Sequence record: OK272482.1 | DNA from: Escherichia phage JLBYU08 | Length of the DNA: 64,000 nucleotides | Reading direction: 5' to 3' (one strand) | Notes under the pieces: generated by a model | What the model was told of the DNA's origin: nothing | The model's input: the letters and a program-made list of their open reading frames with translations, nothing else | Database searches by the model: none | Shown: positions 1-64,000 of the stretch, piece by piece | How the letters are laid out: every line of letters begins with the position of its first letter | How positions within the stretch are numbered: position 1 is the stretch's first letter | Position numbers and translations under genes: made by a program

Positions 1-2
1 TG

Positions 3-74
3 CTGGCACGAGACGATAGTGAAGACCAGAAATTCCTGGTTATTGAACTGAACGGTATTTTTGTAGAACGTTAA
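3..74 (+). CDS. 3' end of an upstream gene (partial, runs off window start)
   Basis: Frame open from window edge to TAA at 72-74; next gene starts 103 with its own SD. Confidence 0.3.
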   Translation: MARDDSEDQKFLVIELNGIFVER

Positions 75-102
75 TTTAAAACAACATAAGGAGACTCTTA
101 CT

Positions 103-408
103 ATGGCTAAATCTAAAGTTGAACTGTTCACCTCTCTTCCTTCTGACACTGCAGAACGTGATCGCCTTCGCAAAACAATCGAAGAACTGGTGGAACTCCA
201 ACTTCAGATTAAAGATCTGAAAGATGCCATCAAGGATATCATTCTTGTTGAGAAGCAGGATCATCTGTATTCTCCTAAATTCATCAAATCTCTGGTGGCT
301 ACCGAGTTCGATATTCGATATGAGGCTGAAAAACGTCGAGCTAAAATCGAAGAAGAGGTTGAGCACATGTCCGAGGCAGACATTCTGTTCAAACGCTCTG
401 TAGAATAA
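103..408 (+). CDS. hypothetical protein, 101 aa, charged/coiled-coil-like
   Basis: ORF with AAGGAG about 9 nt upstream of ATG; followed by hairpin terminator. Confidence 0.6.
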   Translation: MAKSKVELFTSLPSDTAERDRLRKTIEELVELQLQIKDLKDAIKDIILVEKQDHLYSPKFIKSLVATEFDIRYEAEKRRAKIEEEVEHMSEADILFKRSVE

Positions 409-417
409 TGACAAAGA

Positions 418-441
418 GAGGGGCTTGGGCCCCTCTTTTTA
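418..441 (+). terminator. rho-independent terminator
   Basis: GAGGGGC-TTGG-GCCCCTC stem-loop followed by TTTTT. Confidence 0.7.
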
Positions 442-463
442 CTATCTATGAAGGAGATTTGAG

Positions 464-790
464 ATGGGTATACCGATCACTGTAAAAGAATTGAATGAAC
501 GTGATGCAGGCGGTCTATGGCCTGCACGAAAAATACGCTGTGTCTACATGAAAGAGAATCTTGAACATCTTGATCAACAGATCAAGGTCGGTGATATTTT
601 CGAGGTCTTCTATTCCAATCGTCGCAACTGGGAAACCATTCAACCTTCTGGTTTTGTTCTTGCCAAACTTGACACTGGAGAAGTGATTATCCCAGGGTTG
701 GATATTGTCTTCGAAATTATCCAGGAGTGGGATCCGGATAAGATTAGATACGAAGAGTTATTCGGTAAAGGTATTATCAAACCTGCGTGA
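464..790 (+). CDS. hypothetical protein, 108 aa
   Basis: ORF; GAAGGAG SD upstream of ATG. Confidence 0.6.
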   Translation: MGIPITVKELNERDAGGLWPARKIRCVYMKENLEHLDQQIKVGDIFEVFYSNRRNWETIQPSGFVLAKLDTGEVIIPGLDIVFEIIQEWDPDKIRYEELFGKGIIKPA

Positions 791-1098
791 GGTGGATTAT
801 GTCTACAAAGGCGGCTAAATACTCCTACATGCCATCAACCTCTGCAGAGGTAGACTTTAGTTTCGATGTGTTTCCACTGTTTGAGGTGGTTCTGGCATAC
901 CCAACAATACTATCTACTCCCGAATCACTTGTGCCTGTTAAGTTGCAGAACGCTATGCATTCTATGCACTACAACAATAAATGTAGGCACAGATGGTGTC
1001 AGGACGGGGAAAAAGATCTGGATAGTTTGAGAGATTTTGACAGTCACCTTTTGACACCTTTCAGCTACTCCAACCTTGATAAGCCCTCGTGGGTATAG
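787..1098 (+). CDS. hypothetical protein, 103 aa
   Basis: ORF overlapping stop of previous gene; GAGGTGG SD. Confidence 0.5.
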   Translation: MRWIMSTKAAKYSYMPSTSAEVDFSFDVFPLFEVVLAYPTILSTPESLVPVKLQNAMHSMHYNNKCRHRWCQDGEKDLDSLRDFDSHLLTPFSYSNLDKPSWV

Positions 1099-1122
1099 CA
1101 AAATATCAAATTTAAGACACCT

Positions 1123-1149
1123 AGGACGCTCTGTGGCGTCCTTTTCTTT
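1123..1149 (+). terminator. rho-independent terminator
   Basis: AGGACGC-TCTGTG-GCGTCCT stem-loop followed by TTTTCTTT. Confidence 0.6.
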
Positions 1150-1311
1150 ATCTAGTGCACGATTGCATACCTTGGACAGGTAATCTCATTACAGAGCGTT
1201 TAAGAGCTTTCTGCAAACAACTCCATATTTCGAGCGTAGCGAGAACGCACGTCCGTTTTGACCCAAATCACCATACGCTCGGATTTTAACCAAACCCTCG
1301 CGGCGTTTCTG

Positions 1312-1340
1312 TTGACACATTACCGCCCTCGTGATATTAT
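1312..1340 (+). promoter_or_regulatory. sigma70-like promoter (TTGACA-17-TATTAT)
   Basis: Consensus -35 hexamer and near-consensus -10 with 17-bp spacer, downstream of terminator and upstream of next ORFs. Confidence 0.5.
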
Positions 1341-1372
1341 CCACACATCGTTTAGAGAATATAGGATACACA

Positions 1373-1462
1373 ATGAGAACATTGTCCGAAGTTTTAGTGG
1401 TGATCCTGATGATCATTACGTCCATAGCGGCTGTTGCCGGAATACTCACGGGTGGAACATGA
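1373..1462 (+). CDS. small hydrophobic protein, 29 aa (MRTLSEVLVVILMIITSIAAVAGILTGGT)
   Basis: Short ORF below the ORF-track cutoff; AGGA SD; ATGA overlap with next gene. Confidence 0.35.
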   Translation: MRTLSEVLVVILMIITSIAAVAGILTGGT

Positions 1463-1671
1463 TCAACACACCTGTATCTGAAGAGACATTCAAAGAAGTG
1501 ACCATATGTCCCTTGGCTGAGCCAGGGAAAGAGGAAAACTTCGATTCTGAAGATTCTCCATCTTCGCTACAGGTAGATCCTGAGGCTGATGACCTGACGT
1601 GGGAGGACATCGTAGATATCTGGTTCTCTATTATGCCTGAGCACGAAGAGTTCAGGGGTGGTAGACTATGA
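1459..1671 (+). CDS. acidic hypothetical protein, 70 aa (start trimmed from ORF 1258..1671)
   Basis: In-frame ATG with GGTGGA SD, coupled to preceding small ORF; upstream part of the track ORF overlaps terminator and promoter. Confidence 0.5.
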   Translation: MINTPVSEETFKEVTICPLAEPGKEENFDSEDSPSSLQVDPEADDLTWEDIVDIWFSIMPEHEEFRGGRL

Positions 1672-1791
1672 AGCACCGAGCACACACAGGTTCCTCATGC
1701 TAAAGCATGGCCTGAAGAGGCAAACGTGCATAATTCCTGTGCATTGTGACGTATAAAACCCGTCCACACTCTCATTTTCAGAGGAGATTTC

Positions 1792-2007
1792 ATGAAGATA
1801 GAAATATTTGGTGGAGCTGACAACACTCGTGGCCTGATTTACCTTGAATTCGATGAATCATACCTGCCAGAGGTGTTAAATATAGACTCTGTTGCGGAGG
1901 CTTTGGGAGTAAACCCTAAAGAACTCCACTCTTGTGCTGAGATCGATGGTTGGGAAGAGACCATGAACATTGATTTCAGTGAAGTAGAGGATGAACCGCT
2001 GGACTGA
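1792..2007 (+). CDS. hypothetical protein, 71 aa
   Basis: ORF with GAGGAG SD. Confidence 0.5.
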   Translation: MKIEIFGGADNTRGLIYLEFDESYLPEVLNIDSVAEALGVNPKELHSCAEIDGWEETMNIDFSEVEDEPLD

Positions 2008-2772
2008 CACACAATTAGCTGCCCGGCTAAAGTGCTGGAAGCACCTATAACACATCTTTCAACTAAATTTCCTACAACCACAATCACTTACCTCCCACAC
2101 ATGACTGTTTGCTTGTTTAGTGAGCAGTCATGCCTTGACATTCTTGCCTATCCTGATAAAATTAAGTTCTTCTCTTTTCTTTTACCGAGTAATTCGGGTT
2201 TTCTGTTCTCTTCGGTTTGAAGGGGTATGGAGATACACCTGAGTGAACAGGGTGAACAACCGAACATTTGGCTATGGCATTAGCATGGCGAAGCGGACGG
2301 GTGACGAAAGAGGGGCCGGAGGACACCAGTCACTGCCATATGATATATGGGTGATAACCTGAAGAGTCTGAATAAGTGTTTAAGTACCAGTCAGAGGAAA
2401 AGGTGAATGGTAGCCGAAGGGGGAGGGGGGGTTTCTTGTATCTTTAATTTGTATATTATGTATACACTTGTAAACCAATCTCATTTGAATTTGTTTACCA
2501 CACAAAGGGGATAGAGACAAATATTATCTATTAAACTTGAATTATTTATAGAAAATACCACAACACCACTTAAGTCTTTGATTTTACACACAAATCCTAC
2601 AGATATTCACCCTCCATATTTAACATACCTGTAACATATTCCATACCCTACCTGTCTGATCAATTCACCCAACCACACCCTCCATATTTTCCCTGTCTGT
2701 ACCACCCCTGCCCCGCCGGGAGTCCCGTCATATCTGGCTTTCCAGCAAATATCACACCCACAAATATCATTG

Positions 2773-2900
2773 CCTGAAGAGGGTTTCATCCCATAATACC
2801 TGCCTTACCTGAAGAGCGCTTCATATACCCCGTAAATTTTTTTAATTGACCTCCTCCCCGCCGCCGGAGGGGTCGGCTTTTCCCACACAGGCCTGAAGAG
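2773..2900. repeat. three copies of the 9-mer CCTGAAGAG within 130 bp
   Basis: Exact 9-mer at 2773, 2808 and 2892 in a coding-poor region. Confidence 0.5.
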
Positions 2901-3537
2901 TCAGCCAGAAATATTTGAACAGGTCCAGTTATACCACGATTTTGACCTGACCGACAGGGAGGCCCGAAGGGTCTAGCTTTCAGCTAGAGTCCTTGCAGGA
3001 CCTACAGGAGCGCTGCCAGGCGGACGAAATGGGAATACTTCTCATTCTTATAACAATTCTCAAATATCAAGGCAGTGAGGCAAATTAATAGGTGAGGCCG
3101 TTCACATAGTGGCACAACATTTGCAATCTATTTTGTGTGGGGGAATGAGAATACATATCATTGTGAGAACCATTATCATTACGGGCAATTTAACATAATA
3201 CCCATTATACGCACCACTGACGATACATACAGGGATTGATAACATGGGTTACTGTTTACGCATATAACAATTATATTTCTTACTATTTGTGTGGGATATA
3301 GTTAGCAGCCGATAGATTAGATATTGACCTGCGGACTTCTGACCGTCTAGACGTCTAAACGCCCACACAACAAGGCTTATACATACATCGCTGAATGTAA
3401 ACAGGGCCGCAAAAATGCTACCATACCAGATTGTAAATTTTTCATGCAGCACTTGACAAAGAGGAGAAAAACTTGTCTGACACAATATGACATACTGGGC
3501 ACATTAAACACACTTTAGACTTAATTGACATGCCTGA

Positions 3538-3660
3538 CTGTTTACGCTGTCACTATTCACGCTATTACTATTCACTCCCTTTACTGTTCACGCTCTTACT
3601 GTTTACATGCTTAATGGTTTACATGCTTAATATACTGCATGTCTAATAGTTTACATAGCT
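3538..3660. repeat. iteron-like array of 7-8 short direct repeats (TGTTTAC / TATTCAC / TGTTCAC), 14-16 bp period
   Basis: Directly visible tandem degenerate repeats; no ORF. Confidence 0.6.
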
Positions 3661-3684
3661 AACTATTTATACAGATATGATAAG

Positions 3685-3901
3685 CCATGCCATTCGTTTG
3701 CATGTTAATAATTTATGACATAATATAAAAGCAGGGCAACTATTAGCAGATCTATAGTTGCCTTGCTTGTCATGTCATGATTAACTAAATACAAGGCAAC
3801 TATGATCTGATTAATAGTTTGCAGACAAACTATCACGGGGGTGATGGTTACTGCTTTTATATTATGTCGCGACTCCGTCGCGCCATGCCATTCGTTTGCA
3901 T
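3685..3901. repeat. palindromic element: 19-bp direct repeats flanking an 18-bp inverted repeat pair and inner hairpins
   Basis: CCATGCCATTCGTTTGCAT at 3685-3703 and 3883-3901; GACATAATATAAAAGCAG at 3717-3734 inverted at 3851-3868; inner GGCAACTAT/ATAGTTGCC hairpin around a BglII-like AGATCT centre. Confidence 0.6.
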
Positions 3902-4516
3902 AGTTGCCTTATTGTTACAGATAAAATAATTGTATTGTTAATTATTTCTTATCTTTCTCTTAGTCATCTAATGATTCCAGTTAGTATAGTAATGTACAGT
4001 AAACATTAGACGACTAAAGATTTATATGCTTATAATAACTTACAGTGACAATTTCGGACTGTTTACGAAAAATGTTGACACCTGAGCCGATTTATGTTAT
4101 GCAGTTTACACGAATAATTATTTTATGCAGGTATTGACTATTCCGTTATTCCATGGTTGGAATAAATACTTAGCAGTCTATAGAATGGTGACGCTACGTG
4201 AATTCTGGAATTTAGTGGCTATAGTTATACTCGATTTTTCACGTAGAACACGCTTTTGTTAGTGTGTAAGTGTATGACTTATAAAGATTTTTAGTTGTTG
4301 ACAAGATACTGAAGATATGCATCAGGTTAAATTTTGTGCAATAGCGGCATTACGTGCAATTTTGGGAGAGAAAACGGGCAAAAATGGCCTTGCTACCACA
4401 CAATGAAAAATTATGCAATAGTTATTTTCCATGTATATTTGTACAGTGTGTGGGATTAATGGCTAGTCAATTATTCCACTTGCCAGGTAGGGCCGTTTAT
4501 GGTAGGAGAAGAGCAG

Positions 4517-4543
4517 ACAAAAAGAAAGGGGCCTAAGCCCCTT
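4517..4543 (-). terminator. rho-independent terminator at end of leftward block
   Basis: On minus strand: AGGGGC-TTAG-GCCCCT hairpin followed by TTCTTTTT. Confidence 0.6.
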
Positions 4544-4561
4544 GATAATTCAGTTAAAAAA

Positions 4562-4981
4562 TTATAATGATTCGTATATTTCAAAAATCCGATTTGCCAG
4601 GTCGTTACGGTAGCGGAATTTTTCCTCACGTTTGATCATAAGATCTTTATAGCCGTACTCTTTAAGCACTTCATTAACTTTATGGCGGCATACTTTCATA
4701 TTATCCTGCGCGTCACCAATAAATCTGTTGCTATGGTGCATGGCTTTAATTTCTTCTTCCAGGACCAGGGCAACTATGCGGACCGGATCAAGCTGATAGG
4801 CGGTAACATCCATGCGGCATTGTAGACGGCTTTTAACGTCCGCCACCGGATATACTGCAACCTCTTCCCCGTCAACATTGACAATAATTAGTTTACCATC
4901 GATTTCGAATCCTTTCGCCGCCGGACCGTGACAAAAAGCGTTATCAAAGCTATATGCCGGATTATCAGATTTAATGTTCAT
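4562..4981 (-). CDS. hypothetical protein, 139 aa
   Basis: ORF with GAGAGG SD; terminator downstream. Confidence 0.6.
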   Translation of the reverse strand: MNIKSDNPAYSFDNAFCHGPAAKGFEIDGKLIIVNVDGEEVAVYPVADVKSRLQCRMDVTAYQLDPVRIVALVLEEEIKAMHHSNRFIGDAQDNMKVCRHKVNEVLKEYGYKDLMIKREEKFRYRNDLANRIFEIYESL

Positions 4982-5127
4982 GGTGTTTTTTTACCTCTCA
5001 GTTAATTTTCTTACAACTTCCCTTCAAAAAAGAATATAGCAAAACTGCCGATCCCTGTCAACCAAGGATAGCATAATTTTTATGTGATCAAGGGGCTTTA
5101 TTGCCCCTGACCATGTAACTTGTTGTA

Positions 5128-5391
5128 TTATTTGTTGCTCATCCAGTTTTCCCAAGCTGCCTGATAATCTGCCTCACTACGGCGGATCTCTTCTTGTTCT
5201 TCAAGTCGGATCTCTTCTTCCAGGTACCCCAAGATGTCAGCCTTTTTGGTCTGGCGTAGCATCCAGTCATCTTTTTTGCGGGTAAAGATCTTATAAGCTT
5301 TCTCGCAAACCTCTTTTTTGCTACCTTTCTGGACTTCCAGAACACGATAAGCCATATATTGAACTAGTTTGAGCTGGTCAAGACGTTTCAT
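5128..5391 (-). CDS. hypothetical protein, 87 aa, basic
   Basis: ORF with AAGAGGA SD. Confidence 0.6.
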   Translation of the reverse strand: MKRLDQLKLVQYMAYRVLEVQKGSKKEVCEKAYKIFTRKKDDWMLRQTKKADILGYLEEEIRLEEQEEIRRSEADYQAAWENWMSNK

Positions 5392-5453
5392 GATGTTTTT
5401 CCTCTTTATGTGGTTTTTGTTTAGTGGGCCTTTTGGCCCGTGTCATTATCTTA

Positions 5454-5726
5454 TTACTTACGGCGGCAGAATTCAAGCGTTTTTAATTGATAATCTTCCT
5501 CAGCCTGGAGTACAACCGCCTCGATCATTTCGTTGGCATTGTTGAAGCCATACCCTTTAGCGAACTCATCCGCACCACCTTCGTGATCATGTTCTGCGTT
5601 CATCGCTTCCACGAAATGGAATTCAAGATTATTGAGATAAGGGCTTGATGTTCCGTCCTCTTTTTCGATGAGATCCCAAATAGCATTAAAACGTGATTCG
5701 ACTTCTTGATTAATCCAGCTTGACAT
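5454..5726 (-). CDS. hypothetical protein, 90 aa, acidic
   Basis: ORF with AGAGGAAAA SD. Confidence 0.6.
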   Translation of the reverse strand: MSSWINQEVESRFNAIWDLIEKEDGTSSPYLNNLEFHFVEAMNAEHDHEGGADEFAKGYGFNNANEMIEAVVLQAEEDYQLKTLEFCRRK

Positions 5727-5945
5727 AATGTTTTCCTCTCTTCTGGTTGTTGTGTGGGCACTTTTGCCCCTTCAAGATAAATGTTACCCCACCACCTGGC
5801 AGATGTCAACGGTTTTTATAGTTCTTATATGACAGGCAGGCCCGGTGATTGTCTCCCCCTGTTCCCAAGTGCCGCCCGTTTAATAAGAATAGCAAAAGGG
5901 GCCGAACAAGTCAACCCCCAAAATCAGTACCAAAACACTTTTTAT

Positions 5946-6257
5946 TTATACGGTCCGATCATTGGCCTTTGTCCAGGACCTGGCGATCCGTTTCCCGGTC
6001 ACCTGGAACGGAGACTGCATTGTGTGTAAGGAGTCCAGCGTAAGGGAGGACCGTTTACGGCGTATCTTCAGGATCGCTAACGTATTGTCCATCTCACGGC
6101 CAGGCCCTGGGCGGTATGGTGTGCCTCCAGCGTTAAGGTTGATGATCTCATGTATTGAGATCCGGCGTTGTTTTGCTTCCGCATCTTTGAAGATAGCCAG
6201 CGGAGGAGCTATGCGTTGCCGATACCAATCTAAAACGGTTGGCGTAATAGCGATCAT
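5946..6257 (-). CDS. hypothetical protein, 103 aa
   Basis: ORF; ATGA overlap with upstream gene. Confidence 0.45.
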   Translation of the reverse strand: MIAITPTVLDWYRQRIAPPLAIFKDAEAKQRRISIHEIINLNAGGTPYRPGPGREMDNTLAILKIRRKRSSLTLDSLHTMQSPFQVTGKRIARSWTKANDRTV

Positions 6258-6445
6258 ATTTTACCCCCTATGTAGTCCGGTCGGTTTTTCTCTGTCATGC
6301 GCTTAAGCAATTCTTGCATATGGCTGATAGCTTGTAGCGTGTCTTCTTCCAGGCTTGAATCTACATAATCAGGATCGTCTATGACCTTTCTATGATTATG
6401 ATAACGCAGTACCGCCAATACCTTTCTAACTTGTTCAGTATTCAT
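6254..6445 (-). CDS. hypothetical protein, 63 aa
   Basis: ORF coupled (ATGA) to downstream gene. Confidence 0.5.
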   Translation of the reverse strand: MNTEQVRKVLAVLRYHNHRKVIDDPDYVDSSLEEDTLQAISHMQELLKRMTEKNRPDYIGGKI

Positions 6446-6461
6446 TTTACATCTCCCTTAC

Positions 6462-6752
6462 TTATTGTTGGCGGTTTACGTAAGCTTTACCGTTTACGGT
6501 GATGGGCAGATCTTCCAGGTCTGGATCTTCCTTAAGGTCGCGAGCAAGCTCACCGCACCGGATACCCTCAAATCCGTAGTACTCTGTTGTACCGTCATTA
6601 AAAGTTTTAGTGGCAAGGCATAAGCGATAAGTAACCCCGATTCGATTGACGGCATGAATATCCGTTAGATTAACCTCTTTTGCCAGCTCATTAGCCATTG
6701 CAGGCGCACTAAGTCCAACAACCAGGGCAACCACTGCGATCATCTTTTTCAT
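6462..6752 (-). CDS. secreted or periplasmic protein, 96 aa, N-terminal signal peptide
   Basis: MKKMIAVVALVVGLSAPAMA signal-like N-terminus; AAGAGGA SD. Confidence 0.65.
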   Translation of the reverse strand: MKKMIAVVALVVGLSAPAMANELAKEVNLTDIHAVNRIGVTYRLCLATKTFNDGTTEYYGFEGIRCGELARDLKEDPDLEDLPITVNGKAYVNRQQ

Positions 6753-6843
6753 TGTGTCTATCCTCTTTCTGCTACGTTTAAGGCGGCGGTAACCGCCTGT
6801 TTATGCTTTGTTGGTTAATTTTCGGGTATCGGTATAAATTAAA

Positions 6844-7059
6844 CTATGCTGTACGCTCAACTATAACAACGGTTTGGGGGATCTCCCCTTCCACCACTAG
6901 TAAGGCCTTTTTCTGCGTGATAGATATCTTTACCCGTTGCAGCGTGGCGGTGAAGTCTTTCATTTCGTCACGCGGTGTTTTAGTGCAGTACCAGATCTCA
7001 GGCTTGCCGATCTGTAAGTTGCGTAAAAATTCTGTTTTGCCTGTTTTGTTAGTGATCAT
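6844..7059 (-). CDS. hypothetical protein, 71 aa
   Basis: ORF with GGTGAGG SD. Confidence 0.5.
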   Translation of the reverse strand: MITNKTGKTEFLRNLQIGKPEIWYCTKTPRDEMKDFTATLQRVKISITQKKALLVVEGEIPQTVVIVERTA

Positions 7060-7062
7060 TTG

Positions 7063-7173
7063 CCAACCTCACCCGATACCGTTGGAAGACAAGATCATAT
7101 TAGACATGGTTGCAATCAGGCCAATACCCAGGGCAATAACCAAGATCACTGCATCGATTAATTTCTGTTTCAT
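7063..7173 (-). CDS. small membrane protein, 36 aa
   Basis: Hydrophobic short ORF below ORF-track cutoff, in intergenic gap. Confidence 0.3.
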
Positions 7174-7250
7174 AGTGTTTATTCTCTTCTGTTAGTAACC
7201 TTATTCATGGGGCCGCTACCACAGCCCCAGGGTAAGGCGGCTATGTGCTT

Positions 7251-7496
7251 TTAGTGTTTCATTCCAACCATCGCGGCACGGATCGCCGTAGTGCTGTACT
7301 TGAAGCCGTCCGGGGTCTTATCTTGTCCGGTTAGCTCCAGAAAAAGCATCATATCCCGCGCCGCATCATTACGATCAGCATTAGCGTTAATAAATCCTTG
7401 GGCCAACCGGTACAATGACTCATCGTTATTAATCCAAAGGCTTACATTCCAATGAGTTTTGTTTTTGTAACCGTTATAACCTTTATTGCTTTTCAT
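7251..7496 (-). CDS. hypothetical protein, 81 aa
   Basis: ORF with AAGAGG SD. Confidence 0.55.
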   Translation of the reverse strand: MKSNKGYNGYKNKTHWNVSLWINNDESLYRLAQGFINANADRNDAARDMMLFLELTGQDKTPDGFKYSTTAIRAAMVGMKH

Positions 7497-7587
7497 GGTG
7501 TTTACCTCTTCTTTGTTCCGGGTGGCGGATCATTCCACCACCTTATGTATTATGCTTTGTTAGATGGTTGTTTGTTGTCAAACTATT

Positions 7588-7767
7588 TTAACGATAATCA
7601 TCGTACGCTTTATTAACCTGGCGAATATAACATTCAAAAGCTAGATCAATAGATTCATATTCACGGATATACTCACCATAGGAAACCACATACATTTCTA
7701 TAACTTCCTCATATGCGAGGAGAATAGAATCTAAGCCTACGATCTCGGTCTTTGCAATAATAGCCAT
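7588..7767 (-). CDS. hypothetical protein, 59 aa
   Basis: Short ORF with AAGAGGA SD, not in ORF track. Confidence 0.45.
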   Translation of the reverse strand: MAIIAKTEIVGLDSILLAYEEVIEMYVVSYGEYIREYESIDLAFECYIRQVNKAYDDYR

Positions 7768-7843
7768 GATTTTTTATCCTCTTTGTGGTTGGTGGGGCTT
7801 GTTGCCCCCTTTGATTTATATACTACAGTTTTATATGGTCATG

Positions 7844-8077
7844 TCAACTATTTTCAAAAAATTTTTCTGCTGTAATATTTTTCCCGGTAGGGTTCGCTAC
7901 TTTCAAAATTTTATCATGCACTGGACGCCCAAAAGAATAAGCGCCGTACACAGTGCACCAATAATCGCCGTCAGGCTGTACTATTACAGCCGCATAGGGT
8001 ACGCCTTTTTCGTTTTTGCTGACAAAATAGATCACGTTGCCATTAATAGCCTCGGCGCGTTTAATTTGTTCCATCAT
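7844..8077 (-). CDS. hypothetical protein, 77 aa
   Basis: ORF with AAGAGAGG SD. Confidence 0.55.
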   Translation of the reverse strand: MMEQIKRAEAINGNVIYFVSKNEKGVPYAAVIVQPDGDYWCTVYGAYSFGRPVHDKILKVANPTGKNITAEKFFENS

Positions 8078-8132
8078 GATGATTTGCCTCTCTTTATTTT
8101 CATAATTGGGGGCCTTTTCGGCCCCGCCAGGT

Positions 8133-8417
8133 TTATTTATTGATAGCGTGCAGCGGGAAAGGTACGCCAGGTTGATAGATAACTTTTACAACCTCATCAG
8201 AGCAAAAGAAATTACAAAATTCACCCTGATAAGCCTCATCCTCTTTTAATTCTTCATCAACATACTGGAAAAAGTAGTCAATGCTTGGATAATCCTGACC
8301 GGGATTATATTCAACCATGGTTAATAACAATTCTTGATCATTCCGTATGATATGCATACCAGCTTTTAAGTATTTGGCTTCCATTTCTACTACATCGCCA
8401 ACGGTAACAATAGCCAT
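8133..8417 (-). CDS. hypothetical protein, 94 aa, acidic
   Basis: ORF with TAGGAG SD. Confidence 0.55.
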   Translation of the reverse strand: MAIVTVGDVVEMEAKYLKAGMHIIRNDQELLLTMVEYNPGQDYPSIDYFFQYVDEELKEDEAYQGEFCNFFCSDEVVKVIYQPGVPFPLHAINK

Positions 8418-8622
8418 GGTTTTAACTCCTATCTATCCGGTTAATGATTGGAGGCCTCACCGCCCCCGACACCCTTTATTATCCATATTGTAGGACTTGA
8501 TGCAAGTACTTCTTTAAAAATTTTTTAAGCGCCTTGGGGGCCGCTGTAACGCCAAAATAATAAAGGCTATGCAACCGCATAGCCTTTATGTGATTATATC
8601 GCTGCAGGCCCTGCCAGGGACC

Positions 8623-8973
8623 TTATTTTGCATTCTTTCCTATATTGCCGCTACGGTACCAGCGTTTACGGTGAAAATGGTAATAATCACCATCGGCATT
8701 GAACATCAGATGATTTTCAATAACCAGCTTACGAAGGTGGGCCGGATCTTGTTCCATTCTTGCCAGATTCTGGCGGCTGTTACGTAAGCGGATAAATTCT
8801 ATATTCAGGCCGTTGATTGCAGCATGGATGTCAAAGTAACCACCTTTGAGACGTTCACGCATGGCGTTAAGCTCAACACAATATACAGATTTCTCACAAA
8901 TCAAGGTATTAGCCAGGGCGCGGACCTGGGCAAGGGGGTTAAGCTCATTAAGGTAATATAGTTTTACTTTCAT
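8623..8973 (-). CDS. hypothetical protein, 116 aa
   Basis: ORF; weak SD. Confidence 0.5.
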   Translation of the reverse strand: MKVKLYYLNELNPLAQVRALANTLICEKSVYCVELNAMRERLKGGYFDIHAAINGLNIEFIRLRNSRQNLARMEQDPAHLRKLVIENHLMFNADGDYYHFHRKRWYRSGNIGKNAK

Positions 8974-8990
8974 AAAATCACCTGCTGAAA

Positions 8991-9290
8991 TTAGTTTGAG
9001 AAAACATCGTTCACAATAGCGATCACAATGCCGCCCACCTTGTCACGGTCAACAATGCACAAATCACCATAGATCATGTGGTAGTCTGGATGATCTTTGA
9101 CGGAATAGTCGATAAGTGTTTTCTTGTCATCCAGCTTACTAACTTCCATTCTCATAACGATATGAGAATCATCAAAGGCATTATTCCGAAAAGTCATAAC
9201 CTGACCGCCAGGGCACCCGGTGATTTCCACCTCCACGCCGTCTACGATCTGACCATCAAAGAAATAAAGATTATTAGCCTGGATAAACAT
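8991..9290 (-). CDS. hypothetical protein, about 100 aa (start moved to ATG after AAAGGAG)
   Basis: Track ORF starts at GTG; AAAGGAG SD sits in front of the in-frame ATGs. Confidence 0.55.
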   Translation of the reverse strand: MFIQANNLYFFDGQIVDGVEVEITGCPGGQVMTFRNNAFDDSHIVMRMEVSKLDDKKTLIDYSVKDHPDYHMIYGDLCIVDRDKVGGIVIAIVNDVFSN

Positions 9291-9332
9291 GATCATTACT
9301 CCTTTTTGCACTGATTATTTTAACAAGGTTTA

Positions 9333-9378
9333 AATTTACTTTATTGATGGCCCTGGAGTCAAGGCCATCTAAAAATAA
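9333..9378 (-). promoter_or_regulatory. repeated promoter-hairpin element copy 1 (TTGACT in hairpin loop, then TAAATT)
   Basis: One of three near-identical 44-bp elements; 7-bp stem GATGGCC/GGCCATC; lies upstream of gene 8991..9290. Confidence 0.5.
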
Positions 9379-9381
9379 ATT

Positions 9382-9582
9382 TTACAGGCCTACAATCTCT
9401 TTAATTCGTTTTACTGCTGCCTCAGCGCCTTGAGGGTAAAAATTATGGTAACCAATCACGCGAGTGATACTAATCGCCGTTTGATGATCTTCATAATCAC
9501 CTTTAAAGATTTCTTGACCGTCAATCAGCACGGCAATTTTTTCTTCTTTTTTGAAGTTAATAACGCGGATATTGTTGCTCAT
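9382..9582 (-). CDS. hypothetical protein, 66 aa
   Basis: ORF with AAAGGAGAA SD. Confidence 0.6.
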   Translation of the reverse strand: MSNNIRVINFKKEEKIAVLIDGQEIFKGDYEDHQTAISITRVIGYHNFYPQGAEAAVKRIKEIVGL

Positions 9583-9680
9583 TTTGTTTCTCCTTTTGGA
9601 ACTTTGTCTATGCGGTGGGGAGTGTCTCCCCGTTGATTGTTATTATCCATATTCTGGATCGGATTGCAACACTCAGGGAG

Positions 9681-9720
9681 AAAAAAATTTGAAAAGTTAG
9701 GCCCCCATGATCGGGGGGCC
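9681..9720 (-). terminator. rho-independent terminator
   Basis: On minus strand: GGCCCCC-loop-GGGGGCC hairpin followed by T-rich run. Confidence 0.55.
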
Positions 9721-9723
9721 GTT

Positions 9724-9843
9724 CTTAGTTACTTACAGCGATAAAGTACATCCCTACGCCTAGCAATATTTCAAGGGCGATAATCTCAAGCCATACCATA
9801 ACGCGGCGCACCTTATCGGTGCATGGCTTATCCTTGGTTGTCA
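9724..9843 (-). CDS. small membrane protein, 39 aa
   Basis: Hydrophobic short ORF not in ORF track. Confidence 0.3.
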
Positions 9844-9953
9844 TCGTCTCCCCCTTTCCTTCTGGTAGTAGTGACGCGATCTACAATGGCCCCCAGGAGT
9901 CCTATCCCGACACACACCACAAGAAAAATTATCTCCGCTGTTGTTCGATCCAT
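9828..9953 (-). CDS. small membrane protein, 41 aa
   Basis: In-frame ATG with GAGGAA SD inside track ORF 9828..10010; hydrophobic core. Confidence 0.3.
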   Translation of the reverse strand: MDRTTAEIIFLVVCVGIGLLGAIVDRVTTTRRKGGDDDNQG

Positions 9954-10063
9954 TGTTATAAAATTCCTCAAGATCAGGCCTGAAAATAAAGCGTTCGTTA
10001 TTGAATCCATCCCGCCAGGCGGCTGGCTTCAAATCTTCACTAAAGGGATTAATTAACGTGGCA

Positions 10064-10435
10064 TTATTTAAACGGCTGGTCCACATATTTTCTATTCCTC
10101 TCAAATAGGCGATCCGCCTCAGTTAAACAAATCTCATGGGCGTGATCTCTGGTTTTAGCTTCATCGAAAACCTGTTGTGCAAGGCTGCAACGTAGGGAGA
10201 CTGGAAGATCACTATAATAGGCGTTGACAAACGTTTGAGCGTCGTACAGGTCTGAAAATACTTTACCCTTTCTATTATTCCCCTTGTCAACAATTGCAAG
10301 GATAACCAATACAATAGTTGCAACCACCCCCAGGAAAATAGATATAATAAACCATAAAAAGGCGGATCTTCCCATCTTGCCAGCGATCCAGGCGTTAAAC
10401 AAGGCAACCAATACAGCCAAAATAATAAATTCCAT
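10064..10435 (-). CDS. membrane protein, about 123 aa (start at MEFIILAV)
   Basis: AAAAGAGG SD before internal ATG; two hydrophobic helices at N-terminus. Confidence 0.55.
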   Translation of the reverse strand: MEFIILAVLVALFNAWIAGKMGRSAFLWFIISIFLGVVATIVLVILAIVDKGNNRKGKVFSDLYDAQTFVNAYYSDLPVSLRCSLAQQVFDEAKTRDHAHEICLTEADRLFERNRKYVDQPFK

Positions 10436-10499
10436 TCTATGTACCTCTTTTACAGTTCTGATTAACAATAAGGCGGCAAATATGCCGCCTGCTACCTGA

Positions 10500-10880
10500 T
10501 TAAAAATTATCGCCGTAAATCTTTCCGCTTTCTACCCATACCACCACGCGAGGCATACTATCCCACACGTCTTGTTTTAGATTGAGCGCGTGCAATTCTT
10601 CGGTGGTGCTCATACCGGGCACGGGCTGATTGTATACTGCAAAACGACCGCCTGCATAATCATAGGCCAGGGTTAAATCACACTGGATCATCTTTTTGAT
10701 CATGGTATTAAGCATGGCGTTAGCCGCATATTGATCACGTTTTAAAGGCAACTCTTTGATTAGTTTGCGATAGTTTTCGATATGGTCGCACACTGTTTCA
10801 CGAGGAAGATCTTTCATATCTTCACGGAATGTAACCAGGTTAAACATAACGGTGTCAATAGCCTTGGTAGTGTTTTTCAT
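10500..10880 (-). CDS. hypothetical protein, 126 aa
   Basis: ORF with AAGAGGA SD; own promoter. Confidence 0.6.
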   Translation of the reverse strand: MKNTTKAIDTVMFNLVTFREDMKDLPRETVCDHIENYRKLIKELPLKRDQYAANAMLNTMIKKMIQCDLTLAYDYAGGRFAVYNQPVPGMSTTEELHALNLKQDVWDSMPRVVVWVESGKIYGDNF

Positions 10881-10934
10881 GATGTTATCCTCTTTGTTTT
10901 GTGTTGGGGCAAACGTCTTGCCCCCTTGAGTTTT

Positions 10935-10962
10935 AATATAGCAGGTTTTTAGGTTATTGCAA
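10935..10962 (-). promoter_or_regulatory. sigma70-like promoter (TTGCAA-16-TATATT)
   Basis: Hexamers read on minus strand, 16-bp spacer, upstream of gene 10500..10880. Confidence 0.45.
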
Positions 10963-10970
10963 CACTTTAT

Positions 10971-11594
10971 TTATGAAAAAGTCATCTCACCATATTCATC
11001 GACATCAAACCGCCAATCATTGGCCTCGATAAGGCCGATCAGGTTTTCTGCGGTGAACTGTTCTAGATAGGCCTCCTCCAGGTCTACGTAAACCTTGCGG
11101 GATAGCTCCCGTACCGTCTCGGTGATCAGTTCTTCCAGGTCTTCCACTTTGTTTTCTTGTTTGGCGGTCAGATCTAGCCAAGTGGTATCAATGTACCCGC
11201 TTACAGTGTTTTCATGGCTGTAATGGCTGTACTTGTCGCGTTCAACACTGGCTGATAACTCGCCATCGTGCATTGTGCCGAACAAGTGACGAATTGATCG
11301 GAACTTGGTCAGGGCCTTTACTTTACGCAAAAATTTTTCTAAATCCACGTTTTCAGCACTGATTGACGCGCCGTCACCCTGGCACCAAAAGCCTGACCAA
11401 TGTACTTCGGTATCTTCAAGGCCATACTCTGGAAAAACATATTCTTTATAGTATTCAATTACACTTTCTGCAAAAAAGTTATCCCCGCTGTGTTCTTCTC
11501 TTTCGCGGACCATTTCAACGGCTTTTTCTTTTTGTTCGTCGGTCAGCACGTCGAAAGATAAATTGTAACCTGCGGTAATGTTAACGGTGGTCAT
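10971..11594 (-). CDS. acidic hypothetical protein, 207 aa
   Basis: ORF with TAGGAGAA SD; own promoter. Confidence 0.65.
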   Translation of the reverse strand: MTTVNITAGYNLSFDVLTDEQKEKAVEMVREREEHSGDNFFAESVIEYYKEYVFPEYGLEDTEVHWSGFWCQGDGASISAENVDLEKFLRKVKALTKFRSIRHLFGTMHDGELSASVERDKYSHYSHENTVSGYIDTTWLDLTAKQENKVEDLEELITETVRELSRKVYVDLEEAYLEQFTAENLIGLIEANDWRFDVDEYGEMTFS

Positions 11595-11651
11595 GATATT
11601 TTCTCCTATTTTCTTTGTTAGTGGCGGGAAGTTTTCCCGCCTGTGTGTTTA

Positions 11652-11679
11652 AGTATACTTATTGAGGCTTACTTGTCAA
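11652..11679 (-). promoter_or_regulatory. sigma70-like promoter (TTGACA-16-TATACT)
   Basis: Consensus -35, near-consensus -10, 16-bp spacer; upstream of 10971..11594. Confidence 0.55.
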
Positions 11680-11929
11680 CACTATTTTTTAAATTATTGT
11701 GGCGCAAAATGTTTAAAATCTCCTCAACGTCATCAACACGGCGGCAATTTTTAAACGCTACCAATTGCCCCATGATTTTAATCACTGGGCGGCCTTGCCA
11801 GTGCCCTTGAATAAAGCGCGCCTTAACCTTATCGGTGGAACTATCCCGCCACCAAACGGCTTTATTATTGCAGTAGTAAAAATTATTTAGGACAACATCG
11901 ACTTTATCAAAATTTTTCAATTTACGCAT
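11669..11929 (-). CDS. hypothetical protein, 86 aa
   Basis: ORF with AAGGGGGG SD. Confidence 0.55.
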   Translation of the reverse strand: MRKLKNFDKVDVVLNNFYYCNNKAVWWRDSSTDKVKARFIQGHWQGRPVIKIMGQLVAFKNCRRVDDVEEILNILRHNNLKNSVDK

Positions 11930-11966
11930 GGCGTTTACCCCCCTTACTTCTCGCTTTGATGTGATT

Positions 11967-11994
11967 AGTATAGCTAACCTGTTGACGATGTCAA
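11967..11994 (-). promoter_or_regulatory. sigma70-like promoter (TTGACA-16-TATACT)
   Basis: Same architecture as the promoter at 11652; upstream of 11669..11929. Confidence 0.55.
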
Positions 11995-12152
11995 TGATAT
12001 TTTTAACGCCATGAAACGGCCCTGGGCGATGTTTTCAGGTTAAAGGGGGCGATTGCATAGGTGGGGGCCTTTTTGGCGCTTACAGGGCCAACCAGGGGCG
12101 CTATTCGTAGGATAGAAATAAAAAGCCCCGCACAATGGCGGGGCGTTGGTTG

Positions 12153-12350
12153 TTATTTGTCTTTATGGCGGTATCGTTCTGCCTGTCGTTCACGTTCCAA
12201 AAGTAGGCCGGGCAATTTACGATCATAATGATTACGCCAGATCTTCCCAAACCTTTTTGGCTTATTCAGTTTATTGTTACGCTGGCGGCGTTCTGGCAGC
12301 TCTTCGGAATCATGAGGGCGCTTTACAATTTTCTCGAAATTAATTTTCAT
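12153..12350 (-). CDS. highly basic small protein, about 65 aa
   Basis: Arg/Lys-rich ORF; AGGGGGG SD before internal ATG. Confidence 0.5.
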   Translation of the reverse strand: MKINFEKIVKRPHDSEELPERRQRNNKLNKPKRFGKIWRNHYDRKLPGLLLERERQAERYRHKDK

Positions 12351-12693
12351 ATATTCCCCCCTTGCTAACTTCAATATTGGCCTGAATAGCCCGGATACGG
12401 CGCTTTATAACTTCCTGATCTGTGTGGTCGTATCCCCAAAAGTCTACAATTTTTGCGCCCCCCGCCTCCAGGCGGTATAGTGTTTCCTGCATTTTGTAAG
12501 CCGGGATCGGTCGCGGTGTTACTTGGTCACCTTCTTTATTTTTATACTTTATAATATAATCTTCGTTATCGTTGAATGCCCAAAATGGATATTCTGCAAG
12601 GGCGGTACTTCCTCTTTCCTTTTTATCCTGGATCTTATTTACAATTAAAGCCGTAGCAATAGCGCCAATAATAAAACTTGCCCCGCTGATCAT
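12340..12693 (-). CDS. membrane-anchored protein, 117 aa
   Basis: N-terminal hydrophobic helix; AAAGGAGAAA SD. Confidence 0.6.
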   Translation of the reverse strand: MISGASFIIGAIATALIVNKIQDKKERGSTALAEYPFWAFNDNEDYIIKYKNKEGDQVTPRPIPAYKMQETLYRLEAGGAKIVDFWGYDHTDQEVIKRRIRAIQANIEVSKGGIYEN

Positions 12694-12767
12694 GTACTTT
12701 CTCCTTTCATGGTGTTAATAAATTATCTTTATAGATGGCCCTGCAACCAGGACCACCGAAAAAATAA

Positions 12768-13013
12768 CTATTTCACAATGCCTACAAAACAGATCCCGCC
12801 TTCACCTATATAAGCAATATCGGTCACTTTATAACTTGTCAAGATCTGCTTATTTAGTTCATTAATAAAATCGGTCATTGCGTTGGTGTAGTTGTCTTCC
12901 GTGTCTAAGGCATAATCCCAGGTGTACACCTTTTTACGTCCGAAGCCTTTTACCATGATACGGGCGCTTTTGGTGTTGGTAGGGGCATAATATTTGGTGA
13001 TTAGTGCTGCCAT
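12768..13013 (-). CDS. hypothetical protein, 81 aa
   Basis: ORF with TAGGAG SD; promoter-hairpin element upstream. Confidence 0.6.
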   Translation of the reverse strand: MAALITKYYAPTNTKSARIMVKGFGRKKVYTWDYALDTEDNYTNAMTDFINELNKQILTSYKVTDIAYIGEGGICFVGIVK

Positions 13014-13054
13014 GGTTTTAACTCCTATGCATTAGTTCAGTGTTAACAGTATAA

Positions 13055-13100
13055 AGTTTACTTTATTGATGGCCCTGGTGTCAAGGCCATCTAAAAATAA
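13055..13100 (-). promoter_or_regulatory. repeated promoter-hairpin element copy 2 (TTGACA in loop, then TAAACT)
   Basis: Near-identical to the copies at 9333 and 13676. Confidence 0.5.
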
Positions 13101-13102
13101 GC

Positions 13103-13444
13103 TTACTCGTTTTCTTCCAGCTCCGCAAGCTCTTCTTTTGCTTCTTCTAACTCTGTCTGTAATTCCTGGTATTCTTCATCGTCCTCAATATCCAGGCTGT
13201 CGATGTAGTCGCTAAATCCGCAGCGGTAAGCGATAGGATCTAGCTCCTTGAGGATACGCGACGGAAGAAAAGAAATGTTTCCGATCATAATTTCGCCGTA
13301 GATCTCGTCTAACCATTCATCATAGTTTTCGTCGTACTTGTCCTCGTCGATTTCAAAGTTATCGATCTTATTCTCAAGGTCTGCGATCTGTTTTTTCAGT
13401 TCAGCGATCTGCATAGCTTTTTCTGAGGCGGTCATAGTAGTCAT
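13103..13444 (-). CDS. acidic coiled-coil protein, 113 aa
   Basis: ORF with AAAGGAGAAAAA SD; consensus promoter upstream. Confidence 0.6.
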   Translation of the reverse strand: MTTMTASEKAMQIAELKKQIADLENKIDNFEIDEDKYDENYDEWLDEIYGEIMIGNISFLPSRILKELDPIAYRCGFSDYIDSLDIEDDEEYQELQTELEEAKEELAELEENE

Positions 13445-13495
13445 GGTGTTTTTCTCCTTTTGTGTGTTCTGGGAAGTTTTCCCGTTTATGTGCTT

Positions 13496-13523
13496 ATTAT
13501 ATCGATTTAAGTTAGCTTGTCAA
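13496..13523 (-). promoter_or_regulatory. sigma70 consensus promoter (TTGACA-16-TATAAT)
   Basis: Perfect -35 and -10 hexamers with 16-bp spacer on minus strand. Confidence 0.6.
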
Positions 13524-13643
13524 TTAAAAGTTTAAGAAAAATTTTGCGACACCGTTGGCGCTACCCATCAACATTTGCGCCAGGATGTACCCAATGATGC
13601 AAACGATGATGGTTACCTTTGTGTGCTGGCGTGTAGTGCTCAT
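13524..13643 (-). CDS. small membrane protein, 39 aa
   Basis: Short hydrophobic ORF with AAAGGAGG SD, not in ORF track. Confidence 0.4.
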   Translation of the reverse strand: MSTTRQHTKVTIIVCIIGYILAQMLMGSANGVAKFFLNF

Positions 13644-13675
13644 CTTTAAGCCTCCTTTTCCGCTCAACTGTGGTT

Positions 13676-13721
13676 AGTTTACTTTATTGATGGCCCTGGT
13701 GTCAAGGCCATCTAAAAATAA
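13676..13721 (-). promoter_or_regulatory. repeated promoter-hairpin element copy 3
   Basis: Near-identical 44-bp element upstream of small gene 13524..13643. Confidence 0.5.
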
Positions 13722-13723
13722 AC

Positions 13724-14119
13724 TCAATAAGTTTTTAGTACTTTCCCGTCCAATCTGTCAAGCTGGATCTCGATAGCTGCAGAAAACCTATTGTAAACCA
13801 CATCGCCCAGGGAGTCCAGCCAATCTATGACGTTATATACCTGCTCTTTATTCTTGCAAGTCCGGATCCGTTTCATTACGTAAGACGGATCAATATTAGC
13901 GCTCTCGTTGTTGTGGTCCTGCGCCTGGCCTGCTGCGCTAGTTATAGATTTTACAACCACCTGAAAGGGCTTTAAGGTGCCTTTTGCGTTCATCTCACGC
14001 GCTTTTGCGGCGCGGTTGTTATATGTTACACAACGGCGGCAAATGTTGACCAAATGCATATCAATAATTTTTTCATCGTTTGCCAGTTCGTTCATGATGC
14101 GGCGTACGTTCTTATTCAT
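13724..14119 (-). CDS. hypothetical protein, 131 aa
   Basis: ORF with AAAGGAAA SD. Confidence 0.6.
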   Translation of the reverse strand: MNKNVRRIMNELANDEKIIDMHLVNICRRCVTYNNRAAKAREMNAKGTLKPFQVVVKSITSAAGQAQDHNNESANIDPSYVMKRIRTCKNKEQVYNVIDWLDSLGDVVYNRFSAAIEIQLDRLDGKVLKTY

Positions 14120-14167
14120 GATCTTTTTCCTTTGTGCTGGCGGGAAACATTCCAGCCTTTTGTGTCT

Positions 14168-14195
14168 AGTTTACTTAAATTTTGCAGCGTGTCAA
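14168..14195 (-). promoter_or_regulatory. sigma70-like promoter (TTGACA-16-TAAACT)
   Basis: Hexamers on minus strand upstream of 13724..14119. Confidence 0.45.
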
Positions 14196-14201
14196 TGATT
14201 T

Positions 14202-14600
14202 TTATTCGTGGGCGCATGTTACAATGTGTTTTTTATAGCCCAGGTGGTCAGCAAGTGCCGACAAAAACTCTTCTTCGTAGATCCAGCCGTCGGCAGTGAT
14301 CCCCATAGCATTTAATGCGCTCTCAAGTGCTGCGTTAGCTTTATCGTAACCGTGACCGCTCGCCTTGCCGCCAGTATAACCGTACTTATTGTTCTTGTTG
14401 TCGTGAATCCAAAACACGCAGTAGTGAGTGTTCCCGCTGGCGGCGGCATAATACCGGATCTCAGCTACTTCGTGCAAATTATTGTCATCGTCCAGGCCCA
14501 CCAGATTATAAGCCTTGTAAAATCCACGATCACGGCGGCAGTTCTTGACATCAGAAAAAGAAAAGTCTGCATTATCAAAATTAAAGGTAGTGGTTTTCAT
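14202..14600 (-). CDS. hypothetical protein, 132 aa
   Basis: ORF with AAGAGGA SD. Confidence 0.6.
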   Translation of the reverse strand: MKTTTFNFDNADFSFSDVKNCRRDRGFYKAYNLVGLDDDNNLHEVAEIRYYAAASGNTHYCVFWIHDNKNNKYGYTGGKASGHGYDKANAALESALNAMGITADGWIYEEEFLSALADHLGYKKHIVTCAHE

Positions 14601-14664
14601 GATTTTATCCTCTTAGTGTCTTTTGTGCTTTTAGTGTATTTGGTGTCGGACTGTATGTCAATAC

Positions 14665-14862
14665 TTATTTTTTATTAAACCAGTGGTTGATCTGACCTTT
14701 TGTCAGGGCGCAACGATTAAGCTGTTGCAGGGTATAGCTATGACCGCGACGAAATTTATAAAGGCCTTGCCCGTTGTTGATGGTTACATCCACCCGGCAA
14801 ATCACTTGATTGGTGACCACCTGGCGAGTGTTGCGACGTACTTTGATCCCGTATGCGTTCAT
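14665..14862 (-). CDS. basic hypothetical protein, about 65 aa (start at MNAYGIKV)
   Basis: AAGAGGA SD before internal ATG; upstream part of track ORF overlaps a promoter. Confidence 0.5.
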   Translation of the reverse strand: MNAYGIKVRRNTRQVVTNQVICRVDVTINNGQGLYKFRRGHSYTLQQLNRCALTKGQINHWFNKK

Positions 14863-14912
14863 AAATTTATCCTCTTTACTGGTTAGTGCGGTGTTGTTCA
14901 CCTTGTAGGGTA

Positions 14913-14940
14913 ATAATACCATGATTAACCTTGTTGTCAA
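14913..14940 (-). promoter_or_regulatory. sigma70-like promoter (TTGACA-16-TATTAT)
   Basis: Hexamers on minus strand upstream of 14665..14862. Confidence 0.45.
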
Positions 14941-14948
14941 CGACTATT

Positions 14949-15110
14949 TTAAATTATTTTTATGATAGAATCCACCTGCCGTCCCCGCCAGGTTAACCAC
15001 CATTTTTCGTACTCTTCTTTATGTTCCAACGCTCCCGCCATAGCCTTTTCAACCAGGGCGATAGCCTCAGAGTCATTAATAGCTACATTTTCCAGGGGGG
15101 ATCATATCAT
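14949..15110 (-). pseudogene. small acidic ORF broken by a frame shift at a C6 run (G6 on plus strand, 15095-15100)
   Basis: Strong SD (GAAGAGGAGG) and ATG, then stop within 10 codons; a 50-codon frame resumes after the homopolymer. Confidence 0.3.
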
Positions 15111-15264
15111 TTTTGTACCTCCTCTTCAATTGTTACCTATCCTGTAGCATAGGCCCACCAGGTTTACAAGCCTTCATTCTCCCCTACCTGGTCAGTTAGG
15201 TCCTGCCAGGCTGGCCCCGCCAGGTGGCACAATATACCTATCGAAAGGACGGCAGGCACCGGTG

Positions 15265-15470
15265 ACGGGGGAGACAACCACCGGGGATGGGCGCTGCATA
15301 AAATGAGAACGGTTATCATTATCATTTAAAAATTTATGCAAAAAAAAAAATCCTTGCTTTCTTTGTCCTGTGTGATACTATAATAACAAGCCGGGGCAAC
15401 AGGGGCCGGGAGACAATCACCGGGCCTGCCCGTTATTCTGCAAACGAGAATGATTATCATTCAAAATTCT
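15265..15470. repeat. two imperfect direct repeats of about 65 bp (GGGAGACAA-CACCGGG ... ATGAGAAC ... TTATCATT)
   Basis: Visible by eye at about 15267-15330 and 15406-15467; A11 run at 15340-15350 between them. Confidence 0.5.
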
Positions 15471-15574
15471 AAATGAGAACTCCTCGCATTTAATAAATTT
15501 AATTAGCACGCTAATTACCCTCCGTAACAATTTACTATAAAATAGTATCCACTAAAATATTCCCATATAGAAAT

Positions 15575-15770
15575 TTTAAAAATCCATTTCTGAAAACGAA
15601 AAATCGATTTCGTCCCCAAAAATTTCAGGTTGAGAGCCGGAACGATTTCCAGAAAATCCGATTCAGAAAACGAAAAACAGATCGAGTACTGAGAAATTTA
15701 TCGAGAAAAATTTTCAGAAAATCCAAGCCCTGAAATGAAAAGTAGATCGAGTACCTGGAAAGCTGCACCG
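15575..15770. repeat. A-tract repeat cluster (TCAGAAAA, AAAATCC, AGATCGAGTAC motifs)
   Basis: Several copies of short motifs in a 900-bp non-coding gap. Confidence 0.5.
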
Positions 15771-16066
15771 CAACTTCAAGATAGCGGTTAGATTGTTACC
15801 ATAGAAGGTCAAGGGTAAGTGGAGGAAGTTCTAGTAGAGAGAGGTTAGCATGTGTGGGAAATCTATAATGGTGGCCTGGAATATGGTGCAAACGATAGGA
15901 TGAGTTATTCAGCTTGTCGCGCCTACTCTGAAAAATCCATTTTAGTTTTCGATCCATTTTCTGATTTTCTAAGAATTTTAAAATATCCAGCCCGGTGAAA
16001 TATCAAAAGGAGGAAATCCATTTTAGAAATCCCCCTTATACTTGATATGCCAGAAATTTTCAAGTA

Positions 16067-16396
16067 TCAGTTGTCTTTGTTTTTAGGTTTGTACATGCGC
16101 AGAGGTATGGTCTTTGTAACATTCCATTTCCTCAACCCTTCCCAGCTCCAGTTGTGGGCGTGGTATCCGGTTATGCATGCACTACTGGAGTGATCGTAAG
16201 CATAAGAGAACGCTAAGCGCACCAGGTGGGGCCAGTCCTTCCATGGTTGTGGACCGTAAGCTTTTCTCCAACACCGACACAAACTAAATGTCTCAAGGAT
16301 AGGAAGGATAACAAACCCATACACTGTCACCAAAATAGCCAGTGCAATGATTGTCAGGAATACATACCCTGCAGTTGAAATGATGATCTCTGTCAT
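16067..16396 (-). CDS. membrane protein, 109 aa
   Basis: N-terminal hydrophobic segment; AGGGGAGGA SD; ATGA coupling. Confidence 0.6.
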   Translation of the reverse strand: MTEIIISTAGYVFLTIIALAILVTVYGFVILPILETFSLCRCWRKAYGPQPWKDWPHLVRLAFSYAYDHSSSACITGYHAHNWSWEGLRKWNVTKTIPLRMYKPKNKDN

Positions 16397-16590
16397 TTGT
16401 CCTCCCCTTTCTTACGAATATAGATGTGAGATCCTGCCTGTATATAAATTTCTCGACCATCTTCTGCAAAGATATGAAATACACGATCACCTTCGTACTC
16501 GATACGAGATATTTTCATAATGGTCTTTCCACCTGGGATACGGATCTCGTCCCCCACAGCGATGTTCCATGCAGATTTAAGCTTAAACAT
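16393..16590 (-). CDS. hypothetical protein, about 65 aa
   Basis: AAGGAAGG SD before internal ATG of track ORF. Confidence 0.5.
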   Translation of the reverse strand: MFKLKSAWNIAVGDEIRIPGGKTIMKISRIEYEGDRVFHIFAEDGREIYIQAGSHIYIRKKGEDK

Positions 16591-16828
16591 CTGCACCTTC
16601 CTTTGGGAGCTCGAACTCTGGCATAGCCATATACGCCACAACAGGGTTGTAATCAAAGTAGAAATGACCGTTAATTATCCCAGTTTTGTGAGCATAGTCA
16701 CCAGATCCTGCAAGAACAACCTCGCAAACTCCGAAATCAACCTTGCCATTCTCATCTGCCATGGCTACAATATACTTTCCTAGAGGCATGTTTTTAACGC
16801 CGTCTACAAATGTCCACCCTTTGTTCAT
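16583..16828 (-). CDS. hypothetical protein, 81 aa
   Basis: ORF with GGAGA SD. Confidence 0.55.
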   Translation of the reverse strand: MNKGWTFVDGVKNMPLGKYIVAMADENGKVDFGVCEVVLAGSGDYAHKTGIINGHFYFDYNPVVAYMAMPEFELPKEGADV

Positions 16829-16849
16829 AACTTTATCTCCTGGACTTTC

Positions 16850-17182
16850 TTAAGGTAACCAGTAAACAATTTCGCCTTTCAGTTCCATGTCGTTACCGAC
16901 ATAGATTTTCCAGCCATCCATTTTAGCCACTGCAGGAGTGAAGTCCGAAGAACCACTAACCTCTTTCCAAGTCCCGTAGTCAGGTTGCCAGATATAGAAT
17001 CCACCTTCCTTGTCCCATGCTCCATATACCACATCGAGCAGGTTGCCCATTGCAACAATAGTAGGCCGTGGGAATAATACACCTACAGATGCACCACAAT
17101 TTCGGGTAGATTTTAAATTACAATCCCAAAAGATGTCTGCCAGTGTGGCGGCAATAGCTTTACGTCTTTCCAATGTTACCAT
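16850..17182 (-). CDS. hypothetical protein, 110 aa
   Basis: ORF; weak SD. Confidence 0.5.
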   Translation of the reverse strand: MVTLERRKAIAATLADIFWDCNLKSTRNCGASVGVLFPRPTIVAMGNLLDVVYGAWDKEGGFYIWQPDYGTWKEVSGSSDFTPAVAKMDGWKIYVGNDMELKGEIVYWLP

Positions 17183-17192
17183 GGCACGATAC

Positions 17193-17384
17193 TCACTTGT
17201 TGTTAAGAAGTTCTAAAACTTTCTGTTTTACTTTGTCAAGGTCTGTGGATTCAAAAACTGTACGATATCCCCAACTTTGCCCATAGGAGTGACTGCAATC
17301 CCCGTAGCACCATTGCTCAATTTGATAGTATTCAAGGAAGGGGTGCTGTCTAACTATGATACCATCCCGGTTAAAAATTACCAT
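17193..17384 (-). CDS. hypothetical protein, 63 aa
   Basis: ORF. Confidence 0.45.
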   Translation of the reverse strand: MVIFNRDGIIVRQHPFLEYYQIEQWCYGDCSHSYGQSWGYRTVFESTDLDKVKQKVLELLNNK

Positions 17385-17447
17385 AATACATCACTCTCTG
17401 TTAGTTTATGCATATATTATACACTGCAGTTTTCAGATGTCAATCTT

Positions 17448-17642
17448 TTACAGGTTACTCCAGTATAATCGGCATTTACATTTTGGGCAATGAGGTTCTT
17501 TTATGTAATAACCATCAGTCTTTGGAACACTTTTTGGTGCAGTTTTAAGATTGTACCTGGTAAAACATCGGAAGCAGGTTACCTCTCCCACCTGTTGATC
17601 GTTGATCCACTCACCAGAGTAAAGCTCTTTCTTGTTTCTCAT
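17448..17642 (-). CDS. zinc-ribbon-like small protein, about 64 aa (CxxC...CxxC)
   Basis: Two Cys pairs; GGGAGAG SD before internal ATG. Confidence 0.5.
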   Translation of the reverse strand: MRNKKELYSGEWINDQQVGEVTCFRCFTRYNLKTAPKSVPKTDGYYIKEPHCPKCKCRLYWSNL

Positions 17643-17668
17643 AATTCTCTCCCAAATCCTCTGCAATC

Positions 17669-17839
17669 TTATACCAAAATCTCCAGCCAGAAAGCACACG
17701 GGAACACCTTGAGGATTGAATCTTTACTTGGCTCGGAAGTTCTTTTTCCGTATGGTAGGTAGAAATACCCCCCTGCAGATTCGAATATAGCTCCTTCGGT
17801 TGTATCTACCACAGCAAGAATTAAGATTTTAGTCTCCAC
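17669..17839 (-). CDS. hypothetical small protein, about 56 aa, GTG start
   Basis: GAGAGGAGAG SD before GTG; not in ORF track. Confidence 0.35.
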   Translation of the reverse strand: METKILILAVVDTTEGAIFESAGGYFYLPYGKRTSEPSKDSILKVFPCAFWLEILV

Positions 17840-17893
17840 AGTGCTCTCCTCTCTTAGTTGTTGTGGAAACTATATCACCTCAGAAGATGGTCG

Positions 17894-18352
17894 TCAACAC
17901 TTTTTGTACTCTACTACAACCACATCAATATCTGTGGTTGCAAGATTAATTACATCTTCTACATGTTCCCACTTTAGACCGCCAATACCGCATCCAATTT
18001 TAGGAATGTAGAACGGCAATGACACACCTTTGAATACCTCGTTGACTCGCTCAAAACCTTTCATTATTGAGAAGTATTCAGCATTGGGCCCTGGGTAGAA
18101 CTGGGTATACAGGTTGATTCCATATACGACCCTGTTCTTGGCAAAATGCTCCCAACAAGAAAACATACCCAGCTTGTCCAGATTACCATAGGCAGTCTCT
18201 TTGTCGGCTGCCAGTGCTTGAGGGAACTCACGGGCAATATCTTTCGCTATGCCTGCACCCATTGTATGAAAGCAGTTACAACCGTGGATCAGGTGACCAG
18301 CACCGCTCTTAAAAAGGGAGATTAAATCTCCCGCTACAGTATCAATAATCAC
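17894..18352 (-). CDS. macro-domain protein (ADP-ribose binding/hydrolase-like), 152 aa
   Basis: GDL...HGCNC...MGAGIAKDI and IGCGIGG motifs match macro-domain signatures; GTG start coupled to upstream gene. Confidence 0.7.
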   Translation of the reverse strand: MIIDTVAGDLISLFKSGAGHLIHGCNCFHTMGAGIAKDIAREFPQALAADKETAYGNLDKLGMFSCWEHFAKNRVVYGINLYTQFYPGPNAEYFSIMKGFERVNEVFKGVSLPFYIPKIGCGIGGLKWEHVEDVINLATTDIDVVVVEYKKC

Positions 18353-18767
18353 GGTATGTTAGCTCCTCTTCCGCAATTTCAAAAAACTCATCCCAACCTT
18401 GTGGCATATTTGAGTTGCCGAAGTGGCTTTCATAGTAAAGGTTCTCACCACTTGGGAGATAGAAATCTGTTACCTCGTAGAATCCACAATCGTCGCACTC
18501 GCCTTCTTCAAACTTGGCCTCAACCTTAATACCTAGGAAGGTGAAAAGTTTATGGATATCTTCAGTTTCGAACTCCCAGAAGATATTGTTTTCCGCATCG
18601 GTGTAGAACTGGATCAGCAGACCATTATCCAGTTTACCAAAATATTCTGTGAAGTAACTACCTTCCCAGAAATCTTTATGACAAATAATATCCATGCGCT
18701 TGCCCATGATAAAGGTGTGGGCGTTTTGGGCATCGTCACGAATCAGTTTTGGCATTTCATAGATCAT
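18342..18767 (-). CDS. hypothetical protein, 141 aa, acidic; coupled to macro-domain gene
   Basis: ORF with GGAGAA SD; 11-nt overlap with macro-domain gene. Confidence 0.6.
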   Translation of the reverse strand: MIYEMPKLIRDDAQNAHTFIMGKRMDIICHKDFWEGSYFTEYFGKLDNGLLIQFYTDAENNIFWEFETEDIHKLFTFLGIKVEAKFEEGECDDCGFYEVTDFYLPSGENLYYESHFGNSNMPQGWDEFFEIAEEELTYRDY

Positions 18768-18835
18768 CTTAGTTCTCCGGGTTCAACAGGTGGGGGTGCT
18801 ACAGGAAGATCATAAAACATAGCTATCACAGTCTC

Positions 18836-19033
18836 TTACACAGGAATTGCTTCAAACAGGCCGTTATCTATACCGTCCTTCAGATAGAGATTATATTCTA
18901 TGTCGGTATCTGTATAAAGGGCAGCATCCAGCATTCTATCTGTGAGTCCATCCATTGGGTGGAGAAACCACCACCCACGCCAGTCAAAGTAACAGCCTGG
19001 TGCATCTTCTCTTACACGGATTCGATAAATCAT
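18836..19033 (-). CDS. hypothetical protein, 65 aa
   Basis: ORF with CAGGAGG SD. Confidence 0.6.
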   Translation of the reverse strand: MIYRIRVREDAPGCYFDWRGWWFLHPMDGLTDRMLDAALYTDTDIEYNLYLKDGIDNGLFEAIPV

Positions 19034-19129
19034 GGGCAGTGGCCTCCTGTTAGTTATACATCCCAGTTTTCTTCGTTCATCACGTCCTCCCGTTCTATGA
19101 AGTTATAATTGCACACCTTTCCACCTGTG

Positions 19130-19546
19130 TCAACAGAAAACTTCAACAAACTCTTCCACAGTTTTAATGTCGTGGGAAAAAGGTTTACGGCTATAACGGG
19201 CAATAGCACTATCAACCACCGCCCGGTACTCCAAATCTTCAGAATATTTCATGAAGCATTGCAGCGTCTCTGGGCAGATAGCTAAATAGCTCCACCACCC
19301 TTCTTCAGATTGGTAGTCGAATCCCATACTTTCCAACCATGAAGCATATACTCCTGCACCCTCAAGCCAGTGAGTATTTTCATCCAGAAACTTGTTAATA
19401 GACATGTGAGCTTCTAAGCATTTATCCAGCTCTTTTCCGTTAACCAGCCACGCACTGACCGTGGCGCATCCAAGGTCTACAGATTGAGTTGACAGGTTGT
19501 ATTGGTCATAGTTCTCAGGTTTAACAATGATATCTTCTAATGTCAT
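19130..19546 (-). CDS. hypothetical protein, 138 aa
   Basis: ORF with AAGGAG SD just after terminator. Confidence 0.65.
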   Translation of the reverse strand: MTLEDIIVKPENYDQYNLSTQSVDLGCATVSAWLVNGKELDKCLEAHMSINKFLDENTHWLEGAGVYASWLESMGFDYQSEEGWWSYLAICPETLQCFMKYSEDLEYRAVVDSAIARYSRKPFSHDIKTVEEFVEVFC

Positions 19547-19565
19547 TTTTTAGATCTCCTTATAC

Positions 19566-19593
19566 AAAAATGCCCCACCCTTTCGGGCAGGGC
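19566..19593 (-). terminator. rho-independent terminator (copy 1 of an identical hairpin)
   Basis: Minus strand: GCCCTGCCC-GAAA-GGGTGGGGC followed by ATTTTT; identical hairpin at 30031-30057. Confidence 0.7.
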
Positions 19594-19608
19594 TATGTTA
19601 ACTAAATG

Positions 19609-20835
19609 TTAAAATGGGATGTCATCATCAAAGACGTACTGTGCTGGATTCTGATCCATTGGGTCATCTTCCGCATCATTTACAGGAGGAGCGTCTACAG
19701 TGTTTTGCTGTGGAGCTGCTTCCTGTTTGGCAGCCTGAGGTTCTTGATGGTCAGTGGACTCAGCACCGTTCTTGATCCAATCGTACAACGGCTCAGCTAG
19801 ATTAGTCAAGACATCTTTTGCTTCTGCAGTAATTGCCACTGCAAAATCATCAACTTTCGTTTTCTTGTCAATACGGCGACAAGCGTTCAACACCGCATTA
19901 CCGACACTGGCACCTACTTCATCTTCAGTTCGGTTGGTGGCTTGAGCATACTCTTTCTTAAGCTCAATGGTGACTACGTGCAGTGTTTTAGCCACGCCCA
20001 GTGGGTCGTCTACCTTAAACCCGCGATCCAGGATGATCTGCAACGCATTGATGCTATGCCCCGTTTCCACACCGATAGGGTCGTAAGAGGATTTACGCTT
20101 GCCACCAGAGCCTTGAGTGCCGTTCTCTGCCTTAGGGGGATAGGCCTTGAAACCACTGATAATGTTTCCGGTGTCTTTGTCAACAATGGCTGCAACACGA
20201 CCACCTACCACCAGGTCTTTAAGCTGCTCATCAGTTACAACCATAGCACCTTCGCCAATCTTGTGGTCATTAACAGTAACCACGTTGCCAACAATCTGAG
20301 TCACATCACCATAGATGCGTAAAACGTCCTGATTGGCATTCTGCTGAGGTTTCTGCTTCTGGCCTTGTGATTGTGCACCTTGTTGCTGTTTTTGCTGCTG
20401 AGTCGCTGCTGGAGCCTCTCCTGCACCCAGCTTAACCATCTTAGCCAGTGAGCCCTTGTAATAGGTCTTACCGTTATGCTCGTTTGCCTTCAAAGGGATA
20501 TTTACGATCCATCCTGGCGTTACGGTTTCCCACTTGTCATCAATCTTAACAGAGACAGAGTCTTGATGACCTGGTTTAAGCAGCTTATCACCCATGCTGA
20601 TCCAGACTTCTTCACCACCTTGAAGCAGGTTATCAGAGGAATCCAGTTCAGAAATCAGTAAAGAGATGGTGTGGCTGGATTCAATTTTCTTACCTTGCCA
20701 CACAGTGGTTTTAATACCTGTTGTAGGATCAGCACCTTTGATAGGCTTAATGCTAACACGTTTAATCATGCCGTGAGCCAGTAAAACAGTTTCACGCGGA
20801 TTCATTGGGTTAGCGAATTGTTGAATAACGCTCAT
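19609..20835 (-). CDS. single-stranded DNA-binding protein-like, 408 aa, Gln-rich linker, C-terminus DDDIPF
   Basis: Last six residues identical to E. coli SSB tail; Q-rich linker; position beside replication genes; AAGGAG SD. Confidence 0.6.
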   Translation of the reverse strand: MSVIQQFANPMNPRETVLLAHGMIKRVSIKPIKGADPTTGIKTTVWQGKKIESSHTISLLISELDSSDNLLQGGEEVWISMGDKLLKPGHQDSVSVKIDDKWETVTPGWIVNIPLKANEHNGKTYYKGSLAKMVKLGAGEAPAATQQQKQQQGAQSQGQKQKPQQNANQDVLRIYGDVTQIVGNVVTVNDHKIGEGAMVVTDEQLKDLVVGGRVAAIVDKDTGNIISGFKAYPPKAENGTQGSGGKRKSSYDPIGVETGHSINALQIILDRGFKVDDPLGVAKTLHVVTIELKKEYAQATNRTEDEVGASVGNAVLNACRRIDKKTKVDDFAVAITAEAKDVLTNLAEPLYDWIKNGAESTDHQEPQAAKQEAAPQQNTVDAPPVNDAEDDPMDQNPAQYVFDDDIPF

Positions 20836-21200
20836 TATTTATCTCCTTGTTCTTCGTTAGTGTTTGCCGTGTGTGCAAACCCTGCTTGAATTAATTTGTC
20901 CTGAACTTGAGCCAACAGGCCCATTGCAAAACTTGTGGTCCCAGAGAGGGCCATTAGCATATCTCGTTGTTGAGCTACCCAACCTAAGGCATAGTCCAAA
21001 CGACGATATTTTTCTTCTTCGCGCAGAGCCTGAAATAATTGTTCAGCCTCCGGTTGTTGTGTGAGCTCCTGAAGTCTTCCCATGAAAGAAGAAAGCACTA
21101 GCAAAAGAGACACTTGATCTTTACTTAACCCTAAGAAAAATTCTTGAGGTTGTTCTTGCTCGTTCATCGCAACCGACTCTTGATCGTTCATTTGTTCCAT
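20835..21200 (-). CDS. hypothetical protein, 121 aa, acidic
   Basis: ORF with GGAGAT SD; TAATG coupling to SSB-like gene. Confidence 0.55.
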   Translation of the reverse strand: MEQMNDQESVAMNEQEQPQEFFLGLSKDQVSLLLVLSSFMGRLQELTQQPEAEQLFQALREEEKYRRLDYALGWVAQQRDMLMALSGTTSFAMGLLAQVQDKLIQAGFAHTANTNEEQGDK

Positions 21201-21283
21201 TATGGAATCTCCGATTTTATTTGAACAACATAGAAGGAGACACTATTTTAGCATCCCCTTCTGTAAATTACAATAGGTATTTG

Positions 21284-21529
21284 TTAGTCAATCACTTCAA
21301 AAGTTCCCCAATTCCCGTCCAGCAGGCAGGTGATCGGATCCCCATCGTCGTCAAAGATTTCAAAGTTCTCAGCATCCAGGATGTGGCCCTCGAACACAAT
21401 ACTTTCGTCGCCACCACCAGAAATAACAGCGTATTCCTTACCTTGAGTCAAGTTTTGACATCCTTTGCCACCAAAACCTACTTCAACACAACGTACTTTC
21501 TGTCCTGCGCGAGCAACTACTTCAGTCAT
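21284..21529 (-). CDS. hypothetical protein, 81 aa
   Basis: ORF with CAGGAGA SD. Confidence 0.6.
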   Translation of the reverse strand: MTEVVARAGQKVRCVEVGFGGKGCQNLTQGKEYAVISGGGDESIVFEGHILDAENFEIFDDDGDPITCLLDGNWGTFEVID

Positions 21530-21546
21530 CTTAAGGTCTCCTGATA

Positions 21547-21849
21547 TTAATCGTCAAGTTCAAAATAGATTTTAACAGCTTCATCAAAGATTGGAATCCC
21601 GATGTTGTTGATAAGCTGCCAAACTACCATATCTTTGCCTGGGTCTGGGAGAATGTCAACCTTTCTCCATGCGCTGTATATCCAGTTTGGACCACCTTCT
21701 GCACTAACTGGCAGATTTTCACCAGCCTCCTGCAGATACTTATACAGCAAAAGATATTCTGGATACTCTAGAACACTGTCCTCTGTAGTATATAGCAGTT
21801 CACGGTATACTTTTAAGAACCCTGCTGGGGTGATGTTTTCAGTCTTCAT
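21547..21849 (-). CDS. hypothetical protein, about 100 aa
   Basis: GGGAGAAG SD before second ATG. Confidence 0.55.
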   Translation of the reverse strand: MKTENITPAGFLKVYRELLYTTEDSVLEYPEYLLLYKYLQEAGENLPVSAEGGPNWIYSAWRKVDILPDPGKDMVVWQLINNIGIPIFDEAVKIYFELDD

Positions 21850-22231
21850 TTGCTGCTTCTCCCGCATTCATCAGATCTGCCATAGCGTCACCCACGAAGA
21901 GAACAACCACATCGTTTACCGCGTCAGCATCATCTTTGTTGACGTTGCTGAATTTAGGACACACAGCAATAATCATATAGACACCGTTACCAACCTGAAC
22001 TGTCCGTGTGGTGCACATCATGGTGGTATTTGTGCCTTCTTTGAAGGCGAAGCCTTGAAGACGCTCCTCTAAAGTGTTACCGGTAGATTTCAGAAGCGCC
22101 AGCTCGTCCAAGGCATAGATGATATCTCCGGAAGTTAGTGTTGCCTTGCCATCAGACACCATAATAACTCCATCAGCACCGTCAAGCTTAGAGGCTTCAA
22201 AGATATCAATATCCCAAATATTTTTCATCAC
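21839..22231 (-). CDS. hypothetical protein, 130 aa
   Basis: ORF with GAGGAAG SD. Confidence 0.55.
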   Translation of the reverse strand: MMKNIWDIDIFEASKLDGADGVIMVSDGKATLTSGDIIYALDELALLKSTGNTLEERLQGFAFKEGTNTTMMCTTRTVQVGNGVYMIIAVCPKFSNVNKDDADAVNDVVVLFVGDAMADLMNAGEAANED

Positions 22232-22488
22232 GCTTCCTCGTCGTCTAAAGAGTTGAAGATTTCACCGAAGTATTCTAAGACTTCTAGCTCCCGTGTGGTG
22301 CAGAAAACACAGTCACCGTTGTCATCCTCGATAACGGCCTCTTTACCCAGCACATCTACTTCAAGTTTATCGTTCAACAGGACAGCCCCTGTGTAAACTT
22401 TGTCGGCTGTGCAGTCCCGAAAAGCAGAGTCTTTCTCCAGATAGTCTGGCTTAACCTTGGCTTTAATTCGTTGGTATTGTTTGGTCAT
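22228..22488 (-). CDS. hypothetical protein, about 86 aa
   Basis: AAAGGGGA SD before internal ATG; track ORF begins at TTG. Confidence 0.45.
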   Translation of the reverse strand: MTKQYQRIKAKVKPDYLEKDSAFRDCTADKVYTGAVLLNDKLEVDVLGKEAVIEDDNGDCVFCTTRELEVLEYFGEIFNSLDDEEA

Positions 22489-22551
22489 TGCTGTGGTCCC
22501 CTTTCGTTTTGATAGGGCCATTATATTAGGCTCCATCACTGTTGTCAAGTA

Positions 22552-22773
22552 TTAATGTTCAGGTTTTACAAAAACTACTTCATTAACAGTGCACCAGACA
22601 GAGTCTCCTTCATCATCTTTAAAGGTAAGGCACTGTGCTGAGTTTTCCAGCTCATCGATCTCTTCTTGTGATAAAGGGGCCCCTTCTTCCAGGAGGGCTT
22701 TTACCAGGGGGGTTCTCACAAAACTCTGCTTCATAAATTGCACCGACTGTGCAATCTTTAAAAGCTCGGTCAT
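22552..22773 (-). CDS. hypothetical protein, about 73 aa
   Basis: ORF; no clear SD. Confidence 0.4.
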   Translation of the reverse strand: MTELLKIAQSVQFMKQSFVRTPLVKALLEEGAPLSQEEIDELENSAQCLTFKDDEGDSVWCTVNEVVFVKPEH

Positions 22774-22883
22774 TTGCAACGCATTCTGACTTCAAAGTAA
22801 TTTTCATCTTGGCAGTCTCCTTAGTTATTTAAAAATCAACGCTCTGTTTGTGTGAAACATCTTATATCTAATCTTACTTCTTG

Positions 22884-23255
22884 TCAATGACTATTTTCAA
22901 TCAGCCACACAGGGTCGAGGTAAATTTGTTGGCGTGTTGCCCAATGACAAACTTCATTGTACATCTGAACCTCTTTGTCTGTCAATTCACGAATAGGCTC
23001 ATCTATACCCTCATTTTTGTGGTAATCCCAGTCGGCATCGATTTCCCACAGCCATGACTTGTTGTCACCACGCTTACGCACACAGAAGTCACCAGGACGG
23101 CCTGCCAGTGCATTTAAGAACTCGTTCTCTGCTCGCTCCTGAAGAATGCTAAGGAGCAAAACGTTAGAACATGACCGTAGAATATGCTTCAGCTCACAAT
23201 CATCAATCTCAACTTCAATACGCTGTTTGACTGTGTGAGTACCTTTTACTAACAT
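22884..23255 (-). CDS. hypothetical protein, about 123 aa
   Basis: GGGGAGG SD before internal ATG. Confidence 0.55.
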   Translation of the reverse strand: MLVKGTHTVKQRIEVEIDDCELKHILRSCSNVLLLSILQERAENEFLNALAGRPGDFCVRKRGDNKSWLWEIDADWDYHKNEGIDEPIRELTDKEVQMYNEVCHWATRQQIYLDPVWLIENSH

Positions 23256-23265
23256 CCTGCCTCCC

Positions 23266-23460
23266 CTATACAAACTCTGCAAGTGTTGTGTTGTTCACTG
23301 CACCGCAGTAAATGGAGTATCCCAGCCCATTAAAGTGCAGAAACCACGGCGTGCCGGAATTATCTTTCACGTAGACATCGCCGTTGCTTGTAAAGGGCCA
23401 ATATTCTTCACCAAGGGTGAAATACCTACTCATACCCTCAGCCAGATACTTTACTTTCAT
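23266..23460 (-). CDS. small protein, 64 aa; member of a three-gene tandem paralogue set
   Basis: Shares pattern F..G..Y.V...D..G..W(F/Y) with the two upstream genes; ATGA coupling. Confidence 0.55.
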   Translation of the reverse strand: MKVKYLAEGMSRYFTLGEEYWPFTSNGDVYVKDNSGTPWFLHFNGLGYSIYCGAVNNTTLAEFV

Positions 23461-23684
23461 AGGCCCTCTTCAACAGCTACAAACTTGGCAAGCAGGGTGG
23501 TTCCGTAGATATGATACTCACCGTTTGCCAGATGGGAGATAAACCAGGCAATCCCTTCCTCGTCTTTAATCATCTTGTTTGCACGATTTTTATCGTAATA
23601 AACCTCGTAGGTCTTTCCTTCTTTAAAGAATGACAGGTCTGTCATCTTTTCTTCTACAAAGGTAGCTTTAACCAAAGTCGTCAT
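23457..23684 (-). CDS. small protein, 75 aa; tandem paralogue
   Basis: AAGGAG SD; ATGA coupling; shared motif. Confidence 0.6.
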   Translation of the reverse strand: MTTLVKATFVEEKMTDLSFFKEGKTYEVYYDKNRANKMIKDEEGIAWFISHLANGEYHIYGTTLLAKFVAVEEGL

Positions 23685-23965
23685 TGATCGGTCTCCTTCT
23701 TGTTAAGTCTGAATACTGCAATAATAGCATTCCCAAGGTGCAGTGTCAAGTCATTTCCAAGATACCACAGCATCCCACGGTCATCTTTAATGAAAGGGTA
23801 ACAATCTGGTGCCTTCCAGACATTGTACACTTTCCCAACCTGAAAGAAATCAGGCCCTGTTGGGATTTTGGTGCCAGGCCACACTTGAGATACCTGAACA
23901 CACTCCACCTGCATAATAACAGGAATGGTCATGGATGTAAATGTTTTTGTTGGCTCTACTACCAT
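23681..23965 (-). CDS. small protein, about 94 aa; tandem paralogue (start at MVVEPTK)
   Basis: AAAGAGGAGA SD before internal ATG; track ORF N-terminus would overlap polymerase exon 2. Confidence 0.55.
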   Translation of the reverse strand: MVVEPTKTFTSMTIPVIMQVECVQVSQVWPGTKIPTGPDFFQVGKVYNVWKAPDCYPFIKDDRGMLWYLGNDLTLHLGNAIIAVFRLNKKETDQ

Positions 23966-24014
23966 AAAAGTCTCCTCTTTGCTCAACAACACTTCCATGT
24001 GTTGATAGTTTACA

Positions 24015-24368
24015 TTAGTGACAATCACCCCAATTACGACCACACAAGTATTCACCTGTGATCTGGAACGGGACTCCCATCATTTTAGAAGCTTGCCAGA
24101 AGCAATGTACCACCATTTCGCCCACAGGACTCCAGATAAGTTCAAGCTTTCCGTCATCGTTCAAGATAGGATCGTACACCGTGTTTCCGTCTCTGTCAAC
24201 CACTTCGTTTCCGTTTTCATCCTTGCGTGCCTTTTTGTACTTATGACCGTCGAACACATGAAGTTTGGCCTCCTGCTCTGCCTTAAATGCTTCCAATTCT
24301 TCAATTGTGTCGAAGGTGTACACAGTCTTATACTTCGGTGTGTCAGGTACTTGAAGCTGATATTCATC
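24015..24368 (-). CDS. DNA polymerase (family A) exon 2: motif C (H|DEYQLQV) and C-terminal end ...NWGDCH
   Basis: Supplies the HDE motif and terminal His absent from the upstream 809-aa ORF; follows the omega-G of the intron. Confidence 0.75.
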   Translation of the reverse strand, partial: DEYQLQVPDTPKYKTVYTFDTIEELEAFKAEQEAKLHVFDGHKYKKARKDENGNEVVDRDGNTVYDPILNDDGKLELIWSPVGEMVVHCFWQASKMMGVPFQITGEYLCGRNWGDCH

Positions 24369-24697
24369 CATCTGTTCAGGTAGGTCGTTAAGCTACCCCG
24401 CACCATTACGTGCATAGCCATACAGTTTCCTGTATGGATCGGACTACCTCACTGCCTTGGTAACAAGGCACCTCCCATTTCGACCGCACTTGCTGGCCTA
24501 CTCTACTCGCTTCTTCACACCAACCTATGTTGGAGCTATGCTTTCGATAGTCTCTGAACGTTCATCCTCTCGGATGCTTCGCTGCGGATTAGCATATTGA
24601 GCTTTTACCATACTCAGGTGTAAAAGTCAACTTAGCTTTCCCGTCAATTAAAGAGGTTATTCGACATAGATCACTCTATGAAGCCACAATGTTATTT
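24369..24697 (-). mobile_element. group I self-splicing intron, 329 nt, no internal ORF
   Basis: AAUUGACGGGAAAG, GUUCAGAGACUA and GGUAGUCCGA elements; exon 1 ends in U, intron ends in G; in-frame TAA just inside intron. Confidence 0.8.
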
Positions 24698-27121
24698 ATG
24701 GTAATAGATAATACGACGGACACCTTCATCGTACCACCCACGCTTCACCATTTGGTGGTGCATGAGTATCCCAACTAAGTCACACAACGATGCACCACCA
24801 TTTTGTTGGTATGCATTAAGTAAAGAGTGTTTAGATCGGGTCCAGATGGCATGACCATCAAAAGAGTATATAAACTTCTTACCAGTTGCTTCCCAGAATT
24901 TCTCCAGATCCTCTTTACGCCCCTTAAGACCAGGGTTGGCATCCCAAAGCGCATCGATTACCCTTTGCCCCAACTCTGGAGAGATATCCAGCATGTCTGC
25001 AACTTTATCTTTTTGTGCCCCGTACATAACCCCATACGTGATAGGTTTACCGTCGTTACGGGACACCTCTCTGCCTGCTACTTTTGTATATGCCTCAGCA
25101 TTGTTTTGGTGTGCGTCCCCGTTACTTACAACATCATAATACAAGCCGTTGTCGAACTCAAAGGCACCCCAAGCCCCGATAAGCTGCTCTAAGTTGGACC
25201 CGTCAATACCGATCTCAAAGTATCCTGGAGGAACACCCCACAGACTACGCATCTCTTTACCCATAACCACTTTAGGAGATGGTTTAGGCATGTTTGCACA
25301 AATACTGTGTTTCTGTCGGGAAGTGTTTGTTAGCCCAGAACTTTTAGCAGGAAGCTTATGGTCAATCTTCAAACGTGGGTGATTAAGAAGACCAGTATCA
25401 ACCTTATCCTCCTTGATTGGATCAAGGACCGATCTGCGGTTTCGCAATGATAACCACAAGACGATATCTTTAGCCATCTCTCCGTTCAATTTTTCAAGAT
25501 TTGGGCATAGGTGTCCAAACGTATCTTTCAGCTGCGGAGAAGTAATAAGTGCTCTGGCTTTTCTACGTATTTTCCCGAATACTTCCTTTTTAATCCTTTC
25601 GGAGTTAGGAAAGCTTCGGAACTTGTGCACGGTTGTCTGAAACTTAGCATCAGTTTTGTTCCAGAAGTTGATAATCAGGTCACAATACTCTGACTCTAAA
25701 AGCTCGTCCATGTATGCATATACTCGTGCATCAACATCTGCATCAGGTAGAGCTTTCTTCTTGCTGTCTTTAGTTACATCCTTAGTTCTCCACATTGTCG
25801 GAAGCCAACCAGCACTGATCAGGTATCGCTTAATGTCGTCCTGATTGCTGATTTTCATAGGTATCTTGCAGTCCGGCATTCGCTTCTGCTGTAGATCACT
25901 TATTGCCTGATCCATCAGCTCTTTAGGTAAAGGTTGTGGTGTGGAAGTGCCCTTAATATAGCCTCTCAAGAAATCAGCCATCTTATCAGGGTCTTTGCAG
26001 CCCATCTCTTCACACCATTTTATCCCCATCTTGCTGACATCTCCTGTGGAGGTAAATGCTCGCTTAGGCGGGGCTTTGAACTCCAAAGCACTCATGTCCA
26101 CAGGATAGCCAAGCTTATCTTTTAACCATTTCCAACCATTGTTGGAGATTGTCCCATCTTGGTTAAACGGCTTTTCAGGGAACTTGGGCCGCTGAGACAT
26201 TGACAGCTCTTTTAAAGGAAGTTGAGGTTCAACACGATCAGCGATTTCTTTCATCCACGCATCGCAACGGTCACGTAAAGCAATAGCTCCATCTATGTCG
26301 AAGTATACACCCTGACGGGCCTGCAGCTCCATCAGGAAGTGCTGCAGCATGCCTCGACGTAGTGCGTTCTTCCAGGTGATCTTCTTGAACCCTTTCGGCT
26401 TCTCTTTGGCTGGATCGTACATAAAGTTCTGCATGTCAGATTTGCCGTAGAATACACCTTTTGATTCCGCTACCAGCTCTTTCCAGAGCAGCTCCTGGAT
26501 GATAACGTCCTCGAATACACGATCCACATACTTCCACAACGGAAGATCGCGCCAGTCATCAATTTGAACTTTCTGGTTACCAAGGGCGTAGCCCCATGCC
26601 ATAAGGCCGTGAGGACCAACAGGCTGCATTTTCTTAGTAACCGGGTTGAATACAGAGTCCGGACAACCTTTTGGTAAAGGGCGATCAGGCCACAAGATTC
26701 GGCTCATCGCCAACGTATCAAACAGGTTAACCTGGTGGTCGTTGATAGTCCCCATACATTTAGGATCACGGAACATATCAAAATGAATACCGGATAATCT
26801 CTCCATCAGCATAAAGTCATAACTGTAGCAGTTATGGCAGTTCAAAGCTGTTGGTGACCAGTCGGAATTGCCTGTAAGCCAACCCTCCAACTCTGAAAAA
26901 TCTGCTATGCGAACTTCAAAATCTTTATAAAAAGTTTTCTTTGCCAGAATAAAGTTCTTAGCCTTCTCTATATCCTCTTCGGAGTAGTGTGTGCGGTCAT
27001 TTAGAGGAAGGAACAGCATAAAACGGTTCTTATTCAGCTCTTTAAACAGGCCGCAGTGATAATAAAGATCTGGGTCTTCCAGCAAACCGGATGACTCAAA
27101 ATCGAACGACCACATGCTCAT
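24698..27121 (-). CDS. DNA polymerase (family A) exon 1: 3'-5' exonuclease and polymerase domains through motif B
   Basis: N-terminal WSFDFESSG exo motif; IGIDGSNLEQL (motif A-like); KPITYGVMYGAQ (motif B); AAGGAGAA SD. Confidence 0.9.
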
Positions 27122-27179
27122 ATACAGTTCTCCTTAAAGGGGAGGTGGTTGTACTACCCCTCCCACTCTTTGTTAAACA

Positions 27180-29258
27180 TTAAAAAGGTGTTTCATCATC
27201 CTCAAAACCAGGGACCGGATCAGAGGATGGATCATCGTATTGGAGGTCTTCCTGCGTGTCAATAGGCTTGACAGTGGGTGTTACAACCTTATCAGCCACA
27301 ACCTTGCCCATAGGTGTTTCTACAACTGCATGCTCCTGATCCTCAAACATAGCCTGAGGTCTCCAAACAACCTCCCCACCTTCTCCGTCTGTGAACATCT
27401 GCATTTCTTTGTCCCAGTACCAATTACTGGCATCATAGAACTTACCTGTATGCGGATCCATAACTAAAGTGTCAGCAATACCTAAAGTTTTTGCTGGACG
27501 GTTTTTAAGACCTACCAGACGGACACGTCCACGAGAACGATCCACCATTTCTTCGGCCTCGACACCTATGACTACCCAACTCAACTGTTCAAGCCCAGCC
27601 GATCCTCGCAAATTCTCTTTTCGCACAGGATACCAGAAAGGTAATGGGTTACCATCCTTGTCCTTAGGGGGCACAATCTCTGTACGTTTGAGGTGAGCGA
27701 TCACCAAGATAAACACGTTAAACTGCTTACAAAACGCAGCCAGTTGGGTCATAGCCATGTCCAGTTCTTTTCGCTCATCCTTAACATTAAGCCCTGAAAT
27801 TACCATGGACAGGTGATCCAGCACAATATAACGACAATGGTACAGGCAAACCATTTGCTTAAGCTTGGTAATCAACTCGTCCACTGGAATAGACCCGAAA
27901 TGTTTGAACACTTTGATTTTTCCAGCTTTTGCCCATGATTGGTGAATCTCTGCGTGTTCTTGATCAGTTAAAAACTGGCTAGGATCTTCAACAAACTCTT
28001 TAACATCAAACCCTAACTGGTTTGCATACAAGGAGTTAATTGCTTCCTCTGGGTCCTCCTCAAGATGAATCATGCATAGACGATCATCCTCTTCATAGTC
28101 ATCGGCCTTCGGGCATGTCGGGTCCATTAGGTATCTTGCAATACAGTGTTCCAGTTTTTTAGCCACGGTTGTTTTACCGCCGCCTGATGGACCTGTAAGC
28201 ATTACAAGTGTCCCTTTGTGCAAGCCTTTTAGCATTTTTTGCAGTTTTGGGAACTCTGCACTGATATCTACCCCGTTGGAAGTCTTTTTCCGCAAAGACT
28301 CGATAGAGAAGTCTTCTAAATCCGACACAGCATCAGGCACATATTTAACAGGGTGCCGGAACATGTTGACAATATCTTCCAGCTTTTTAGCCTTCAGCAT
28401 GTCTCGGATATCTTTTACACCGTCAGGGTCATTTACTTCACCAGGGTATTCTACGTGGTAAACGTTATCAGCCATCAAAAATGCTGCGATATTGTGCGTG
28501 GCCTCAACACCTTTAATGACGTGTTTTTGCTTCTCTACCTCGTTAGCTGCATCGTTATCCATTGCCAGCACAACTGTTCCATAGCTACGGATAAACTTCT
28601 CATTGTTTGCAAAAGTATCTACTGCGTTTGCACATCCACAGTTAATTCCAACAAAAGGCAGGCAGGGTTTTCCTGCCAGATCACCACCGTTGATAACTGC
28701 GTCGATCCCGTCCTGGACCTCTTTAGCCCACTGCTTCACCTTTGCCGGGGCTTTAGCGTTGGTGAGAATCCCTTTTACTTGTATCTGATATGCAGCCTGC
28801 CATGCTGCAATAACATCACCTTCTCCCTCACAAACGTTAATCTGCTTACGGTTGTTGGAAGATGCACACAGCTTTTGACCAAACATCTGGGAGTTGGCCT
28901 TTACGATACCAACAACGGAGAAATGGCCCCTTTGCTCTTTAGGAATAGTCCAGTCACGCTTTTTGAAACCAGACAGATTTCCGTAGCGGTCGTAATATGG
29001 GAAATATGTTGCAGTGACTGTCACACCGTCTTCTTGGGACAATGCTGATCGCACACCAAAATATTGTGCAGCCATCAGACCGATATTTTGTTGTGGGACA
29101 GGGACAATTTTAGTATTTTCTAAAACAGTCTCTACAGTTTCAACTTCTTTTTCATCACGATAGTCTCGTTTCACACTTCCCCCACTTTTATACTTAGTTT
29201 CTTTCGGGTTTGGCTCACCGAAACGGTTGTATGCAGATGCCATAAATTTACTTCCCAT
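27180..29258 (-). CDS. primase-helicase (T7 gp4-like: TOPRIM primase plus DnaB-like helicase), 692 aa, acidic tail ending in F
   Basis: VCEGEGD and LAMDNDAANE TOPRIM motifs; Walker A TGPSGGGKTT; Walker B IVLDHL; C-terminus EDDETPF; AAGGAG SD. Confidence 0.85.
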   Translation of the reverse strand: MGSKFMASAYNRFGEPNPKETKYKSGGSVKRDYRDEKEVETVETVLENTKIVPVPQQNIGLMAAQYFGVRSALSQEDGVTVTATYFPYYDRYGNLSGFKKRDWTIPKEQRGHFSVVGIVKANSQMFGQKLCASSNNRKQINVCEGEGDVIAAWQAAYQIQVKGILTNAKAPAKVKQWAKEVQDGIDAVINGGDLAGKPCLPFVGINCGCANAVDTFANNEKFIRSYGTVVLAMDNDAANEVEKQKHVIKGVEATHNIAAFLMADNVYHVEYPGEVNDPDGVKDIRDMLKAKKLEDIVNMFRHPVKYVPDAVSDLEDFSIESLRKKTSNGVDISAEFPKLQKMLKGLHKGTLVMLTGPSGGGKTTVAKKLEHCIARYLMDPTCPKADDYEEDDRLCMIHLEEDPEEAINSLYANQLGFDVKEFVEDPSQFLTDQEHAEIHQSWAKAGKIKVFKHFGSIPVDELITKLKQMVCLYHCRYIVLDHLSMVISGLNVKDERKELDMAMTQLAAFCKQFNVFILVIAHLKRTEIVPPKDKDGNPLPFWYPVRKENLRGSAGLEQLSWVVIGVEAEEMVDRSRGRVRLVGLKNRPAKTLGIADTLVMDPHTGKFYDASNWYWDKEMQMFTDGEGGEVVWRPQAMFEDQEHAVVETPMGKVVADKVVTPTVKPIDTQEDLQYDDPSSDPVPGFEDDETPF

Positions 29259-30012
29259 TAATTCTGCTCCTTACTGCAGGCTCGTTTGCTAAGAATACGG
29301 CTTTTGCCCAGCCACGTGGTGTGAGGCTTCGGATCATCTTCGTTCTTGCACTCTTTCCACCCAGCTTGGCGTGTTGCATGGAATACCCGCTAACCGCGTC
29401 AACTATTTGCTGGACAGGTTTTGTGGCCGGGATTATAAATCCATTACCTATCCAGCCGCAAGTTATTTTTGGATAGGCATCACGTGGAGCTATAAATTCA
29501 GGAAACCAGGGGTTTACATCATCCTCCGGTAAATACCCGCCATAGTCAGAAGGGTGAAAACGGTAATCAGGTTTGCGCCACAGTGTGGACATAACACCCA
29601 CAGGATTCTCTACATGCCACGGGCAATCGTAAATCTCTCCCAACTCTTCTGCAACCCGAGCATCCTTTACAGCATTAATCTGGATCAGCGGGTCCTTAGC
29701 CAGCTTCTTCTTAAAGTGTGCAGCACCTGACACCGCTAAGTGGGTGCACGGAGGAAATGCAAGAACAAAGTCCGGAGCTGGGTACATGCAGAAAGTTTCC
29801 TGAGGGAACCATGGATCAATCCAATAATCTACATAGTGAATATTTGGATGATCGGTGATCACCTCTGCATAACTGCCGTGGTCAGCACCTTCTGCGTTAA
29901 AGCACAGGCACAGATATCCAGCTTTTGCCCAGTCAATGACTGCACCGCCAGATCCGTCAAATAGACTCCACACAACACCTTTGTGGTAGTGTTCTTTATA
30001 GATAAATTTCAA
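29248..30012 (-). CDS. DNA (cytosine-5)-methyltransferase-like protein, about 254 aa, probable TTG start
   Basis: Motif I LFDGSGG, motif IV FPPCTHLAVSG, motif VI HVENPVG; AGGAGA SD before TTG; small and lacking an obvious target-recognition domain. Confidence 0.6.
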   Translation of the reverse strand: MKFIYKEHYHKGVVWSLFDGSGGAVIDWAKAGYLCLCFNAEGADHGSYAEVITDHPNIHYVDYWIDPWFPQETFCMYPAPDFVLAFPPCTHLAVSGAAHFKKKLAKDPLIQINAVKDARVAEELGEIYDCPWHVENPVGVMSTLWRKPDYRFHPSDYGGYLPEDDVNPWFPEFIAPRDAYPKITCGWIGNGFIIPATKPVQQIVDAVSGYSMQHAKLGGKSARTKMIRSLTPRGWAKAVFLANEPAVRSRINGK

Positions 30013-30030
30013 TTTGCTGTCTCCTAATGC

Positions 30031-30057
30031 AAAAAGCCCCACCCTTTCGGGCAGGGC
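30031..30057 (-). terminator. rho-independent terminator (copy 2 of identical hairpin)
   Basis: Minus strand: GCCCTGCCC-GAAA-GGGTGGGGC followed by TTTTT. Confidence 0.7.
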
Positions 30058-30063
30058 CTAGTG

Positions 30064-30546
30064 TTAAACCCGGATACCTATTGTATACTCGGTGGATACC
30101 AATGTCAAATCTAAATTTAAAATTTCTTGCATCTCATAGTATGCATCCAGGGTGAGATACATTTCCCCATCCTTTTCTACATACTTGTCAAGGTGTTTGA
30201 GGCACTTTGGATAACTATTAAGGGCAGCCTTTAGGCACTCAAACTCTGTGCTGTTGATGAATCCTTCCATCTTGGCTACCCGTTCTGGGGTAACGATAGC
30301 ACTGTAGTGAGATTTAGCTTCCTGAATGCAATGGGTCCAAGCATCAACTTTCTCTTCGAAAAGTCCGAAGAACTTCTTTTTGGTGAGCTTCAGATTCTTT
30401 AAGTGCTTAAGCACTCGGTTGCCGATCACAGATACATCACGAAACTTAAAGATCACTTTGTCAATATCCTCGCGGCCTATTTTTACAAAGCAAGCCTCGC
30501 ACATTTCAGGAGAGGCATAACCTACTTTCCACATAAAATCTGACAT
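30064..30546 (-). CDS. hypothetical protein, 160 aa
   Basis: ORF with AAGGAGAG SD. Confidence 0.6.
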   Translation of the reverse strand: MSDFMWKVGYASPEMCEACFVKIGREDIDKVIFKFRDVSVIGNRVLKHLKNLKLTKKKFFGLFEEKVDAWTHCIQEAKSHYSAIVTPERVAKMEGFINSTEFECLKAALNSYPKCLKHLDKYVEKDGEMYLTLDAYYEMQEILNLDLTLVSTEYTIGIRV

Positions 30547-30558
30547 AACACTCTCTCC

Positions 30559-30954
30559 TTATTCCTGAAAAGCAACGATATCATATGCACTTACCAATGA
30601 TTCCGGTGAAGAATGACTCCAGTCCAGGTTATCAGAGTATCCAGCGTGCTGTGCACCGCTACGTAGTTTGTATTTTACCCACTTACCTGGTGCAGGGTTT
30701 TCACCACCTTCCCATGCTTCCCAGTCTTCTGACAGGCCGTCCTGAGAGCAGTCATCCACTTCACTGATAATCTTAGGGTTTGGCACCAAGATCCCTGCAG
30801 GCTCCTCCTTCCGGATAAGTGTCCACACAGCGTAGGTGTCTGAGCAGGCGCATGATAGCAAAGTATATCCACTATTTAGAACTTCTGCAAGCTCTTTTTC
30901 AGCATCTTCCAATTTGGTTAAGTGGTATTGGATAATCTTCACACCTGTAATCAT
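30559..30954 (-). CDS. hypothetical protein, 131 aa, acidic
   Basis: ORF with GGGAGG SD; TGATG coupling. Confidence 0.6.
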   Translation of the reverse strand: MITGVKIIQYHLTKLEDAEKELAEVLNSGYTLLSCACSDTYAVWTLIRKEEPAGILVPNPKIISEVDDCSQDGLSEDWEAWEGGENPAPGKWVKYKLRSGAQHAGYSDNLDWSHSSPESLVSAYDIVAFQE

Positions 30955-31259
30955 CAGAAACCTCCCACTTCTTCAGCAAATGCAGCTGCTGTCGTCGCTG
31001 CATCCAGATAGGACTCTAGTTCACGAGCTGCACGTTTGTAAATTGAGTGGCGAATATCGTTTGGCAGTTGGTGGAAGTCCACCTCTTCACCGTTGCGGTA
31101 AACATGCACATCAGTGATCTGTCTAAATCCGTAATAGTCAACATCAGAATCACGGCACTCCGGGTCTGGCAACTGGACAACTGCCTGAGCTTCTACAGTG
31201 AACATATCGTCAAGTTCGAAATCGATTTCAAAAGTGTATGGTTTATAACGTTTCATCAT
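30954..31259 (-). CDS. hypothetical protein, about 101 aa
   Basis: AAAGAG SD before internal ATG. Confidence 0.55.
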   Translation of the reverse strand: MMKRYKPYTFEIDFELDDMFTVEAQAVVQLPDPECRDSDVDYYGFRQITDVHVYRNGEEVDFHQLPNDIRHSIYKRAARELESYLDAATTAAAFAEEVGGF

Positions 31260-31272
31260 TTGATTGTACTCT

Positions 31273-32598
31273 TTATTGATCAGACTTATCTTTCGCAATT
31301 AAGGTCGGGGCAAGTTTGTAATAACGGAAGCCACCACCACCTTGCCAGTTTACAGACTTAGAAATACCACCTTGATCTTCACCGTCGATCACTTTTTCCA
31401 AGCGCGGAATAATATGGGTATGACAATGATCACCTAGCTCGATTGAGATCCAACATCTTTTCATCTTGTGAGCTACAGCGGCGGTAGTTCCCGAACCACC
31501 GAATGAATCCAATACCAAATCACCTTCTCGCGTACACATTTCGAAAATCCGCTTCAAAAGCGCTTCCGGTTTTTTCCCATTTTTGAAACTAACGCCGCCT
31601 TCATTTGCTATTCCATTCCAACTAATGTCTGTCCAAACATCAGTTATCAGTTCCGCAGGTTGCATCTCACCATCAATTTCCAAAAGCCTGTTGGAGTAAA
31701 AGACCATTTGCCTACCATTTGCGATATAAAATCCTTCAACATCCTCATTTGGATGTACATAAACCTTATCTCTATCTTTCTTTGACTTCTCTATAGTTTC
31801 TTTTCTCTTTATTTTAGCACCACCACCAATTGCAACAGATTGAAATACACGTTCTGCATTATCAATTGCGAATTGTGCTAATTCATCATCGAATGTATTA
31901 GGCAGTTTTTTCTTGGCTTCTTTTGCATCTTTATAGCCATTGGCCTTTGCAAACGCATCGGCAATACCGCACCACGTCCAATTTTTATAATGGTCGTCCG
32001 GGTTTAATAAGTATTTGTTATACCCTGTATCATACCCTTTAGGTATATAGATTTTGTTAAGCGGTTTCTGGGTGCGATCTTTTGCATATACAAGCAAAAA
32101 GTTTGCTGTGGAGAAAACTGTAGCTCCTGTTGCCTTAAATCCTGAAGGGGAGTTTGTGGTCATCGATATGGTATTTAACTGATTTGCACGACCAAAAATC
32201 TCGTCCATCAAAACTTTTAAATACGCCATTTCGCAATCATCTAAGTGAACGAATATTACCCCATCATCACTTAGAAGATTACGAATTATTTCTAACCTAT
32301 CCCTCATTAAGCCCAGCCAAATGGAATGCTCCAGGCTATCATCGTAGTGCTCAAAAGCCCTTCCGGTATTGAATGGTGGGTCGATGTAAACACACTTCAC
32401 TTTGCCTGTATACTCTTGCTCTAGCGCCTTCAATGCTAATAAGTTATCTCCAAAAATCAGTTTATTATCAAAAATACCGTTTTCGGTCACTTTCTGGCTG
32501 CGGTAAGACTTGCTCGAATCTTCTAACAAAATGTGCGGCTCTAGCTTTTTGCGCTCGTTTTTACCTATCCAGGTAAGTTCTAATTTAGTTTTGCTCAT
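31273..32598 (-). CDS. DNA methyltransferase, beta-class amino-MTase (N6-adenine or N4-cytosine), 441 aa
   Basis: Motif IV DPPF near N-terminus and motif I DSFGGSGTT near C-terminus (beta-class order); AAGGAGAG SD. Confidence 0.8.
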   Translation of the reverse strand: MSKTKLELTWIGKNERKKLEPHILLEDSSKSYRSQKVTENGIFDNKLIFGDNLLALKALEQEYTGKVKCVYIDPPFNTGRAFEHYDDSLEHSIWLGLMRDRLEIIRNLLSDDGVIFVHLDDCEMAYLKVLMDEIFGRANQLNTISMTTNSPSGFKATGATVFSTANFLLVYAKDRTQKPLNKIYIPKGYDTGYNKYLLNPDDHYKNWTWCGIADAFAKANGYKDAKEAKKKLPNTFDDELAQFAIDNAERVFQSVAIGGGAKIKRKETIEKSKKDRDKVYVHPNEDVEGFYIANGRQMVFYSNRLLEIDGEMQPAELITDVWTDISWNGIANEGGVSFKNGKKPEALLKRIFEMCTREGDLVLDSFGGSGTTAAVAHKMKRCWISIELGDHCHTHIIPRLEKVIDGEDQGGISKSVNWQGGGGFRYYKLAPTLIAKDKSDQ

Positions 32599-32659
32599 CG
32601 TTTGGTGCTCTCCTTAGTTTTTGTGGGGAGGAGTGCCTCCCCTTTATACTCACATCTTA

Positions 32660-33001
32660 CTACTCAAGGTCTTCAGAGTCAAGCTCAAAAAGAATCAAAC
32701 TGTGCATGCCTGCAGAGAGATTAACACACCCTGCAACAATAAGGGTTTGATAGTAAGGTTCAGCACCCTCAATGTCTTCGTTAAAATCCACAACAAGGTA
32801 GTCACCTTTGTTAAAGGTGTATTTGTCCGATGTAAACGCAAAACCTGCCCAGTCCCCTACTGCAGGATCTTTATCAGTCACCTTTGTTAGCAGTAGATCT
32901 TTTTCACGAGATCTTTTAGTAAAATCGTGAATCACAACATCCTTCTCTTCAGGAGTCGAATTGCCACACACGTAGTTAACGATATTTCTCCACAAACTCA
33001 T
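32660..33001 (-). CDS. hypothetical protein, 113 aa
   Basis: ORF with GAAGAGGGGG SD; ATGA coupling to helicase gene. Confidence 0.6.
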   Translation of the reverse strand: MSLWRNIVNYVCGNSTPEEKDVVIHDFTKRSREKDLLLTKVTDKDPAVGDWAGFAFTSDKYTFNKGDYLVVDFNEDIEGAEPYYQTLIVAGCVNLSAGMHSLILFELDSEDLE

Positions 33002-34368
33002 ACGTCCCCCTCTTCTGCTCTGGTTTCAAAATCTTTCCTGACAATTTTGTCTAAGTCAGGGAATGTTGTATTGTAAAACTCTACTACTCGCGGGTCAACA
33101 ATAATGTCAACTTCTCTTAGGGGACGCAACAAGTTTATTCCTTGTATTGTCTTAACTCTACTCAAAGCGACATACGTCATCCCAGGGGAGAAAGCTCCGT
33201 TCTTTCCAAGGTCTAGGTTGTAACAATCTAGCGTAAGTCCTTGACTTTTATGAGATGTTACGGCGTACCCAGATTTCAGAGGAAGTTGCTTGTATGACCC
33301 AATCACTACCCTCTCTATAAACTTCTCCATCTTCCTTTCTGCAATGTTGTATCTCTGAGAGGGCTTATACTCGTTATTCTCCCACAACCTCTGCTCTATG
33401 TCAACCTGTGTTCCATCTTCAAGCTCTACCACCACCGCCTTGTTCTTAAATTTAACAATTGTGGCACGTGTTCCGTTAACATAATAAGGTACTTTGTGCG
33501 TCGGGTCAACATCGTTGGCGGTTATCATAACTTTCATGCCAATTTTCAACCTCATCTCCTGCTCAACTGGCAGGGTGGAGGGAAACTTACCCTTCATTTC
33601 ACCAGTGTATACCTTCTCTGGGGCGTTGATGGCATCATAGAACCTTCTGTTTACTTCCTCTGCTTGTTTGTTGGTGGCGCAAATTGTGAGAGCATCTGTT
33701 GGTACACCACCTTTGTAACAGCGAGCATTGAGTTCTGCTACAACCTCTTTTATGCGACGACCCTCACGAACACAGTTGAGCATTGTGGCAAATCGAATAG
33801 AATCCTGTCGGAACTGATCTATTAGGGCTATGTTGTGGAGGTCAAGCTCTTTCCAAGATTCGGTGTAGCAACACAGGTCCGTATGGTAGAAGTTGAAGTA
33901 GGCTTCCTTCTCCATAGAAGAGACAACAGGAGGTGCCTGGTAAAAATCGCCAAACAATATGACCTGTATGCCTCCGAAAGGTTTGTCATTTTTTCGAAGG
34001 AAGCGGAGTTTCCTATCCATCTCTATAAACTTATCAGCACGGATCATAGAGATTTCATCGATAATTAGGATGGTAAATGCCTTGCTTTTCAAAGGCTTCG
34101 CTGTTTTTGCCCTTATTGCGGTCCAGTCCGACTCCATGCTCACACCTGCTGCAAGATCGAATGTTCGGTGTGCTGTTGCTCCATTAACGTTTAAAGCGGC
34201 TACCCCTGTCGGGGCAACCGTTATGCAAGAGTCTCCATACATTGACTGGATCATGTTGATGAGATACGTCTTCCCACAACCTGCAGGTCCTGAAACGAAG
34301 ACATTCTCACCACTCATGATTGCAATGAGGGCAGCATCTGTGCCTACGTCATACTGCCCTTTTTCCAT
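32998..34368 (-). CDS. Dda/PIF1-like superfamily 1 DNA helicase, 456 aa
   Basis: Walker A GPAGCGKT, TGVAA motif, Walker B IIDEISM; GAGGAGG SD; TAATG coupling to rIIB. Confidence 0.8.
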   Translation of the reverse strand: MEKGQYDVGTDAALIAIMSGENVFVSGPAGCGKTYLINMIQSMYGDSCITVAPTGVAALNVNGATAHRTFDLAAGVSMESDWTAIRAKTAKPLKSKAFTILIIDEISMIRADKFIEMDRKLRFLRKNDKPFGGIQVILFGDFYQAPPVVSSMEKEAYFNFYHTDLCCYTESWKELDLHNIALIDQFRQDSIRFATMLNCVREGRRIKEVVAELNARCYKGGVPTDALTICATNKQAEEVNRRFYDAINAPEKVYTGEMKGKFPSTLPVEQEMRLKIGMKVMITANDVDPTHKVPYYVNGTRATIVKFKNKAVVVELEDGTQVDIEQRLWENNEYKPSQRYNIAERKMEKFIERVVIGSYKQLPLKSGYAVTSHKSQGLTLDCYNLDLGKNGAFSPGMTYVALSRVKTIQGINLLRPLREVDIIVDPRVVEFYNTTFPDLDKIVRKDFETRAEEGDV

Positions 34369-35573
34369 TACGCCTCCTCGTAGATAATGTCGATGATGTT
34401 ACCATCACGGTCAACTACGTATTCAATCGGATCGCCATCTTTGCGTGATTCCGGTGCTGCTACGATTTCGTAGCGGCATGCACGGCACTTAGCACTGTTG
34501 TGTTGGTATGGCACACTAACCACATCCGCAGGGTCAACCATAACCATCATTACAGTGCCATAGCCCGCTGCATACTCTTTGCTGGCGCAGTGCAGGCCAT
34601 AAGAACACGCAGCTTCCGGATCATCTTCTACAAAGTTACGAGGCATGGACACAAAAGCACCCTGGTATTGTGGAACTTTACCGCTGTGCCAATCCACCCA
34701 CCTGCTCCCGTTAAACTGAACCCCCTTATAGCAAATGATTCGACCATCTTCTGCAACCTGGATGTCATTAGCCTGCATGAAATCGTAGAGCATGTTCACA
34801 GATTTTGCAGACGGGTTGCGTAGCAGACGGACAAGGAATTTAACATATCGGTCGTCCAGTGTTCCATCTACATAATCTTCCTCAATTTTCTTTGCAATGG
34901 TGGATCGCATCTCTACACCGTAGTAGTAGAGCTTACCATCTTTCATGATCAGGTTGTCTGCAAGTGTGGTGAACTCATTCTTGCGTTCCAGCCAGACAAG
35001 GATTTCACCAATTGCCTCATCATATTCCTGAACAGAAATATGGTCGAAGACTTTCTGGTAAACTTCCTCACTTTCGCTGCGGCGAATTTCAAAAATGCCT
35101 TCGTTGCAGGTGATCTGGAGGAGTTCCCCGCAAATAACTACCAAAGGATCGATGCTTCGAGACTGTTGCTGAGACACACTGCTCACCACTTCCAGCACCG
35201 GATCTTTGACTTCTACTAAAGGTTCTTCTGACTTGATTGCTACCCCAGTGAACCCCACACCGTGAACAACACACAGTGGGTATACCACGCCCCAACGTTT
35301 AACGGAACCTTCACCTGAATCTAAGATCATGGCGTACTTACCGTTGTCTTCCAGTCCGTAGCGGAATAAACGGGCCTCTTCGCGGGTTTCAAAATCCTCA
35401 CGGGTATAGCAGACACTGTCTCGGTCAGGATCAAACAGCTCTGGGGCACCTACTGCCAGTGTCCATGTTGTAGTACCTTTCTCAATAGCACATGTGAAAC
35501 CCTTCTTCTCAAGTTCTGCACGGCGGTCGCGTGCTTCTTTACGAGTTTTGAAATGTTCGTAGATGAAAATCAT
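34368..35573 (-). CDS. rIIB: rIIB-like protein, 401 aa
   Basis: C-terminal region resembles T4 rIIB as recalled from memory (NDIQVAEDG..., MPRNFVEDD...SYGLHCASK, VDPADVVSVP...CRYEIV); directly downstream of rIIA-like gene; AAGGAGA SD. Confidence 0.65.
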   Translation of the reverse strand: MIFIYEHFKTRKEARDRRAELEKKGFTCAIEKGTTTWTLAVGAPELFDPDRDSVCYTREDFETREEARLFRYGLEDNGKYAMILDSGEGSVKRWGVVYPLCVVHGVGFTGVAIKSEEPLVEVKDPVLEVVSSVSQQQSRSIDPLVVICGELLQITCNEGIFEIRRSESEEVYQKVFDHISVQEYDEAIGEILVWLERKNEFTTLADNLIMKDGKLYYYGVEMRSTIAKKIEEDYVDGTLDDRYVKFLVRLLRNPSAKSVNMLYDFMQANDIQVAEDGRIICYKGVQFNGSRWVDWHSGKVPQYQGAFVSMPRNFVEDDPEAACSYGLHCASKEYAAGYGTVMMVMVDPADVVSVPYQHNSAKCRACRYEIVAAPESRKDGDPIEYVVDRDGNIIDIIYEEA

Positions 35574-35583
35574 AGCTGTCTCC

Positions 35584-37566
35584 TTATTTGGTGTTATTCT
35601 TTGCGTCGATCAGTTCACGGTATTCAATCATAGCAGGAGTGTCCCAATATTTCAAGCCCACATGCTTCAAAAGTGGATATTTCTTTTCCAATCTTGCAAT
35701 ATAGGCCTTCCCGCACTTGACTCGGTTGGCGATTAAGATTTTGGCACGATGATTTAGCTCACTGTGCTTCCACGCGGTGTTACCTTCCCACTTGTGGAAA
35801 TGTGGCCGATAATTTCCAAAATCTTGCATGGGGATAATTTTCCCTAATTGTCTATACAGGCTGTCATATGAAGTTTCATTTGCTGCGCGAGTCAGTAAGA
35901 ATTTCCAGGCGTCCTCTTTCAACAAATGTTCCACATTTTTCTCTGTAACATACTGGCAATCAGGATCAGTCCAAAGCAGACGAGATTCTGATACCAGGTA
36001 CAGATCTTCCCCTTCAGGAATCTGGAGTGCCGCACGCACACGGTCATAATTTTGCTGGTAGATGTTACTTAGCTGTCCCAGCCAACAACTTCCACGTTGG
36101 ATATCACCCTCATAAGGAATGCAGTGCTTAATCTTCTTGAACTCTGCCTTAGTAATACGCTCACGACGGAAGTAACCATCTTTCTCAAGTTTTTTAACCC
36201 AATACCCTGGCTCATAGTGAGTTTTTGTTTCACCTTTCTTTACAGGACGGCGAGGGAGCTCTGATAACAATTTGACCGTATCTGCAAAGAACGGGTGGTG
36301 TGCCGCTTCTTTAAACTCTTCCATCAGATCCGTGTTACGGCAATAGAAAACGTTGCGTCCGGTGATCTCGCTTAAGTAGTTACACTTATTTCGGTTATAT
36401 TTGCCGTCTCCGTCGTTAAATACAAGGTATACACCTCGTAAGAACTCCGACTTTCCGTAACGAGCATAGCCTATGCGGCCTTTATTTAAGCCGCCAGCGA
36501 AAATTTCACAATCGCCTAAGTCGCCAAGCCCTGTTTCTTCCCAACGGTTCCACATAAAGTTTTTGCCGAAGATGTGTCCGAACACTCCACTGTTCTTCAT
36601 CATCTCACGTGCTTCTGAGGATGTTTTTGCTGTCTCCAATTCCGCAACAACTTCTGCCCCACGAAGACGTATACCTTCTTTGACAAAGGCCTCCAGGCGA
36701 TCCTGGAATCCACCGTCGTCATGGCCCTCTATGGTCCATTCACGCCCAGGGTTAATATTGCAATCCCCAATAGGAATTTCCACGCAGATTGCAGGGTAAT
36801 CGGTCAATGTCTCCAGGAACTTAGAGCGGTAAGGTTGGTGACCCATCACAACACGGCTCTCATCAGAACTGGTATAACCTTTCAGGATAGTCATTTTCCA
36901 ACCATCTTTCTCGTAGCGATACTGCGCCTCAACCTTGTCACCTTCCAGCATCTTACTGGTCATAGGGTCGGTAACGGTAAACGGAAACTTTGCATAGCGT
37001 AGGCATGACGCAATAGCAGTGCGATATTTCAGAACATGCTCTTTCTTAACATGGAACTGAACTTTTACCCCGTTGTGCTCTTCAGTCTTCCGCTCGCGGA
37101 TCTTGGTAACGTTTGGGATACCCTGATCCAAGAACAATAGATATGTGCTTTCAACACCGTTGTGCACACTAATCACATCGAAAGTGTCCACCATGCTGAA
37201 CGGGGCCTTTGAACCTACACCTTTATTACCTACCAGAGCGTTGCTGTTGCGCTTGGTTGACTCCCCGAGGTTCATGAAAGTGTTGCGGACCATCTCTTCT
37301 GACATACCCAATCCAACGTCCTGCACAAAGAAGTATGGTTCAAGGTCTGTAGGGGAGTGAATGATGATCGGTACATCACCCCGTCCAGACTCAACATGGG
37401 AGTCCACAGCATTGAAGATTGGTTCACGGCAGCTTGCCAGCACCTTATCTTCGTAAATCCCTTTAATGATTAGCCCAAAAGTCTCTTTGTTCAGAGAAAT
37501 TGAGCCCCTGGTGACCTCCATATTTCCGGTTAGCACTGCTTTAGTTTCATTACTGTTTACAATCAT
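35584..37566 (-). CDS. rIIA: rIIA-like protein with N-terminal GHKL/histidine-kinase-like ATPase domain, 660 aa
   Basis: GHKL motifs (VQDVGLGM, GNKGVGSKAPF); size and pairing with rIIB-like gene; AAGGAG SD; ATGA coupling. Confidence 0.75.
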   Translation of the reverse strand: MIVNSNETKAVLTGNMEVTRGSISLNKETFGLIIKGIYEDKVLASCREPIFNAVDSHVESGRGDVPIIIHSPTDLEPYFFVQDVGLGMSEEMVRNTFMNLGESTKRNSNALVGNKGVGSKAPFSMVDTFDVISVHNGVESTYLLFLDQGIPNVTKIRERKTEEHNGVKVQFHVKKEHVLKYRTAIASCLRYAKFPFTVTDPMTSKMLEGDKVEAQYRYEKDGWKMTILKGYTSSDESRVVMGHQPYRSKFLETLTDYPAICVEIPIGDCNINPGREWTIEGHDDGGFQDRLEAFVKEGIRLRGAEVVAELETAKTSSEAREMMKNSGVFGHIFGKNFMWNRWEETGLGDLGDCEIFAGGLNKGRIGYARYGKSEFLRGVYLVFNDGDGKYNRNKCNYLSEITGRNVFYCRNTDLMEEFKEAAHHPFFADTVKLLSELPRRPVKKGETKTHYEPGYWVKKLEKDGYFRRERITKAEFKKIKHCIPYEGDIQRGSCWLGQLSNIYQQNYDRVRAALQIPEGEDLYLVSESRLLWTDPDCQYVTEKNVEHLLKEDAWKFLLTRAANETSYDSLYRQLGKIIPMQDFGNYRPHFHKWEGNTAWKHSELNHRAKILIANRVKCGKAYIARLEKKYPLLKHVGLKYWDTPAMIEYRELIDAKNNTK

Positions 37567-38063
37567 TTATTGCGCTCCTTGTAGTAGATATGACTCCCGA
37601 ATTGAGCTGTCCTCTGCATCTTTTTTGCCCATTTCGGTCGTACTTTGGTTGTATGGTAGTGTGTTGCTCCACCTGTTATGTCCATAGCCATGTATGCAAC
37701 ATGGTTGTTATTATAGACCTTTAGAAGCATCTTTGCAAGACTTTTAGCGTGATCCCATGAATCTTTTTCTGTCACCTTAAAAGTTTTGCCGTGGTTTGTC
37801 CACGAAAACTGGTTAGGTTGGTAGACAATCTTTCTTATAGTGTCTGGGTATTTGGGGTGAGATTTCCTGTTTAGTGTGGCAAACCCTGATGCCAGCATAC
37901 CCATCGTGCCATCCCCTCTAGCCTCCCTGTAGATATTGCATGCCAGAATGTTTTCCTTAGTATCTGATGGCTTGCAAGTATGATATACTTTTTGTTTTGG
38001 TGCTGCAACAACAGGCAGCGATAAAAGTGCGCTCAAAATAATAGCAAAGATCTTAATTTTCAC
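37563..38063 (-). CDS. secreted cell-wall hydrolase, SleB/Hydrolase_2-like, 166 aa, signal peptide, GTG start
   Basis: N-terminal signal peptide; NIYREARG...YQPNQFSW motif; GGAG SD; sits just after a terminator. Confidence 0.65.
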   Translation of the reverse strand: MKIKIFAIILSALLSLPVVAAPKQKVYHTCKPSDTKENILACNIYREARGDGTMGMLASGFATLNRKSHPKYPDTIRKIVYQPNQFSWTNHGKTFKVTEKDSWDHAKSLAKMLLKVYNNNHVAYMAMDITGGATHYHTTKVRPKWAKKMQRTAQFGSHIYYKERNK

Positions 38064-38070
38064 AATGACT

Positions 38071-38100
38071 CCAAATAGAAAATCCCCGCCGAAGCGGGGG
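38071..38100 (-). terminator. rho-independent terminator
   Basis: Minus strand: CCCCGC-TTCG-GCGGGG hairpin followed by ATTTTCTATTT. Confidence 0.6.
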
Positions 38101-38112
38101 AGGTCTTAGAAA

Positions 38113-38493
38113 TTAATCGTAGTGTGCCAAAATCTCTCCATCGTTGCAAGTTCCCTCTACAAAGTTATGAAGATTCATGCACTCATCTTGATAGAAGAAT
38201 TTACCGCTTTTCAGCCGTAGGCCAAACAACTCCGCATCTCCACGATGGCAAGCCTCTACAAGTTCATAGATTTCATACGGCAACTCTCCGTCGTCATGGA
38301 AGAATCCAGCCTTATCGTTGACATAAATGAAGAAATAATCACTGCTATCGCAAGCGTCCAATATTTTAAACCAGACTTCATCTACATCTTTTTCTCGGAT
38401 ATCGATCACGCAAGTGGAGCTGCATTCGTACTCCTTCTCCGGCTCCTCGGTCAATACCACCAGGTAGTTTCCCCGCTTACCTACTTTAGCCAT
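38113..38493 (-). CDS. hypothetical protein, about 126 aa, Cys-rich
   Basis: AAGGGGGG SD before internal ATG (MAKVGKRG). Confidence 0.55.
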   Translation of the reverse strand: MAKVGKRGNYLVVLTEEPEKEYECSSTCVIDIREKDVDEVWFKILDACDSSDYFFIYVNDKAGFFHDDGELPYEIYELVEACHRGDAELFGLRLKSGKFFYQDECMNLHNFVEGTCNDGEILAHYD

Positions 38494-38503
38494 ACAACCC
38501 CCC

Positions 38504-39688
38504 TTAAGCTTTAGCCAAAATGGCGCTAAACTCTTCACCAAACTCTTTTACAATCTTCATCAGGTTTGGGTATGCTTTGATCAGCTGAGCAACAATCTTG
38601 TCACGCCCTTTACCGATAAGCAAGGCATTTCCTAAGGCATTAGGTTTCATCATCGCCATAAAGACTGAGAATACAAAATCTCGGTTCTCGTCCTTGAAGT
38701 TTTCCCAAAGGAAATCGAGGAAGTTTGCCACGCAGCTGACAAGATCTTCGTCTGAGATACTTGCATTTTCCATCATATTACGAATAGCGATACAACCTTC
38801 AGATCCAAGAATCCACAAAATGTCTGGCTGCTTAGGACCTACGTATTCTTTGCAGCCACCTGCCATAATCCGACCGATTTCCGGTAAATTGCGTTTCTTG
38901 GTGTGGTATGTCCAGATCTCTACCGCTGCAGTGTGACCAATAGCACCTTGCAGAAGAACACGGGCCATAGCGTCAGAAATAATACCGCTGTCAAAATCGT
39001 GCAAGATGTCAGATGCAGCAACCCAAGATCGTGGTGTGGCAAAAGATGGACAATTAATCTCAGCCATAGCCTCATAATTATCAATAGCTGATGGAACTCT
39101 TTTCAGATACCCAATTACAGAGGAGTGAACCCCGTTGAGGAATGCGTAGTCCTCAATAAACACCTCTGCATTGCTTGTAACCTCTACAATGATAAAACGG
39201 TTAGCCAGAGGGGCTTCGAGCGCCGAAAGAACCGCACCATCTGTAGAACGGTTACCCGCAGCCACAAAAACAGAACCCTTAGGGAATGCATAGGTGCCGC
39301 ACTTGTGGTCAAGCATAATTTGCATTGCAACCTTTTGCAGGTAGTTATCTGCATGAGTGAGCTCATCCAGAAAGATAATTCCGCTCCAGTCAGGATCCGC
39401 AGGCCAAAATTCTGGAATTGCAAACACTGTACGTGTAGTTCCATCCGCTTCTACAGGGATAGGTAGCCCAGATAAGTCGGCAGGATCTTTATCTGACAGT
39501 CGCACGTCAACAAGGTTGTCATCTCGCTCACCGAACATATTATCAGCGATCTGCTTCATCACCTGGCTTTTACCCACACCCATTGGTCCCAAAATTAGGA
39601 CAGATCGGCTATGACGTTGGGCAAACTGAATAATAGCTGGCAACTCACGGACAGTGATTTGACCACTTTCGAATACGTTTCTTGACAT
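38504..39688 (-). CDS. MoxR-like AAA+ ATPase, 394 aa
   Basis: Walker A GPMGVGKS, Walker B IFLDEL, MoxR/AAA_5-like spacing; TAGAGGA SD. Confidence 0.8.
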   Translation of the reverse strand: MSRNVFESGQITVRELPAIIQFAQRHSRSVLILGPMGVGKSQVMKQIADNMFGERDDNLVDVRLSDKDPADLSGLPIPVEADGTTRTVFAIPEFWPADPDWSGIIFLDELTHADNYLQKVAMQIMLDHKCGTYAFPKGSVFVAAGNRSTDGAVLSALEAPLANRFIIVEVTSNAEVFIEDYAFLNGVHSSVIGYLKRVPSAIDNYEAMAEINCPSFATPRSWVAASDILHDFDSGIISDAMARVLLQGAIGHTAAVEIWTYHTKKRNLPEIGRIMAGGCKEYVGPKQPDILWILGSEGCIAIRNMMENASISDEDLVSCVANFLDFLWENFKDENRDFVFSVFMAMMKPNALGNALLIGKGRDKIVAQLIKAYPNLMKIVKEFGEEFSAILAKA

Positions 39689-39957
39689 TAGTAAAAGTCC
39701 TCTACTTGTGTGTAAGTGTTTTCAAAGTTTTCCAAAACAGATATCACATCGAATCTGTCAATATCATACGTGACTCTCCAGTTGTACGCAACCCTTTCTG
39801 CTGTTGCCTCTTCTGGCGCTAGTCGTCTGCTGGCATAAAAGAGTGTTGGAGTACACTTTCTTGCTTGCCCTCTAACTTTCCCATAATAATATCTGTGAAT
39901 ATCTTTGTCAAAATTTAACTCTTTTTCTGCACGAAGTTCATATTGCTGGTATAACAT
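39688..39957 (-). CDS. hypothetical protein, 89 aa
   Basis: ORF with AAGGAG SD. Confidence 0.6.
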   Translation of the reverse strand: MLYQQYELRAEKELNFDKDIHRYYYGKVRGQARKCTPTLFYASRRLAPEEATAERVAYNWRVTYDIDRFDVISVLENFENTYTQVEDFY

Positions 39958-40001
39958 CTCTACTACTCCTTAAGCAGCATCCTTGCCGCCATTCCTGCCC
40001 A

Positions 40002-40382
40002 CTAAAATGCAGTCCGAATCCAGACAAGGTTCTTATCTGCCCAATCATAGAGGCAAGTCATTGCACTATTGAATTGCTCACACGGAGGATAATCTTCTTC
40101 CATCTGGCGCATAGCAGAGCCTTGTGGGTAAAGCTCCCGTGCTGCAAACCACGCGTCGTAGTCATCAACGGTGTCGAAGTAGTATACAACATCCTCTAAC
40201 TCAGGATCGAACTTTGAACTATCAGGATCCAGTTGTTCAGGGAACTTGGAGCGTAACTTGCCAGCCACAATACTTGCCAACTCGCTAACATGCTTATTGT
40301 CCCACTCCACTAGCTTCCCGTCTTCAGTGATGCGTCCTAACCACTGATCATGAAGGTCAACTGTTGTCTTCCACTGAGCCAT
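40002..40382 (-). CDS. hypothetical protein, 126 aa, acidic
   Basis: ORF with GAGGTGGA SD. Confidence 0.6.
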   Translation of the reverse strand: MAQWKTTVDLHDQWLGRITEDGKLVEWDNKHVSELASIVAGKLRSKFPEQLDPDSSKFDPELEDVVYYFDTVDDYDAWFAARELYPQGSAMRQMEEDYPPCEQFNSAMTCLYDWADKNLVWIRTAF

Positions 40383-40384
40383 TA

Positions 40385-40642
40385 TCAGTCCACCTCTTCT
40401 TCTCGTTGTAGTTCAAGATACCCGTAGGTCTGGACATCTTGAAGGGTGTGGAACTCCCCCTCTGCCGCTAAGGCACGAACAACTTGGCACAAAACCTTAT
40501 GAGGAACTTCATCCAAACCTAGATTCAGTGCAGGAAACACCTTATCTAAGTCAACAAAATAAACGAACTGTAGCTCACCAGCTTCAAAAGGTGTATCTTC
40601 AATAAACATCTTCTCGGCATTAGTCAAGATCTGCACTTTCAT
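40385..40642 (-). CDS. hypothetical protein, 85 aa
   Basis: ORF with GAAGAGGGGG SD; TAATGA coupling. Confidence 0.6.
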   Translation of the reverse strand: MKVQILTNAEKMFIEDTPFEAGELQFVYFVDLDKVFPALNLGLDEVPHKVLCQVVRALAAEGEFHTLQDVQTYGYLELQREEEVD

Positions 40643-40998
40643 TATTCTACCCCCTCTTCTTTTTCTTCGGCATTAGTTTCATGGCTACCCCACTCGGGAG
40701 TTTCCACCTCGATAGTAAACTCACGCACTACACGGTAATTGCCCATGAAGCGCTCTACTTCGTCAAGGCTTATGGAGAGGCCATTGGCAACCAGGTCTGC
40801 AGCACCCTCTTCTACCAGGTAGTCCAGATTGGCTTCCAGAGCCTCAGGTTCAAACCCTGTCAATGCAATCAGATAACCTTCCCCTTCATCAGGGAGGACA
40901 ATACAGCCCAATTGATTTTCTTTAAAAAGGCAGTGACCATCATTATTGATTGGGTGTTCATTGCAGTAAATAGCTGCACGATAAGTAACTTTAGACAT
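40642..40998 (-). CDS. hypothetical acidic protein, about 118 aa, starting MSKVTYRA (start lies in the 29-bp inverted repeat)
   Basis: AAGGAG SD 9 nt before ATG; first 8 codons identical at nucleotide level to an internal restart of the rightward gene at 42842. Confidence 0.55.
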   Translation of the reverse strand: MSKVTYRAAIYCNEHPINNDGHCLFKENQLGCIVLPDEGEGYLIALTGFEPEALEANLDYLVEEGAADLVANGLSISLDEVERFMGNYRVVREFTIEVETPEWGSHETNAEEKEEGVE

Positions 40999-41003
40999 CG
41001 GTA
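40975..41003. repeat. 29-bp perfect inverted repeat, left copy (TACCGATGTCTAAAGTTACTTATCGTGCA read on minus strand)
   Basis: Exact reverse complement of 42837-42865. Confidence 0.85.
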
Positions 41004-41011
41004 AGGTCTCC

Positions 41012-41290
41012 TTAGGCAATTGTCATTTTACATTCTTGAAATTTTAACACAAGACGGTGATTGTGTCTAGTGTCTAAAAAGATTTTTTCAACCATCAGGC
41101 ACACGGTATAACCGTCCATCTTGTTGACAACAAAATCTCCAGGATGAGGGAGGATGTCTCCCGGATTGGGGAAACATAGTCCACTCAGAAAGGCATCGTC
41201 AGTGGTGGACTTAATAGATTTCCACACACTGTCTGCCTGAACATGTTCACCGACGTAATATACATTACCACATGCCTTCATCATAGTCAA
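41012..41290 (-). CDS. hypothetical protein, 92 aa
   Basis: ORF with GAGGG SD; inside the inverted-repeat-bounded segment. Confidence 0.5.
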   Translation of the reverse strand: MTMMKACGNVYYVGEHVQADSVWKSIKSTTDDAFLSGLCFPNPGDILPHPGDFVVNKMDGYTVCLMVEKIFLDTRHNHRLVLKFQECKMTIA

Positions 41291-42186
41291 ACCCTCGCAT
41301 AAATTAAACTTGTATCAGTATACTTCTTTAATGGGTAAATATCCTGTCCATAGATGCAATCATTAAACACCTCATCTACCCAAAGGCTACACTTATATCC
41401 CATCATTTCTAAAACACCCATCTCTTCTTCTGTAAACTTATCACCGCTCTTGCAAGATGTCAATACCTCATTCTGAACTCTTGCTACCTCGAAGCGGTTA
41501 TTGGCAATATCGCTATTGGCGATCAAATACTCACCTAGAGGGTGTGCGGCATTAAAGATGCACAGTGGACGGCTGACGTAATAGTCTCCGGGTGTATAAA
41601 AATTGTTGAGGTCTTTCACTAGAACATTCTTATCAGTCACTTCATTTATAACATCATGCATATCGCACATCTTTATATGTTTGAGGATTCCATCCCCCAT
41701 CACAAAATAAAAACTTGCTGAGACACTTTCGGCATAGATCTTACTAGATCCGTTGTAGTTGTATTTTACTCGGATGCTAACGGGGGTTTTTCCTGTCGCG
41801 TTAGCCATCATCCAAAGAAATGGCAGCTCATACTTCTCCTCTGAGGAAACAAAAGGTGAGGTAGCCAGAGATCGAAAACCTCCAGAGAAGTTGAAAGTTA
41901 CAGAACCGCTCCGGCGGTATGATACCGCGTATTCTACTTTTATATCGACGTACCCATTGGAATAGGTGTGTCCTTCATTATCTAAATATGTCCACTTATC
42001 AGACCCAGATACCAATCTACGCTCGATAACCTTCATCACTACAGGAATTAGTGGGTTGGTACAAACCGCTTTTGAAGTAGCTTTATCATCTAAAGCCTCG
42101 TAAATTGCAGAAAGGATGTCCCCAGCTGAAAGATTGGTTGTTATGTCCTGTTTCCACCGCGTACTAAAACTGTTAAGATTTGCCAT
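41287..42186 (-). CDS. hypothetical protein, 299 aa
   Basis: ORF with TAGGAGCA SD; inside the inverted-repeat-bounded segment. Confidence 0.6.
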   Translation of the reverse strand: MANLNSFSTRWKQDITTNLSAGDILSAIYEALDDKATSKAVCTNPLIPVVMKVIERRLVSGSDKWTYLDNEGHTYSNGYVDIKVEYAVSYRRSGSVTFNFSGGFRSLATSPFVSSEEKYELPFLWMMANATGKTPVSIRVKYNYNGSSKIYAESVSASFYFVMGDGILKHIKMCDMHDVINEVTDKNVLVKDLNNFYTPGDYYVSRPLCIFNAAHPLGEYLIANSDIANNRFEVARVQNEVLTSCKSGDKFTEEEMGVLEMMGYKCSLWVDEVFNDCIYGQDIYPLKKYTDTSLIYARV

Positions 42187-42265
42187 AAGTAAGTGCTCCT
42201 ATGTTAGTTTTCTTTCGAATGGGTGCACTATATTGTGGAGTTAGAGTAAAGTCAACACGTTTTTG

Positions 42266-43306
42266 ATGTTGACATCTGTTGAGACAATTGATACGATTTC
42301 TTCACTTACAGAGCACGAGAGACGACTCATGAATCTTGAAAAATATTATACACCAGAAGAGTTAGAGCGCTTGCTCAAAAAATATAGACGCAAACAGAAT
42401 AACGCACGGAAACGAGATATAGAGTTCGACCTGTCATGGGAAGAATACCTCCTATTTGGTAAAAAACTTTTAGGAGATGGAGTATGCGACTATACCCTTA
42501 TACCTTTTGACATGCACACAGATGAAAACGGGCTGGGAAATCCTTTCTACCCATCTCTGGAGCGGATAGATGATGAAGGTCCTTATGCGGTTGATAACTG
42601 TTGTGTGGTGGGATTGAGATGCAACTCTCTAAAGGACTGTCTGGTAGATAAAAAGACTGCAGTCTTGATTAAAGACGAAACTGATCGAAAAATTGTCCAG
42701 CAGATGATGCTCCACCTGAGCGAAGAGCGTATGGAGAAATTGAAAGGTGATTATACTTTTGAAGATTTCATCTTACAATATGGAACGGAAGAGGATAAAC
42801 TAGCACTCTTTGACGAAGAAGAGGAGGAAGATATGCTACCGATGTCTAAAGTTACTTATCGTGCACCCAAGAAGCACATTTCCGACATTGTAAACGAGCC
42901 TATCACAGAAGAGATTGAAGAAATGACGCAACAGGTGCATGAAGAGGAAAAAGAGACTCAGGAGGTCGAAGAGGAGCTTACAGAAGAGGTTCCTGCACTA
43001 CCTGATGATGTTGAGATTGCCAAAGCTTACACTTTCTATTGTCAAACGTTCTACGATGTAGGTATGAAAGTTGATCTGTCGTTCAGCCAATTTAAGAGTT
43101 CGTATATTCGCAAATGCTGTGCTTTAACTGGTGAACGTCTTGGAGCTGGACTTAAACCTCTGTTGGTGACCGACTGGAATAAAGGTTTCACTAAAGGAAA
43201 CTTTATGGTAGTATCTCCAATTATGGAGAAAGCTATGACAGATCTTATGAAGACCACCCGCATGACAATGACCGAGTTGGCAGGTATTTTCAAACACGTT
43301 AAATAA
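42266..43306 (+). CDS. ORF with two tandem copies of a Cys/Asp-rich domain, 346 aa; possibly two in-frame genes, second starting at MSKVTYRA (42842)
   Basis: Both halves carry C-x-(Y/A)-T...(R/T)(I/D)D...G(Y/F)..GN(c/f).V motif; GAGGAGG SD before internal ATGs; no clear SD at annotated start. Confidence 0.5.
   Translation: MLTSVETIDTISSLTEHERRLMNLEKYYTPEELERLLKKYRRKQNNARKRDIEFDLSWEEYLLFGKKLLGDGVCDYTLIPFDMHTDENGLGNPFYPSLERIDDEGPYAVDNCCVVGLRCNSLKDCLVDKKTAVLIKDETDRKIVQQMMLHLSEERMEKLKGDYTFEDFILQYGTEEDKLALFDEEEEEDMLPMSKVTYRAPKKHISDIVNEPITEEIEEMTQQVHEEEKETQEVEEELTEEVPALPDDVEIAKAYTFYCQTFYDVGMKVDLSFSQFKSSYIRKCCALTGERLGAGLKPLLVTDWNKGFTKGNFMVVSPIMEKAMTDLMKTTRMTMTELAGIFKHVK
42837..42865. repeat. 29-bp perfect inverted repeat, right copy
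   Basis: TACCGATGTCTAAAGTTACTTATCGTGCA on plus strand. Confidence 0.85.
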
Positions 43307-43310
43307 TAAC

Positions 43311-43335
43311 AGGGGCCAATGGCCCCTTCTGGAGT
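43311..43335 (+). terminator. possible weak terminator hairpin
   Basis: GGGGCC-AAT-GGCCCC followed by TTCTGGAGTTTT; short loop and interrupted T-run. Confidence 0.35.
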
Positions 43336-43339
43336 TTTA

Positions 43340-44800
43340 ATGGATAGCAGAAGTTCAGAAATCATTGCCTCGCAGAAAGATGATGCCCTGAGAATGTTGC
43401 AGGCTGCACGTATGTATCTCCTTGAAAAGCTGCCGTTCTATGGCACACTACTGTCAGGGTTGCAGTTCGTAGAAAACCACACATGGTGCTCCACCATGGC
43501 AACCGACCATAAACGCATCTATTACAGTCCTGAGTTCATTATGGGATTGGCTGATGAACGCAAGGCTATTCTTAAGGCTTCTCTAACTGACGAGCAGTTT
43601 GAGATGGCTGAAGTTTTCTATTCCCCAAAATCTGTGAAAGAGGTGGCCTTCCTTCTGTCACATGAGGTGGGGCATATTATCTGTGATCACCTAGTCCGTG
43701 GTAAAAGCTTTGAGCCGGAACTGTTCAATATTGCTTGTGATCACGTTATCAACACAGGCCTTGTGGTTGACTTTAGCAAACCTCCTTGTGTTTTCTTCCC
43801 GAAGGGGAAAAGCACTACGTTCGTGAAAGGTAAGCCTTTTGGCTTCTTAGCCAGCTGCTACTGCGACATGAAGTTTCATGGATGGATTGCTGAGAACGTT
43901 TATGCAGTTCTTGATAAGCAAAGAGATCAGAATAACGGTAAAAGTAAGAACGGTAAAGGTGAGAACTCTCAAAGTGATAAGCGACAAACCGATGATCACA
44001 TGAGTGGGAACGGTGGCACCAGTGATAATCTTGGAAAGGCTATGGGGTATGATCAGCCACAACCTGTAATCAGCCAATCTGATAAAGATCAGGCCATGCA
44101 GGACTCTGGTGATATGCTGGAGGCAGCAATGCAAGCGTCCGGAGGCCGTTGCCCTGAGGCGGTGCGTGAGTTTGTCAAGAACAGAGGTAAACCTGTAATC
44201 AACTATATAGACATCATTAAGCAACGCATGTTGTCTAAAAGAAAGGCCGAACTGACCTACAGAAAACCTGGTCGCCGATCTGGGTCTTTGACCAGCACAA
44301 TGCGAAAAGTTGGGGCTATAAACAAGAACCAGCACGTTATTGTTCCTGGTCGTAATCCGGAAAACACTATAGATATTGTGGTGGCTTTAGACGTTTCTGG
44401 CTCGATCTCTCAAAGAACTTTAAAGAAAATGTTCAATGAAATCACCGGATTGTGCAATCTGTATAAAGAGTTTAAGGTTACAATGTTCTGTTGGTCAACT
44501 GAGGTTGGAGAGGTTAAAGTATACACTCGCGGCAACATAGACGAGATGATCAACTATGAGGTCCACTCAACATGGGGCACAACAGCTGCTTGCGTGTTCG
44601 AGCATCTGGATGCCAACATACCTAATGCAAAAGATGTCATCGTCCTGACCGACCTATACTTTGAGCATAACTTTGAACAAAAGGTTGTTGACAACAAGTG
44701 GAAAAAGTACGATACTCTATGGGTCCTCACTGAGGGGTATAATAAAAATTATATCCCGAGCTTTGGGAAAACTGTGGAATTAATCGAGTACGCTAAGTAA
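43340..44800 (+). CDS. putative metallopeptidase (HExxH) plus von Willebrand A domain protein, DUF2201-like, about 486 aa
   Basis: HEVGHIICDH zinc-binding motif in N-terminal half; MIDAS-like VALDVSGSIS in C-terminal half; GGAG SD before internal ATG. Confidence 0.7.
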   Translation: MDSRSSEIIASQKDDALRMLQAARMYLLEKLPFYGTLLSGLQFVENHTWCSTMATDHKRIYYSPEFIMGLADERKAILKASLTDEQFEMAEVFYSPKSVKEVAFLLSHEVGHIICDHLVRGKSFEPELFNIACDHVINTGLVVDFSKPPCVFFPKGKSTTFVKGKPFGFLASCYCDMKFHGWIAENVYAVLDKQRDQNNGKSKNGKGENSQSDKRQTDDHMSGNGGTSDNLGKAMGYDQPQPVISQSDKDQAMQDSGDMLEAAMQASGGRCPEAVREFVKNRGKPVINYIDIIKQRMLSKRKAELTYRKPGRRSGSLTSTMRKVGAINKNQHVIVPGRNPENTIDIVVALDVSGSISQRTLKKMFNEITGLCNLYKEFKVTMFCWSTEVGEVKVYTRGNIDEMINYEVHSTWGTTAACVFEHLDANIPNAKDVIVLTDLYFEHNFEQKVVDNKWKKYDTLWVLTEGYNKNYIPSFGKTVELIEYAK

Positions 44801-44815
44801 GAGAGGAGGTTATTT

Positions 44816-45079
44816 ATGGCAACAGAGTTAAAATTTGCATCAAACCGTAAAACTAAGAAGTATCTGTCCTCAGTAGCTCCAGGCACTGTGGTGATGTTTG
44901 TTGATGAACTTGGGGATGTGAATACAGCACTTGTTGTAAAATCACATCCTGCAAACATATATGTTGGGGTATTTGACCTGTTCAGAAAGGTGTTTGTAGA
45001 ACTACCTCACAGTTTGGTTGTTACAGAAATGGATGCCTGCATAGAAATTCTTGGCGAAGTTATGGTGGAGGAACAATAA
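44816..45079 (+). CDS. small protein, 87 aa; paralogue 1 of a four-gene tandem array
   Basis: Shared pattern MAT..kF.s..k.K.....GtVV...D.......mvvk...fdl...L...kVtE.d..I.iLGE; GAGGAGG SD. Confidence 0.6.
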   Translation: MATELKFASNRKTKKYLSSVAPGTVVMFVDELGDVNTALVVKSHPANIYVGVFDLFRKVFVELPHSLVVTEMDACIEILGEVMVEEQ

Positions 45080-45342
45080 TGGCTACCAGCATTGTATTCA
45101 ATTCTAAGGTGAAGAACAAAAAGCGTGCAGACAGCTTTCCGTGTGGGACCGTGGTAAGTTGCGACGGAGACGGCATTCAAAACATAGTTATGATTGTCAA
45201 AACAGGAGAACATTGTGTGTGGGGGTTCGATTTAGAAAATAATGAGTTGTACGATCTGCCACCAAACATGAAAGTTACAGAGCTTGACACCAAAATTACC
45301 ATCCTTGGAGAGACAAGCTATTCAAAAGAAGGAGGAGAATAA
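45079..45342 (+). CDS. small protein, 87 aa; paralogue 2
   Basis: TAATG coupling; same length and motif pattern. Confidence 0.6.
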   Translation: MATSIVFNSKVKNKKRADSFPCGTVVSCDGDGIQNIVMIVKTGEHCVWGFDLENNELYDLPPNMKVTELDTKITILGETSYSKEGGE

Positions 45343-45605
45343 TGACCACAAAAATCACTATCGCAGAACCGAAAGCTAACACTCAACCTATCGAAAAGTT
45401 TAAGTGCGGTGAGGTGGTAACATTCACACCAGATAATGAAGATGCTAAGATTTTCGCAATGGTCACAGCTGAGTGGATGTGTGACAACACCACACAGGTT
45501 CTGCGTTTTGACACCTATCTTACCGATGAAATCAGGAACGACAAGATTGTGACTGGTGTGGATACTGAGATTGTTTTCTACAAGAGCTTTTTAGAGGGTT
45601 TCTGA
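45342..45605 (+). CDS. small protein, 87 aa; paralogue 3
   Basis: TAATG coupling; same length and motif pattern. Confidence 0.6.
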   Translation: MTTKITIAEPKANTQPIEKFKCGEVVTFTPDNEDAKIFAMVTAEWMCDNTTQVLRFDTYLTDEIRNDKIVTGVDTEIVFYKSFLEGF

Positions 45606-45606
45606 T

Positions 45607-45840
45607 ATGGCAAAAATTCGTAAATTATCTAGCAATCAGGTTGTGAAAGACTTTGAATCTGGAGAGATTCTTTATGTTCGTGATGCAGATGACGAAGGTG
45701 AAGATCTCGTTATGTTGGTGGGGCACGCTGAGGACGGATGCATCCAAGCTGTTTTTCTTGAAACAGCTATGGTGCACTGGATAGAGCTGGACCTGAAAGC
45801 ACGAAAACCTAAAGCAGAAATCCTGATTTACGAAGATTAA
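45607..45840 (+). CDS. small protein, 77 aa; divergent paralogue 4
   Basis: Coupled start; similar size; weaker motif match. Confidence 0.5.
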   Translation: MAKIRKLSSNQVVKDFESGEILYVRDADDEGEDLVMLVGHAEDGCIQAVFLETAMVHWIELDLKARKPKAEILIYED

Positions 45841-45855
45841 TAAAAGGAGAGAGCC

Positions 45856-46305
45856 GTGTTGAGCAAACGTGAATGCGACAGCATTAGCCTGAATTCTTAT
45901 AAGAAACAATGGTTTGGGGTAGAAGTTTGCCGACTGCGGCTAGGCTCCTACCTGAACTTCGTTTATTATGAGAGTGACAGTCGTATCGTTTCTTATGAAG
46001 TGTTCTACACTAAGAACACCTTCGAACTGCGCCGTAAAGTGGATGGCGGGAGAACTACCGCCCAGAATAATTGGGAAACTATTCTGCCTCCAGATGTTAT
46101 AGGAAGCCCCCTGAATGTATCTGAAGATGAAAATCTTATGGTTCATGCTATGATGGGACTTGACAGCTTAGAGCTGGCGATCTATGATATGTCCATAGAA
46201 GCAGTTAAGCTGGACTACATCGAAAACACTTTAGAGGAAGGTATCAAGAAGTTTCTCAGTGAGAAATTAAAAGACCACTTTCATAAGGAGCTATATCTGT
46301 TATGA
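45856..46305 (+). CDS. hypothetical protein, 149 aa, GTG start
   Basis: AAAGGAGAGAG SD before GTG. Confidence 0.55.
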   Translation: MLSKRECDSISLNSYKKQWFGVEVCRLRLGSYLNFVYYESDSRIVSYEVFYTKNTFELRRKVDGGRTTAQNNWETILPPDVIGSPLNVSEDENLMVHAMMGLDSLELAIYDMSIEAVKLDYIENTLEEGIKKFLSEKLKDHFHKELYLL

Positions 46306-46547
46306 AGACCCGTAAAGAACGTAACAAAATTTTACCTGGAGCTCTCGAACACCTGATGAAGTGCAGATCTATTTGGCACTCTGCCAAGGAAGGGCAGAAG
46401 GTGGTTGTGGTTAGTGACAATACCAACCCGTTTGGAGATTATACCACCATGATGGCCCCATATGTCCGTGATGGCGTTGTAGAAGTGGTCCCTTACAACG
46501 GTTTGCATGAACGGCACTTTGAAAGCACTTTGCTAGTGGAGCTATAG
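46302..46547 (+). CDS. hypothetical protein, 81 aa
   Basis: ATGA coupling. Confidence 0.55.
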   Translation: MKTRKERNKILPGALEHLMKCRSIWHSAKEGQKVVVVSDNTNPFGDYTTMMAPYVRDGVVEVVPYNGLHERHFESTLLVEL

Positions 46548-46549
46548 TC

Positions 46550-47116
46550 ATGGCGGTCAATGTGGCTTACAACACAGGAAAGCTTGACAGAGACATTGGG
46601 TGTCTTGTCCTTTCAGATACAGAAGAGTATTGGGGTTATGGGTTGCTGTCAGACCCACACCCGAGCAACCTTGTATCAACAGTGCTATACCGCTACGACC
46701 CTGTGCCAACGGTACACGACAAAGACATTCACGACCTTCGGATCAAGTGTCTGGAAGATCTGCTGAACAATGGTTGCAACGATCTGCGGGTAGCCAAGGA
46801 GAAGCTTACAAACATTCACAAAGAGGAAGTGATGAGTACCCTCAGTAAAAGATCAGTGCACAAAAAGACGATGCTGAACTTTGCAATGGGTATCTACATG
46901 GATGGGTATAAGGGAGGGGATCCGATCCTCAAGCTTCGCTGCCCGACACTGTGGGAAAGAGTGGTTGACAGTAAGGACGGTACTGCCCTGCTCGAACTCC
47001 ACACTGCAGGTTGGATTTGGAGGTATGTAGACGGATACCCTCTGTGGGCATGTGGACCTGGGGAATTTGTTGACAGACCTAGCGCTGTGGTGGACTTACT
47101 ATTGCAGTTTGAATAA
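46550..47116 (+). CDS. hypothetical protein, 188 aa
   Basis: ORF with GGAGCT SD. Confidence 0.6.
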   Translation: MAVNVAYNTGKLDRDIGCLVLSDTEEYWGYGLLSDPHPSNLVSTVLYRYDPVPTVHDKDIHDLRIKCLEDLLNNGCNDLRVAKEKLTNIHKEEVMSTLSKRSVHKKTMLNFAMGIYMDGYKGGDPILKLRCPTLWERVVDSKDGTALLELHTAGWIWRYVDGYPLWACGPGEFVDRPSAVVDLLLQFE

Positions 47117-47173
47117 AAAGGTGAGTTATAAGGTATTCATACACCTACCAACAATACAACAGGAGAGACTAAG

Positions 47174-47449
47174 ATGACGAAAGAAGAGGCCGACGTATTA
47201 GATTTTGCACTAGAGGCTACGCAGGAGGCTTTGGTGTTAGCTTGGAAAATGAACCAGCGTGCTGCAGAATGCAACCGCCGCATCAATGAGATCTTGGGCA
47301 TGTCTATGTATGATTTCACCATGCATGCCGGAGAGATTCCTGAATTAACTGCCGAGATGAATGATCTTGACGATAAAATTAATATCATTCTGAAGACAGC
47401 AGAAACAACTCACCAAACCGCCCGTAAATTTATCAACGAGAAGGTGTGA
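47174..47449 (+). CDS. hypothetical protein, 91 aa
   Basis: ORF with GGAGAGA SD. Confidence 0.55.
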   Translation: MTKEEADVLDFALEATQEALVLAWKMNQRAAECNRRINEILGMSMYDFTMHAGEIPELTAEMNDLDDKINIILKTAETTHQTARKFINEKV

Positions 47450-47918
47450 ATATGGACTACAGCTACTGCGGGGAAGAAGTCCCTTTTAATTACAGCAATC
47501 TTACCACGAGCAATCCATATGAGACTCGCCACGGCACGCACATCATTGCCATCGACTTTGATGGAACGTTTAATGCGAGCCCTTTCATCTTCTCCCGCCT
47601 GATCAGGGATCTGAAGAAGGAGGGGGGTGGACAGTCTACCTTGTGACTTTCCGATTCATTACTCAAGACAATGTAGACATTGAGTATTGGCGCAAGGAGC
47701 TCGATGTTGGTGTGTTCTACACAGGTGGTGTTCAGAAGGCAGCCTACCTGGCGCAGTTTGATATCTACCCAGATATCTGGATTGATGATTCTCCGGCATG
47801 TATTCCGGCTAAGAATCAGTTAGAGTTTGCAATGAAGGAGATTGAGTATAAGTCTGAGGCTAAGCGGAACGGATGGCCCTTTATTATTGAAGATTACCCA
47901 GATCCTGAACCGGAGTAA
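47446..47918 (+). pseudogene. HAD-like phosphatase/nucleotidase gene split into two frames at a G6 run (47622-47627)
   Basis: N-terminal ORF carries HAD motif I (IAIDFDGT); downstream -1 frame carries K and DD motifs (DIWIDDSP); the two frames overlap only across the homopolymer. Confidence 0.5.
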
Positions 47919-47923
47919 GAGCC

Positions 47924-48094
47924 ATGAGGCGAAGATATCATTACCTGATGTGGAAGTTATATCAAAATGCTGCCAAAGCCTATCATACCATGTTTGGCAA
48001 TGACGATCACTACATCATGTTACATCTCACCGCTATTGAGCATCACAATGAGTGGATTCATGCAATCGTGGCAGGTGATAAAGACTTTAAGTAA
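47924..48094 (+). CDS. hypothetical small protein, 56 aa, His-rich
   Basis: ORF below track cutoff with GGAGTAAGAG SD. Confidence 0.35.
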   Translation: MRRRYHYLMWKLYQNAAKAYHTMFGNDDHYIMLHLTAIEHHNEWIHAIVAGDKDFK

Positions 48095-48144
48095 AGTATA
48101 CCTCAAAAACGTATAGTGCGGCTTTCTAGACGGAGACTGATTAA

Positions 48145-48525
48145 ATGTGCAAGTGTAAATCCTATAATTGGAAAGTGAAAGGTGCCAAGCATCCAAATGT
48201 TATCGTTGATGTGCCTAAAAATCTTCGTGACGGCAAAAAACGTGTGTGCCTTGATAAGTGTATGGCTAAGCCTATCATGAGTTTGTGGGCAGCAGGTTTG
48301 AAAACGCTAAACTGCTGCTGTGGTCATAACAAAGATATTCCAAGCATCATTATCCCAGAAGATGCAGATCCTAAAGCTTATGCCAAAATACTGACCCGCT
48401 ATCCCAGCACCTTCCTGATCGGAAAATGGTGTCACGATGAACTCCAATGGTGGATAGCCTATGGTAGTATAGGCACTACTTTTGGCTTCCCAGCTTTGTC
48501 AGAGCGCTATGTCAAAGTGTCATAA
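48145..48525 (+). CDS. Cys-rich hypothetical protein, 126 aa
   Basis: ORF with GGAGA SD. Confidence 0.55.
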   Translation: MCKCKSYNWKVKGAKHPNVIVDVPKNLRDGKKRVCLDKCMAKPIMSLWAAGLKTLNCCCGHNKDIPSIIIPEDADPKAYAKILTRYPSTFLIGKWCHDELQWWIAYGSIGTTFGFPALSERYVKVS

Positions 48526-48686
48526 TAGAATTTAAGGCCTCAAACGAGGCCTGTGCCTTCATAAATTTCCCCACCCTGTGCGATTGCCTTCCTGAATAAA
48601 ATACCCTCTCAGATCTCTTAAAATTAAGCTTGACACCACCACCAGATCTATATATAGTTCTCACCAACCAAACAGAGGAGATCGTC

Positions 48687-49094
48687 ATGGATAATCTTGC
48701 AGATGTAAATGTCGAAATTGTTAAACTAAAGTTCTTGGGCTTTCGAGACCCTTATTCTTTAACAGCCATACTAATGGATACTCACTTCACACCAGGTAAA
48801 GAGTACACTGCCTTCCGTTATATTTGCGGAGATCACGAATCAGCTTACAGTGTGAATACAAACCTCGGCGAGGGATATTTCATCAGAGATATCACAGATC
48901 ACTTGTGGGGTATGTGGGAGTTGGTGGAGGAAGAGAATAAATCCCTTCCTAAAGAGATTTGGGTGCACACCTTCCACACAGGTAAGTTTGGAGGTACGGA
49001 ACATAAGTCTATCCACTATGATGAAGAAAGTGCCATCAAACAACAAGCTGTGCTTGGTGGATCTATAGAAAAATTTGTTAAATGCGAGGACTGA
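48687..49094 (+). CDS. hypothetical protein, about 135 aa (start at MDNLADV)
   Basis: GAGGAG SD before internal ATG. Confidence 0.55.
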   Translation: MDNLADVNVEIVKLKFLGFRDPYSLTAILMDTHFTPGKEYTAFRYICGDHESAYSVNTNLGEGYFIRDITDHLWGMWELVEEENKSLPKEIWVHTFHTGKFGGTEHKSIHYDEESAIKQQAVLGGSIEKFVKCED

Positions 49095-49097
49095 GAA

Positions 49098-49298
49098 ATG
49101 GCTGATTTTTGTAAAGATTGCTCTGAAGAGTTGTTTGGCTTTGACTGCAAAGATTTGGAAGGTCTGATCACTGAGGATCAGTGGAAGGAAGGCTATGCAG
49201 CACCTGTTATTTGTGAAGGTTGTGGCTATACCTATGTTGACCATAAAGGTAAGCGCGTCAAGCCGTCTGAAGATGGGGCATGTTGGGAGTATTACTAA
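49098..49298 (+). CDS. small Cys-rich (zinc-ribbon-like) protein, 66 aa
   Basis: CxxC ... CxxC; GAGGA SD. Confidence 0.55.
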   Translation: MADFCKDCSEELFGFDCKDLEGLITEDQWKEGYAAPVICEGCGYTYVDHKGKRVKPSEDGACWEYY

Positions 49299-49302
49299 CT
49301 AT

Positions 49303-49333
49303 AAAAAGAAAGGGGCCGTTTGGCCCCTTTTTA
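49303..49333. terminator. bidirectional rho-independent terminator between convergent blocks
   Basis: GGGGCC-GTTT-GGCCCC hairpin flanked by an A-run upstream and a T-run downstream. Confidence 0.75.
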
Positions 49334-49345
49334 TTTACCCCCTTG

Positions 49346-52300
49346 TTAACGAGAAAAGGTTGCGTAGGCTTCTAGACGATACTGCTGGTCACCAGGGAAC
49401 ATAACACCTATAGAGGCTGTCCCTAGAATCCTGCCTTCCTTTCCAGACTCCATTCTGAACCCTACCCATCCTGAACTCCTTGCAGCCTCGATGTTGTCGC
49501 TATACCCGAAAGTGGCAAGATCGTCAACACCAGCCCCAAACAGCAACTGAAGCTGACTTCTCGGAAGACCTATAATTTCAGGAATATACGCACCAAAGTA
49601 CACCATCTGCCCTACCTTAGGACCGCTGCCGTACTCCATCGGTTTGCTTGTAGAGAAAGTCTTCATACCAGAAGTACCTGCCGGATTAGGGTATGCCCCG
49701 TTTGTTGCTGTACCTATCCACATTCTCCACTGTGGTGCCATCTGTTTGACAGTAAAAGATGTTGAAGACGTTTTGCGCCCTGCATCATCTGTAACTACAA
49801 ACTTTATGGTGACATTCCCAGTAGCTTTAAATGTTACCAGTCCTGTGGTGGCATCCACTGTTGCAATGTTGGTATTACTACTTTCCCAAGTCTTTCTAAT
49901 CCCGGATACGTTGGAAGGGGTAATAGAAGGTTCCTGCATCTGCAGTTTACCACCAACAATCCCTATGCCGTTGCCCGGATTATACAGCGCACCAACCTCG
50001 TCTATAATGTTCCCTGCTTTGAGACTATACTTCCTTGAGAAGTTGTAGGTTCCGTTATAAGTGTGTGTCCCTGAGAAGGTGACATCTGCCTTCCCGTAAG
50101 AGATGCAAACCAAAGCATACTTCCTGTCAGGCAACGTTGCTCCAGTCTCCGGGTGAGTTTTACCCACCTGAAACACACTCGGGTCAGTGGAGTCGTGGCT
50201 ATCACTAACGGAGCTTGGACCACCCATCAGTTGTGACAAGCAATTCCTTACCCATGTCCAGTTATTATCGCTGGAGAAGTCCACAGTCAAATCAAACACA
50301 ACCCACTCATTTGGCTTCCACACAGGTGTTGTAATGGACTTGCCTACACCACCTCCTTGGAGTGTTGCCGACTGTTCGGTGATCAGGGCCGCATAGGCCA
50401 GAGTTCCTAAACTCAGAGTCTGGCTTGCTGTCCTCACTACCTTAGAATCAGCATCTGTGAAGTTGTTGATGATTTGGAATGTGCCATAAGTGTTTTTACA
50501 GGTAATTCTGGCGTTCAGCGTGTCAATCTTCCTCACATCTGCCATAGCAGTGTTAGACACAGAGAAGTCAGAAGCTTTAGCTGAGTTTGCCGCAACAGCA
50601 GGATCAACGTTAAGAGTTGCGTTGAACTGACAGGCAGGGGTAACCAGCAGCTTGTTATCACCTATTTGCTTCCATGAAATACTTTGGACAGGTAGATTCC
50701 ATTTAATACCTGAGAAAACTTTAGCAACCCTTGGCCCCAAAGCTCCAGTCCTGTTGTCTTTACAGCACATAGACATGGTGATCGTTGACGGAGTTGCCTG
50801 ACCAAATAATTGCTGTGCTTTTGCAGAGGACATAGTGTAGAAATTGTCCTTAACAAACTCATCAGCGGCTAAAGATCCGTCAGCCCTCCACCATTGAACC
50901 TGATACCCTGTTTTGTCCCAACCACCGACCTGCTTCAGGTCTTCCCAGGAGATTTCCAGATCCCCAGTGGTAGGGTTGATTGCAGCAGTTCCCGGTGTTC
51001 CTGGTGACCACAATGGAATATCGAACCACGCTGGTTTAACCGACTGCACTGCGCTGGGACCTATTGCGGCAGCAAGTTGCTGGCCCATCAATACGCGAGC
51101 ATCTTTCACCAGACCCCACTCGATCATAGACCCAGAGTAACCTTCTTTCTTGTAGGCTGAGGATCCGTTCAAATGGATGAGTCGGCTTGTGCCAAAGTTA
51201 TGTGCTCCACCACCGTTATCGTCTGCAAAATTGGTTATGATTCTATCCCTGATATTTTTCCATGCCCTGCCCCCAATCTCATAGTCATGGTCATAACATC
51301 TTTGCAGTGTTGTCCAGCAAATGATCGCCATCCTTCTACCATCGCTGAATCCAAAGGCCTGATCGTTAAGCTCTCTCCACAAGTAGCAGTTAGTGGTCCA
51401 CATGGCCCTATGAATGTTAAACCAGTTTATAGATTTGGCTGAGTTGTCCCACTGAGTCCCAGGTAATTCAGGCCATACTGCATTAACCAGCATGTCTTCT
51501 GTTCCTGCATCAACCAAGAACCCTCTTACCTTCTTACCCATGCCTACCCTATCTTTTGCAATCCAGCTGCCAAACAATCTCAGTTTTGGACCGTAGACAA
51601 CATCTTCCGGATGCTCAAAAGAAACATATTTTAGGTATATTGTAGGGTCACCATAGGTGCCATCACAAACAGCTTTGTGCATGTTCTCGCCAAGGTCTAG
51701 ACGAAGTCCTGTTACAACTTTAGACGTGTCGGTGAATTTGTCTGTTAAATCAAACTCATACCACCACCAACCTGCACCCAACAATACTTTCTTACAACGC
51801 TGTGCGTCTGTATCAGATATTCTCTTATCCCCTGCAAAAGGTGAGTCAGCAAACTGATAGTGCAGAGCGATCTCAAAAGGATGTGTGGATGTCCCGTTTT
51901 CTGCAAGAACTTGTTTACCTATCAGGTCGCACTTAATGATCATCACAACACGTTTGTATCCGTTTGTTACCGGAATTTGCATGGACATGGGTGTCCCATC
52001 CATGTTTGATCTCAGTGCAGTCATGATGATATAAGGGTCAACTGCATTGCCCAAAGTCTCAGGACCGGGGATTATCTTATACTTCTTGACCTGCCCCATG
52101 ATGTAGTCACTTGCGTAAGTTGCCTCATTCAAGCAAGATCCCCCACCAGGTAACTCACCAGGTCCCCAGAAAAATGCGCCGTAACAGTTGTAGAACCACT
52201 TGTTAGGATCGTATTTATTCTTGAAGGTCTGAACCTCGTTGGCCTGTTTTGTCAAGAAAACCTGCGTGTCTGTGAAGATTGCAGGGTTTACTCTCGCCTG

Positions 52301-54982
52301 TCTTGGAGGGTAACCTGTAGTTTGGTTAAACCACAAATTACAAGAGTAATCCCTCATATAGTCATAATCAGAGTATTTGTTTACATCTTCGTTCCAACAC
52401 ATGTTTAGGTTGGTACCGCCCATGCATACAATATATTCTGCGACATACTTATCACTTCTGGTAGGAATACCTATGAACCATCTGTTAACAGGCTCATCCC
52501 AAGCTGTGCGCTCATCTTTAACGCAGATAGCAATCCAGTCATGTGTTCCTGTTTTCTTGCACACATCTCGCTTCATACCATAGTAGAACTCTTTAGTATT
52601 CGGCTCAGGTGCATTTATCAGGTAACTCCATGCCTGATTTGCATAAGTTCCATTGGTGCGAGGATCATGGTCAAAGGCATACATGATGATCCTTTCTCCA
52701 CCAAGATGTTCACCGAGGGTAACTTTGATGTTTACATCACCGTAACCGTTACGAACTATATCCATATTGTCAATAGAGATGCCTCTAGGGGTGTAGGCAA
52801 TTTTCAGAGAACTATCTTCACTGGTACCACCCAGAGTAATACCTATATTGTTTGTTGTTCCATCAACATATTTTACTGTAGCTTCCCAACGTATCCCGAA
52901 ATACCCTGCGTTGTGGCTAACAACTTTCAGTGTGCGAGCACCTGGGTGAGGCTTACCAGGATCAGGCCATGGATCAGCATGCTCGTGCACTGTTAACGAT
53001 GTTCCGTTCTGCTCGTTAACCTGCAGCATCTTCCCGCCTTTGCCGTTAGGGTTGAACTCCCACAAGGCTTGTGTTTTCACAATATTGTCATACGTGGCGC
53101 GTCTTTGATCGTAGATCTCTTGGGTCACATCATAAGTGACTGATCCAGCATCCATTCTGTGGAGTCTGACCATATACGATGTATCCCCTTCTACTGCAGG
53201 CTGGGTCCCATTCAGCCCAAAGTATACAGTATCGTTAACATGGAACTGCTTGTTTCTACCAACGGTATGCCACTTGCCGTTGGACGGATACGCAGGAACT
53301 ATGGTGTTCCAGTTCAAAGTCCTTGTCGTGTGAGTTCTGCCTGTGCCATGCTTGTCATGATAGGTTATTTTTACAGAGTACAGGCCACGTCTGTTAACAT
53401 TTCTGTTATACTGGGTAACAACAACTTCGTTGGCCCCGCCGTGGTTCCAGTTGGTGGAGAATTGGTAATTTGCATCTGTAACAACCGTACCTGCAGCATT
53501 CACCAGTTCAATCTTGTCAATGATGAACGTAGCTCCCTCTGGCTGAGGCTTCAATTTCATCTTGACCGTGTCACCAATGTAGATATTGCTAACACTGCTA
53601 ACACCATTAACGTCGAAAATATCATCAACGCCCCAACTGTCTACTGGGACATTTTTATACCAATTCTCAGGAACCTCTGTGAACCCCTGACTATTAAGTC
53701 TGCCGCCAAACAGGTTATTAGAGCCTGTAAAACTTCCCCTTGGGATACCTGACCACCAAAGTTTACCATTAACAACAGTAAAGGTCCCTAAGAAACCTTC
53801 TCTGTGGATGCCTTGGAAATAAACACTCTCTGTCCAGCTGACTGGCAGGCGTTGCTCAACATATTTAGCTGTAGCAAGAGCTTGATAGTGGATAAAATCG
53901 GCCCTAGGACTATTGTTTGCAGATTGTGCACCAATATCATTACATAAGTTGCGAGAGAACCCACGATACTGCTTAGTGCCATTATTGAAGAAAATGCCAC
54001 TTGTGCCGTACCCACGAGCCATCATTACCTCATGGGTGTAGGTGATATTCAGTTCCCGCCATGTATCATCTCCCCAAATGTTTTGACCATAAAATACGTT
54101 AACAAGCTGCTGGTCATCGGGTCTATGCATCCTCTGTGTAGCAATTACTGCCCCGTTAGGACCACACATAAACCCTTTCCACTCCTCATCTGCAGGAATG
54201 CCCCTCAAATCGTTACGAGTAATCTGCACAGGAGGCCAAACAAGGTCGTTTCTACTGTTATTTCTCAGAAAGTCGTATCCAGCAATCCAGAAACCCCTAG
54301 GACCACCGAAAATAACAGAGTTGTCATGCACCTCACAGTTGATGCTTGGGTTTTTCCAAGGGCCTGTTTCAGGATTTTCCGATGTCTCACCAATCTTTAC
54401 AGGGGTTGCATGCTGATTTTTATCTACATGCAAAGATCCGTAGGTGTTGTTACCAGATCCATACAGGTTAAGTATGCCAGTACCTTCTGCCTCTGCAATA
54501 ACCCAGACAGTGTTGTTAATACCGCCCATCACCTCAATAAGGCGTTCTGGGTGGGTGTCAAGGTGCAATCCTTTAACAATCTGCTCTGGGAGTGGTGTCC
54601 ACTCGTTTACGCAAACATCATTACCGCCTGCCGCAGTGGATCCGATAAGACCTGCAGTGCAGCCGATGTAGAAAAACTGGTTATCAAAAGTCCGGATCAC
54701 AAACGCGCGGTCTGCTCTCCACACATGATCAACATTCCAGGCTGTTTCGCTCGGATAGTTTATAGGGCTACGATCCCCAGTGCGGCACTCTCCGAACTTG
54801 TTATAGCCAGTAATATTAAGCTGACCATCATCAAAAAGTATAGCTAAGCTATTTACATAGGATACTGTGTTGCTTGTACCATCACTGTTGTCTATTGGGT
54901 ATGACAGAACAGCAAGTTCCTTAATTCCACCCCTCTTATCGAGGAAATGACGACCAAGTTTTAGCAAAGGGATTGGAAGCAT
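49346..54982 (-). CDS. large tail fibre or adhesin-like structural protein, 1878 aa, with an Ig-like (Big_2-like) segment
   Basis: Single uninterrupted 5.6-kb ORF in the tail module; Gly/Asn/Thr-rich beta-type composition; Ig-like stretch near C-terminus. Confidence 0.75.
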   Translation of the reverse strand: MLPIPLLKLGRHFLDKRGGIKELAVLSYPIDNSDGTSNTVSYVNSLAILFDDGQLNITGYNKFGECRTGDRSPINYPSETAWNVDHVWRADRAFVIRTFDNQFFYIGCTAGLIGSTAAGGNDVCVNEWTPLPEQIVKGLHLDTHPERLIEVMGGINNTVWVIAEAEGTGILNLYGSGNNTYGSLHVDKNQHATPVKIGETSENPETGPWKNPSINCEVHDNSVIFGGPRGFWIAGYDFLRNNSRNDLVWPPVQITRNDLRGIPADEEWKGFMCGPNGAVIATQRMHRPDDQQLVNVFYGQNIWGDDTWRELNITYTHEVMMARGYGTSGIFFNNGTKQYRGFSRNLCNDIGAQSANNSPRADFIHYQALATAKYVEQRLPVSWTESVYFQGIHREGFLGTFTVVNGKLWWSGIPRGSFTGSNNLFGGRLNSQGFTEVPENWYKNVPVDSWGVDDIFDVNGVSSVSNIYIGDTVKMKLKPQPEGATFIIDKIELVNAAGTVVTDANYQFSTNWNHGGANEVVVTQYNRNVNRRGLYSVKITYHDKHGTGRTHTTRTLNWNTIVPAYPSNGKWHTVGRNKQFHVNDTVYFGLNGTQPAVEGDTSYMVRLHRMDAGSVTYDVTQEIYDQRRATYDNIVKTQALWEFNPNGKGGKMLQVNEQNGTSLTVHEHADPWPDPGKPHPGARTLKVVSHNAGYFGIRWEATVKYVDGTTNNIGITLGGTSEDSSLKIAYTPRGISIDNMDIVRNGYGDVNIKVTLGEHLGGERIIMYAFDHDPRTNGTYANQAWSYLINAPEPNTKEFYYGMKRDVCKKTGTHDWIAICVKDERTAWDEPVNRWFIGIPTRSDKYVAEYIVCMGGTNLNMCWNEDVNKYSDYDYMRDYSCNLWFNQTTGYPPRQARVNPAIFTDTQVFLTKQANEVQTFKNKYDPNKWFYNCYGAFFWGPGELPGGGSCLNEATYASDYIMGQVKKYKIIPGPETLGNAVDPYIIMTALRSNMDGTPMSMQIPVTNGYKRVVMIIKCDLIGKQVLAENGTSTHPFEIALHYQFADSPFAGDKRISDTDAQRCKKVLLGAGWWWYEFDLTDKFTDTSKVVTGLRLDLGENMHKAVCDGTYGDPTIYLKYVSFEHPEDVVYGPKLRLFGSWIAKDRVGMGKKVRGFLVDAGTEDMLVNAVWPELPGTQWDNSAKSINWFNIHRAMWTTNCYLWRELNDQAFGFSDGRRMAIICWTTLQRCYDHDYEIGGRAWKNIRDRIITNFADDNGGGAHNFGTSRLIHLNGSSAYKKEGYSGSMIEWGLVKDARVLMGQQLAAAIGPSAVQSVKPAWFDIPLWSPGTPGTAAINPTTGDLEISWEDLKQVGGWDKTGYQVQWWRADGSLAADEFVKDNFYTMSSAKAQQLFGQATPSTITMSMCCKDNRTGALGPRVAKVFSGIKWNLPVQSISWKQIGDNKLLVTPACQFNATLNVDPAVAANSAKASDFSVSNTAMADVRKIDTLNARITCKNTYGTFQIINNFTDADSKVVRTASQTLSLGTLAYAALITEQSATLQGGGVGKSITTPVWKPNEWVVFDLTVDFSSDNNWTWVRNCLSQLMGGPSSVSDSHDSTDPSVFQVGKTHPETGATLPDRKYALVCISYGKADVTFSGTHTYNGTYNFSRKYSLKAGNIIDEVGALYNPGNGIGIVGGKLQMQEPSITPSNVSGIRKTWESSNTNIATVDATTGLVTFKATGNVTIKFVVTDDAGRKTSSTSFTVKQMAPQWRMWIGTATNGAYPNPAGTSGMKTFSTSKPMEYGSGPKVGQMVYFGAYIPEIIGLPRSQLQLLFGAGVDDLATFGYSDNIEAARSSGWVGFRMESGKEGRILGTASIGVMFPGDQQYRLEAYATFSR

Positions 54983-55030
54983 TGTGTTCTCCAGATAAGA
55001 AAACCGCCCCGTCAGGAGCGGTTAGATATA

Positions 55031-56776
55031 TTAACGTTGTGCAATTACTACGTCTACGATATCACCAACACCACAATACGTTAATTGCAGCAAGGTAACA
55101 CTGTTAGCCTTGTTGTTAATAACAGGTGTTGCCGACAGGATAGCATACTTATCGTGCAAAGTCACGTTGTGACCTACAGCATCCTGAATTACATAGATAA
55201 CCGCAGTGAATGGATAAGGTTTATCTTCCGCTGATGTCCCAGGCCACTGTCCTATTGTAAAATCCCCTTTCGCGTGAACAACATACATACTGGCCTGCCC
55301 GTTAGGTGTCCATGTCCCACTGGACGCGTCAACCTCCTCTAAATCAAAATCTACCTTTCCTGCGTGGAAAGTAGGGGCAGTAATGGTTTTACCCGCCTCA
55401 ATTTCTTGAGAGGTGGTTATCTTGCCACTGGAGTTAATGCCATTACAGACAAAGTTGACATTAGAGAAGTCAGGCAACCACCCAGTCACCGTGCCGGATA
55501 TTTCAAGGTTGTGAACAGAGGTGGTGCCAGTCCCTGCTGCGTTTAAACTGACATCTCCATTTACCTGCAAGTTGCGGGTAACGTTGCAGTTTTCAGAGTT
55601 TGCAGTTGTTGCAGTTAAAGTGGTTGTTGTCAGCTCGGTAATTACACCTTTGTTGGCTGTAAGCCCTTCTCCTTCAAAAGTTGCACGCTCATTGACTCTT
55701 AAGGTATTCAGAGCTATGTTTTGGATAGAGGCCGTACCTCGAATAACTACAGACCCGCCAACCTCCAAATCGCCATTTATCAATGCATCACCAGTGCTTT
55801 CAATATAGCTAGGGTAGATCATGGTGCCATCGACAGAGTATGTTATCCCTGTAACGGTACCTGTCACCTCAAGGTTCTTAACCCTGGTGGTCCCATCTAC
55901 CTGCAATGTCGGTTCGGTTGCTGCCTTCATGGCATTACCACGAATGTACACGTAGTCAAAAAAGTTATTACCCAGACCATCAAAATGCACATCGTTATTA
56001 TTAGCCACTGGTTTCCCAGAAGTTATAGTGTCAGCTATAACCCTGTGGGTGGACACTTCATGAGGTTGCAGCTCTGTACTTCTCCAGTCTGCATGCTTAG
56101 GATCGCTCCACGCAAAAGTAAGTGTAGAAGTATTTGCCGTGAGGATTAGATTCCTAAAGCGTGCAGTAGAATCTGCCCCATTAACAGGTCCATGTAAGGT
56201 AAGGGTGCCACCAACTATAGTGTTAGCGAGTTCTGTAAGACCTTTTACCACCAAAGACCCTACAGTAACTTTCATCCCCTCCATGGCTTTAAATATGCTA
56301 TCAACATAGTCAACAACAAACTCTGTGTTTGCTATGGACTCTGACTTATCGTCCATTGGAGGTGTAGGTACTCGTGGGTCACCTTCGAACCTCGGGCTGT
56401 TAAGTTTTGCGTAGTATTTTGCCATTACTGCAGAGTCGGTATATAATCTCCAGTTTGGAGATTGTGAAGGATCTGCTGGCATTCTAACCGGGTTAGATTT
56501 TGATGCTGCGGGAGCGTACCACCACTGAGGGCCTGTGTCCCCTTTAAACTCGTACAGCTGGTTAAAAACTGTTGTGGATGCACCATACGCCCAAGGGATC
56601 GGTGGCGTTTTAAAATAAAGGTTGTCAAGCATGGCTTTTCGTACCGTAGGGATGGTGGTCCCATCCTCTACGACAACTTCATCCACAGCGTTACCGTTGA
56701 CAACCAAGTGCAAACGTTCAGAATCAACAATTACTTGATCTACCGCCTGCTCAAAGCTTGTCATGTCTTGCGCCAT
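55031..56776 (-). CDS. tail fibre or tail spike-like protein, 581 aa
   Basis: Thr/Gly/Asn-rich repetitive beta-type composition; position in tail module. Confidence 0.6.
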   Translation of the reverse strand: MAQDMTSFEQAVDQVIVDSERLHLVVNGNAVDEVVVEDGTTIPTVRKAMLDNLYFKTPPIPWAYGASTTVFNQLYEFKGDTGPQWWYAPAASKSNPVRMPADPSQSPNWRLYTDSAVMAKYYAKLNSPRFEGDPRVPTPPMDDKSESIANTEFVVDYVDSIFKAMEGMKVTVGSLVVKGLTELANTIVGGTLTLHGPVNGADSTARFRNLILTANTSTLTFAWSDPKHADWRSTELQPHEVSTHRVIADTITSGKPVANNNDVHFDGLGNNFFDYVYIRGNAMKAATEPTLQVDGTTRVKNLEVTGTVTGITYSVDGTMIYPSYIESTGDALINGDLEVGGSVVIRGTASIQNIALNTLRVNERATFEGEGLTANKGVITELTTTTLTATTANSENCNVTRNLQVNGDVSLNAAGTGTTSVHNLEISGTVTGWLPDFSNVNFVCNGINSSGKITTSQEIEAGKTITAPTFHAGKVDFDLEEVDASSGTWTPNGQASMYVVHAKGDFTIGQWPGTSAEDKPYPFTAVIYVIQDAVGHNVTLHDKYAILSATPVINNKANSVTLLQLTYCGVGDIVDVVIAQR

Positions 56777-56785
56777 GATTTCTCC

Positions 56786-57052
56786 TTAAGCTTTTTGCTC
56801 TTCGTTTTTAACGTGGTCAGGGTGCTGGCAACCCCATCGGAGCGAGATGAATTTGCTAATAAGCTGGGGGCAAGCTACTGAAGGCGCGTATATCCACGCA
56901 TACCATTCAGGAAGCGTATCATTATACCCCATATGAATAAACACCCCAGTCATCACCGCCATGCCTATGTTCGACCATAGCTTATTTTGGGACACTTTCG
57001 TAGGGTCATCAGATGCCGCAACCAGTCCCCATAAAAACTGAGTTAGTTTCAT
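56786..57052 (-). CDS. small membrane protein, 88 aa (holin-like features: hydrophobic core, charged C-terminus)
   Basis: Hydrophobic segments and charged tail; function not established. Confidence 0.45.
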   Translation of the reverse strand: MKLTQFLWGLVAASDDPTKVSQNKLWSNIGMAVMTGVFIHMGYNDTLPEWYAWIYAPSVACPQLISKFISLRWGCQHPDHVKNEEQKA

Positions 57053-57063
57053 TTACCCTCTTT

Positions 57064-58110
57064 TTAAGCATAAGATATAGTGATCCATTGACCATTTACA
57101 AGTTTTTGGATAGCACCTGTCCAGTAATCACCTTGATAAGGGTGTTTATAAGCGTAGTTACCAGAGCACATCACATGTCCAGGGTAGACTCTTGACTCTC
57201 TGTAGGTGGTTTTGAAACGGTTTGCTATCCTTACATCATCAACCCCTCTGCTGGGCATAGGGATAGTAAGGTTACCACTACTGTCTGCGCCGTTACCATT
57301 TACCCTGCGGACCACGTTTCTTCCGCCAACTGTTGCATATTGACCCCTGACTGTTTCATCGTTACAATCAACTCTTCCACCTATTTGAGCGCTTCCGCAG
57401 GATTGTTGTCCGTTAACAGTGGCTCTTGGTATCGTGACCGCATTGGCATTTGCAGAGTAACTTTTTGCATCGTTGCATTCAAGATTTCCTTGGATAGCCA
57501 GTCTTGCACGGTTGGCAGTTATAGCATTGAGCTTCATAGCCGAAAACACAGGCTGCCCACCAGAAGGTTGAAATCTCCAACGGAACCCGTCTATTTGGTG
57601 AGAAGGATCATCAAGGTCTGTGCCGTCAGCACCACCGATGTTGTCCATAATCCAGAAGTCCATCGTCGTCTTGTCTGGAGTTATGGTGGTATATATTGCC
57701 GCATTGTCTGTTGACGCAGATGCAAACTCGATTCTTTGAATGCCTAAAGTTTGAGTCTGAGTCATTATGTCTCCAGACTTGTCAACATACAGATCGTCCA
57801 TTTCTTCAGGCGAGTATACATTGAGAACTTGACGTGCAGCAGCTTTGTCTGGAACGTCTGCTAGATTATTAGTGACCCTTAAGAATCTATTATCCCATCC
57901 TGGGACAACATCTTCTGTTAAATGCTTTAACCACGCAGAAAGCATGTGAAGTTCAAAGTTAACAACTTCACATGCCACTCTTTGTGTCATATCCCAACCT
58001 TTCAATCTCTCTTCTTTTTTTGGTTGAGACTTATTCAACTCTCCCGTATTTTCAAGCACAACATCCTGATTGGCCCAAATATCAAGAGGGATAACTGGTT
58101 TAGTCATCAC
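57064..58110 (-). CDS. tail fibre / receptor-binding protein, paralogue B, 348 aa
   Basis: N-terminus (PLDIWANQDVVLENT) and C-terminus (QKLVNGQWITISYA) shared with 59122..60162; central part divergent. Confidence 0.7.
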   Translation of the reverse strand: MMTKPVIPLDIWANQDVVLENTGELNKSQPKKEERLKGWDMTQRVACEVVNFELHMLSAWLKHLTEDVVPGWDNRFLRVTNNLADVPDKAAARQVLNVYSPEEMDDLYVDKSGDIMTQTQTLGIQRIEFASASTDNAAIYTTITPDKTTMDFWIMDNIGGADGTDLDDPSHQIDGFRWRFQPSGGQPVFSAMKLNAITANRARLAIQGNLECNDAKSYSANANAVTIPRATVNGQQSCGSAQIGGRVDCNDETVRGQYATVGGRNVVRRVNGNGADSSGNLTIPMPSRGVDDVRIANRFKTTYRESRVYPGHVMCSGNYAYKHPYQGDYWTGAIQKLVNGQWITISYA

Positions 58111-58196
58111 GTTCTCCTGAGAAAATTCCTTAGGACTATTTTAACACTTTAGGGAACAAAATGCAAGAACGGAGTCCTTTCCGTTCTGACCTTTGT

Positions 58197-58511
58197 TTAC
58201 CTTTTACTATGCTCTACGAGCATGTGCAAAATCTTTTGTACATCGGCTCTGATGCCGGAGACATCTGTCCTGACATCCTGCTTAAGGTCGTTAATATCGG
58301 CCTCTAGCTTGCTTAACCGGGTCTCTATAACGGAATCAAGTTTATCTTTTGTAACCATACTGTTTTTCACTAAGATGAGGTCTTTCTCCAGCTCTTCCAA
58401 CCTCTTGGAAATGCCTTTCCATTTGGTGTGCCACTGGTTGAAAGCCCATACACAGATCGGGACAACGGTACCCATGCAGATACCGTACAATGCCGCCAAA
58501 TCCAACTCCAC
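58197..58511 (-). CDS. membrane-anchored coiled-coil protein, 104 aa
   Basis: N-terminal hydrophobic helix followed by heptad-like charged region. Confidence 0.5.
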   Translation of the reverse strand: MELDLAALYGICMGTVVPICVWAFNQWHTKWKGISKRLEELEKDLILVKNSMVTKDKLDSVIETRLSKLEADINDLKQDVRTDVSGIRADVQKILHMLVEHSKR

Positions 58512-58522
58512 AACACCTCCTC

Positions 58523-59107
58523 TTAGAGGGTAGGTCGCTCCGGGAAGAAAATGTCAGGGGCTTTAGATGTATCTATTTCAAGAAGTTTTACCCTGTACAT
58601 TTTCAAATCTCTGATGTTACGTTTCTGGTCATCAGTAAGATCATATTCAAGGTCAATCATGTCTTGATAGGCACCAATTCTAGCAGTAGCCCAAGCAAGT
58701 TCTGTCTCTATGACACCCTCTGCCTGTTGAACAAAGAATTCATTGTCTGTGACAAATTCATCACCAACTAAACGCAAAGCGTCGTGGTGAAGCATAATGT
58801 TTTCTGGTACCTCTTCTTTTTTGGCGATAACCACACGAAGACCTGGAGCAGGCCATAAGGCATCAGGTTCTTCTGTAGATGTCTTAAGAATTCCCTTCTC
58901 GTCAACAAGTAGGAAGATACACCCTGGATTTTCTTGTCGTAATGTTCGTGACTGCACATACCAATCACCATCATCATTACGTAAAAAATACCCAGTGTAT
59001 GCGGTGTAATCCTCGACCTCTTGAGGGGTCAGCTCCTTGGTTTCCTTGTTGGAGTGGTATTCGCCAGATCCCGGTTGGTAAAGTTTAAACTCTTGAAGTA
59101 TTTTCAT
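58523..59107 (-). CDS. tail fibre assembly chaperone (Tfa-like), 194 aa
   Basis: C-terminal ...YRVKLLEIDTSKAPDIFFPERP resembles the conserved Tfa C-terminal motif; immediately downstream of a fibre gene. Confidence 0.6.
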   Translation of the reverse strand: MKILQEFKLYQPGSGEYHSNKETKELTPQEVEDYTAYTGYFLRNDDGDWYVQSRTLRQENPGCIFLLVDEKGILKTSTEEPDALWPAPGLRVVIAKKEEVPENIMLHHDALRLVGDEFVTDNEFFVQQAEGVIETELAWATARIGAYQDMIDLEYDLTDDQKRNIRDLKMYRVKLLEIDTSKAPDIFFPERPTL

Positions 59108-59121
59108 GCTAGTCCTCCGAT

Positions 59122-60162
59122 CTATGCATAATTAACAGTGATCCATTGACCATTTACAAGTTTTTGTAAAGGTCCTGCCCAGTAGGTTGAACCACGCATC
59201 TCTTTTTTGTCACCGAAACGCCAGCCTGTGACAACGTATCCGTTGCGGATTGGAGATTCAGAAACGCCGTCCACAAGTCTTGCACCGATTCTGATGTCTT
59301 GCACACCTGTCTGCGGGATAGTGATCGTTACATCACCGTTACCGTTAGCCGTCACTCCATTCACGGAGCGCACCACATTTCTGTTACCGACAACACAGTG
59401 CTGGCTTCTTACAACCATACTGTCACAACTTGCACCACCATTAACATATACTGACCCAGCCGTCAACTGACTGGCCACATTACAGTTGGTGAATGTTGCT
59501 GTATTGCTGATAGTAAGGTTATTGCACCTCATGTTATCGACAACTTCAACATTGCCTACCACTTTCAACAGCGCACGATTAGCCGTGATCGCGTTAAGGT
59601 ACATCAAAGTGAACTCTGGATTAATATCCGGCTGAGTTGGCTGGAATCTCCAACGAAACGCATCTACTGTAGATGTACCACCATCATCAAACGACCCGGT
59701 ATTATCACTTAACCCAAAGTCGAGGGTTGTCTTATCTGGGCCAATAGTTGTCTCTATCCAAGCCTTATCTGTCTCGGCAGCTTTAAAGTTGATACGTTGC
59801 AACCCCAAGGGGCCTGTCATTGTATCACCTGTAACTTTTACATACCTGGCGTCTGCCTCTTCCTTAGTGATAATCCCAAGGTTTCTACGGGCAACAGGAA
59901 TGTTCAAAAGATCGCTCAAGTTATTATCACGTACCAGATAACGGCCTTCTTGAGCTGGGATCTGCTCGTCAGCAATGTATTTTGCCCAAGTCCCGAGCAT
60001 ATTGAAAATATAGTTAAGTTCTTCACATGAGGGCTTTTGACCAAGATCCCAACCTTTTCTCCACAAATCATCAATCGGGCGTAGCCTGTTCTGTCTGTGG
60101 GTGTTAGGCAGAACCTGATCCTCCTCTGCCCAAATCTCTAATGGAAAACTAGGTTTTGACAT
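59122..60162 (-). CDS. tail fibre / receptor-binding protein, paralogue A, 346 aa
   Basis: Shared termini with 57064..58110 (ends QKLVNGQWITVNYA). Confidence 0.7.
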   Translation of the reverse strand: MSKPSFPLEIWAEEDQVLPNTHRQNRLRPIDDLWRKGWDLGQKPSCEELNYIFNMLGTWAKYIADEQIPAQEGRYLVRDNNLSDLLNIPVARRNLGIITKEEADARYVKVTGDTMTGPLGLQRINFKAAETDKAWIETTIGPDKTTLDFGLSDNTGSFDDGGTSTVDAFRWRFQPTQPDINPEFTLMYLNAITANRALLKVVGNVEVVDNMRCNNLTISNTATFTNCNVASQLTAGSVYVNGGASCDSMVVRSQHCVVGNRNVVRSVNGVTANGNGDVTITIPQTGVQDIRIGARLVDGVSESPIRNGYVVTGWRFGDKKEMRGSTYWAGPLQKLVNGQWITVNYA

Positions 60163-60174
60163 TTTATCTCCTGA

Positions 60175-62247
60175 TTATGAGAAGTCTGGCGGGACAACAT
60201 CTTCTACATACCCTTTCAGAGCAACCTGCCCCATATGAAGCACGGTAGAATCTCTAGCGGTAACAGTGATGCTGTCAGACATTACTTGCGGGTATGCCCA
60301 CACATACTGTTTTACCTCAGGATATCTATACTCTATAGTTGCCATGTTTCCGCAAATACATCTCCATAAAAATTCTTGGTAATTCCTGGTTGGGTCGTAA
60401 CCATATACCGGAGCAAGCTCTTTACTAGGAACGAACCCTGCAAGGTATTGTATTTCAGACGGTTGCCAACCTAACTTAACGATAGGTATGTTTACAGACT
60501 CTTTTGCCTTTTCAATACCTCCCTGCATCACCCAATCGTAGCACTCGGTGCAGAAGAAATCAAGAGCACCTGCTTCCTTTTTATATTGGTCAGCAAGGTT
60601 AAGCTTTTGCGTAAGCTCGGTTTCCATAATGGTTGGGAAAAACAGCAGAGCTGTCATCTGAGCTGATGCAGCGTGTGCCTTTATTGCCTTTGAAATAGCC
60701 GCAATACGAGCGCCAAGCTTACCACGACAAAATGCTACATACTTATCGTAAACACCGCCAGTTTTAGGATCGTCAATAGTCCCAATATCTAATGCATACT
60801 CGCCTGTCTCATCATAAAACGCCTGTTTTGTAGGGTAATCATAAATACAAGGTCTACGAGTATCGGTATTGTACCACCACCACGGTTCACCAACCTGCAT
60901 AATCACTGGCAGGTTGTTTCTCATAGCGGCTGATGCAAAATTCTTAAATACTGCAGTAAGGAAATTCATACCCTCTTCAATGGTTGGAGACAGGAGGTAG
61001 CTACAAGGTGTATACCCTGTTTTAGCGTAGTTATCGTTCCAGTCTCTTTGGGTCCATTCCAACGGGCAGGCATCGCTGAAAAGCTCAAAACTTACAGATT
61101 GCATAACGTCGAAGTTATGTCGTTTGGCATTGTACATAAAATCATCATGCCATTTATAAGCTGCAGCGTTTAGCGCTCCTGTTCTGTTTATAGACCATTG
61201 GGTTCCTGACCATGTGTAGTCATAATAATGACTCATACCAACATAATGGTTTATGGTTCCGGTATAGCCCAGACGCTTGATATTGTTCAACACCCTTAAA
61301 GGAGACACGTTCCACATATCGTCATATGCGGTGCAGATCCCAACATCGTGCTCTCTCACCTGGATATTGTTAAGTTGCATCATTTTCCAGCCTGTGTCTG
61401 GCTGAAGCAGATCTAGGCGCAACTCACACTCTACATTTTCCGTTCTCGGGTCTGTGCTATTACTTACCCAGTCTTTAGGCATAAGCGGTATTAAAATCCT
61501 TCTCACCTGCCGAGGATCAACACCCATCATGTTGTTGTTCTGGTCCATCCCGACGCAGTCCTCAAAATCAATATGAATTTCTGCAACATTCTTATCCTCT
61601 GAGATGCTGACAGCATATTGAGCTAAAGGAACATAGATGATTGTGCCATCAACAAGGTCTACAGTCATAATCATCTTTTCAGGAGTGGAGAAGTTGCTGG
61701 CGTTGGTTATTGACATTCTGAACCAAAGCTTGGTGTTTCTCATCTCATAGTGATCATCAAACCCAATACCGAAATGGTCATACTTGTCAACTGTTTCCCA
61801 AATGCACCCAGCCATACCTCCATATGTTCTTGACACTAAACGGTTAATACAACAGTTGTTATCTGCAACAATACAGGTACTTTCAGTCTGCTGAGTGGTT
61901 GTAACCCAATATCTTGGGTGAAACATTCTCTCCTCAACAGTATCCCAAGATATCCTGTCAAGATTCTCATCTGAAACTATTGTACATTTCGCCCTTTGTG
62001 TTCCAATCATCACCCCTTGAGATTTTGATGAAAACTCCATAAAGAAGCTTCTTGGCAACCTGTTGGGTAATTTGTCAACAATTTCCACGGGGATCTCAAT
62101 ACTGGTTGCCCCAACTGGGATAGTTACATCGCCCTCAACATGATCATAATCCCTACCAGGAACGGCAGTATCCTGAACTGTTCGGTAATGAAACCGTGCA
62201 GCCATTGTAGAGTAATCACGGTAAGGTTTAAAAACAGCTGTTGCCAT
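60175..62247 (-). CDS. tail or baseplate structural protein, 690 aa
   Basis: Large ORF in the tail module; TAATG-style coupling to upstream gene. Confidence 0.65.
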   Translation of the reverse strand: MATAVFKPYRDYSTMAARFHYRTVQDTAVPGRDYDHVEGDVTIPVGATSIEIPVEIVDKLPNRLPRSFFMEFSSKSQGVMIGTQRAKCTIVSDENLDRISWDTVEERMFHPRYWVTTTQQTESTCIVADNNCCINRLVSRTYGGMAGCIWETVDKYDHFGIGFDDHYEMRNTKLWFRMSITNASNFSTPEKMIMTVDLVDGTIIYVPLAQYAVSISEDKNVAEIHIDFEDCVGMDQNNNMMGVDPRQVRRILIPLMPKDWVSNSTDPRTENVECELRLDLLQPDTGWKMMQLNNIQVREHDVGICTAYDDMWNVSPLRVLNNIKRLGYTGTINHYVGMSHYYDYTWSGTQWSINRTGALNAAAYKWHDDFMYNAKRHNFDVMQSVSFELFSDACPLEWTQRDWNDNYAKTGYTPCSYLLSPTIEEGMNFLTAVFKNFASAAMRNNLPVIMQVGEPWWWYNTDTRRPCIYDYPTKQAFYDETGEYALDIGTIDDPKTGGVYDKYVAFCRGKLGARIAAISKAIKAHAASAQMTALLFFPTIMETELTQKLNLADQYKKEAGALDFFCTECYDWVMQGGIEKAKESVNIPIVKLGWQPSEIQYLAGFVPSKELAPVYGYDPTRNYQEFLWRCICGNMATIEYRYPEVKQYVWAYPQVMSDSITVTARDSTVLHMGQVALKGYVEDVVPPDFS

Positions 62248-62933
62248 TAACCCTCCTGTCTAGTTGCGTTTACTGTAATACTTTCACAATAAATGGTTGT
62301 GGTGTCCCAATCAGGTCTTACGTCAGGAACATACAGCAAAGTAGCCAGCCCACCAACTCCAAACTGGTTTTCTTCCCATACTGATCCGAAGCCAAGAGCT
62401 GTAGAGTCCCCTTCAAAACCAAAAGCTTGCCCTTGCGATTCTGTAAGACGCAAATGACAAGGCAATGGTAGCATATCTAAGATCTGATCGATAGACTGCA
62501 ATATGTCAAAGCAAGTTTTTCTAATATTTATGTCAAACCTGAAGTTGTCTCCTTTCCACGTATCGAAATTGTCTCTTCCGAACAATTGTCGCAAGGTGGA
62601 GATGACATCTTCGCGAGTCCCGCCCCTTGATGCTGCGGCCTGCTGAATAATTAGTGTGGCACGAAAATCAGCATCTGAAAGTCCATTCCTAAGAATACCA
62701 AGTTGATTACCAACTTCGTCAAGGTATCTTCCGCTGGCATTGTTAAGCAATCTTCCTTCAGCCAAACCTACCAGCATCTTATCAACATCCTCCAACCTTT
62801 TAAGGTATACGGTTAAGAATGTGACTAAATTAACCTTCTCAGCCAGAAAATCTCCAGGCAGGTAGTCAAGACCTCCCTGAACAAAATCTGGCAGAGTGTG
62901 GATGTGGTTAACATCCGACTTAATCTCTGCCAT
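62247..62933 (-). CDS. putative baseplate component, 228 aa
   Basis: Position between the baseplate-like gene and tail proteins; coupled start. Confidence 0.5.
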   Translation of the reverse strand: MAEIKSDVNHIHTLPDFVQGGLDYLPGDFLAEKVNLVTFLTVYLKRLEDVDKMLVGLAEGRLLNNASGRYLDEVGNQLGILRNGLSDADFRATLIIQQAAASRGGTREDVISTLRQLFGRDNFDTWKGDNFRFDINIRKTCFDILQSIDQILDMLPLPCHLRLTESQGQAFGFEGDSTALGFGSVWEENQFGVGGLATLLYVPDVRPDWDTTTIYCESITVNATRQEG

Positions 62934-62944
62934 ATCTTGCCGCC

Positions 62945-64000
62945 TTAAATAGTTTGTTGGAAAGTTATATTACTTTCGTCGAGGTCAAACACCTCGGTCA
63001 TGTTCGCAACAATATCGTTTGTAGTGTAAGCTTCATCAGAAGCTCCTACGGATTTAACTTGAATTACCAGCCTATTAAATCTGCCTATTGACACAGCAGC
63101 AGATGCAGCACCTACCAATTGGATATTATACAACGTATCTGCAACATCCAGTCCGTTAACAACCTGCAAAAGAGCCTCTATAATGGCATCTTTTTCGGTT
63201 GTAGAAAGCGCAGCACCGGAGTAGGTAATTCTTACATCTAGGCGGTAGGTGTTTGCCTTGGAGTAATAAATTCTTTCAGTTTGACCGTCAGATGTAGTCA
63301 CATCGTAGAAAATATTACCATAAGTCCTGTTCGTACAGGCTATAGTTTGGTAAAGTGCTTGGCAAATGTCTTCCGTTGCACCACCAAACACAACCACTTG
63401 GAACTTGTAAGGAGGTATACCTTTAGCATCAGTTTTATCGGTGTTGTTGGAGAACACTCTCACTTTCTCAACACCTTTCACCTCGCTTACAGCGCTAAGG
63501 ATTGCAGGACGGGTAGTCTTAGATGTTAACTGTTTTGTGCTGGAAGCTCTTAAGCGATACTCTGAGTCTTTCTCAACATCCCTGCCCTCATTGAATCTTT
63601 CTCGGTTGGTAAGCTTGATAAATCCACTAGGAGTAGGTGACATTGTTGTCACGGTTTCTGCTTCTCTTGACAGCTCACCAGCCTCGTTAGCGATAACATC
63701 CAGTGTGATAGTTCTTTCCCCTACAATCGGGGATACTCTGAAATCTACCCTACTGTTAAGTCCAACTTGATCAAGATTCGAATTGTACCCTATCCACAAC
63801 GTTCCTGTCAACATATCGATCTGAATCAAATCGTCGTTCAACAGGGTTGTATTATCGACAATGAATTGCTTAATCTCTCCGTAAAAGCTTGGCAAATCAG
63901 AAGAGTCCAGAGATTTATCTGTTAAAACTAGGCTTTTTGTTTTGATACTTCCATCTGTCTGGTTGGTAATTTGGAAGTTGTATTTCCCAATCCTTAGGTC
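62945..64000 (-). CDS. putative baseplate protein (possibly Baseplate_J-like), 5' end beyond window
   Basis: Reading frame stays open from the track TTG start (63895) up to the window edge with no stop and no SD at the TTG, so the gene probably begins upstream of the window. Confidence 0.55.
   Translation of the reverse strand, partial: DLRIGKYNFQITNQTDGSIKTKSLVLTDKSLDSSDLPSFYGEIKQFIVDNTTLLNDDLIQIDMLTGTLWIGYNSNLDQVGLNSRVDFRVSPIVGERTITLDVIANEAGELSREAETVTTMSPTPSGFIKLTNRERFNEGRDVEKDSEYRLRASSTKQLTSKTTRPAILSAVSEVKGVEKVRVFSNNTDKTDAKGIPPYKFQVVVFGGATEDICQALYQTIACTNRTYGNIFYDVTTSDGQTERIYYSKANTYRLDVRITYSGAALSTTEKDAIIEALLQVVNGLDVADTLYNIQLVGAASAAVSIGRFNRLVIQVKSVGASDEAYTTNDIVANMTEVFDLDESNITFQQTI

What the first reader, a model, noticed from the sequence alone, without database searches (positions are those of the whole stretch)
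47446..47918. HAD-like phosphatase gene broken at a G6 homopolymer
The upstream ORF ends three codons after a GGGGGG run (47622-47627) and carries HAD motif I (DFDGT). The -1 frame opens at 47574 and carries the K and DD motifs (DIWIDDSP). The two frames together would make one HAD-like enzyme of about 155 aa. This could be a sequencing error, a real pseudogene, or programmed frameshifting or transcriptional slippage at the G run.
Basis: partly seen in the sequence, partly recalled or inferred. Interest (0 to 1): 0.5.

Follow-up and report, generated by a model that had tools for sequence, protein, structure and literature searches.

The report
Phage phosphatase gene broken by extra GG
One isolate of an rV5-like E. 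coli phage has two extra G's in a short G-run, which splits a small, otherwise well conserved phosphatase-like gene; this is an ordinary isolate-specific frameshift, not programmed recoding.

Summary
G6 lies at 47622-47627. ORF1 (ATG 47452 to TGA 47646) carries DFDGT, and the -1 frame, open from 47574 to 47918, carries the Lys and DIWIDDSP.

The window is a Vequintavirus and very probably Escherichia phage JLBYU08, whose GenBank record already annotates both halves as separate CDS. In relatives the locus is one 154-157 aa gene with G4 at this site. Phage EmilHeitz is identical across the gene except for the two extra G's. None of 114 GenBank relatives has G6, and neither do four metagenome or IMG/VR contigs.

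Programmed frameshifting is rejected because the arrangement is not conserved and there is no downstream structure.

An independent k-mer assembly of run SRR25464460 reproduces this G6 exactly. It also reproduces a second window-specific G6 that breaks another conserved gene at 22707. Sibling JLBYU phages were sequenced on Illumina. I therefore favour a real, very recent loss-of-function insertion (about 0.65) over a read-level artefact (about 0.27).

The same run carries G5 in at least five other backgrounds, so it is a recurrent frameshift hot spot. Interest is low.

The parts
47438..47444 (+). Shine-Dalgarno-like GAGAAGG, 7 nt upstream of the ATG at 47452
   Evidence: Read directly from the sequence. 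Relatives annotate the same ATG as the start of the gene.
47452..47646 (+). N-terminal fragment of the gene. It is 64 aa from the ATG, or 66 aa from GTG 47446 as annotated in GenBank UGO56280.1. It ends at a premature TGA.
   Evidence: aa 1-58 of the CarlMeissner protein, 98.3% identity. One search gives an exact match to UGO56280.1 of phage JLBYU08.
47554..47568 (+). HAD motif I, DFDGT, holding the nucleophile Asp and the general acid/base Asp
   Evidence: D35, D37 and T39 are invariant in 56 family members.
47622..47627 (+). G6 run, which is G4 plus two inserted G's. This is the frameshifting lesion.
   Evidence: Relatives have GGAGGGGTGG. G6 is absent from 114 GenBank records and from 4 IMG/VR or metagenome contigs. 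It is reproduced in Logan contig L027 of SRR25464460.
47628..47918 (+). C-terminal 97 codons of the gene in the -1 frame. The frame is open from 47574. GenBank annotates 47643-47918 as a separate 91-aa CDS, UGO56279.1. The GTG at 47643 overlaps the ORF1 stop as GTGA.
   Evidence: (aa 58-154, 100% identical to CarlMeissner).
47646..47648 (+). HAD motif II Thr (ACT in LVTFR)
   Evidence: T65 is 90% or more conserved and R67 is invariant.
47736..47738 (+). HAD motif III Lys (AAG in GGVQK)
   Evidence: K95 is invariant.
47772..47795 (+). HAD motif IV region, DIWIDDSP, with the Mg2+-binding acidic pair
   Evidence: W109 is invariant. D111, D112 and P114 are 90% or more conserved.

Best explanation
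The locus is one gene for a small (154 aa), cap-less HAD-fold phosphatase-like protein. This accessory gene is conserved across Vequintavirus (rV5-like) phages. In this isolate, very probably Escherichia phage JLBYU08, two extra G's in a G4 run (GGAGGGGTGG to GGAGGGGGGTGG) shift the frame after codon 58.

Translation from the normal start gives a 64-aa stub that has the nucleophile motif DFDGT but lacks motifs II-IV. The remaining 97 codons are out of frame. I judge the insertion to be a real, very recent mutation in the sequenced phage stock, which makes this a fresh pseudogene or 'off' allele. It arose at a G-run that is a recurrent indel hot spot in this gene. It is not a programmed recoding signal.

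Shown here:
- the lesion and its uniqueness to this genome;
- the intact state of the gene in relatives;
- purifying selection on the gene;
- the HAD fold and motifs;
- reproduction of the G6 in an independent read-level assembly.

Inferred, not shown:
- the reads are Illumina;
- the protein is a phosphatase, possibly acting on nucleotide or polynucleotide phosphate ends;
- the truncated products are inactive.
For: **The lesion**
- Relatives have one 465-474 nt ORF with G4. EmilHeitz is identical to the window over the whole gene except for the two G's.
- G6 is unique. No record among 114 phage records reaches 99% or more with a 55-nt probe. One IMG/VR contig and three metagenome contigs all have G4.

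**The gene is functional in the family**
- dN/dS against the repaired window gene is 0.013-0.062.
- In a 56-member alignment D35, D37, T39, R67, K95 and W109 are invariant. T65, D111 and D112 are 90% or more conserved.
- The AlphaFold model has mean pLDDT 84.9.

**The G6 is in the reads**
- Logan k-mer contigs from run SRR25464460 are 100% identical to window 47430-48688, including the G6, and to 22449-24483, including a second window-specific G6.
- The ends of these contigs are not at homopolymers.
- Sibling JLBYU phages from the same lab were sequenced on Illumina iSeq 100 (PMC10373560). From general knowledge, cycle-locked sequencing-by-synthesis does not make systematic insertions in 4-6 nt runs.

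**Real inactivations of this gene occur elsewhere**
- G5 occurs at the same run in BP9, SRR31618306, ERR2602148 and two further backgrounds (P0184, P0185). Several of these lie on Logan contigs longer than 120 kb.
- ERZ27283526 has a TGG to TGA nonsense codon next to the run.
- V18 has a 1-nt deletion upstream.

**The change is recent**
- There is no secondary decay. The C-terminal part is 100% identical to CarlMeissner at the protein level.
Against: - A +2 expansion of a run of only four G's is an unusual spontaneous mutation.
- The same genome has a second unusual change to G6 (GAGGG to GGGGGG at 22707) that breaks another conserved gene. It also has G-run gains at 2425 and 15095. Several odd events of one type in one genome look like a technical signature.
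- The sequencing platform of SRR25464460 is not known to me. The Logan contigs from that run are short (1.3 and 2.0 kb), which could mean low coverage.
- If the platform were flow-based or nanopore, both assemblies would share the same error.
- I could not inspect the reads.
Confidence: 0.65

Rival explanations
1. Read-level sequencing artefact. The phage really has G4 and an intact gene, and the two extra G's are a homopolymer or G-rich miscall carried into both the submitted assembly and the Logan assembly.
For: - G6 is unique among more than 118 related sequences.
- The gene is under strong purifying selection and is otherwise identical to that of EmilHeitz.
- In the well-conserved 41 kb only three indels separate the window from CarlMeissner and nimi. 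The two that are unique to the window both create G6 on the same strand, and both break conserved genes.
- Four of the five G runs of 6 or more on the + strand are longer than in the nearest relatives, whereas three of the five C6 runs are matched exactly by at least one of them.
Against: - An independent k-mer assembly of SRR25464460 contains both G6 alleles with both flanks, so at least two reads carry each.
- The two contigs match the window at 100% over 3.3 kb and do not break at homopolymers. That argues for accurate reads.
- The lab's sibling phages were sequenced on Illumina.
- No A/T homopolymer indel unique to the window was found in the conserved 41 kb, although A/T runs are far more numerous there.
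- GAGGG to GGGGGG is not a simple homopolymer length error.
Confidence: 0.27
2. Programmed recoding. A -1 ribosomal frameshift on G_GGG_GGU, or RNA-polymerase slippage on the G6, routinely restores a full-length protein (KKEGGWTV...), so the arrangement is functional.
For: - GGGGGGU formally fits the X_XXY_YYZ pattern in the zero frame, and a -1 shift would restore the protein with one extra Gly.
- An SD-like AGGAGG lies immediately upstream.
- The downstream part shows no decay.
Against: - The arrangement is not conserved. Relatives encode the protein in one frame with G4.
- The other variant alleles are G5, which would need the opposite shift (+1).
- There is no stimulatory structure downstream. 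MFE is -22.5 kcal/mol against -20.7 +/- 3.2 for shuffles, z = -0.56.
- From general knowledge, G-rich heptamers are poor -1 sites and an SD-like element at near-zero spacing disfavours -1.
- Also from general knowledge, bacterial RNA-polymerase slippage generally needs longer A/T runs.
Confidence: 0.03
3. Split enzyme. ORF1 and ORF2 are both translated, with ORF2 made by termination-reinitiation at the overlapping GTGA (47643-47646). The two polypeptides then reassemble into an active HAD domain.
For: - The ORF1 stop TGA (47644-47646) overlaps a GTG at 47643-47645 that opens the frame carrying motifs II-IV.
- GenBank annotates both halves as CDS.
Against: - The overlap is an accidental by-product of the frameshift, because the GTG is the Val codon of the conserved LVTFR.
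- Residues 59-64, the conserved core strand WTVYLV, are lost from both products.
- No SD precedes the GTG.
- No relative has a conserved two-gene arrangement of this kind.
Confidence: 0.03

Closest known systems
HAD (haloacid dehalogenase-like) superfamily phosphatases, cap-less 'C0' type, e.g. KDO-8-P phosphatase YrbI and BT_0820 (PDB 2obb)
   Same: - All four catalytic motifs are present: DxDxT, Thr, Lys and DD.
- The predicted fold is Rossmannoid.
- A profile search hits 2obb across motifs I-IV at E = 0.012.
   Different: - No Pfam or NCBIfam HAD model reaches its threshold.
- The protein is very small, with a catalytic core of about 90 aa and no cap.
- It has an extra, low-confidence N-terminal 30 residues.
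- Substrate and activity are untested.
3'-phosphatase domain of T4 polynucleotide kinase/phosphatase (PDB 1ltq, 5uj0) and bacterial Pnkp1 (4xrp)
   Same: - Several GenBank records, including JLBYU08, name the gene 'polynucleotide kinase'.
- One family member, P0050, is fused to a cyclic-phosphate-processing cREC domain.
   Different: - There is no kinase domain and no P-loop in the 154 aa, read directly from the sequence, so the name 'kinase' is wrong.
- Sequence identity is only about 15%.
- Other HAD phosphatases and P-type ATPase domains score equally well, so there is no specific link to Pnk.
Homopolymer frameshift pseudogenes and contingency (phase-variable) loci
   Same: - The length of a G-run switches the reading frame.
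- The same run carries G4, G5 or G6 in different isolates.
   Different: - From general knowledge, typical contingency tracts are 7 nt or longer, whereas the ancestral state here is only G4.
- On/off switching within a population has not been shown.
- About 98% of the GenBank relatives have G4.
Programmed frameshift sites: dnaX (-1, A_AAA_AAG plus SD plus hairpin), prfB (+1, SD plus CUU_UGA), and tail-chaperone G/GT-type shifts in phages
   Same: A slippery-looking run is preceded by an SD-like AGGAGG.
   Different: - The arrangement is not conserved among relatives.
- There is no downstream structure.
- No slow codon is present.
- The shifted arrangement is the exception, not the rule, in the family.

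Membership tests
HAD superfamily | Motif I, hhhDxDx[TV], holding the nucleophile Asp | tested here: met
   The window has IAIDFDGTF. D35, D37 and T39 are invariant in 56 homologues.
HAD superfamily | Motif II (Ser/Thr), motif III (Lys/Arg) and motif IV (DD or DxxxD) | tested here: met
   T65 is 90% or more conserved, K95 is invariant, and D111 and D112 are 90% or more conserved.
HAD superfamily | Rossmannoid alpha/beta core fold | tested here: met
   [not shown]
HAD superfamily | Match to a curated HAD family model (Pfam or NCBIfam) above its threshold | tested here: not met
   The protein has no Pfam or NCBIfam hit. Only 5 of 56 members touch PF08282, with a best E of 0.019. The protein belongs to PHROG 4919, function unknown.
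HAD superfamily | Mg2+-dependent phosphoryl transfer activity | not testable with these tools
   This needs an enzyme assay of the intact (G4) protein.
T4-type polynucleotide kinase/phosphatase | N-terminal P-loop kinase domain | tested here: not met
   The protein is only 154 aa and has no GxxxxGK[ST] in its sequence. The structural match covers the phosphatase domain only.
Programmed -1 ribosomal frameshift | Slippery heptamer X_XXY_YYZ in the zero frame | tested here: inconclusive
   G_GGG_GGU fits the pattern formally. From general knowledge, it is not a known efficient site.
Programmed -1 ribosomal frameshift | Downstream stimulatory hairpin or pseudoknot | tested here: not met
   Folding 47628-47720 gives z = -0.56 against shuffles.
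Programmed -1 ribosomal frameshift | The two-frame arrangement is conserved in relatives | tested here: not met
   No record among 114 GenBank records has G6, and neither do 4 other contigs. Nearly all have an in-frame G4.
Transcriptional slippage | A long homopolymer, usually 8-9 or more A/T, on which RNA polymerase realigns | tested here: not met
   The run is only six G's. The length requirement is from general knowledge.
Contingency locus / phase variation | Recurrent, reversible changes in tract length at the same site in independent lineages | tested here: inconclusive
   G5 occurs in at least five sequence backgrounds and G6 in one. Reversibility and within-population switching were not testable, and the ancestral tract is short (G4).

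The most novel reading that the evidence does not exclude
The G-run inside this HAD-like gene may be a true mutational switch in Vequintaviruses.

- G4 ('on') recurrently becomes G5 or G6 ('off').
- G5 alleles occur in at least five diverged backgrounds, and their repaired coding sequence is still under purifying selection: 24 synonymous against 2 non-synonymous codon differences.
- This could reflect selection to silence the protein on some hosts, for example to escape a defence system that senses it.
- It could also reflect leaky rescue: a +1 shift for G5, or a -1 or +2 shift for G6, helped by the AGGAGG immediately upstream.
Probability: 0.1. Interest if true: 0.5.

Novelty: already known. 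Interest (0 to 1): 0.15.

Why it matters
- **For annotation.** The two 'putative polynucleotide kinase' CDS of JLBYU08 are halves of one frameshifted gene. The gene encodes a HAD-fold phosphatase-like protein, not a kinase.
- **For biology.** The finding shows only that this conserved accessory gene is dispensable for plaque formation and is occasionally knocked out.
- **What could be more interesting.** The recurrence of G5 and G6 alleles at one short G-run would need read-level and experimental confirmation before it counts as anything more.

Tried and rejected
**Searches for the G6 allele elsewhere**
- An exact G6 pattern search in IMG/VR found nothing.
- Variable-gap pattern scans of IMG/VR, metagenome and genome collections found only G4 or nothing.

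**Searches for the source record**
- E. coli genomes gave no match. Plasmids gave one 97% relative.
- An exact look-up of the 64-aa ATG-start product failed. So did a look-up of the 1878-aa tail fibre.
- The look-up of encoding contigs had no gene on record for the 66-aa GTG-start product. The exact-sequence look-up in the cluster collection matched it, which identified JLBYU08.

**Family assignment by sequence**
- Pfam, NCBIfam and single-sequence PDB searches found nothing useful. A profile and a predicted structure were needed instead.

**Homopolymer error check in the first 22 kb**
- This region is too diverged from every relative (95.8% or less) and partly non-coding, so its many indels are uninformative.
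- The apparent frameshift in WalterGehring CDS 14864-15157 lies in a promoter-like intergenic repeat, and I did not count it.

**Other checks**
- I considered Dcm (CCWGG) sites as a cause of nanopore-type miscalls. Two of the G-run sites (15095 and 22707) contain CCAGG, but 47622 and 2425 do not, so I dropped the idea.
- A literature search for Vequintavirus homopolymer frameshifts gave nothing specific.
- A search for JLBYU08 or SRR25464460 by name found no paper that mentions either.

Full report
**1. What is in the sequence**

Positions 47622-47627 are GGGGGG.
- The upstream frame starts at ATG 47452, which lies 7 nt after GAGAAGG. The longest-ORF start is GTG 47446.
- This frame reads MDYSYC…IAIDFDGTF…KKEGGGQSTL and stops at TGA 47644-47646.
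- The -1 frame is open from 47574 and runs to TAA 47916-47918. It reads …EEGGGWTVYLVTFRF…GGVQK…DIWIDDSP….
- One slip: ORF1 ends five sense codons plus a stop after the codon that holds the last G, not three.

**2. Where the window comes from**

The window is a Vequintavirus (rV5-like) E. coli phage.
- It is 99.3% identical over 24 kb to phages CarlMeissner and nimi.
- The exact 66-aa and 91-aa products of the two ORFs are UGO56280.1 and UGO56279.1. Both are named 'putative polynucleotide kinase [Escherichia phage JLBYU08]'.
- The window is therefore very probably JLBYU08, and the split is already annotated there as two CDS.

**3. The intact state of the gene**

In EmilHeitz, rV5_ev146, rV5, JES2013 and others the locus is one 465-nt gene (154 aa; 157 aa in some lineages). 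The sequence at the site is GGAGGGGTGG.
- EmilHeitz is identical to the window over the whole gene except for two missing G's.
- A 55-nt probe over the site matched 114 GenBank phage records. None reached 99% or more, so none has G6.
- All listed records span 53 nt (G4) with two exceptions. BP9 spans 54 nt and has G5, with the gene annotated as two CDS. V18 has G4 plus a separate 1-nt deletion upstream.
- One IMG/VR contig and three metagenome contigs all have G4.
- tblastn of all CarlMeissner proteins from the conserved 41 kb shows every gene intact in the window apart from three cases: this gene; bas48_0081; and the DNA polymerase, which carries an intron.

**4. What the gene is**

No Pfam, NCBIfam or single-sequence PDB hit was found. 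The protein belongs to PHROG 4919, function unknown.
- An exhaustive HMMER search found 489 relatives. Most are proteins of 90-140 aa that match residues 31-117.
- In a 56-member alignment D35, D37, T39, R67, K95 and W109 are invariant. T65, D111, D112 and P114 are 90% or more conserved. These are exactly the four HAD motifs.
- The profile hits the small HAD-like protein BT_0820 (2obb) across all the motifs at E = 0.012.
- An AlphaFold model has mean pLDDT 84.9, with the core above 90.
- There is no kinase domain, so 'polynucleotide kinase' is a misnomer. 'Cap-less HAD-fold phosphatase-like protein' is accurate.
- Activity and substrate are inferred, not shown.
- The gene is under strong purifying selection. 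dN/dS against the repaired window allele is 0.013-0.062 in the ten comparisons that have synonymous differences.

**5. Is it programmed?**

No.
- Recoding signals are conserved among relatives, and this one is absent from all of them (section 3).
- The other variant alleles at the site are G5. They would need a shift in the opposite direction.
- The 93 nt downstream fold no better than shuffled sequence, z = -0.56.
- G_GGG_GGU formally fits X_XXY_YYZ, and an AGGAGG lies just upstream. From general knowledge, G-only heptamers are poor -1 sites, an SD at near-zero spacing does not favour -1, and six G's are too few for RNA-polymerase slippage.
- A low background level of spontaneous rescue cannot be excluded.

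**6. Real mutation or artefact?**

*For an artefact:*
- Only three indels separate the window from CarlMeissner and nimi across the conserved 41 kb.
- One of them, at 45841, is a natural polymorphism shared with six other phages.
- The other two are unique to the window. Both create GGGGGG on the + strand, and both break conserved genes. They are GGGG to GGGGGG here, and GAGGG to GGGGGG at 22707-22712, which splits the homologue of bas48_0081.
- G-runs at 2425 and 15095 are also one G longer than in the nearest relatives, whereas three of the five C6 runs are matched exactly by at least one of them.
- Neither +2 in a G4 run nor A to GG is a common spontaneous change.

*For a real mutation:*
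- The collection holds Logan contigs, which are k-mer assemblies made directly from public reads, for run SRR25464460. They are 100% identical to window 47430-48688 and 22449-24483.
- Each of the two contains its G6 with both flanks. Assembler error is therefore excluded, and at least two reads carry each allele.
- These contigs match the window perfectly over 3.3 kb, and their ends are not at homopolymers. That fits accurate reads at low coverage, not flow-based or nanopore data.
- The same laboratory sequenced its sibling JLBYU phages on an Illumina iSeq 100 (PMC10373560). From general knowledge, cycle-locked sequencing-by-synthesis does not insert bases systematically in short runs.
- Real inactivations of this gene clearly exist elsewhere. 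G5 alleles lie on Logan contigs of 125-135 kb from other runs. A TGG to TGA nonsense codon next to the run occurs in a metagenome contig that is 99.4% identical to the window.

*Weighing.* I put about 0.65 on a real, very recent insertion in the sequenced stock. 'Recent' follows from the absence of secondary decay: aa 58-154 are 100% identical to CarlMeissner. I put about 0.27 on a read-level artefact. The platform of SRR25464460 is the missing fact.

**7. Consequence if real**

- The 64-aa stub keeps only motif I.
- The rest of the gene is out of frame.
- The conserved strand WTVYLV (residues 59-64) is lost from both annotated products.
- The GTG at 47643 overlaps the ORF1 stop as GTGA. This is an accident of the shift, because it is the Val codon of LVTFR, and no SD precedes it.
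- The allele is best read as a null allele of a dispensable accessory gene.

**8. A hot spot**

+1 alleles at the same run (…KKEG|VDS…) occur in at least five different sequence backgrounds:
- BP9;
- SRR31618306;
- ERR2602148;
- P0184 with P0177, in a 157-aa lineage;
- the more diverged P0185 with P0182.

Three of these phages differ by 3-4% over the surrounding 3-4 kb. Their repaired genes nevertheless differ by 24 synonymous and only 2 non-synonymous codons. These are therefore not old decaying pseudogenes. They could be recurrent recent events, a young allele moved by recombination, or alleles that are still expressed. Part of the ERR2602148 gene is BP9-like, which fits recombination. This is the only part of the story with any potential for novelty, and I rate it as unlikely (about 0.1).

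**9. Verdict**

- The 'broken HAD-like gene' reading is supported.
- Programmed recoding is rejected.
- The lesion is an isolate-specific GG insertion, more likely real than artefactual.
- The kind of feature is well known and the split is already visible in GenBank. Interest is low.

Noticed in passing
window 22552-22807 (- strand); G6 at 22707-22712: A second conserved small gene is frameshifted at another window-specific G6. It is the homologue of CarlMeissner bas48_0081 (84 aa). Relatives have GAGGG where the window has GGGGGG. None of 115 related records has this allele, but Logan contig L022 of SRR25464460 reproduces it exactly.
   Followed up: yes
window 24369-24697 (insertion); Rfam hit at 24419-24707, - strand: The DNA polymerase gene is interrupted by a 329-nt insertion that is absent from CarlMeissner and nimi. 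The insertion matches the group I intron model RF00028 at 72.5 bits, E = 1.9e-16. The exons are aa 1-808 (27121-24698) and aa 809-925 (24368-24018).
   Followed up: partly
window 14982-15105 (- strand); G6 at 15095-15100: The homologue of a 58-aa WalterGehring gene (bas51_0105) is disrupted at its 5' end. The window has G6 where WalterGehring has G5, plus a 7-nt deletion at the start codon region, plus a T5 versus T6 difference further in. This region is variable in all relatives.
   Followed up: partly
window 2425-2431 and 15346-15356: Two further homopolymers are longer than in relatives: G7 against G6 at 2425, and A11 against A5-A6 at 15346. The 15346 run lies in promoter-like intergenic sequence, and 2425 lies in a stretch with no annotated CDS in WalterGehring.
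   Followed up: partly
L009 (BP9), L024 (ERR2602148), L025 (SRR31618306), L023 (ERZ27283526), L010 (V18): Other phages carry independent lesions in the same gene. G5 occurs at the same run in at least five backgrounds. L023 has a TGG to TGA nonsense codon directly after the run. V18 has a 1-nt deletion 22 nt upstream. The repaired G5 alleles show 24 synonymous against 2 non-synonymous codon differences.
   Followed up: partly
P0050 (217 aa homologue, not in the window): One member of this mini-HAD family is fused to a cREC_REC 'cyclic-phosphate processing receiver' domain (PF20274, E = 2.7e-20). This hints at a role in processing RNA or nucleotide phosphate ends.
   Followed up: no
GenBank records MG0656xx ('Campylobacter phage C12, C15, A147…'): About 15 records labelled as Campylobacter phages are 89-99% identical to this E. 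coli Vequintavirus locus. The one fetched, A147 (MG065644.1), is titled UNVERIFIED. The names probably reflect contamination or mislabelling.
   Followed up: no
window 45841: A 1-nt intergenic indel separates the window (TAAAA) from CarlMeissner and nimi (CAAAAA), just upstream of an RBS. Six other phages share the window's version, so it is a natural polymorphism.
   Followed up: yes

What the first reader, a model, noticed from the sequence alone, without database searches (positions are those of the whole stretch)
49346..54982. Very large 1878-aa fibre or adhesin-like protein
A single 5.6-kb ORF with Gly/Asn/Thr-rich beta-type composition and an Ig-like stretch near the C-terminus forms the distal end of the tail module. 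It may be a long fibre carrying carbohydrate-binding or depolymerase domains.
Basis: inference. Interest (0 to 1): 0.4.

Follow-up and report, generated by a model that had tools for sequence, protein, structure and literature searches.

The report
Giant accessory tail adhesin of rV5-like phage
The 1878-residue ORF is real and is the known but uncharacterised gp27 of rV5-like E. coli phages; it looks like a many-domain, bead-like accessory adhesin that probably hangs on the tip of a lateral tail fibre, not a classical fibre or depolymerase.

Summary
The ORF (49346-54982, minus strand, 1878 aa) is confirmed. The window is a Vequintavirus (rV5-like E. coli myophage). The protein is the ortholog of rV5 gp27, of PHROG 15684 and of BASEL bas48_0041/bas54_0041, annotated there as "lateral tail fiber protein with intimin domain". 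It is present in more than 100 GenBank phages and evolves under strong purifying selection (dN/dS 0.08).

It shows no fibre features: no coiled coil, no beta-helix, no chaperone domain. The parse is:
- an N-terminal M-x-P-I-P peptide;
- an RCC1-like beta-propeller (aa 1-441);
- a string of beta-sandwich domains;
- a conserved unit (aa ~1150-1425) remotely homologous to the phi92 gp153 / N4 gp65 "tail carbohydrate esterase" module;
- a Big_2 Ig domain and a variable C-terminal end.

The upstream 581-aa gene is the ortholog of the solved, baseplate-bound phiTE fibre. Its C-terminal head and the MxPIP start of the following gene recur together in several related phage genera, which suggests a docking pair.

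Published data show weak virion mass-spectrometry detection (rV5) and dispensability on E. coli K-12 (Bas54 transposon sequencing).

Verdict: a known gene and an ordinary kind of thing (accessory receptor-binding protein). Its architecture is under-described, and its position on the virion and its ligand are untested.

The parts
49346..54982 (-). Whole ORF, 1878 aa; ortholog of rV5 gp27, PHROG 15684 and bas48_0041
   Evidence: (phrog_15684, 1-1878/1878, 4498 bits)
54962..54982 (-). N-terminal peptide MLPIPLL (M-x-P-I-P-[LIC]-[LF]). It is conserved at the start of the syntenic gene in Phapecoctavirus, Seunavirus, phi92 and Av-05. Proposed docking element (inference).
53648..54925 (-). RCC1-like beta-propeller (about aa 20-445); the most conserved part of the protein
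   Evidence: Pfam WD40_RLD E=2e-4 (below the cut-off). phrog_4219 E=4e-7. hhalign 99.6% over aa 1-441 to the ESCO13 891-aa protein, which matches the RPGR/HERC2/UVR8 propellers at E=3e-6. Conservation profile.
52448..53638 (-). Beta-sandwich string (aa ~449-845); no homologs outside the family
   Evidence: AF2 strands, pLDDT 60-84 for aa 449-565 and 735-845; phmmer against 1.84e9 representatives found only the protein's own family
52133..52447 (-). Conserved segment aa 846-950 with the invariant I-x-C-x-G-G-T-N motif; fold unresolved (low pLDDT)
51614..52132 (-). Jelly-roll/beta-sandwich domain aa 951-1123, apparently inserted between two conserved segments
   Evidence: AF2 pLDDT 65-86
50990..51535 (-). 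Esterase-like unit aa ~1150-1331 (invariant G-T-E-D at aa 1160), remotely homologous to the phi92 gp153 / Av-05 / N4 gp65 module
   Evidence: BLASTP E=1e-6. hhalign prob 90%, E=1.5e-6; 95% and E~5e-9 with insertion-removed constructs. gp153 against N4 gp65 (9lc0_I) E=1e-24.
50708..50986 (-). FN3-like beta-sandwich aa 1333-1425
   Evidence: weak matches to fn3-rich proteins P0020/P0021; AF2; part of the hhalign match
50015..50629 (-). Two beta-sandwich domains aa 1452-1656; this is where the part replaced in distant homologs begins
49784..49939 (-). Big_2 bacterial Ig-like domain (Pfam aa 1682-1733; AF2 domain 1673-1756, pLDDT ~90)
49349..49714 (-). Variable linker plus C-terminal domain (aa 1757-1878). 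It has the highest dN/dS in the protein, and two allele classes about 81% identical exist among Vequintaviruses.
   Evidence: the BFVD models of C-terminal fragments agree with this model (TM 0.77-0.87)
49309..49330 (-). Terminator-like hairpin after the stop codon (annotated as a bidirectional rho-independent terminator in rV5)
55002..55023 (-). Terminator-like hairpin in the 48-nt gap upstream of the ORF; possible attenuator that sets a low copy number (inference)
   Evidence: phiTE has an annotated terminator at the analogous place
55031..56776 (-). Upstream 581-aa lateral tail fibre (rV5 gp28), proposed carrier of the 1878-aa protein
   Evidence: PDB 9cuy_g (phiTE tail fibre) E=3e-77. The C-terminal head (~105 aa) is shared with fibres of ESCO13, phi92 gp151, PVP-SE1 gp41 and phiTE_241.

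Best explanation
The ORF encodes a low-copy, non-essential virion protein: a large, probably non-fibrous multi-domain adhesin that extends one of the lateral tail fibres of rV5-like phages.

Proposed mechanism, with each step marked as shown or inferred:
1. The 581-aa gene just upstream makes a trimeric fibre anchored on the baseplate wedge. Shown by homology to the solved phiTE fibre.
2. The 1878-aa protein docks on that fibre's conserved C-terminal head through its conserved N-terminus, namely the MxPIP peptide plus the RCC1-like propeller. Inferred from the two elements recurring together in five related phage genera.
3. The remaining ~1400 residues form a flexible chain of beta-sandwich/Ig-like domains. 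This chain carries one N4-gp65-type esterase-like unit and a fast-evolving C-terminal tip, and it reaches out to bind a surface glycan or another polymer on some hosts. Inferred.
4. That binding gives reversible primary adsorption or a wider host range. It is not needed on E. coli K-12, where other fibres suffice. Dispensability is shown in a preprint for the 92%-identical ortholog.
5. The esterase-like unit has Thr in place of the putative nucleophile Ser and Glu in place of the putative His, so it more likely binds than cleaves. Inferred.
For: Identity and conservation:
- Nucleotide identity to Vequintavirus phages is 98.6%.
- The match to PHROG 15684 is full length.
- dN/dS is 0.08.

Position in the genome:
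- It is the last gene of the tail-fibre block, and synteny is kept in relatives only 40-55% identical.

Virion association:
- rV5 gp27 gave 3 peptides and 9 spectra.
- RCC1-like proteins, and the gene that follows the fibre gene, are virion proteins in phage W70.

Conservation gradient typical of receptor-binding proteins:
- In distant homologs identity is about 75% for aa 1-450, 30-70% for aa 450-1430 and 15-35% for aa 1450-1878.
- dN/dS peaks at 0.44 at aa 1741-1794.

N-terminus:
- hhalign gives 99.6% to the ESCO13 RCC1 propeller.
- The MxPIP motif is shared by gp27, ESCO13 891 aa, PVP-SE1 gp40, phi92 gp152 and Av-05_106.

Upstream fibre:
- It matches phiTE 9cuy_g at E=3e-77.
- Only its C-terminal head is shared across these genera.

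Dispensability:
- bas54_0041 tolerates transposon insertions, while bas54_0040 is not on the dispensable list.

Esterase-like unit.

No fibre folds found.
Against: - The location on the virion has never been shown.
- I could not verify that the cryo-EM fibre class TC8 is the gp28 ortholog.
- The rV5 mass-spectrometry evidence is thin: 3.1% coverage and partly non-tryptic peptides.
- Mydovirus and jumbo phages carry the same fibre head but have no MxPIP gene after it, so the head does not require a partner.
- phiTE_242, the gene at the analogous position, shows no detectable homology to this protein.
- Both AF2 models are of low confidence (pLDDT 51 and 54), so domain borders are approximate and the oligomeric state is unknown.
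- The esterase link depends on an intermediate sequence. The match to the first half of the unit (block III, aa ~1150-1218) appears only with constructs I made by cutting out an insertion, whereas the aa 1219-1419 match holds on the unmodified alignment. Direct Pfam and PDB profile searches found nothing.
Confidence: 0.55

Rival explanations
1. It is a classical long trimeric tail fibre with a carbohydrate-degrading (depolymerase) domain, as the first reader proposed and as the BASEL name 'lateral tail fiber' implies.
For: It lies in the tail-fibre block and is annotated as a lateral tail fibre. Vequintavirinae are described as having three sets of lateral fibres with many glycan-active domains (PMC8594841).
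Against: No coiled coil, beta-helix, collagen repeat or S74 chaperone was found. The N-terminal 441 aa form an RCC1-type propeller, a fold that is normally monomeric. The composition is globular and rich in Trp and Cys. No tail-fibre assembly gene follows it.
Confidence: 0.1
2. It is an active carbohydrate esterase (deacetylase) carried on the tail. It would modify a host glycan such as ECA, O-antigen or an exopolysaccharide so that the phage can move toward the surface, as proposed for N4 gp65-type and G7C-type proteins.
For: aa ~1150-1425 are homologous to the phi92 gp153 / Av-05 unit. That unit matches N4 gp65 at E=1e-24, is named 'tail carbohydrate esterase' in some records and has a weak Pfam SASA match (E=0.008). 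The G-T-E-D and G-G-T-N motifs are invariant in the family.
Against: The position aligned with the His of gp153 (RIHY) is Glu (MIEW), and the candidate nucleophile is Thr rather than Ser. The SASA match of gp153 is itself below threshold. Pfam and PDB profile searches with the gp27 unit found nothing. The window already encodes a separate N4-gp65-like protein of 690 aa.
Confidence: 0.15
3. It is a decoration protein of the Hoc type: an Ig-domain protein on the head, neck or tail tube that mediates weak adherence to mucus or environmental polymers rather than recognition of a host receptor.
For: The C-terminal 290 aa match phrog_215, 'structural protein with Ig domain', which is filed under head and packaging. 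The Foldseek hits are Ig-decorated major tail and head proteins and S-layer or cadherin-like chains. The protein is dispensable in the laboratory.
Against: It is encoded at the end of the fibre block, not with the head genes. The N-terminal module is shared specifically with genes that follow the same fibre in other genera. Its low abundance in mass spectrometry is unlike that of a decoration protein.
Confidence: 0.12
4. It is not a virion component at all. It could be a protein released at lysis or acting on the infected cell's surface, with the mass-spectrometry peptides being carry-over.
For: Only 3 peptides were found in rV5. The gene is non-essential and is often split into several ORFs in deposited genomes. 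A terminator-like hairpin lies just upstream.
Against: There is no signal peptide or transmembrane segment at the N-terminus. It is co-oriented with and tightly linked to the fibre genes in all relatives. Strong purifying selection acts over all 1878 residues. Related proteins are virion-associated in W70.
Confidence: 0.06

Closest known systems
rV5 gp27 / PHROG 15684 / BASEL bas48_0041 and bas54_0041 ('lateral tail fiber protein with intimin domain')
   Same: This is the same gene. Amino-acid identity is 99.6% to phage pangalan, 93.9% to rV5 and 92.1% to Bas54. Length, synteny and downstream terminator are the same.
   Different: Nothing differs structurally. The existing annotations are 'hypothetical', 'Ig-like domain protein', 'cell wall surface anchor' and 'lateral tail fiber'. 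None of them describes the RCC1 propeller, the esterase-like unit or the link to the upstream fibre head.
Phapecoctavirus / Seunavirus / phi92 / Av-05 'tail protein' that follows the phiTE_241-type fibre (phrog_11922, phrog_32204: ESCO13 gp245 891 aa, PVP-SE1 gp40 604 aa, phi92 gp152+gp153, Av05_106 647 aa)
   Same: It occupies the same position after the fibre and has the same MxPIP start. ESCO13 and PVP-SE1 share the RCC1 propeller (hhalign 99.6% and 97%). All carry Big_2 Ig domains. phi92 and Av-05 share the esterase-like unit.
   Different: The window protein is 2-3 times larger. It has ~700 extra residues of orphan beta-sandwich domains and an insertion inside the conserved region, and it combines modules that occur separately in the smaller relatives.
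Phage N4 gp65 (non-contractile tail sheath / receptor-binding protein; PDB 9lc0, 9yf4)
   Same: It is a large protein built from about ten globular domains rather than a fibre (PMC13434306). One unit is shared through the intermediate phi92 gp153. Foldseek lists an N4 tail chain among the matches.
   Different: Sequence similarity is not detectable directly. gp65 wraps the tail tube of a podovirus and binds NfrA, whereas this protein belongs to a myovirus fibre block. The true gp65 homolog in the window is the separate 690-aa protein at 60175-62247.
T4 Hoc and other Ig-domain phage decoration proteins; intimin/invasin Big domains
   Same: It has one Big_2 domain, with E=0.003 to intimin domains.
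   Different: Only about 4% of the protein is concerned. There is no capsid-binding module, no outer-membrane beta-barrel and no C-type lectin domain.

Membership tests
rV5 gp27 orthologous group (PHROG 15684) | Full-length collinear match to the family profile | tested here: met
   phrog_15684 1-1878/1878, 4498 bits; 107 phage records cover at least 80% of the gene at 80-99% nucleotide identity
rV5 gp27 orthologous group (PHROG 15684) | Conserved position: last gene of the tail-fibre block, after the 581-aa fibre | tested here: met
Classical trimeric phage tail fibre / tailspike | Fibrous shaft: coiled coil, triple beta-helix, beta-spiral or collagen-like repeats | tested here: not met
   Pfam, PHROGs and PDB profile searches gave none. 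AF2 and Foldseek gave only chains of beta-sandwiches. The models are of low confidence, so this is not absolute.
Classical trimeric phage tail fibre / tailspike | Homotrimeric state | not testable with these tools
   No multimer prediction was available. An RCC1-type propeller at the N-terminus argues against it (established knowledge: RCC1-like propellers are single-chain folds).
Classical trimeric phage tail fibre / tailspike | Conserved N-terminal attachment region with a variable distal part | tested here: met
   Conservation gradient; N-terminus shared with syntenic genes of other genera; dN/dS peak near the C-terminus
Classical trimeric phage tail fibre / tailspike | Presence in purified virions | tested here: inconclusive
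   Literature only: 3 peptides, 9 spectra and 3.1% coverage for rV5 gp27 (PMC3606486, Table S5)
Tailspike depolymerase (right-handed beta-helix or similar glycanase) | Beta-helix or glycoside hydrolase/lyase catalytic domain | tested here: not met
   No such Pfam, PDB or Foldseek match
RCC1-like seven-bladed beta-propeller | Sequence match to RCC1-like repeat models | tested here: inconclusive
   Direct match: Pfam WD40_RLD E=2e-4 at 21 bits against a cut-off of 150; phrog_4219 E=4e-7
RCC1-like seven-bladed beta-propeller | Homology over the whole domain to a protein that matches solved RCC1-like propellers | tested here: met
   hhalign 99.6%, aa 1-441 against ESCO13 aa 2-407. ESCO13 matches RPGR, HERC2 and UVR8 at E=3e-6 to 1e-3 and Pfam WD40_RLD at 8e-11.
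N4 gp65-type / SASA-like tail carbohydrate esterase unit | Homology to the unit | tested here: met
   hhalign prob 90% (E=1.5e-6) on unmodified alignments, and 95% with the insertion removed. The link to N4 gp65 runs through phi92 gp153 at E=1e-24.
N4 gp65-type / SASA-like tail carbohydrate esterase unit | Reaches the Pfam SASA/SGNH gathering score | tested here: not met
   No Pfam hit for gp27 even at E<=10. gp153 itself scores only E=0.008, below the cut-off.
N4 gp65-type / SASA-like tail carbohydrate esterase unit | Catalytic Ser (block I) and His (block V) conserved | tested here: not met
   The sequence shows G-G-T-N in place of G-x-S-x, and MIEW aligned with RIHY/WVHY. The alignment is remote, so the residue assignment is tentative.
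Bacterial Ig-like (Big_2) domain-bearing phage structural proteins | Big_2 domain above the gathering score | tested here: met
   PF02368, 33.5 bits against a cut-off of 22.8, aa 1682-1733
Intimin/invasin adhesins | Outer-membrane beta-barrel anchor plus C-terminal lectin-like domain | tested here: not met
   Only the Big domain matches (E=0.003). No other intimin or invasin Pfam domains were found.

The most novel reading that the evidence does not exclude
gp27-type proteins would define an undescribed class of monomeric 'tip adhesins' for myovirus lateral fibres. In this reading a short M-x-P-I-P N-terminal peptide, with or without an RCC1 propeller, plugs into the conserved C-terminal head of the phiTE_241-type trimeric fibre. 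That would explain the unassigned density seen on Bas49/Bas54 fibres. The peptide would then carry interchangeable glycan-binding cargo, including a catalytically dead esterase module reused as a lectin. The fibre-head/MxPIP pair would be a portable connector for engineering host range.
Probability: 0.3. Interest if true: 0.55.

Novelty: already known. Interest (0 to 1): 0.3.

Why it matters
rV5-like phages are among the E. coli phages most often isolated and are used in therapy cocktails because of their broad host range. Nobody yet knows which gene builds which part of their branched fibre apparatus.

Three results here make testable predictions about its largest protein:
- It is placed as a non-essential add-on at the tip of the baseplate-bound gp28 fibre.
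- It is shown not to be fibre-like.
- A conserved connector is identified, made of the fibre head plus the MxPIP start.

These can be tested with knockouts and cryo-EM, and could serve modular engineering of receptor-binding proteins. In itself the finding is an ordinary, already deposited phage structural gene.

Tried and rejected
- Direct sequence searches of the full protein and of a 16-member family profile against PDB found only the Big_2 domain.
- phmmer of aa 441-1640 against 1.84 billion cluster representatives found no relatives outside the family, apart from weak FN3 hits. The central kilobase of protein is therefore an orphan.
- Word-based searches with the N-terminal and C-terminal thirds returned only fragments of the same family and two Big_2-rich proteins.
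- AF2 in two halves, each with a 16-sequence alignment, gave low confidence (pLDDT 51 and 54). Foldseek against PDB and BFVD then gave only generic Ig, cadherin and S-layer chains. I did not use these models to assign folds to aa 216-434, 826-943 or 1125-1331.
- I tested whether aa 836-950 plus 1124-1335 are a recognisable SGNH/SASA esterase, using an insertion-removed construct. Pfam and PDB profile searches found nothing. Only hhalign against the gp153-type unit supports the link.
- I tested whether phiTE_242 / W70_106 (phrog_15692), the gene in the same position in Certrevirus and Septuagintavirus, is a homolog. There is no signal (hhalign 0.1%).
- I tested whether the fibre head is always followed by an MxPIP gene. 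It is not: Mydovirus and the jumbo phage phAPEC6 lack one.
- I could not establish which Bas54 gene is 'RBP65/TC8' in the RBPseg paper, because no supplement is held.
- The phi92 paper (PMC3457257) is not held.
Full report
**1. Observation**

A GGAG ribosome-binding site lies 8 nt upstream. Composition is G 9.9%, T 8.1%, N 6.9% and W 3.0%. Pfam finds one domain above threshold, Big_2 at aa 1682-1733, which is the 'Ig-like stretch near the C-terminus'.

Upstream on the same strand lie, in order, Baseplate_J, a baseplate protein, an N4-gp65-like 690-aa protein, a short tail fibre, a Caudo_TAP chaperone, a second short tail fibre and a 581-aa fibre. Downstream there is a terminator-like hairpin at 49330-49309, and the following genes are on the other strand. 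The ORF therefore closes the tail module.

It is a real gene. Across nine Vequintavirus orthologs dS is 0.46, dN is 0.037 and dN/dS is 0.08. All 60-aa windows are below 0.15 except aa 1741-1794 (0.44) and the last 24 residues (0.26).

**2. Identity**

The window is an rV5-like E. coli myophage of the genus Vequintavirus. The gene is 98.6% identical in DNA to phages pangalan, nimi and CarlMeissner (Bas48), and 120 phage records match it.

The protein matches PHROG 15684 over its full length (1-1878/1878). It is rV5 gp27 (1878 aa, 208,334 Da; rV5 Table S3), bas48_0041 and bas54_0041 (92% identity). Deposited names vary: 'hypothetical protein', 'cell wall surface anchor' (rV5), 'Ig-like domain protein', 'structural protein with Ig domain' and 'lateral tail fiber protein with intimin domain'. 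The object is therefore already in the databases, but its function has not been characterised.

**3. Published experimental evidence**

- *rV5 shotgun proteomics.* gp27 appears with 3 peptides, 9 spectra and 3.1% coverage (PMC3606486, Table S5). That is weak evidence for a low-copy virion protein.
- *HIDEN-SEQ preprint.* bas54_0041 is among the fibre genes that tolerate transposon insertions on E. coli K-12. The neighbouring bas54_0040 is not on that list. Some fibre genes become conditionally essential on clinical isolates, but the text does not say which.
- *Cryo-EM of Bas49 and Bas54.* Only three of the nine annotated fibres were found near the baseplate. [quoted passage not shown]
- *BASEL paper.* It states that it is unclear which genes build which fibre. 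It notes moderate allelic variation in a gene at the end of the locus, which by its position and size is probably this one (PMC8594841).

**4. Architecture**

Homologs in 5.8 billion proteins number only 15 clusters. All are syntenic genes of rV5-like phages, and most share only the first 76% of the protein. phmmer with aa 441-1640 against 1.84 billion representatives found nothing outside the family except weak FN3 matches at aa ~1322-1382.

Identity to the distant homologs falls along the protein:

| Region (aa) | Identity in distant homologs |
|---|---|
| 1-450 | about 75% |
| 450-1430 | 30-70% |
| 1450-1878 | 15-35% |

AF2 on two halves was of low confidence (pLDDT 51 and 54). It gave consistent beta-sandwich domains at aa ~449-565, 735-845, 951-1123, 1333-1425, 1452-1570, 1591-1656 and 1673-1756 (Big_2, pLDDT ~90), and a C-terminal domain at 1793-1875. 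The C-terminal 300-400 residues agree with independent BFVD models of family fragments (TM 0.77-0.87).

Foldseek returns only chains of Ig, cadherin, FN3 and S-layer domains and Ig-decorated phage proteins. No search produced a coiled coil, a beta-helix, a collagen repeat, a tailspike catalytic fold or a C-terminal chaperone domain.

**5. N-terminal module**

Residues 1-197 are 41% identical to the start of an 891-aa 'tail protein' (phrog_11922) that occupies the same last position of the fibre block in Phapecoctavirus ESCO13. Profile comparison extends this to aa 1-441 against ESCO13 aa 2-407 (hhalign 99.6%, E=1.6e-24).

The ESCO13 domain is an RCC1-like propeller. It matches Pfam WD40_RLD at 8e-11, an RCC1 repeat, and the PDB propellers RPGR, HERC2 and UVR8 at 3e-6 to 1e-3. 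The window protein itself gives only sub-threshold direct hits: WD40_RLD at 2e-4 and phrog_4219 at 4e-7. I therefore call aa ~20-445 an RCC1-like beta-propeller by transitive homology.

RCC1-like proteins are virion components in another Vequintavirinae phage, W70 (PMC11370258).

**6. Upstream fibre and a recurring pair**

The 581-aa protein encoded just upstream matches the solved phiTE 'putative tail fiber protein' (9cuy_g, 793 aa) at E=3e-77 from end to end. Its beta-helical repeats and the description in the paper suggest it is the phiTE long tail fibre, whose N-terminal helical bundle binds the baseplate wedge and the sheath initiator (PMC11972413). I did not confirm which chain of the model corresponds to that fibre.

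Between rV5-like phages and ESCO13, phi92 (gp151), PVP-SE1 (gp41) and phiTE (gp241), the part of this fibre that stays conserved is the C-terminal ~105 residues. It is 51% identical to ESCO13, whose remaining sequence is unrelated.

In those same genera except phiTE, and also in Av-05, the gene that follows starts with the same peptide:

| Phage | Protein after the fibre | N-terminal sequence |
|---|---|---|
| This window (rV5-like) | 1878 aa | MLPIPLL |
| ESCO13 | 891 aa | MFPIPIF |
| PVP-SE1 | gp40 | MYPIPCL |
| phi92 | gp152 | MYPIPLF |
| Av-05 | 106 | MYPIPCF |

The peptide is present whether the next domain is an RCC1 propeller (window, ESCO13, PVP-SE1) or a Big_2 domain (phi92, Av-05). 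A conserved fibre end next to a conserved start of the following protein, with everything else swapped, is the usual signature of two parts that bind each other. This is an inference, not a demonstration.

The pair is not obligatory. Proteus phage Mydo and the jumbo phage phAPEC6 have the head but no such gene after it. phiTE_242 (phrog_15692, a virion protein in W70) sits in the same position but shows no detectable homology.

**7. Esterase-like unit**

A targeted comparison showed that aa 1218-1419 resemble phi92 gp153 (BLASTP E=1e-6). gp153 has the following properties:
- It is a 'tail protein' split from gp152 in phi92, but the two are fused in Av-05 (647 aa) and in phage alia (939 aa).
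- It carries a W-G-Q-G-E-N-D motif and a weak Pfam SASA match (E=0.008, below the cut-off).
- It is named 'tail carbohydrate esterase' in some records.
- It matches the solved N4 gp65 receptor-binding 'non-contractile sheath' at E=1e-24.

Profile-profile comparison of the gp27 family with a five-member alignment of such units gives 90% probability (E=1.5e-6) over 177 columns. When I remove the inserted beta-sandwich, the alignment extends over the whole unit (95%, E~5e-9). In that alignment the invariant K-V-R-G-F-L-V-D-A-G-T-E-D of gp27 falls on K-V-K-A-I-I-W-G-Q-G-E-N-D of gp153.

There are three caveats:
- Those constructs were made after seeing the similarity.
- Direct Pfam and PDB profile searches find nothing.
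- The residues aligned with the presumed nucleophile and base are Thr (G-G-T-N) and Glu (M-I-E-W) in every family member.

I conclude that the unit is homologous to the esterase-like module and that its activity is doubtful.

**8. Most likely mechanism**

The protein is a low-copy accessory adhesin. Its conserved N-terminus probably docks on the head of the baseplate-bound gp28 fibre. A long chain of beta-sandwich domains then presents an esterase-derived glycan-binding unit and a fast-evolving Ig-bearing tip to surface polymers of certain hosts.

It is dispensable on K-12, where the ECA-directed and LPS-core-directed fibres suffice (PMC8594841). That fits with the many deposited genomes in which the gene is split into 2-4 ORFs. 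A terminator-like hairpin in the 48-nt gap upstream (55023-55002) may keep its expression below that of the fibre; phiTE has an annotated terminator at the same place.

Shown here or in the literature: gene identity, selection, synteny, the module homologies and dispensability. Inferred: docking, location on the virion, ligand and non-catalytic binding.

**9. Comparison with known systems and novelty**

The protein works most like the modular, non-fibrous receptor-binding protein gp65 of N4, which has ten domains (PMC13434306), and like tip adhesins attached to a fibre. It is not a member of the classical trimeric fibre or tailspike families, because the fibrous-shaft and depolymerase features were tested and not met. 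It is also not an intimin, since only one Big domain is shared.

It is a member of the rV5 gp27 group and a larger relative of the phrog_11922/32204 'tail proteins'. Near-identical sequences with similar annotations are already public, so I rate it 'already known'. The domain parse and the fibre-head/MxPIP pairing are, as far as the papers I could read show, undescribed. They give the finding modest interest.

Noticed in passing
window 60175-62247 (-): A 690-aa protein carries Pfam NCTSP_N, TIM-barrel_NCTSP (E=4e-80) and Calx-beta. It is the window's true homolog of the N4 gp65 receptor-binding 'non-contractile sheath'. BASEL annotates it as a lateral fibre with glycosidase and deacetylase domains and links it to ECA recognition.
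   Followed up: partly
window 55002-55023 (-) and 49309-49330 (-): Two terminator-like hairpins flank the ORF. One sits in the 48-nt gap between the 581-aa fibre gene and the 1878-aa ORF and may act as an attenuator. The other follows the stop codon and is annotated as bidirectional in rV5. phiTE has an annotated terminator at the analogous upstream spot.
   Followed up: partly
window 55031-56776 (-): The 581-aa fibre is a clear homolog of the solved phiTE tail fibre (9cuy_g, E=3e-77). Its C-terminal ~105-aa head occurs in 385 phage records across Vequintavirinae, Stephanstirmvirinae and even jumbo phages (phAPEC6, Serratia BF), attached to otherwise unrelated fibres.
   Followed up: yes
window 44816-45605 (+): Three head-to-tail ORFs of exactly 87 aa each (44816-45079, 45079-45342, 45342-45605), annotated as hypothetical in Bas48. 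They look like a tandem triplication.
   Followed up: no
GenBank orthologs (hits H6, H9, H10, H15, H62, H63): In several deposited Vequintavirus genomes (naswa, Alma, ime, phita32, V18, APECc02) the gp27 ortholog is annotated as 2-4 separate ORFs. This reflects either sequencing frameshifts or real decay of a gene that is dispensable in the laboratory.
   Followed up: no
phage records MG0656xx: About 15-20 records named 'Campylobacter phage', with C. jejuni given as host, are more than 92% identical in DNA to E. coli rV5-like or phi92-like phages. The host labels look doubtful.
   Followed up: no
L012 (phi92) 5334-6996: phi92 gp152 (MYPIPLF start plus two Big_2 domains) and gp153 (esterase-like; 'no RBS, weak prodigal statistics') look like one gene split in two. 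The gene is intact in Av-05 (647 aa) and in phage alia (939 aa).
   Followed up: partly
L005 17189-18298 (-): A metagenomic rV5-like relative encodes a 369-aa protein with a YadA_anchor domain (trimeric autotransporter anchor) just downstream of the fibre block. This is unusual for a phage.
   Followed up: no
window 38504-39688 (-) and 43319-44800 (+): These are orthologs of the Bas48 MoxR-type ATPase and of the DUF2201 'putative metallopeptidase'. The HIDEN-SEQ preprint reports the Bas54 MoxR ATPase (bas54_0063) as an anti-defence gene against a predicted system, DS-28.
   Followed up: no
L013 (phiTE) 5306-6547: phiTE_242, the gene after the phiTE long tail fibre, belongs to phrog_15692. That is the same family as W70_106, which is a virion protein by mass spectrometry. 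It is a positional analogue of gp27 without detectable homology, and it is not assigned in the text of the phiTE cryo-EM paper that I read.
   Followed up: partly

What the first reader, a model, noticed from the sequence alone, without database searches (positions are those of the whole stretch)
56786..58511. Small membrane proteins embedded between tail-fibre genes
An 88-aa protein with hydrophobic segments and a charged C-terminus (holin-like features) and a 104-aa membrane-anchored coiled-coil protein sit among fibre genes rather than in a lysis cassette. They could be lysis components, fibre assembly factors or superinfection-exclusion proteins.
Basis: inference. Interest (0 to 1): 0.4.

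Follow-up and report, generated by a model that had tools for sequence, protein, structure and literature searches.

The report
Probable missing holin of rV5-like phages
Two small membrane-protein genes wedged between tail-fibre genes of an rV5-like E. coli phage are real and conserved. The 88-residue one belongs to a protein family that in many other phages sits between the cell-wall-degrading enzyme and the outer-membrane-disrupting genes, which makes it the best candidate for the lysis-timing "holin" that nobody has identified in this phage group.

Summary
The window is a Vequintavirus (rV5-like) genome, 99.8% identical to rV5_ev146.

**Observation.** Both ORFs exist as described:
- p88 (56786-57052, minus strand) corresponds to rV5 gp29.
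- p104 (58197-58511, minus strand) corresponds to rV5 gp31.
- They flank the short-tail-fibre paralogue STF2.

**p104.** It has a strong N-terminal transmembrane segment, predicted N-out/C-in, followed by a heptad-periodic helix of about 70 residues.

**p88.** It is a weakly hydrophobic, aromatic-rich two-helix hairpin with a charged tail.
- It belongs to PHROG 1322, which has 149 clusters at 50% identity. A few members touch Pfam DUF2644.
- Some family members carry an extra N-terminal transmembrane segment.
- Among 95 unique viral loci, the family gene lies immediately after an endolysin in 21 loci, spanning four enzyme families. In 19 of these 21 the gap from endolysin stop to family start is -10 to +9 nt.
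- It lies immediately before an Rz-like spanin in 18 loci.
- In 28 of the 31 loci with either neighbour, it is the only small ORF with two or more helices within 2.5 kb.

**Why a holin is needed.** The endolysin of rV5-like phages is lambda-R-like and has no export signal, so a holin is required. Three papers report that none could be identified.

**p104 relatives.** p104 has remote relatives (hhalign 86-95%) in Mu-like lysis-to-terminase regions that also carry a p88 homologue.

**Verdict.** The holin-like reading is supported by context, not proven. The rivals are superinfection exclusion and fibre assembly. Interest is moderate.

The parts
56786..57052 (-). p88 (rV5 gp29 equivalent). Small two-helix membrane-hairpin protein of the phrog_1322 / DUF2644-related family, and a probable holin. 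Predicted N-in, C-in with a short acidic periplasmic loop and a charged C-terminal tail.
   Evidence: - ORF and RBS.
- phrog_1322 at 5.2e-31.
- Family size and 3-TMD variants.
- AlphaFold2 helices 3-10, 21-43 and 46-71, with low pLDDT of 60-64.
- Charge distribution.
- Lysis-cassette context of homologues.
58197..58511 (-). p104 (rV5 gp31 equivalent). Bitopic inner-membrane protein with an N-terminal TMD (residues about 5-23). Predicted N-out/C-in, with a cytoplasmic coiled-coil-type helix of about 75 residues. Possible lysis-timing partner of p88.
   Evidence: - ORF and RBS.
- phrog_5345 at 6e-48.
- KD 1.91.
- Heptad pattern and flanking charges.
- Always follows the fibre-assembly gene in relatives.
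- Remote homologues in Mu-like lysis-to-terminase regions.
57064..58110 (-). STF2, the second short-tail-fibre paralogue, lying between the two small genes. It occupies the slot that in other Vequintavirinae genera holds a 152-157-aa polytopic membrane protein (phiTE_239 family).
   Evidence: - phrog_4465 at 2e-165.
- 43% identical to STF1, with near-identical C-termini.
- phiTE_239 family present in 107 phage records, none of the listed hits an rV5-like phage.
58523..59107 (-). Tail-fibre assembly protein (Caudo_TAP, Mu gpU-like), immediately upstream of p104.
   Evidence: - Pfam PF02413 at 9e-12.
- phrog_136 at 2e-36.
- The BASEL paper relates this locus to Mu S/U.
58166..58187 (-). Terminator-like hairpin in the 86-nt gap between p104 and STF2. 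It may be a partial terminator separating STF1-TFA-p104 from STF2-p88-LTF.
   Evidence: Consensus scan. Pattern match only.

Best explanation
Both ORFs are real late genes for inner-membrane proteins that act in host lysis rather than in the virion.

**p88.**
- It is a class-II-type holin candidate: two membrane helices, N- and C-termini in the cytoplasm, and a charged C-terminal tail.
- It would accumulate in the inner membrane during late gene expression. At a set time it would permeabilise the membrane, so that the signal-less lambda-R-like endolysin encoded elsewhere in the genome reaches the cell wall.
- The Rz/Rz1-type spanins encoded next to the terminase would then break the outer membrane.

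**p104.**
- It is a membrane-tethered cytoplasmic coiled-coil protein, predicted N-out/C-in.
- Its most likely role is as an accessory that tunes this step, as an antiholin-like or releasin-like partner.

**Placement.** Sitting in the tail-fibre operon gives late timing, as in T4, where the holin gene t directly follows tail-fibre genes 37-38.

**Shown:**
- the genes, their conservation and their architecture;
- the lysis-cassette position of p88 homologues in other phages;
- the absence of an export signal on the endolysin.

**Inferred:** membrane insertion and topology, hole formation, any p88-p104 interaction, and late expression.
For: **1. Family context in named phages.**
- In the Mu-like Pseudomonas phage Bise the order is Mor - M15 endolysin - phrog_1322 (1.2e-19) - spanin-like genes - TerS.
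- In the Mu-like Ralstonia phage YO098_1 the order is Mor - endolysin - phrog_1322 (4.4e-22) - Rz-like spanin with an embedded lipoprotein ORF.

**2. Family context in IMG/VR (95 unique loci).**
- 21 loci have an endolysin immediately upstream, from four PHROG families.
- 18 loci have an Rz-like spanin immediately downstream.
- The gap from endolysin stop to family start is -10 to +9 nt in 19 of the 21.
- Only 3 of the 31 loci with either neighbour have another small ORF with two or more TMDs within 2.5 kb.

**3. Holin-like architecture across the family.**
- 149 clusters share two helices and a variable charged tail.
- The N-terminal region is net positive in 78 of 85 members, and the loop is net negative in 64 of 85.
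- About 20 clusters add a strongly hydrophobic N-terminal TMD, giving a class-I-like form.

**4. Need for a holin.**
- The Murica endolysin is lambda-R-like with no TMD or SAR (signal-anchor-release) segment.
- The holin is reported as not identified in LL12, Gotham and KPP-1.

**5. Breadth.** The p88 family is conserved across Vequintavirinae genera, phi92-like phages and beyond (390 records). The previously proposed holin gp129 is found only in the rV5-like genus (115 records).

**6. Not seen in virions.**
- No gp29 or gp31 peptides were found in the stored part of the rV5 virion MS file.
- In CB7, products 32-35 went undetected while the flanking fibres were detected.

**7. p104.**
- An HMM of its family picks out only 7 of 3,825 ORFs in these loci.
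- hhalign gives 86-95% probability, above all 30 shuffled controls.

**8. Precedent.** The T4 gene order 37-38-t(holin) was verified.
Against: **Against p88 as the holin.**
- It is only weakly hydrophobic on the KD scale, and TMHMM/Phobius found no TMD in rV5 gp29.
- It matches no Pfam holin family. The AlphaFold2 models are of low confidence.
- In this phage it is not next to the endolysin or the spanins.
- Another plausible holin exists: the gp129 homologue has two strong TMDs and a basic tail. In Certrevirus, CB7_82 next to a SleB-like hydrolase has been proposed instead.
- Some family members sit in non-lysis contexts, for example a lone opposite-strand gene among replication genes in Menderavirus and next to the baseplate wedge gene in phi92-like phages.
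- Neighbourhood alone cannot separate a holin from an antiholin or another lysis accessory.

**Against the p104 lysis link.**
- It rests on one remote-homology link, to which the TMD contributes. One shuffled control reached 72%.
- p104 shows no relation to Mu gp25/DUF2730.
- Its invariant position after the fibre-assembly gene fits a fibre role equally well.
Confidence: 0.5

Rival explanations
1. Superinfection exclusion or immunity. p88 (two helices) and p104 (one TMD) would act like T4 Imm and Sp, or like the receptor-masking proteins encoded next to receptor-binding genes (T5 Llp, phi80 Cor). They would block DNA entry or adsorption of further phages.
For: - They are small inner-membrane proteins embedded among receptor-binding-protein genes.
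- PHROG places phrog_1322 in the 'moron / host takeover' category.
- The sizes and TMD numbers resemble T4 Imm and Sp (own knowledge, not tested).
Against: - Both genes are conserved across genera whose fibres and receptors differ, for example flagellotropic phiTE and LPS/ECA-binding rV5. Receptor-masking genes normally co-vary with the receptor-binding protein.
- There is no lipobox or signal peptide.
- They sit in a late structural operon, whereas exclusion needs early expression.
- PADLOC gave no meaningful hit.
- Homologues sit inside lysis cassettes of Mu-like phages.
Confidence: 0.12
2. Membrane-associated tail-fibre morphogenesis factors. p104 would be a membrane-tethered coiled-coil co-chaperone, in the manner of T4 gp57A, acting with the Caudo_TAP protein on the short fibres. 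p88 would be a further assembly factor for the neighbouring fibre.
For: - A p104 homologue immediately follows the STF and fibre-assembly genes in Vequintavirinae, phi92-like phages and the Acinetobacter phage ABPH49.
- The predicted topology puts the coiled coil in the cytoplasm, where fibres fold.
- Neither protein was seen in virions, as expected for chaperones.
Against: - p88 homologues occur in lysis cassettes, and in replication modules far from any fibre gene.
- The p88 position relative to fibre genes differs between subfamilies.
- STF1 and STF2 have near-identical C-termini, so the single Caudo_TAP protein could serve both.
- Remote p104 relatives in Mu-like phages lie next to terS, not next to the fibre genes.
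Confidence: 0.2
3. p88 is lysis-associated but is not the holin. The real holin would be the gp129-type protein (two strong TMDs), or a CB7_82-type protein. p88 and p104 would be antiholins or timing regulators, or they would serve a second peptidoglycan hydrolase.
For: - The gp129 homologue has KD peaks of 2.4 and 2.5 and a basic tail. It was proposed as the holin by the rV5 authors.
- CB7_82 was proposed in Certrevirus.
- 3 of the 31 lysis-context loci carry another small two-TMD ORF beside the p88 homologue.
Against: - gp129 is restricted to one genus at tblastn sensitivity and lies in a non-late gene block.
- The Center for Phage Technology (CPT) annotators did not accept it as a holin.
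- In 28 of the 31 lysis-context loci, the p88 homologue is the only small multi-helix candidate.
Confidence: 0.15

Closest known systems
Class II holins (for example phage 21 S68: two TMDs, N-in/C-in)
   Same: - About 70-90 residues, with two membrane helices joined by a short periplasmic loop.
- Cytoplasmic termini and a hydrophilic charged C-terminal tail.
- Homologues of p88 are translationally coupled to endolysin genes.
- One or both helices are weakly hydrophobic.
   Different: - No detectable sequence relation to any Pfam holin family.
- No dual-start motif.
- The gene lies in a tail-fibre operon.
- The cognate endolysin is soluble lambda-R-like rather than SAR-type, so a large-hole holin rather than a pinholin would be needed.
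- Function is untested.
T4 holin T (gene t, directly downstream of tail-fibre genes 37-38)
   Same: Both are large virulent myoviruses with scattered lysis genes. In both, a lysis membrane-protein gene is appended to the fibre and fibre-assembly genes.
   Different: T is 218 aa with one TMD and a large periplasmic domain. It has no homology to p88 or p104.
Mu gp25 'releasin' (DUF2730; PMC9239132)
   Same: - p104 has the same build: about 100 aa, an N-terminal TMD predicted N-out/C-in with only about 4 periplasmic residues, basic residues at the membrane-cytoplasm junction, and a helical cytoplasmic domain of about 75 residues.
- Remote p104 relatives occupy the gp25-like position, two genes before terS, in some Mu-like phages.
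   Different: - No homology: hhalign 1.8% and 0.2%, and Pfam DUF2730 hits gp25 but no p104-family member.
- The rV5-type endolysin has no SAR domain to release.
Pfam DUF2644 (PF10841) / PHROG 1322 'membrane protein'
   Same: p88 is a clear phrog_1322 member. 7 of 144 family representatives reach DUF2644 (best 6.3e-7). A metagenome annotation uses that name.
   Different: p88 itself does not score against DUF2644. Neither family has an assigned function, and no paper in the library mentions DUF2644.
T4 Imm/Sp and T5 Llp / phi80 Cor (exclusion proteins)
   Same: They are small envelope proteins. Llp and Cor genes lie beside receptor-binding genes.
   Different: No lipobox, predicted late operon, conservation independent of receptor type, and homologues inside lysis cassettes.

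Membership tests
Holin (functional class) | Small integral inner-membrane protein with at least one TMD | tested here: inconclusive
   - Two conserved hydrophobic helices, weak on KD (1.0-1.05) but favourable on the Wimley-White octanol scale.
- None of 219 control stretches is similar.
- TMHMM/Phobius were negative in the rV5 paper.
- 3-TMD variants support membrane embedding.
Holin (functional class) | Hydrophilic, highly charged cytoplasmic C-terminal tail | tested here: met
   The tail after the conserved RWG motif is about 40% charged (family median). It varies widely in length and sequence.
Holin (functional class) | Gene adjacent to the endolysin or spanin genes | tested here: not met
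   - In this window, p88 lies between fibre genes. The endolysin and spanins are tens of kilobases away in the related Murica genome.
- The feature is met for homologues: 21 loci with an endolysin upstream and 18 with a spanin downstream.
- T4 shows that the feature is not obligatory.
Holin (functional class) | Late expression; lethal, timed permeabilisation of the inner membrane that releases endolysin | not testable with these tools
   Only position in a structural, presumably late, operon is known. No expression or physiology data are available.
Pfam holin families (Phage_holin_*) | Profile match above threshold | tested here: not met
   No holin family matched p88 or any of 144 family representatives.
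PHROG 1322 | Profile match | tested here: met
   5.2e-31 over the full length. All 144 representatives match.
Pfam DUF2644 (PF10841) | Profile match | tested here: inconclusive
   p88 gives no hit. 7 of 144 relatives hit, best 6.3e-7.
Releasin / DUF2730 (Mu gp25), for p104 | Sequence membership in DUF2730 | tested here: not met
   Pfam hits Mu gp25 at 2.5e-13 but no p104-family member. hhalign gives 1.8%.
Releasin / DUF2730 (Mu gp25), for p104 | N-terminal TMD with N-out/C-in topology, a minimal periplasmic part and a basic junction | tested here: met
   The N-flank (MELD) has net charge -2 and the C-flank +4. The same pattern holds in Vequintavirinae homologues. This is a prediction only.
Releasin / DUF2730 (Mu gp25), for p104 | Paired with a SAR endolysin and encoded within a few genes of it | tested here: not met
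   The endolysin of the related Murica genome has no hydrophobic N-terminus and is encoded far away.
Two-component spanin (i-spanin), for p104 | N-in/C-out TMD with a periplasmic coiled coil, plus an adjacent or embedded o-spanin lipoprotein gene | tested here: not met
   - The predicted topology is the opposite.
- No lipobox ORF is embedded or adjacent.
- Bona fide Rz/Rz1-type genes lie next to the terminase.
Receptor-masking lipoproteins (Llp/Cor type) | N-terminal signal peptide with a lipobox; co-variation with the receptor-binding protein | tested here: not met
   There is no N-terminal lipobox in either protein. Both are conserved across genera with different fibres.

The most novel reading that the evidence does not exclude
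phrog_1322/DUF2644 would be a large, uncharacterised holin family with two-TMD and three-TMD forms, used both by Mu-like transposable phages and by roughly 140-kb rV5/phi92-type myoviruses. It would travel together with an N-out/C-in coiled-coil partner (the p104 family) that forms a new two-component lysis-timing module. That partner would be functionally analogous to the Mu releasin but would act with a soluble endolysin.
Probability: 0.25. Interest if true: 0.6.

Novelty: new member of a known kind. Interest (0 to 1): 0.45.

Why it matters
rV5-like (Vequintavirinae) and phi92-like phages are among the most frequently isolated coliphages and are widely proposed for therapy and biocontrol. 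Their lysis-timing gene is nevertheless unknown. Several genome papers state that the holin could not be found, and the two published guesses differ between genera.

This work names a conserved, testable candidate and a possible partner. It also shows that the same family fills the holin slot in many Mu-like phages. Together these make the question directly testable by inducible expression and by knockouts.

If confirmed, it would give a function to a family of unknown function (PHROG 1322 / DUF2644). It would also improve lysis-gene annotation for hundreds of phage genomes.

Tried and rejected
- **Pfam and NCBIfam scans.** Scans of p88, p104 and their homologues gave no informative family. 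p104 gave only coiled-coil noise: XhlA, Gp58, EzrA and similar.
- **DUF2644 label.** It could not be reproduced for p88, nor for P0084 and P0107, which had precomputed hits. Only 7 of 144 distant relatives hit it.
- **p104 against the Mu gp25 releasin.** Rejected as homologues: hhalign 1.8%, no DUF2730 hit.
- **p104 against the Bise 92-aa protein (phrog_462).** Rejected: 0.35%. The weak PHROG cross-hits were coiled-coil similarity.
- **p104 as an i-spanin.** Rejected on topology, on the lack of an o-spanin partner, and on the presence of real spanins elsewhere.
- **Genome-contig scan with the p88 alignment.** It returned a single locus, because the pattern was too strict. Two narrower sub-alignments worked.
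- **AlphaFold2 of p88.** With both shallow and deep alignments it gave only pLDDT 60-64. I therefore ran no fold search, since matches would be meaningless.
- **PADLOC.** Nothing relevant.
- **phiTE cryo-EM paper.** It does not mention the three membrane proteins, and its supplements are not held.
- **phi92 2012 paper.** Not held.
- **rV5 virion MS file.** No p88 or p104 peptides were found, but the stored file may be truncated, so this is weak negative evidence.
Full report
**What the window is.** A 5.2-kb stretch around the finding is 99.8% identical to Escherichia phage rV5_ev146 and to CarlMeissner (Bas48). It is 95% or more identical to about 100 other Vequintavirus genomes.

The gene order on the minus strand is:
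- baseplate genes;
- a 690-aa fibre protein with a TIM barrel;
- STF1 (59122-60162);
- a Caudo_TAP fibre-assembly protein (58523-59107);
- p104 (58197-58511);
- STF2 (57064-58107/58110);
- p88 (56786-57052);
- a 581-aa fibre (55031-56776);
- a 1,878-aa fibre.

In rV5 numbering, p88 is gp29 and p104 is gp31.

Both ORFs have good Shine-Dalgarno sequences and match dedicated PHROG families over their full length: phrog_1322 at 5e-31 and phrog_5345 at 6e-48.

- **p104.** Its N-terminal segment has a Kyte-Doolittle (KD) mean of 1.91. This is higher than any of 10,948 windows from the long ORFs of this window. The remaining roughly 70 residues keep a single heptad register for most of their length, with 71% hydrophobic a/d positions against 24% elsewhere. 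They contain no proline and are 39% charged. An acidic N-flank (MELD) and a basic C-flank (+4) predict N-out/C-in, which puts the coiled coil in the cytoplasm. The same pattern is seen in homologues from other Vequintavirinae genera.
- **p88.** It is less clear-cut. Its two hydrophobic segments reach only KD 1.0-1.05, and the rV5 authors listed no transmembrane domain (TMD) for gp29. However, the segments are rich in Trp, Tyr and Phe and are favourable on the octanol scale. They are conserved across the family, and no control 88-aa stretch (0 of 219) has two such segments. AlphaFold2 gives a helical hairpin (helices 21-43 and 46-71) plus a short N-terminal helix, but only at pLDDT 60-64.

**Synteny in relatives.** In other Vequintavirinae genera (Hena1, phiTE, a metagenomic contig) the order is: STF, fibre-assembly protein, p104 homologue, a 152-157-aa polytopic membrane protein (the phiTE_239 family, whose start overlaps the p104-homologue stop), p88 homologue, large fibre.

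- The polytopic protein occurs in 107 phage records, and none of the listed hits is an rV5-like phage. In rV5-like phages its slot is occupied by the STF2 paralogue.
- In phi92-like phages the p104 counterpart (109-113 aa) still follows the fibre-assembly gene. The p88 counterpart has moved to just before the baseplate wedge gene.
- The pair is therefore ancient in this supergroup. p104 is tied to the STF and fibre-assembly genes; p88 is not.

**The lysis situation in these phages.**
- The endolysin of the closely related Murica genome is a lambda-R-like enzyme (GH24 in the Murica annotation) with no hydrophobic N-terminus. It therefore needs a hole-forming holin.
- Rz/Rz1-type spanins sit next to the large terminase gene.
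[quoted passage not shown] The same is said for Gotham and KPP-1.
- The rV5 paper proposed gp129, 78 aa with two TMDs. Its Murica homologue does have two strong TMDs, but tblastn finds it only in rV5-like phages (115 records).
- For Certrevirus CB7, a different 65-aa protein next to a SleB-like hydrolase was proposed.

**Key result: where p88 relatives sit in other phages.**
- tblastn found a distant p88 relative in the Mu-like Pseudomonas phage Bise. [quoted passage not shown]
- A second Mu-like phage, Ralstonia YO098_1, has: Mor-like activator, endolysin (phrog_873), phrog_1322 (4.4e-22), Rz-like spanin (phrog_1403, 5e-45) with an embedded lipobox ORF, then a DksA-like protein, and so on to terS.
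- A profile search of 1.84 billion representative proteins found 149 clusters, and all 144 representatives scanned match phrog_1322. They share the motif SHTK-[FL]-W-x-N before helix 1, a second helix ending in SK-x-[LI]-S-[LM]-[KR]-[YW]-G, and a charged tail of very variable length.
- About 20 clusters add a strongly hydrophobic N-terminal TMD (KD 2.1-3.1) followed by basic residues. This gives a three-TMD, N-out/C-in form, which argues that the two weaker helices are membrane-embedded.
- None of the representatives matches a Pfam holin family. Seven match DUF2644.

**Neighbourhood counts.** Two scans of IMG/VR gave 152 loci, 95 of them unique. Neighbours were clustered, and cluster representatives were labelled with PHROGs.

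| Measure | Count |
|---|---|
| Endolysin immediately upstream on the same strand | 21 loci (phrog_2649 x11, amidase phrog_822 x5, phrog_894 x3, phrog_435 x2) |
| Rz-like spanin immediately downstream | 18 loci |
| Either neighbour / both neighbours | 31 / 8 |
| Gap from endolysin stop to family start of -10 to +9 nt | 19 of 21 |
| Another small ORF with two or more TMDs within 2.5 kb | 3 of 31 |

Association with several unrelated endolysin types, tight coupling, and being the only small multi-helix membrane protein in the cassette together make the standard argument for calling a holin.

These counts are lower bounds. My gene calling was crude, and the loci were retrieved with sub-alignments biased towards Mu-like and three-TMD members. 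Many three-TMD members sit alone on the opposite strand in large genomes, as in Stenotrophomonas phage Marzo. That context is neutral.

**p104.**
- It shows no relation to the Mu releasin gp25/DUF2730 (hhalign 1.8%; Pfam hits gp25 only). It shows none to the Bise 92-aa protein either (0.35%). The resemblance to the releasin is architectural only.
- An HMM of the p104 family found just 7 of 3,825 ORFs in the IMG/VR loci. [quoted passage not shown] They lie two genes upstream of terS in Mu-like contigs that also carry a p88 homologue downstream of an endolysin (L160-163, L166, L170, L171).
- hhalign gives 86-95% probability (E from 4e-8 to 5e-6). Thirty controls with the TMD kept and the rest shuffled gave a median of 11% and a maximum of 72%.
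- So p88-like and p104-like genes co-occur in the lysis-to-packaging region of one kind of small transposable phage, and in the fibre operon of the large rV5-type phages. This is suggestive of a functional pair, but it rests on one remote link.

**Virion data.** No peptides of gp29 or gp31 appear in the stored rV5 MS file (the file may be truncated). In CB7 the fibres on either side (CB7_31, 36, 37) were detected, but products 32-35 were not. This fits non-structural proteins, although small membrane proteins are easily missed.

**Precedent for the location.** In T4 the holin gene t starts 20 nt after fibre-assembly gene 38, which follows fibre gene 37. A lysis membrane protein appended to a late fibre operon is therefore not odd for a large virulent myovirus with dispersed lysis genes.

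**Weighing the explanations.**
- I put about 0.5 on the lysis reading as stated: p88 as holin or a closely related lysis-timing protein, with p104 as a probable partner.
- Within that, 'p88 is the holin' is about 0.45, and 'p104 acts in lysis' is about 0.35.
- Fibre assembly is the main rival for p104, because of its fixed position after the fibre-assembly gene.
- Exclusion is less likely, because both genes are conserved irrespective of receptor type, lack lipoboxes, and sit in a late operon.
- gp129 as the true holin, with p88 as a regulator, remains open.

**Novelty and interest.** The genes are already annotated as 'membrane protein' or 'hypothetical'. The kind of system (holin, lysis accessory) is well known. 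What is new is the link between an uncharacterised family (PHROG 1322 / DUF2644-related) and the holin slot, and its assignment as the candidate for the holin that is missing in rV5-like and phi92-like phages. This is useful and directly testable, but it would not surprise a specialist. Interest: 0.45.

Noticed in passing
window 57064-58110 (STF2), compared with L003:5306-5779 and L004:5330-5788: In rV5-like phages a second short-tail-fibre paralogue (43% identical to STF1, with near-identical C-terminal residues) occupies the slot that in other Vequintavirinae genera holds a 152-157-aa polytopic membrane protein (phiTE_239 family, phrog_7451 / PF26221). That protein is translationally coupled to the p104 homologue and its function is unknown. 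In size and TMD number it recalls P2 LysA (own recollection, untested).
   Followed up: partly
window 58166-58187, minus strand: A terminator-like hairpin followed by a T-rich tract lies in the 86-nt gap between p104 and STF2. A stronger one (55002-55023) follows the 581-aa fibre gene. Together they suggest that STF2-p88-LTF581 may be a separately regulated or separately acquired unit.
   Followed up: no
window 58107-58110: The start of STF2 is ambiguous: GTG at 58110, or the adjacent ATG at 58107. Public annotations use the ATG (347 aa).
   Followed up: no
window 60175-62247, minus strand: The 690-aa 'lateral tail fibre' combines an N-terminal Calx-beta domain with the N-terminal and TIM-barrel domains of non-contractile tail sheath proteins (PF23844/PF23845, 4e-80). 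This is an unusual domain for a myovirus fibre.
   Followed up: no
public records matching window 55000-60200: Sixteen records labelled 'Campylobacter phage' (host Campylobacter jejuni) match; the three listed are 98.5-98.6% identical to this E. coli rV5-like sequence. They look like mislabelled or contaminant E. coli phages.
   Followed up: no
L019:1913-2140 (Murica, outside the window; rV5 gp129 equivalent): A 75-aa protein with two strong TMDs (KD 2.4 and 2.5) and a basic tail is the previously proposed holin. It is restricted to the rV5-like genus. It sits near a 154-aa protein with a C-terminal TMD that is annotated in Murica as a possible virion structural protein; a similar 151-aa protein in rV5 (gp133) has MS evidence.
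   Followed up: partly
L010:6906-7004, L011:1463-1561 (phi92-like metagenomic contigs): A conserved 32-aa ORF overlaps the start of the p88 homologue in phi92-like contigs. Not examined.
   Followed up: no
L018:3590-3811, L171:5440-5655, L161:5895-6092: Mu-like contigs that carry p88 homologues also encode a 65-73-aa protein with an N-terminal coiled coil and a C-terminal TMD (phrog_1103) directly before terS. This is another uncharacterised small membrane protein in the lysis-to-packaging interval.
   Followed up: no
window about 42000-48000: GC skew changes sign over this interval (positive from about 42 to 48 kb, negative elsewhere). This is consistent with a block transcribed from the opposite strand. 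No tRNA genes are present in the window.
   Followed up: no
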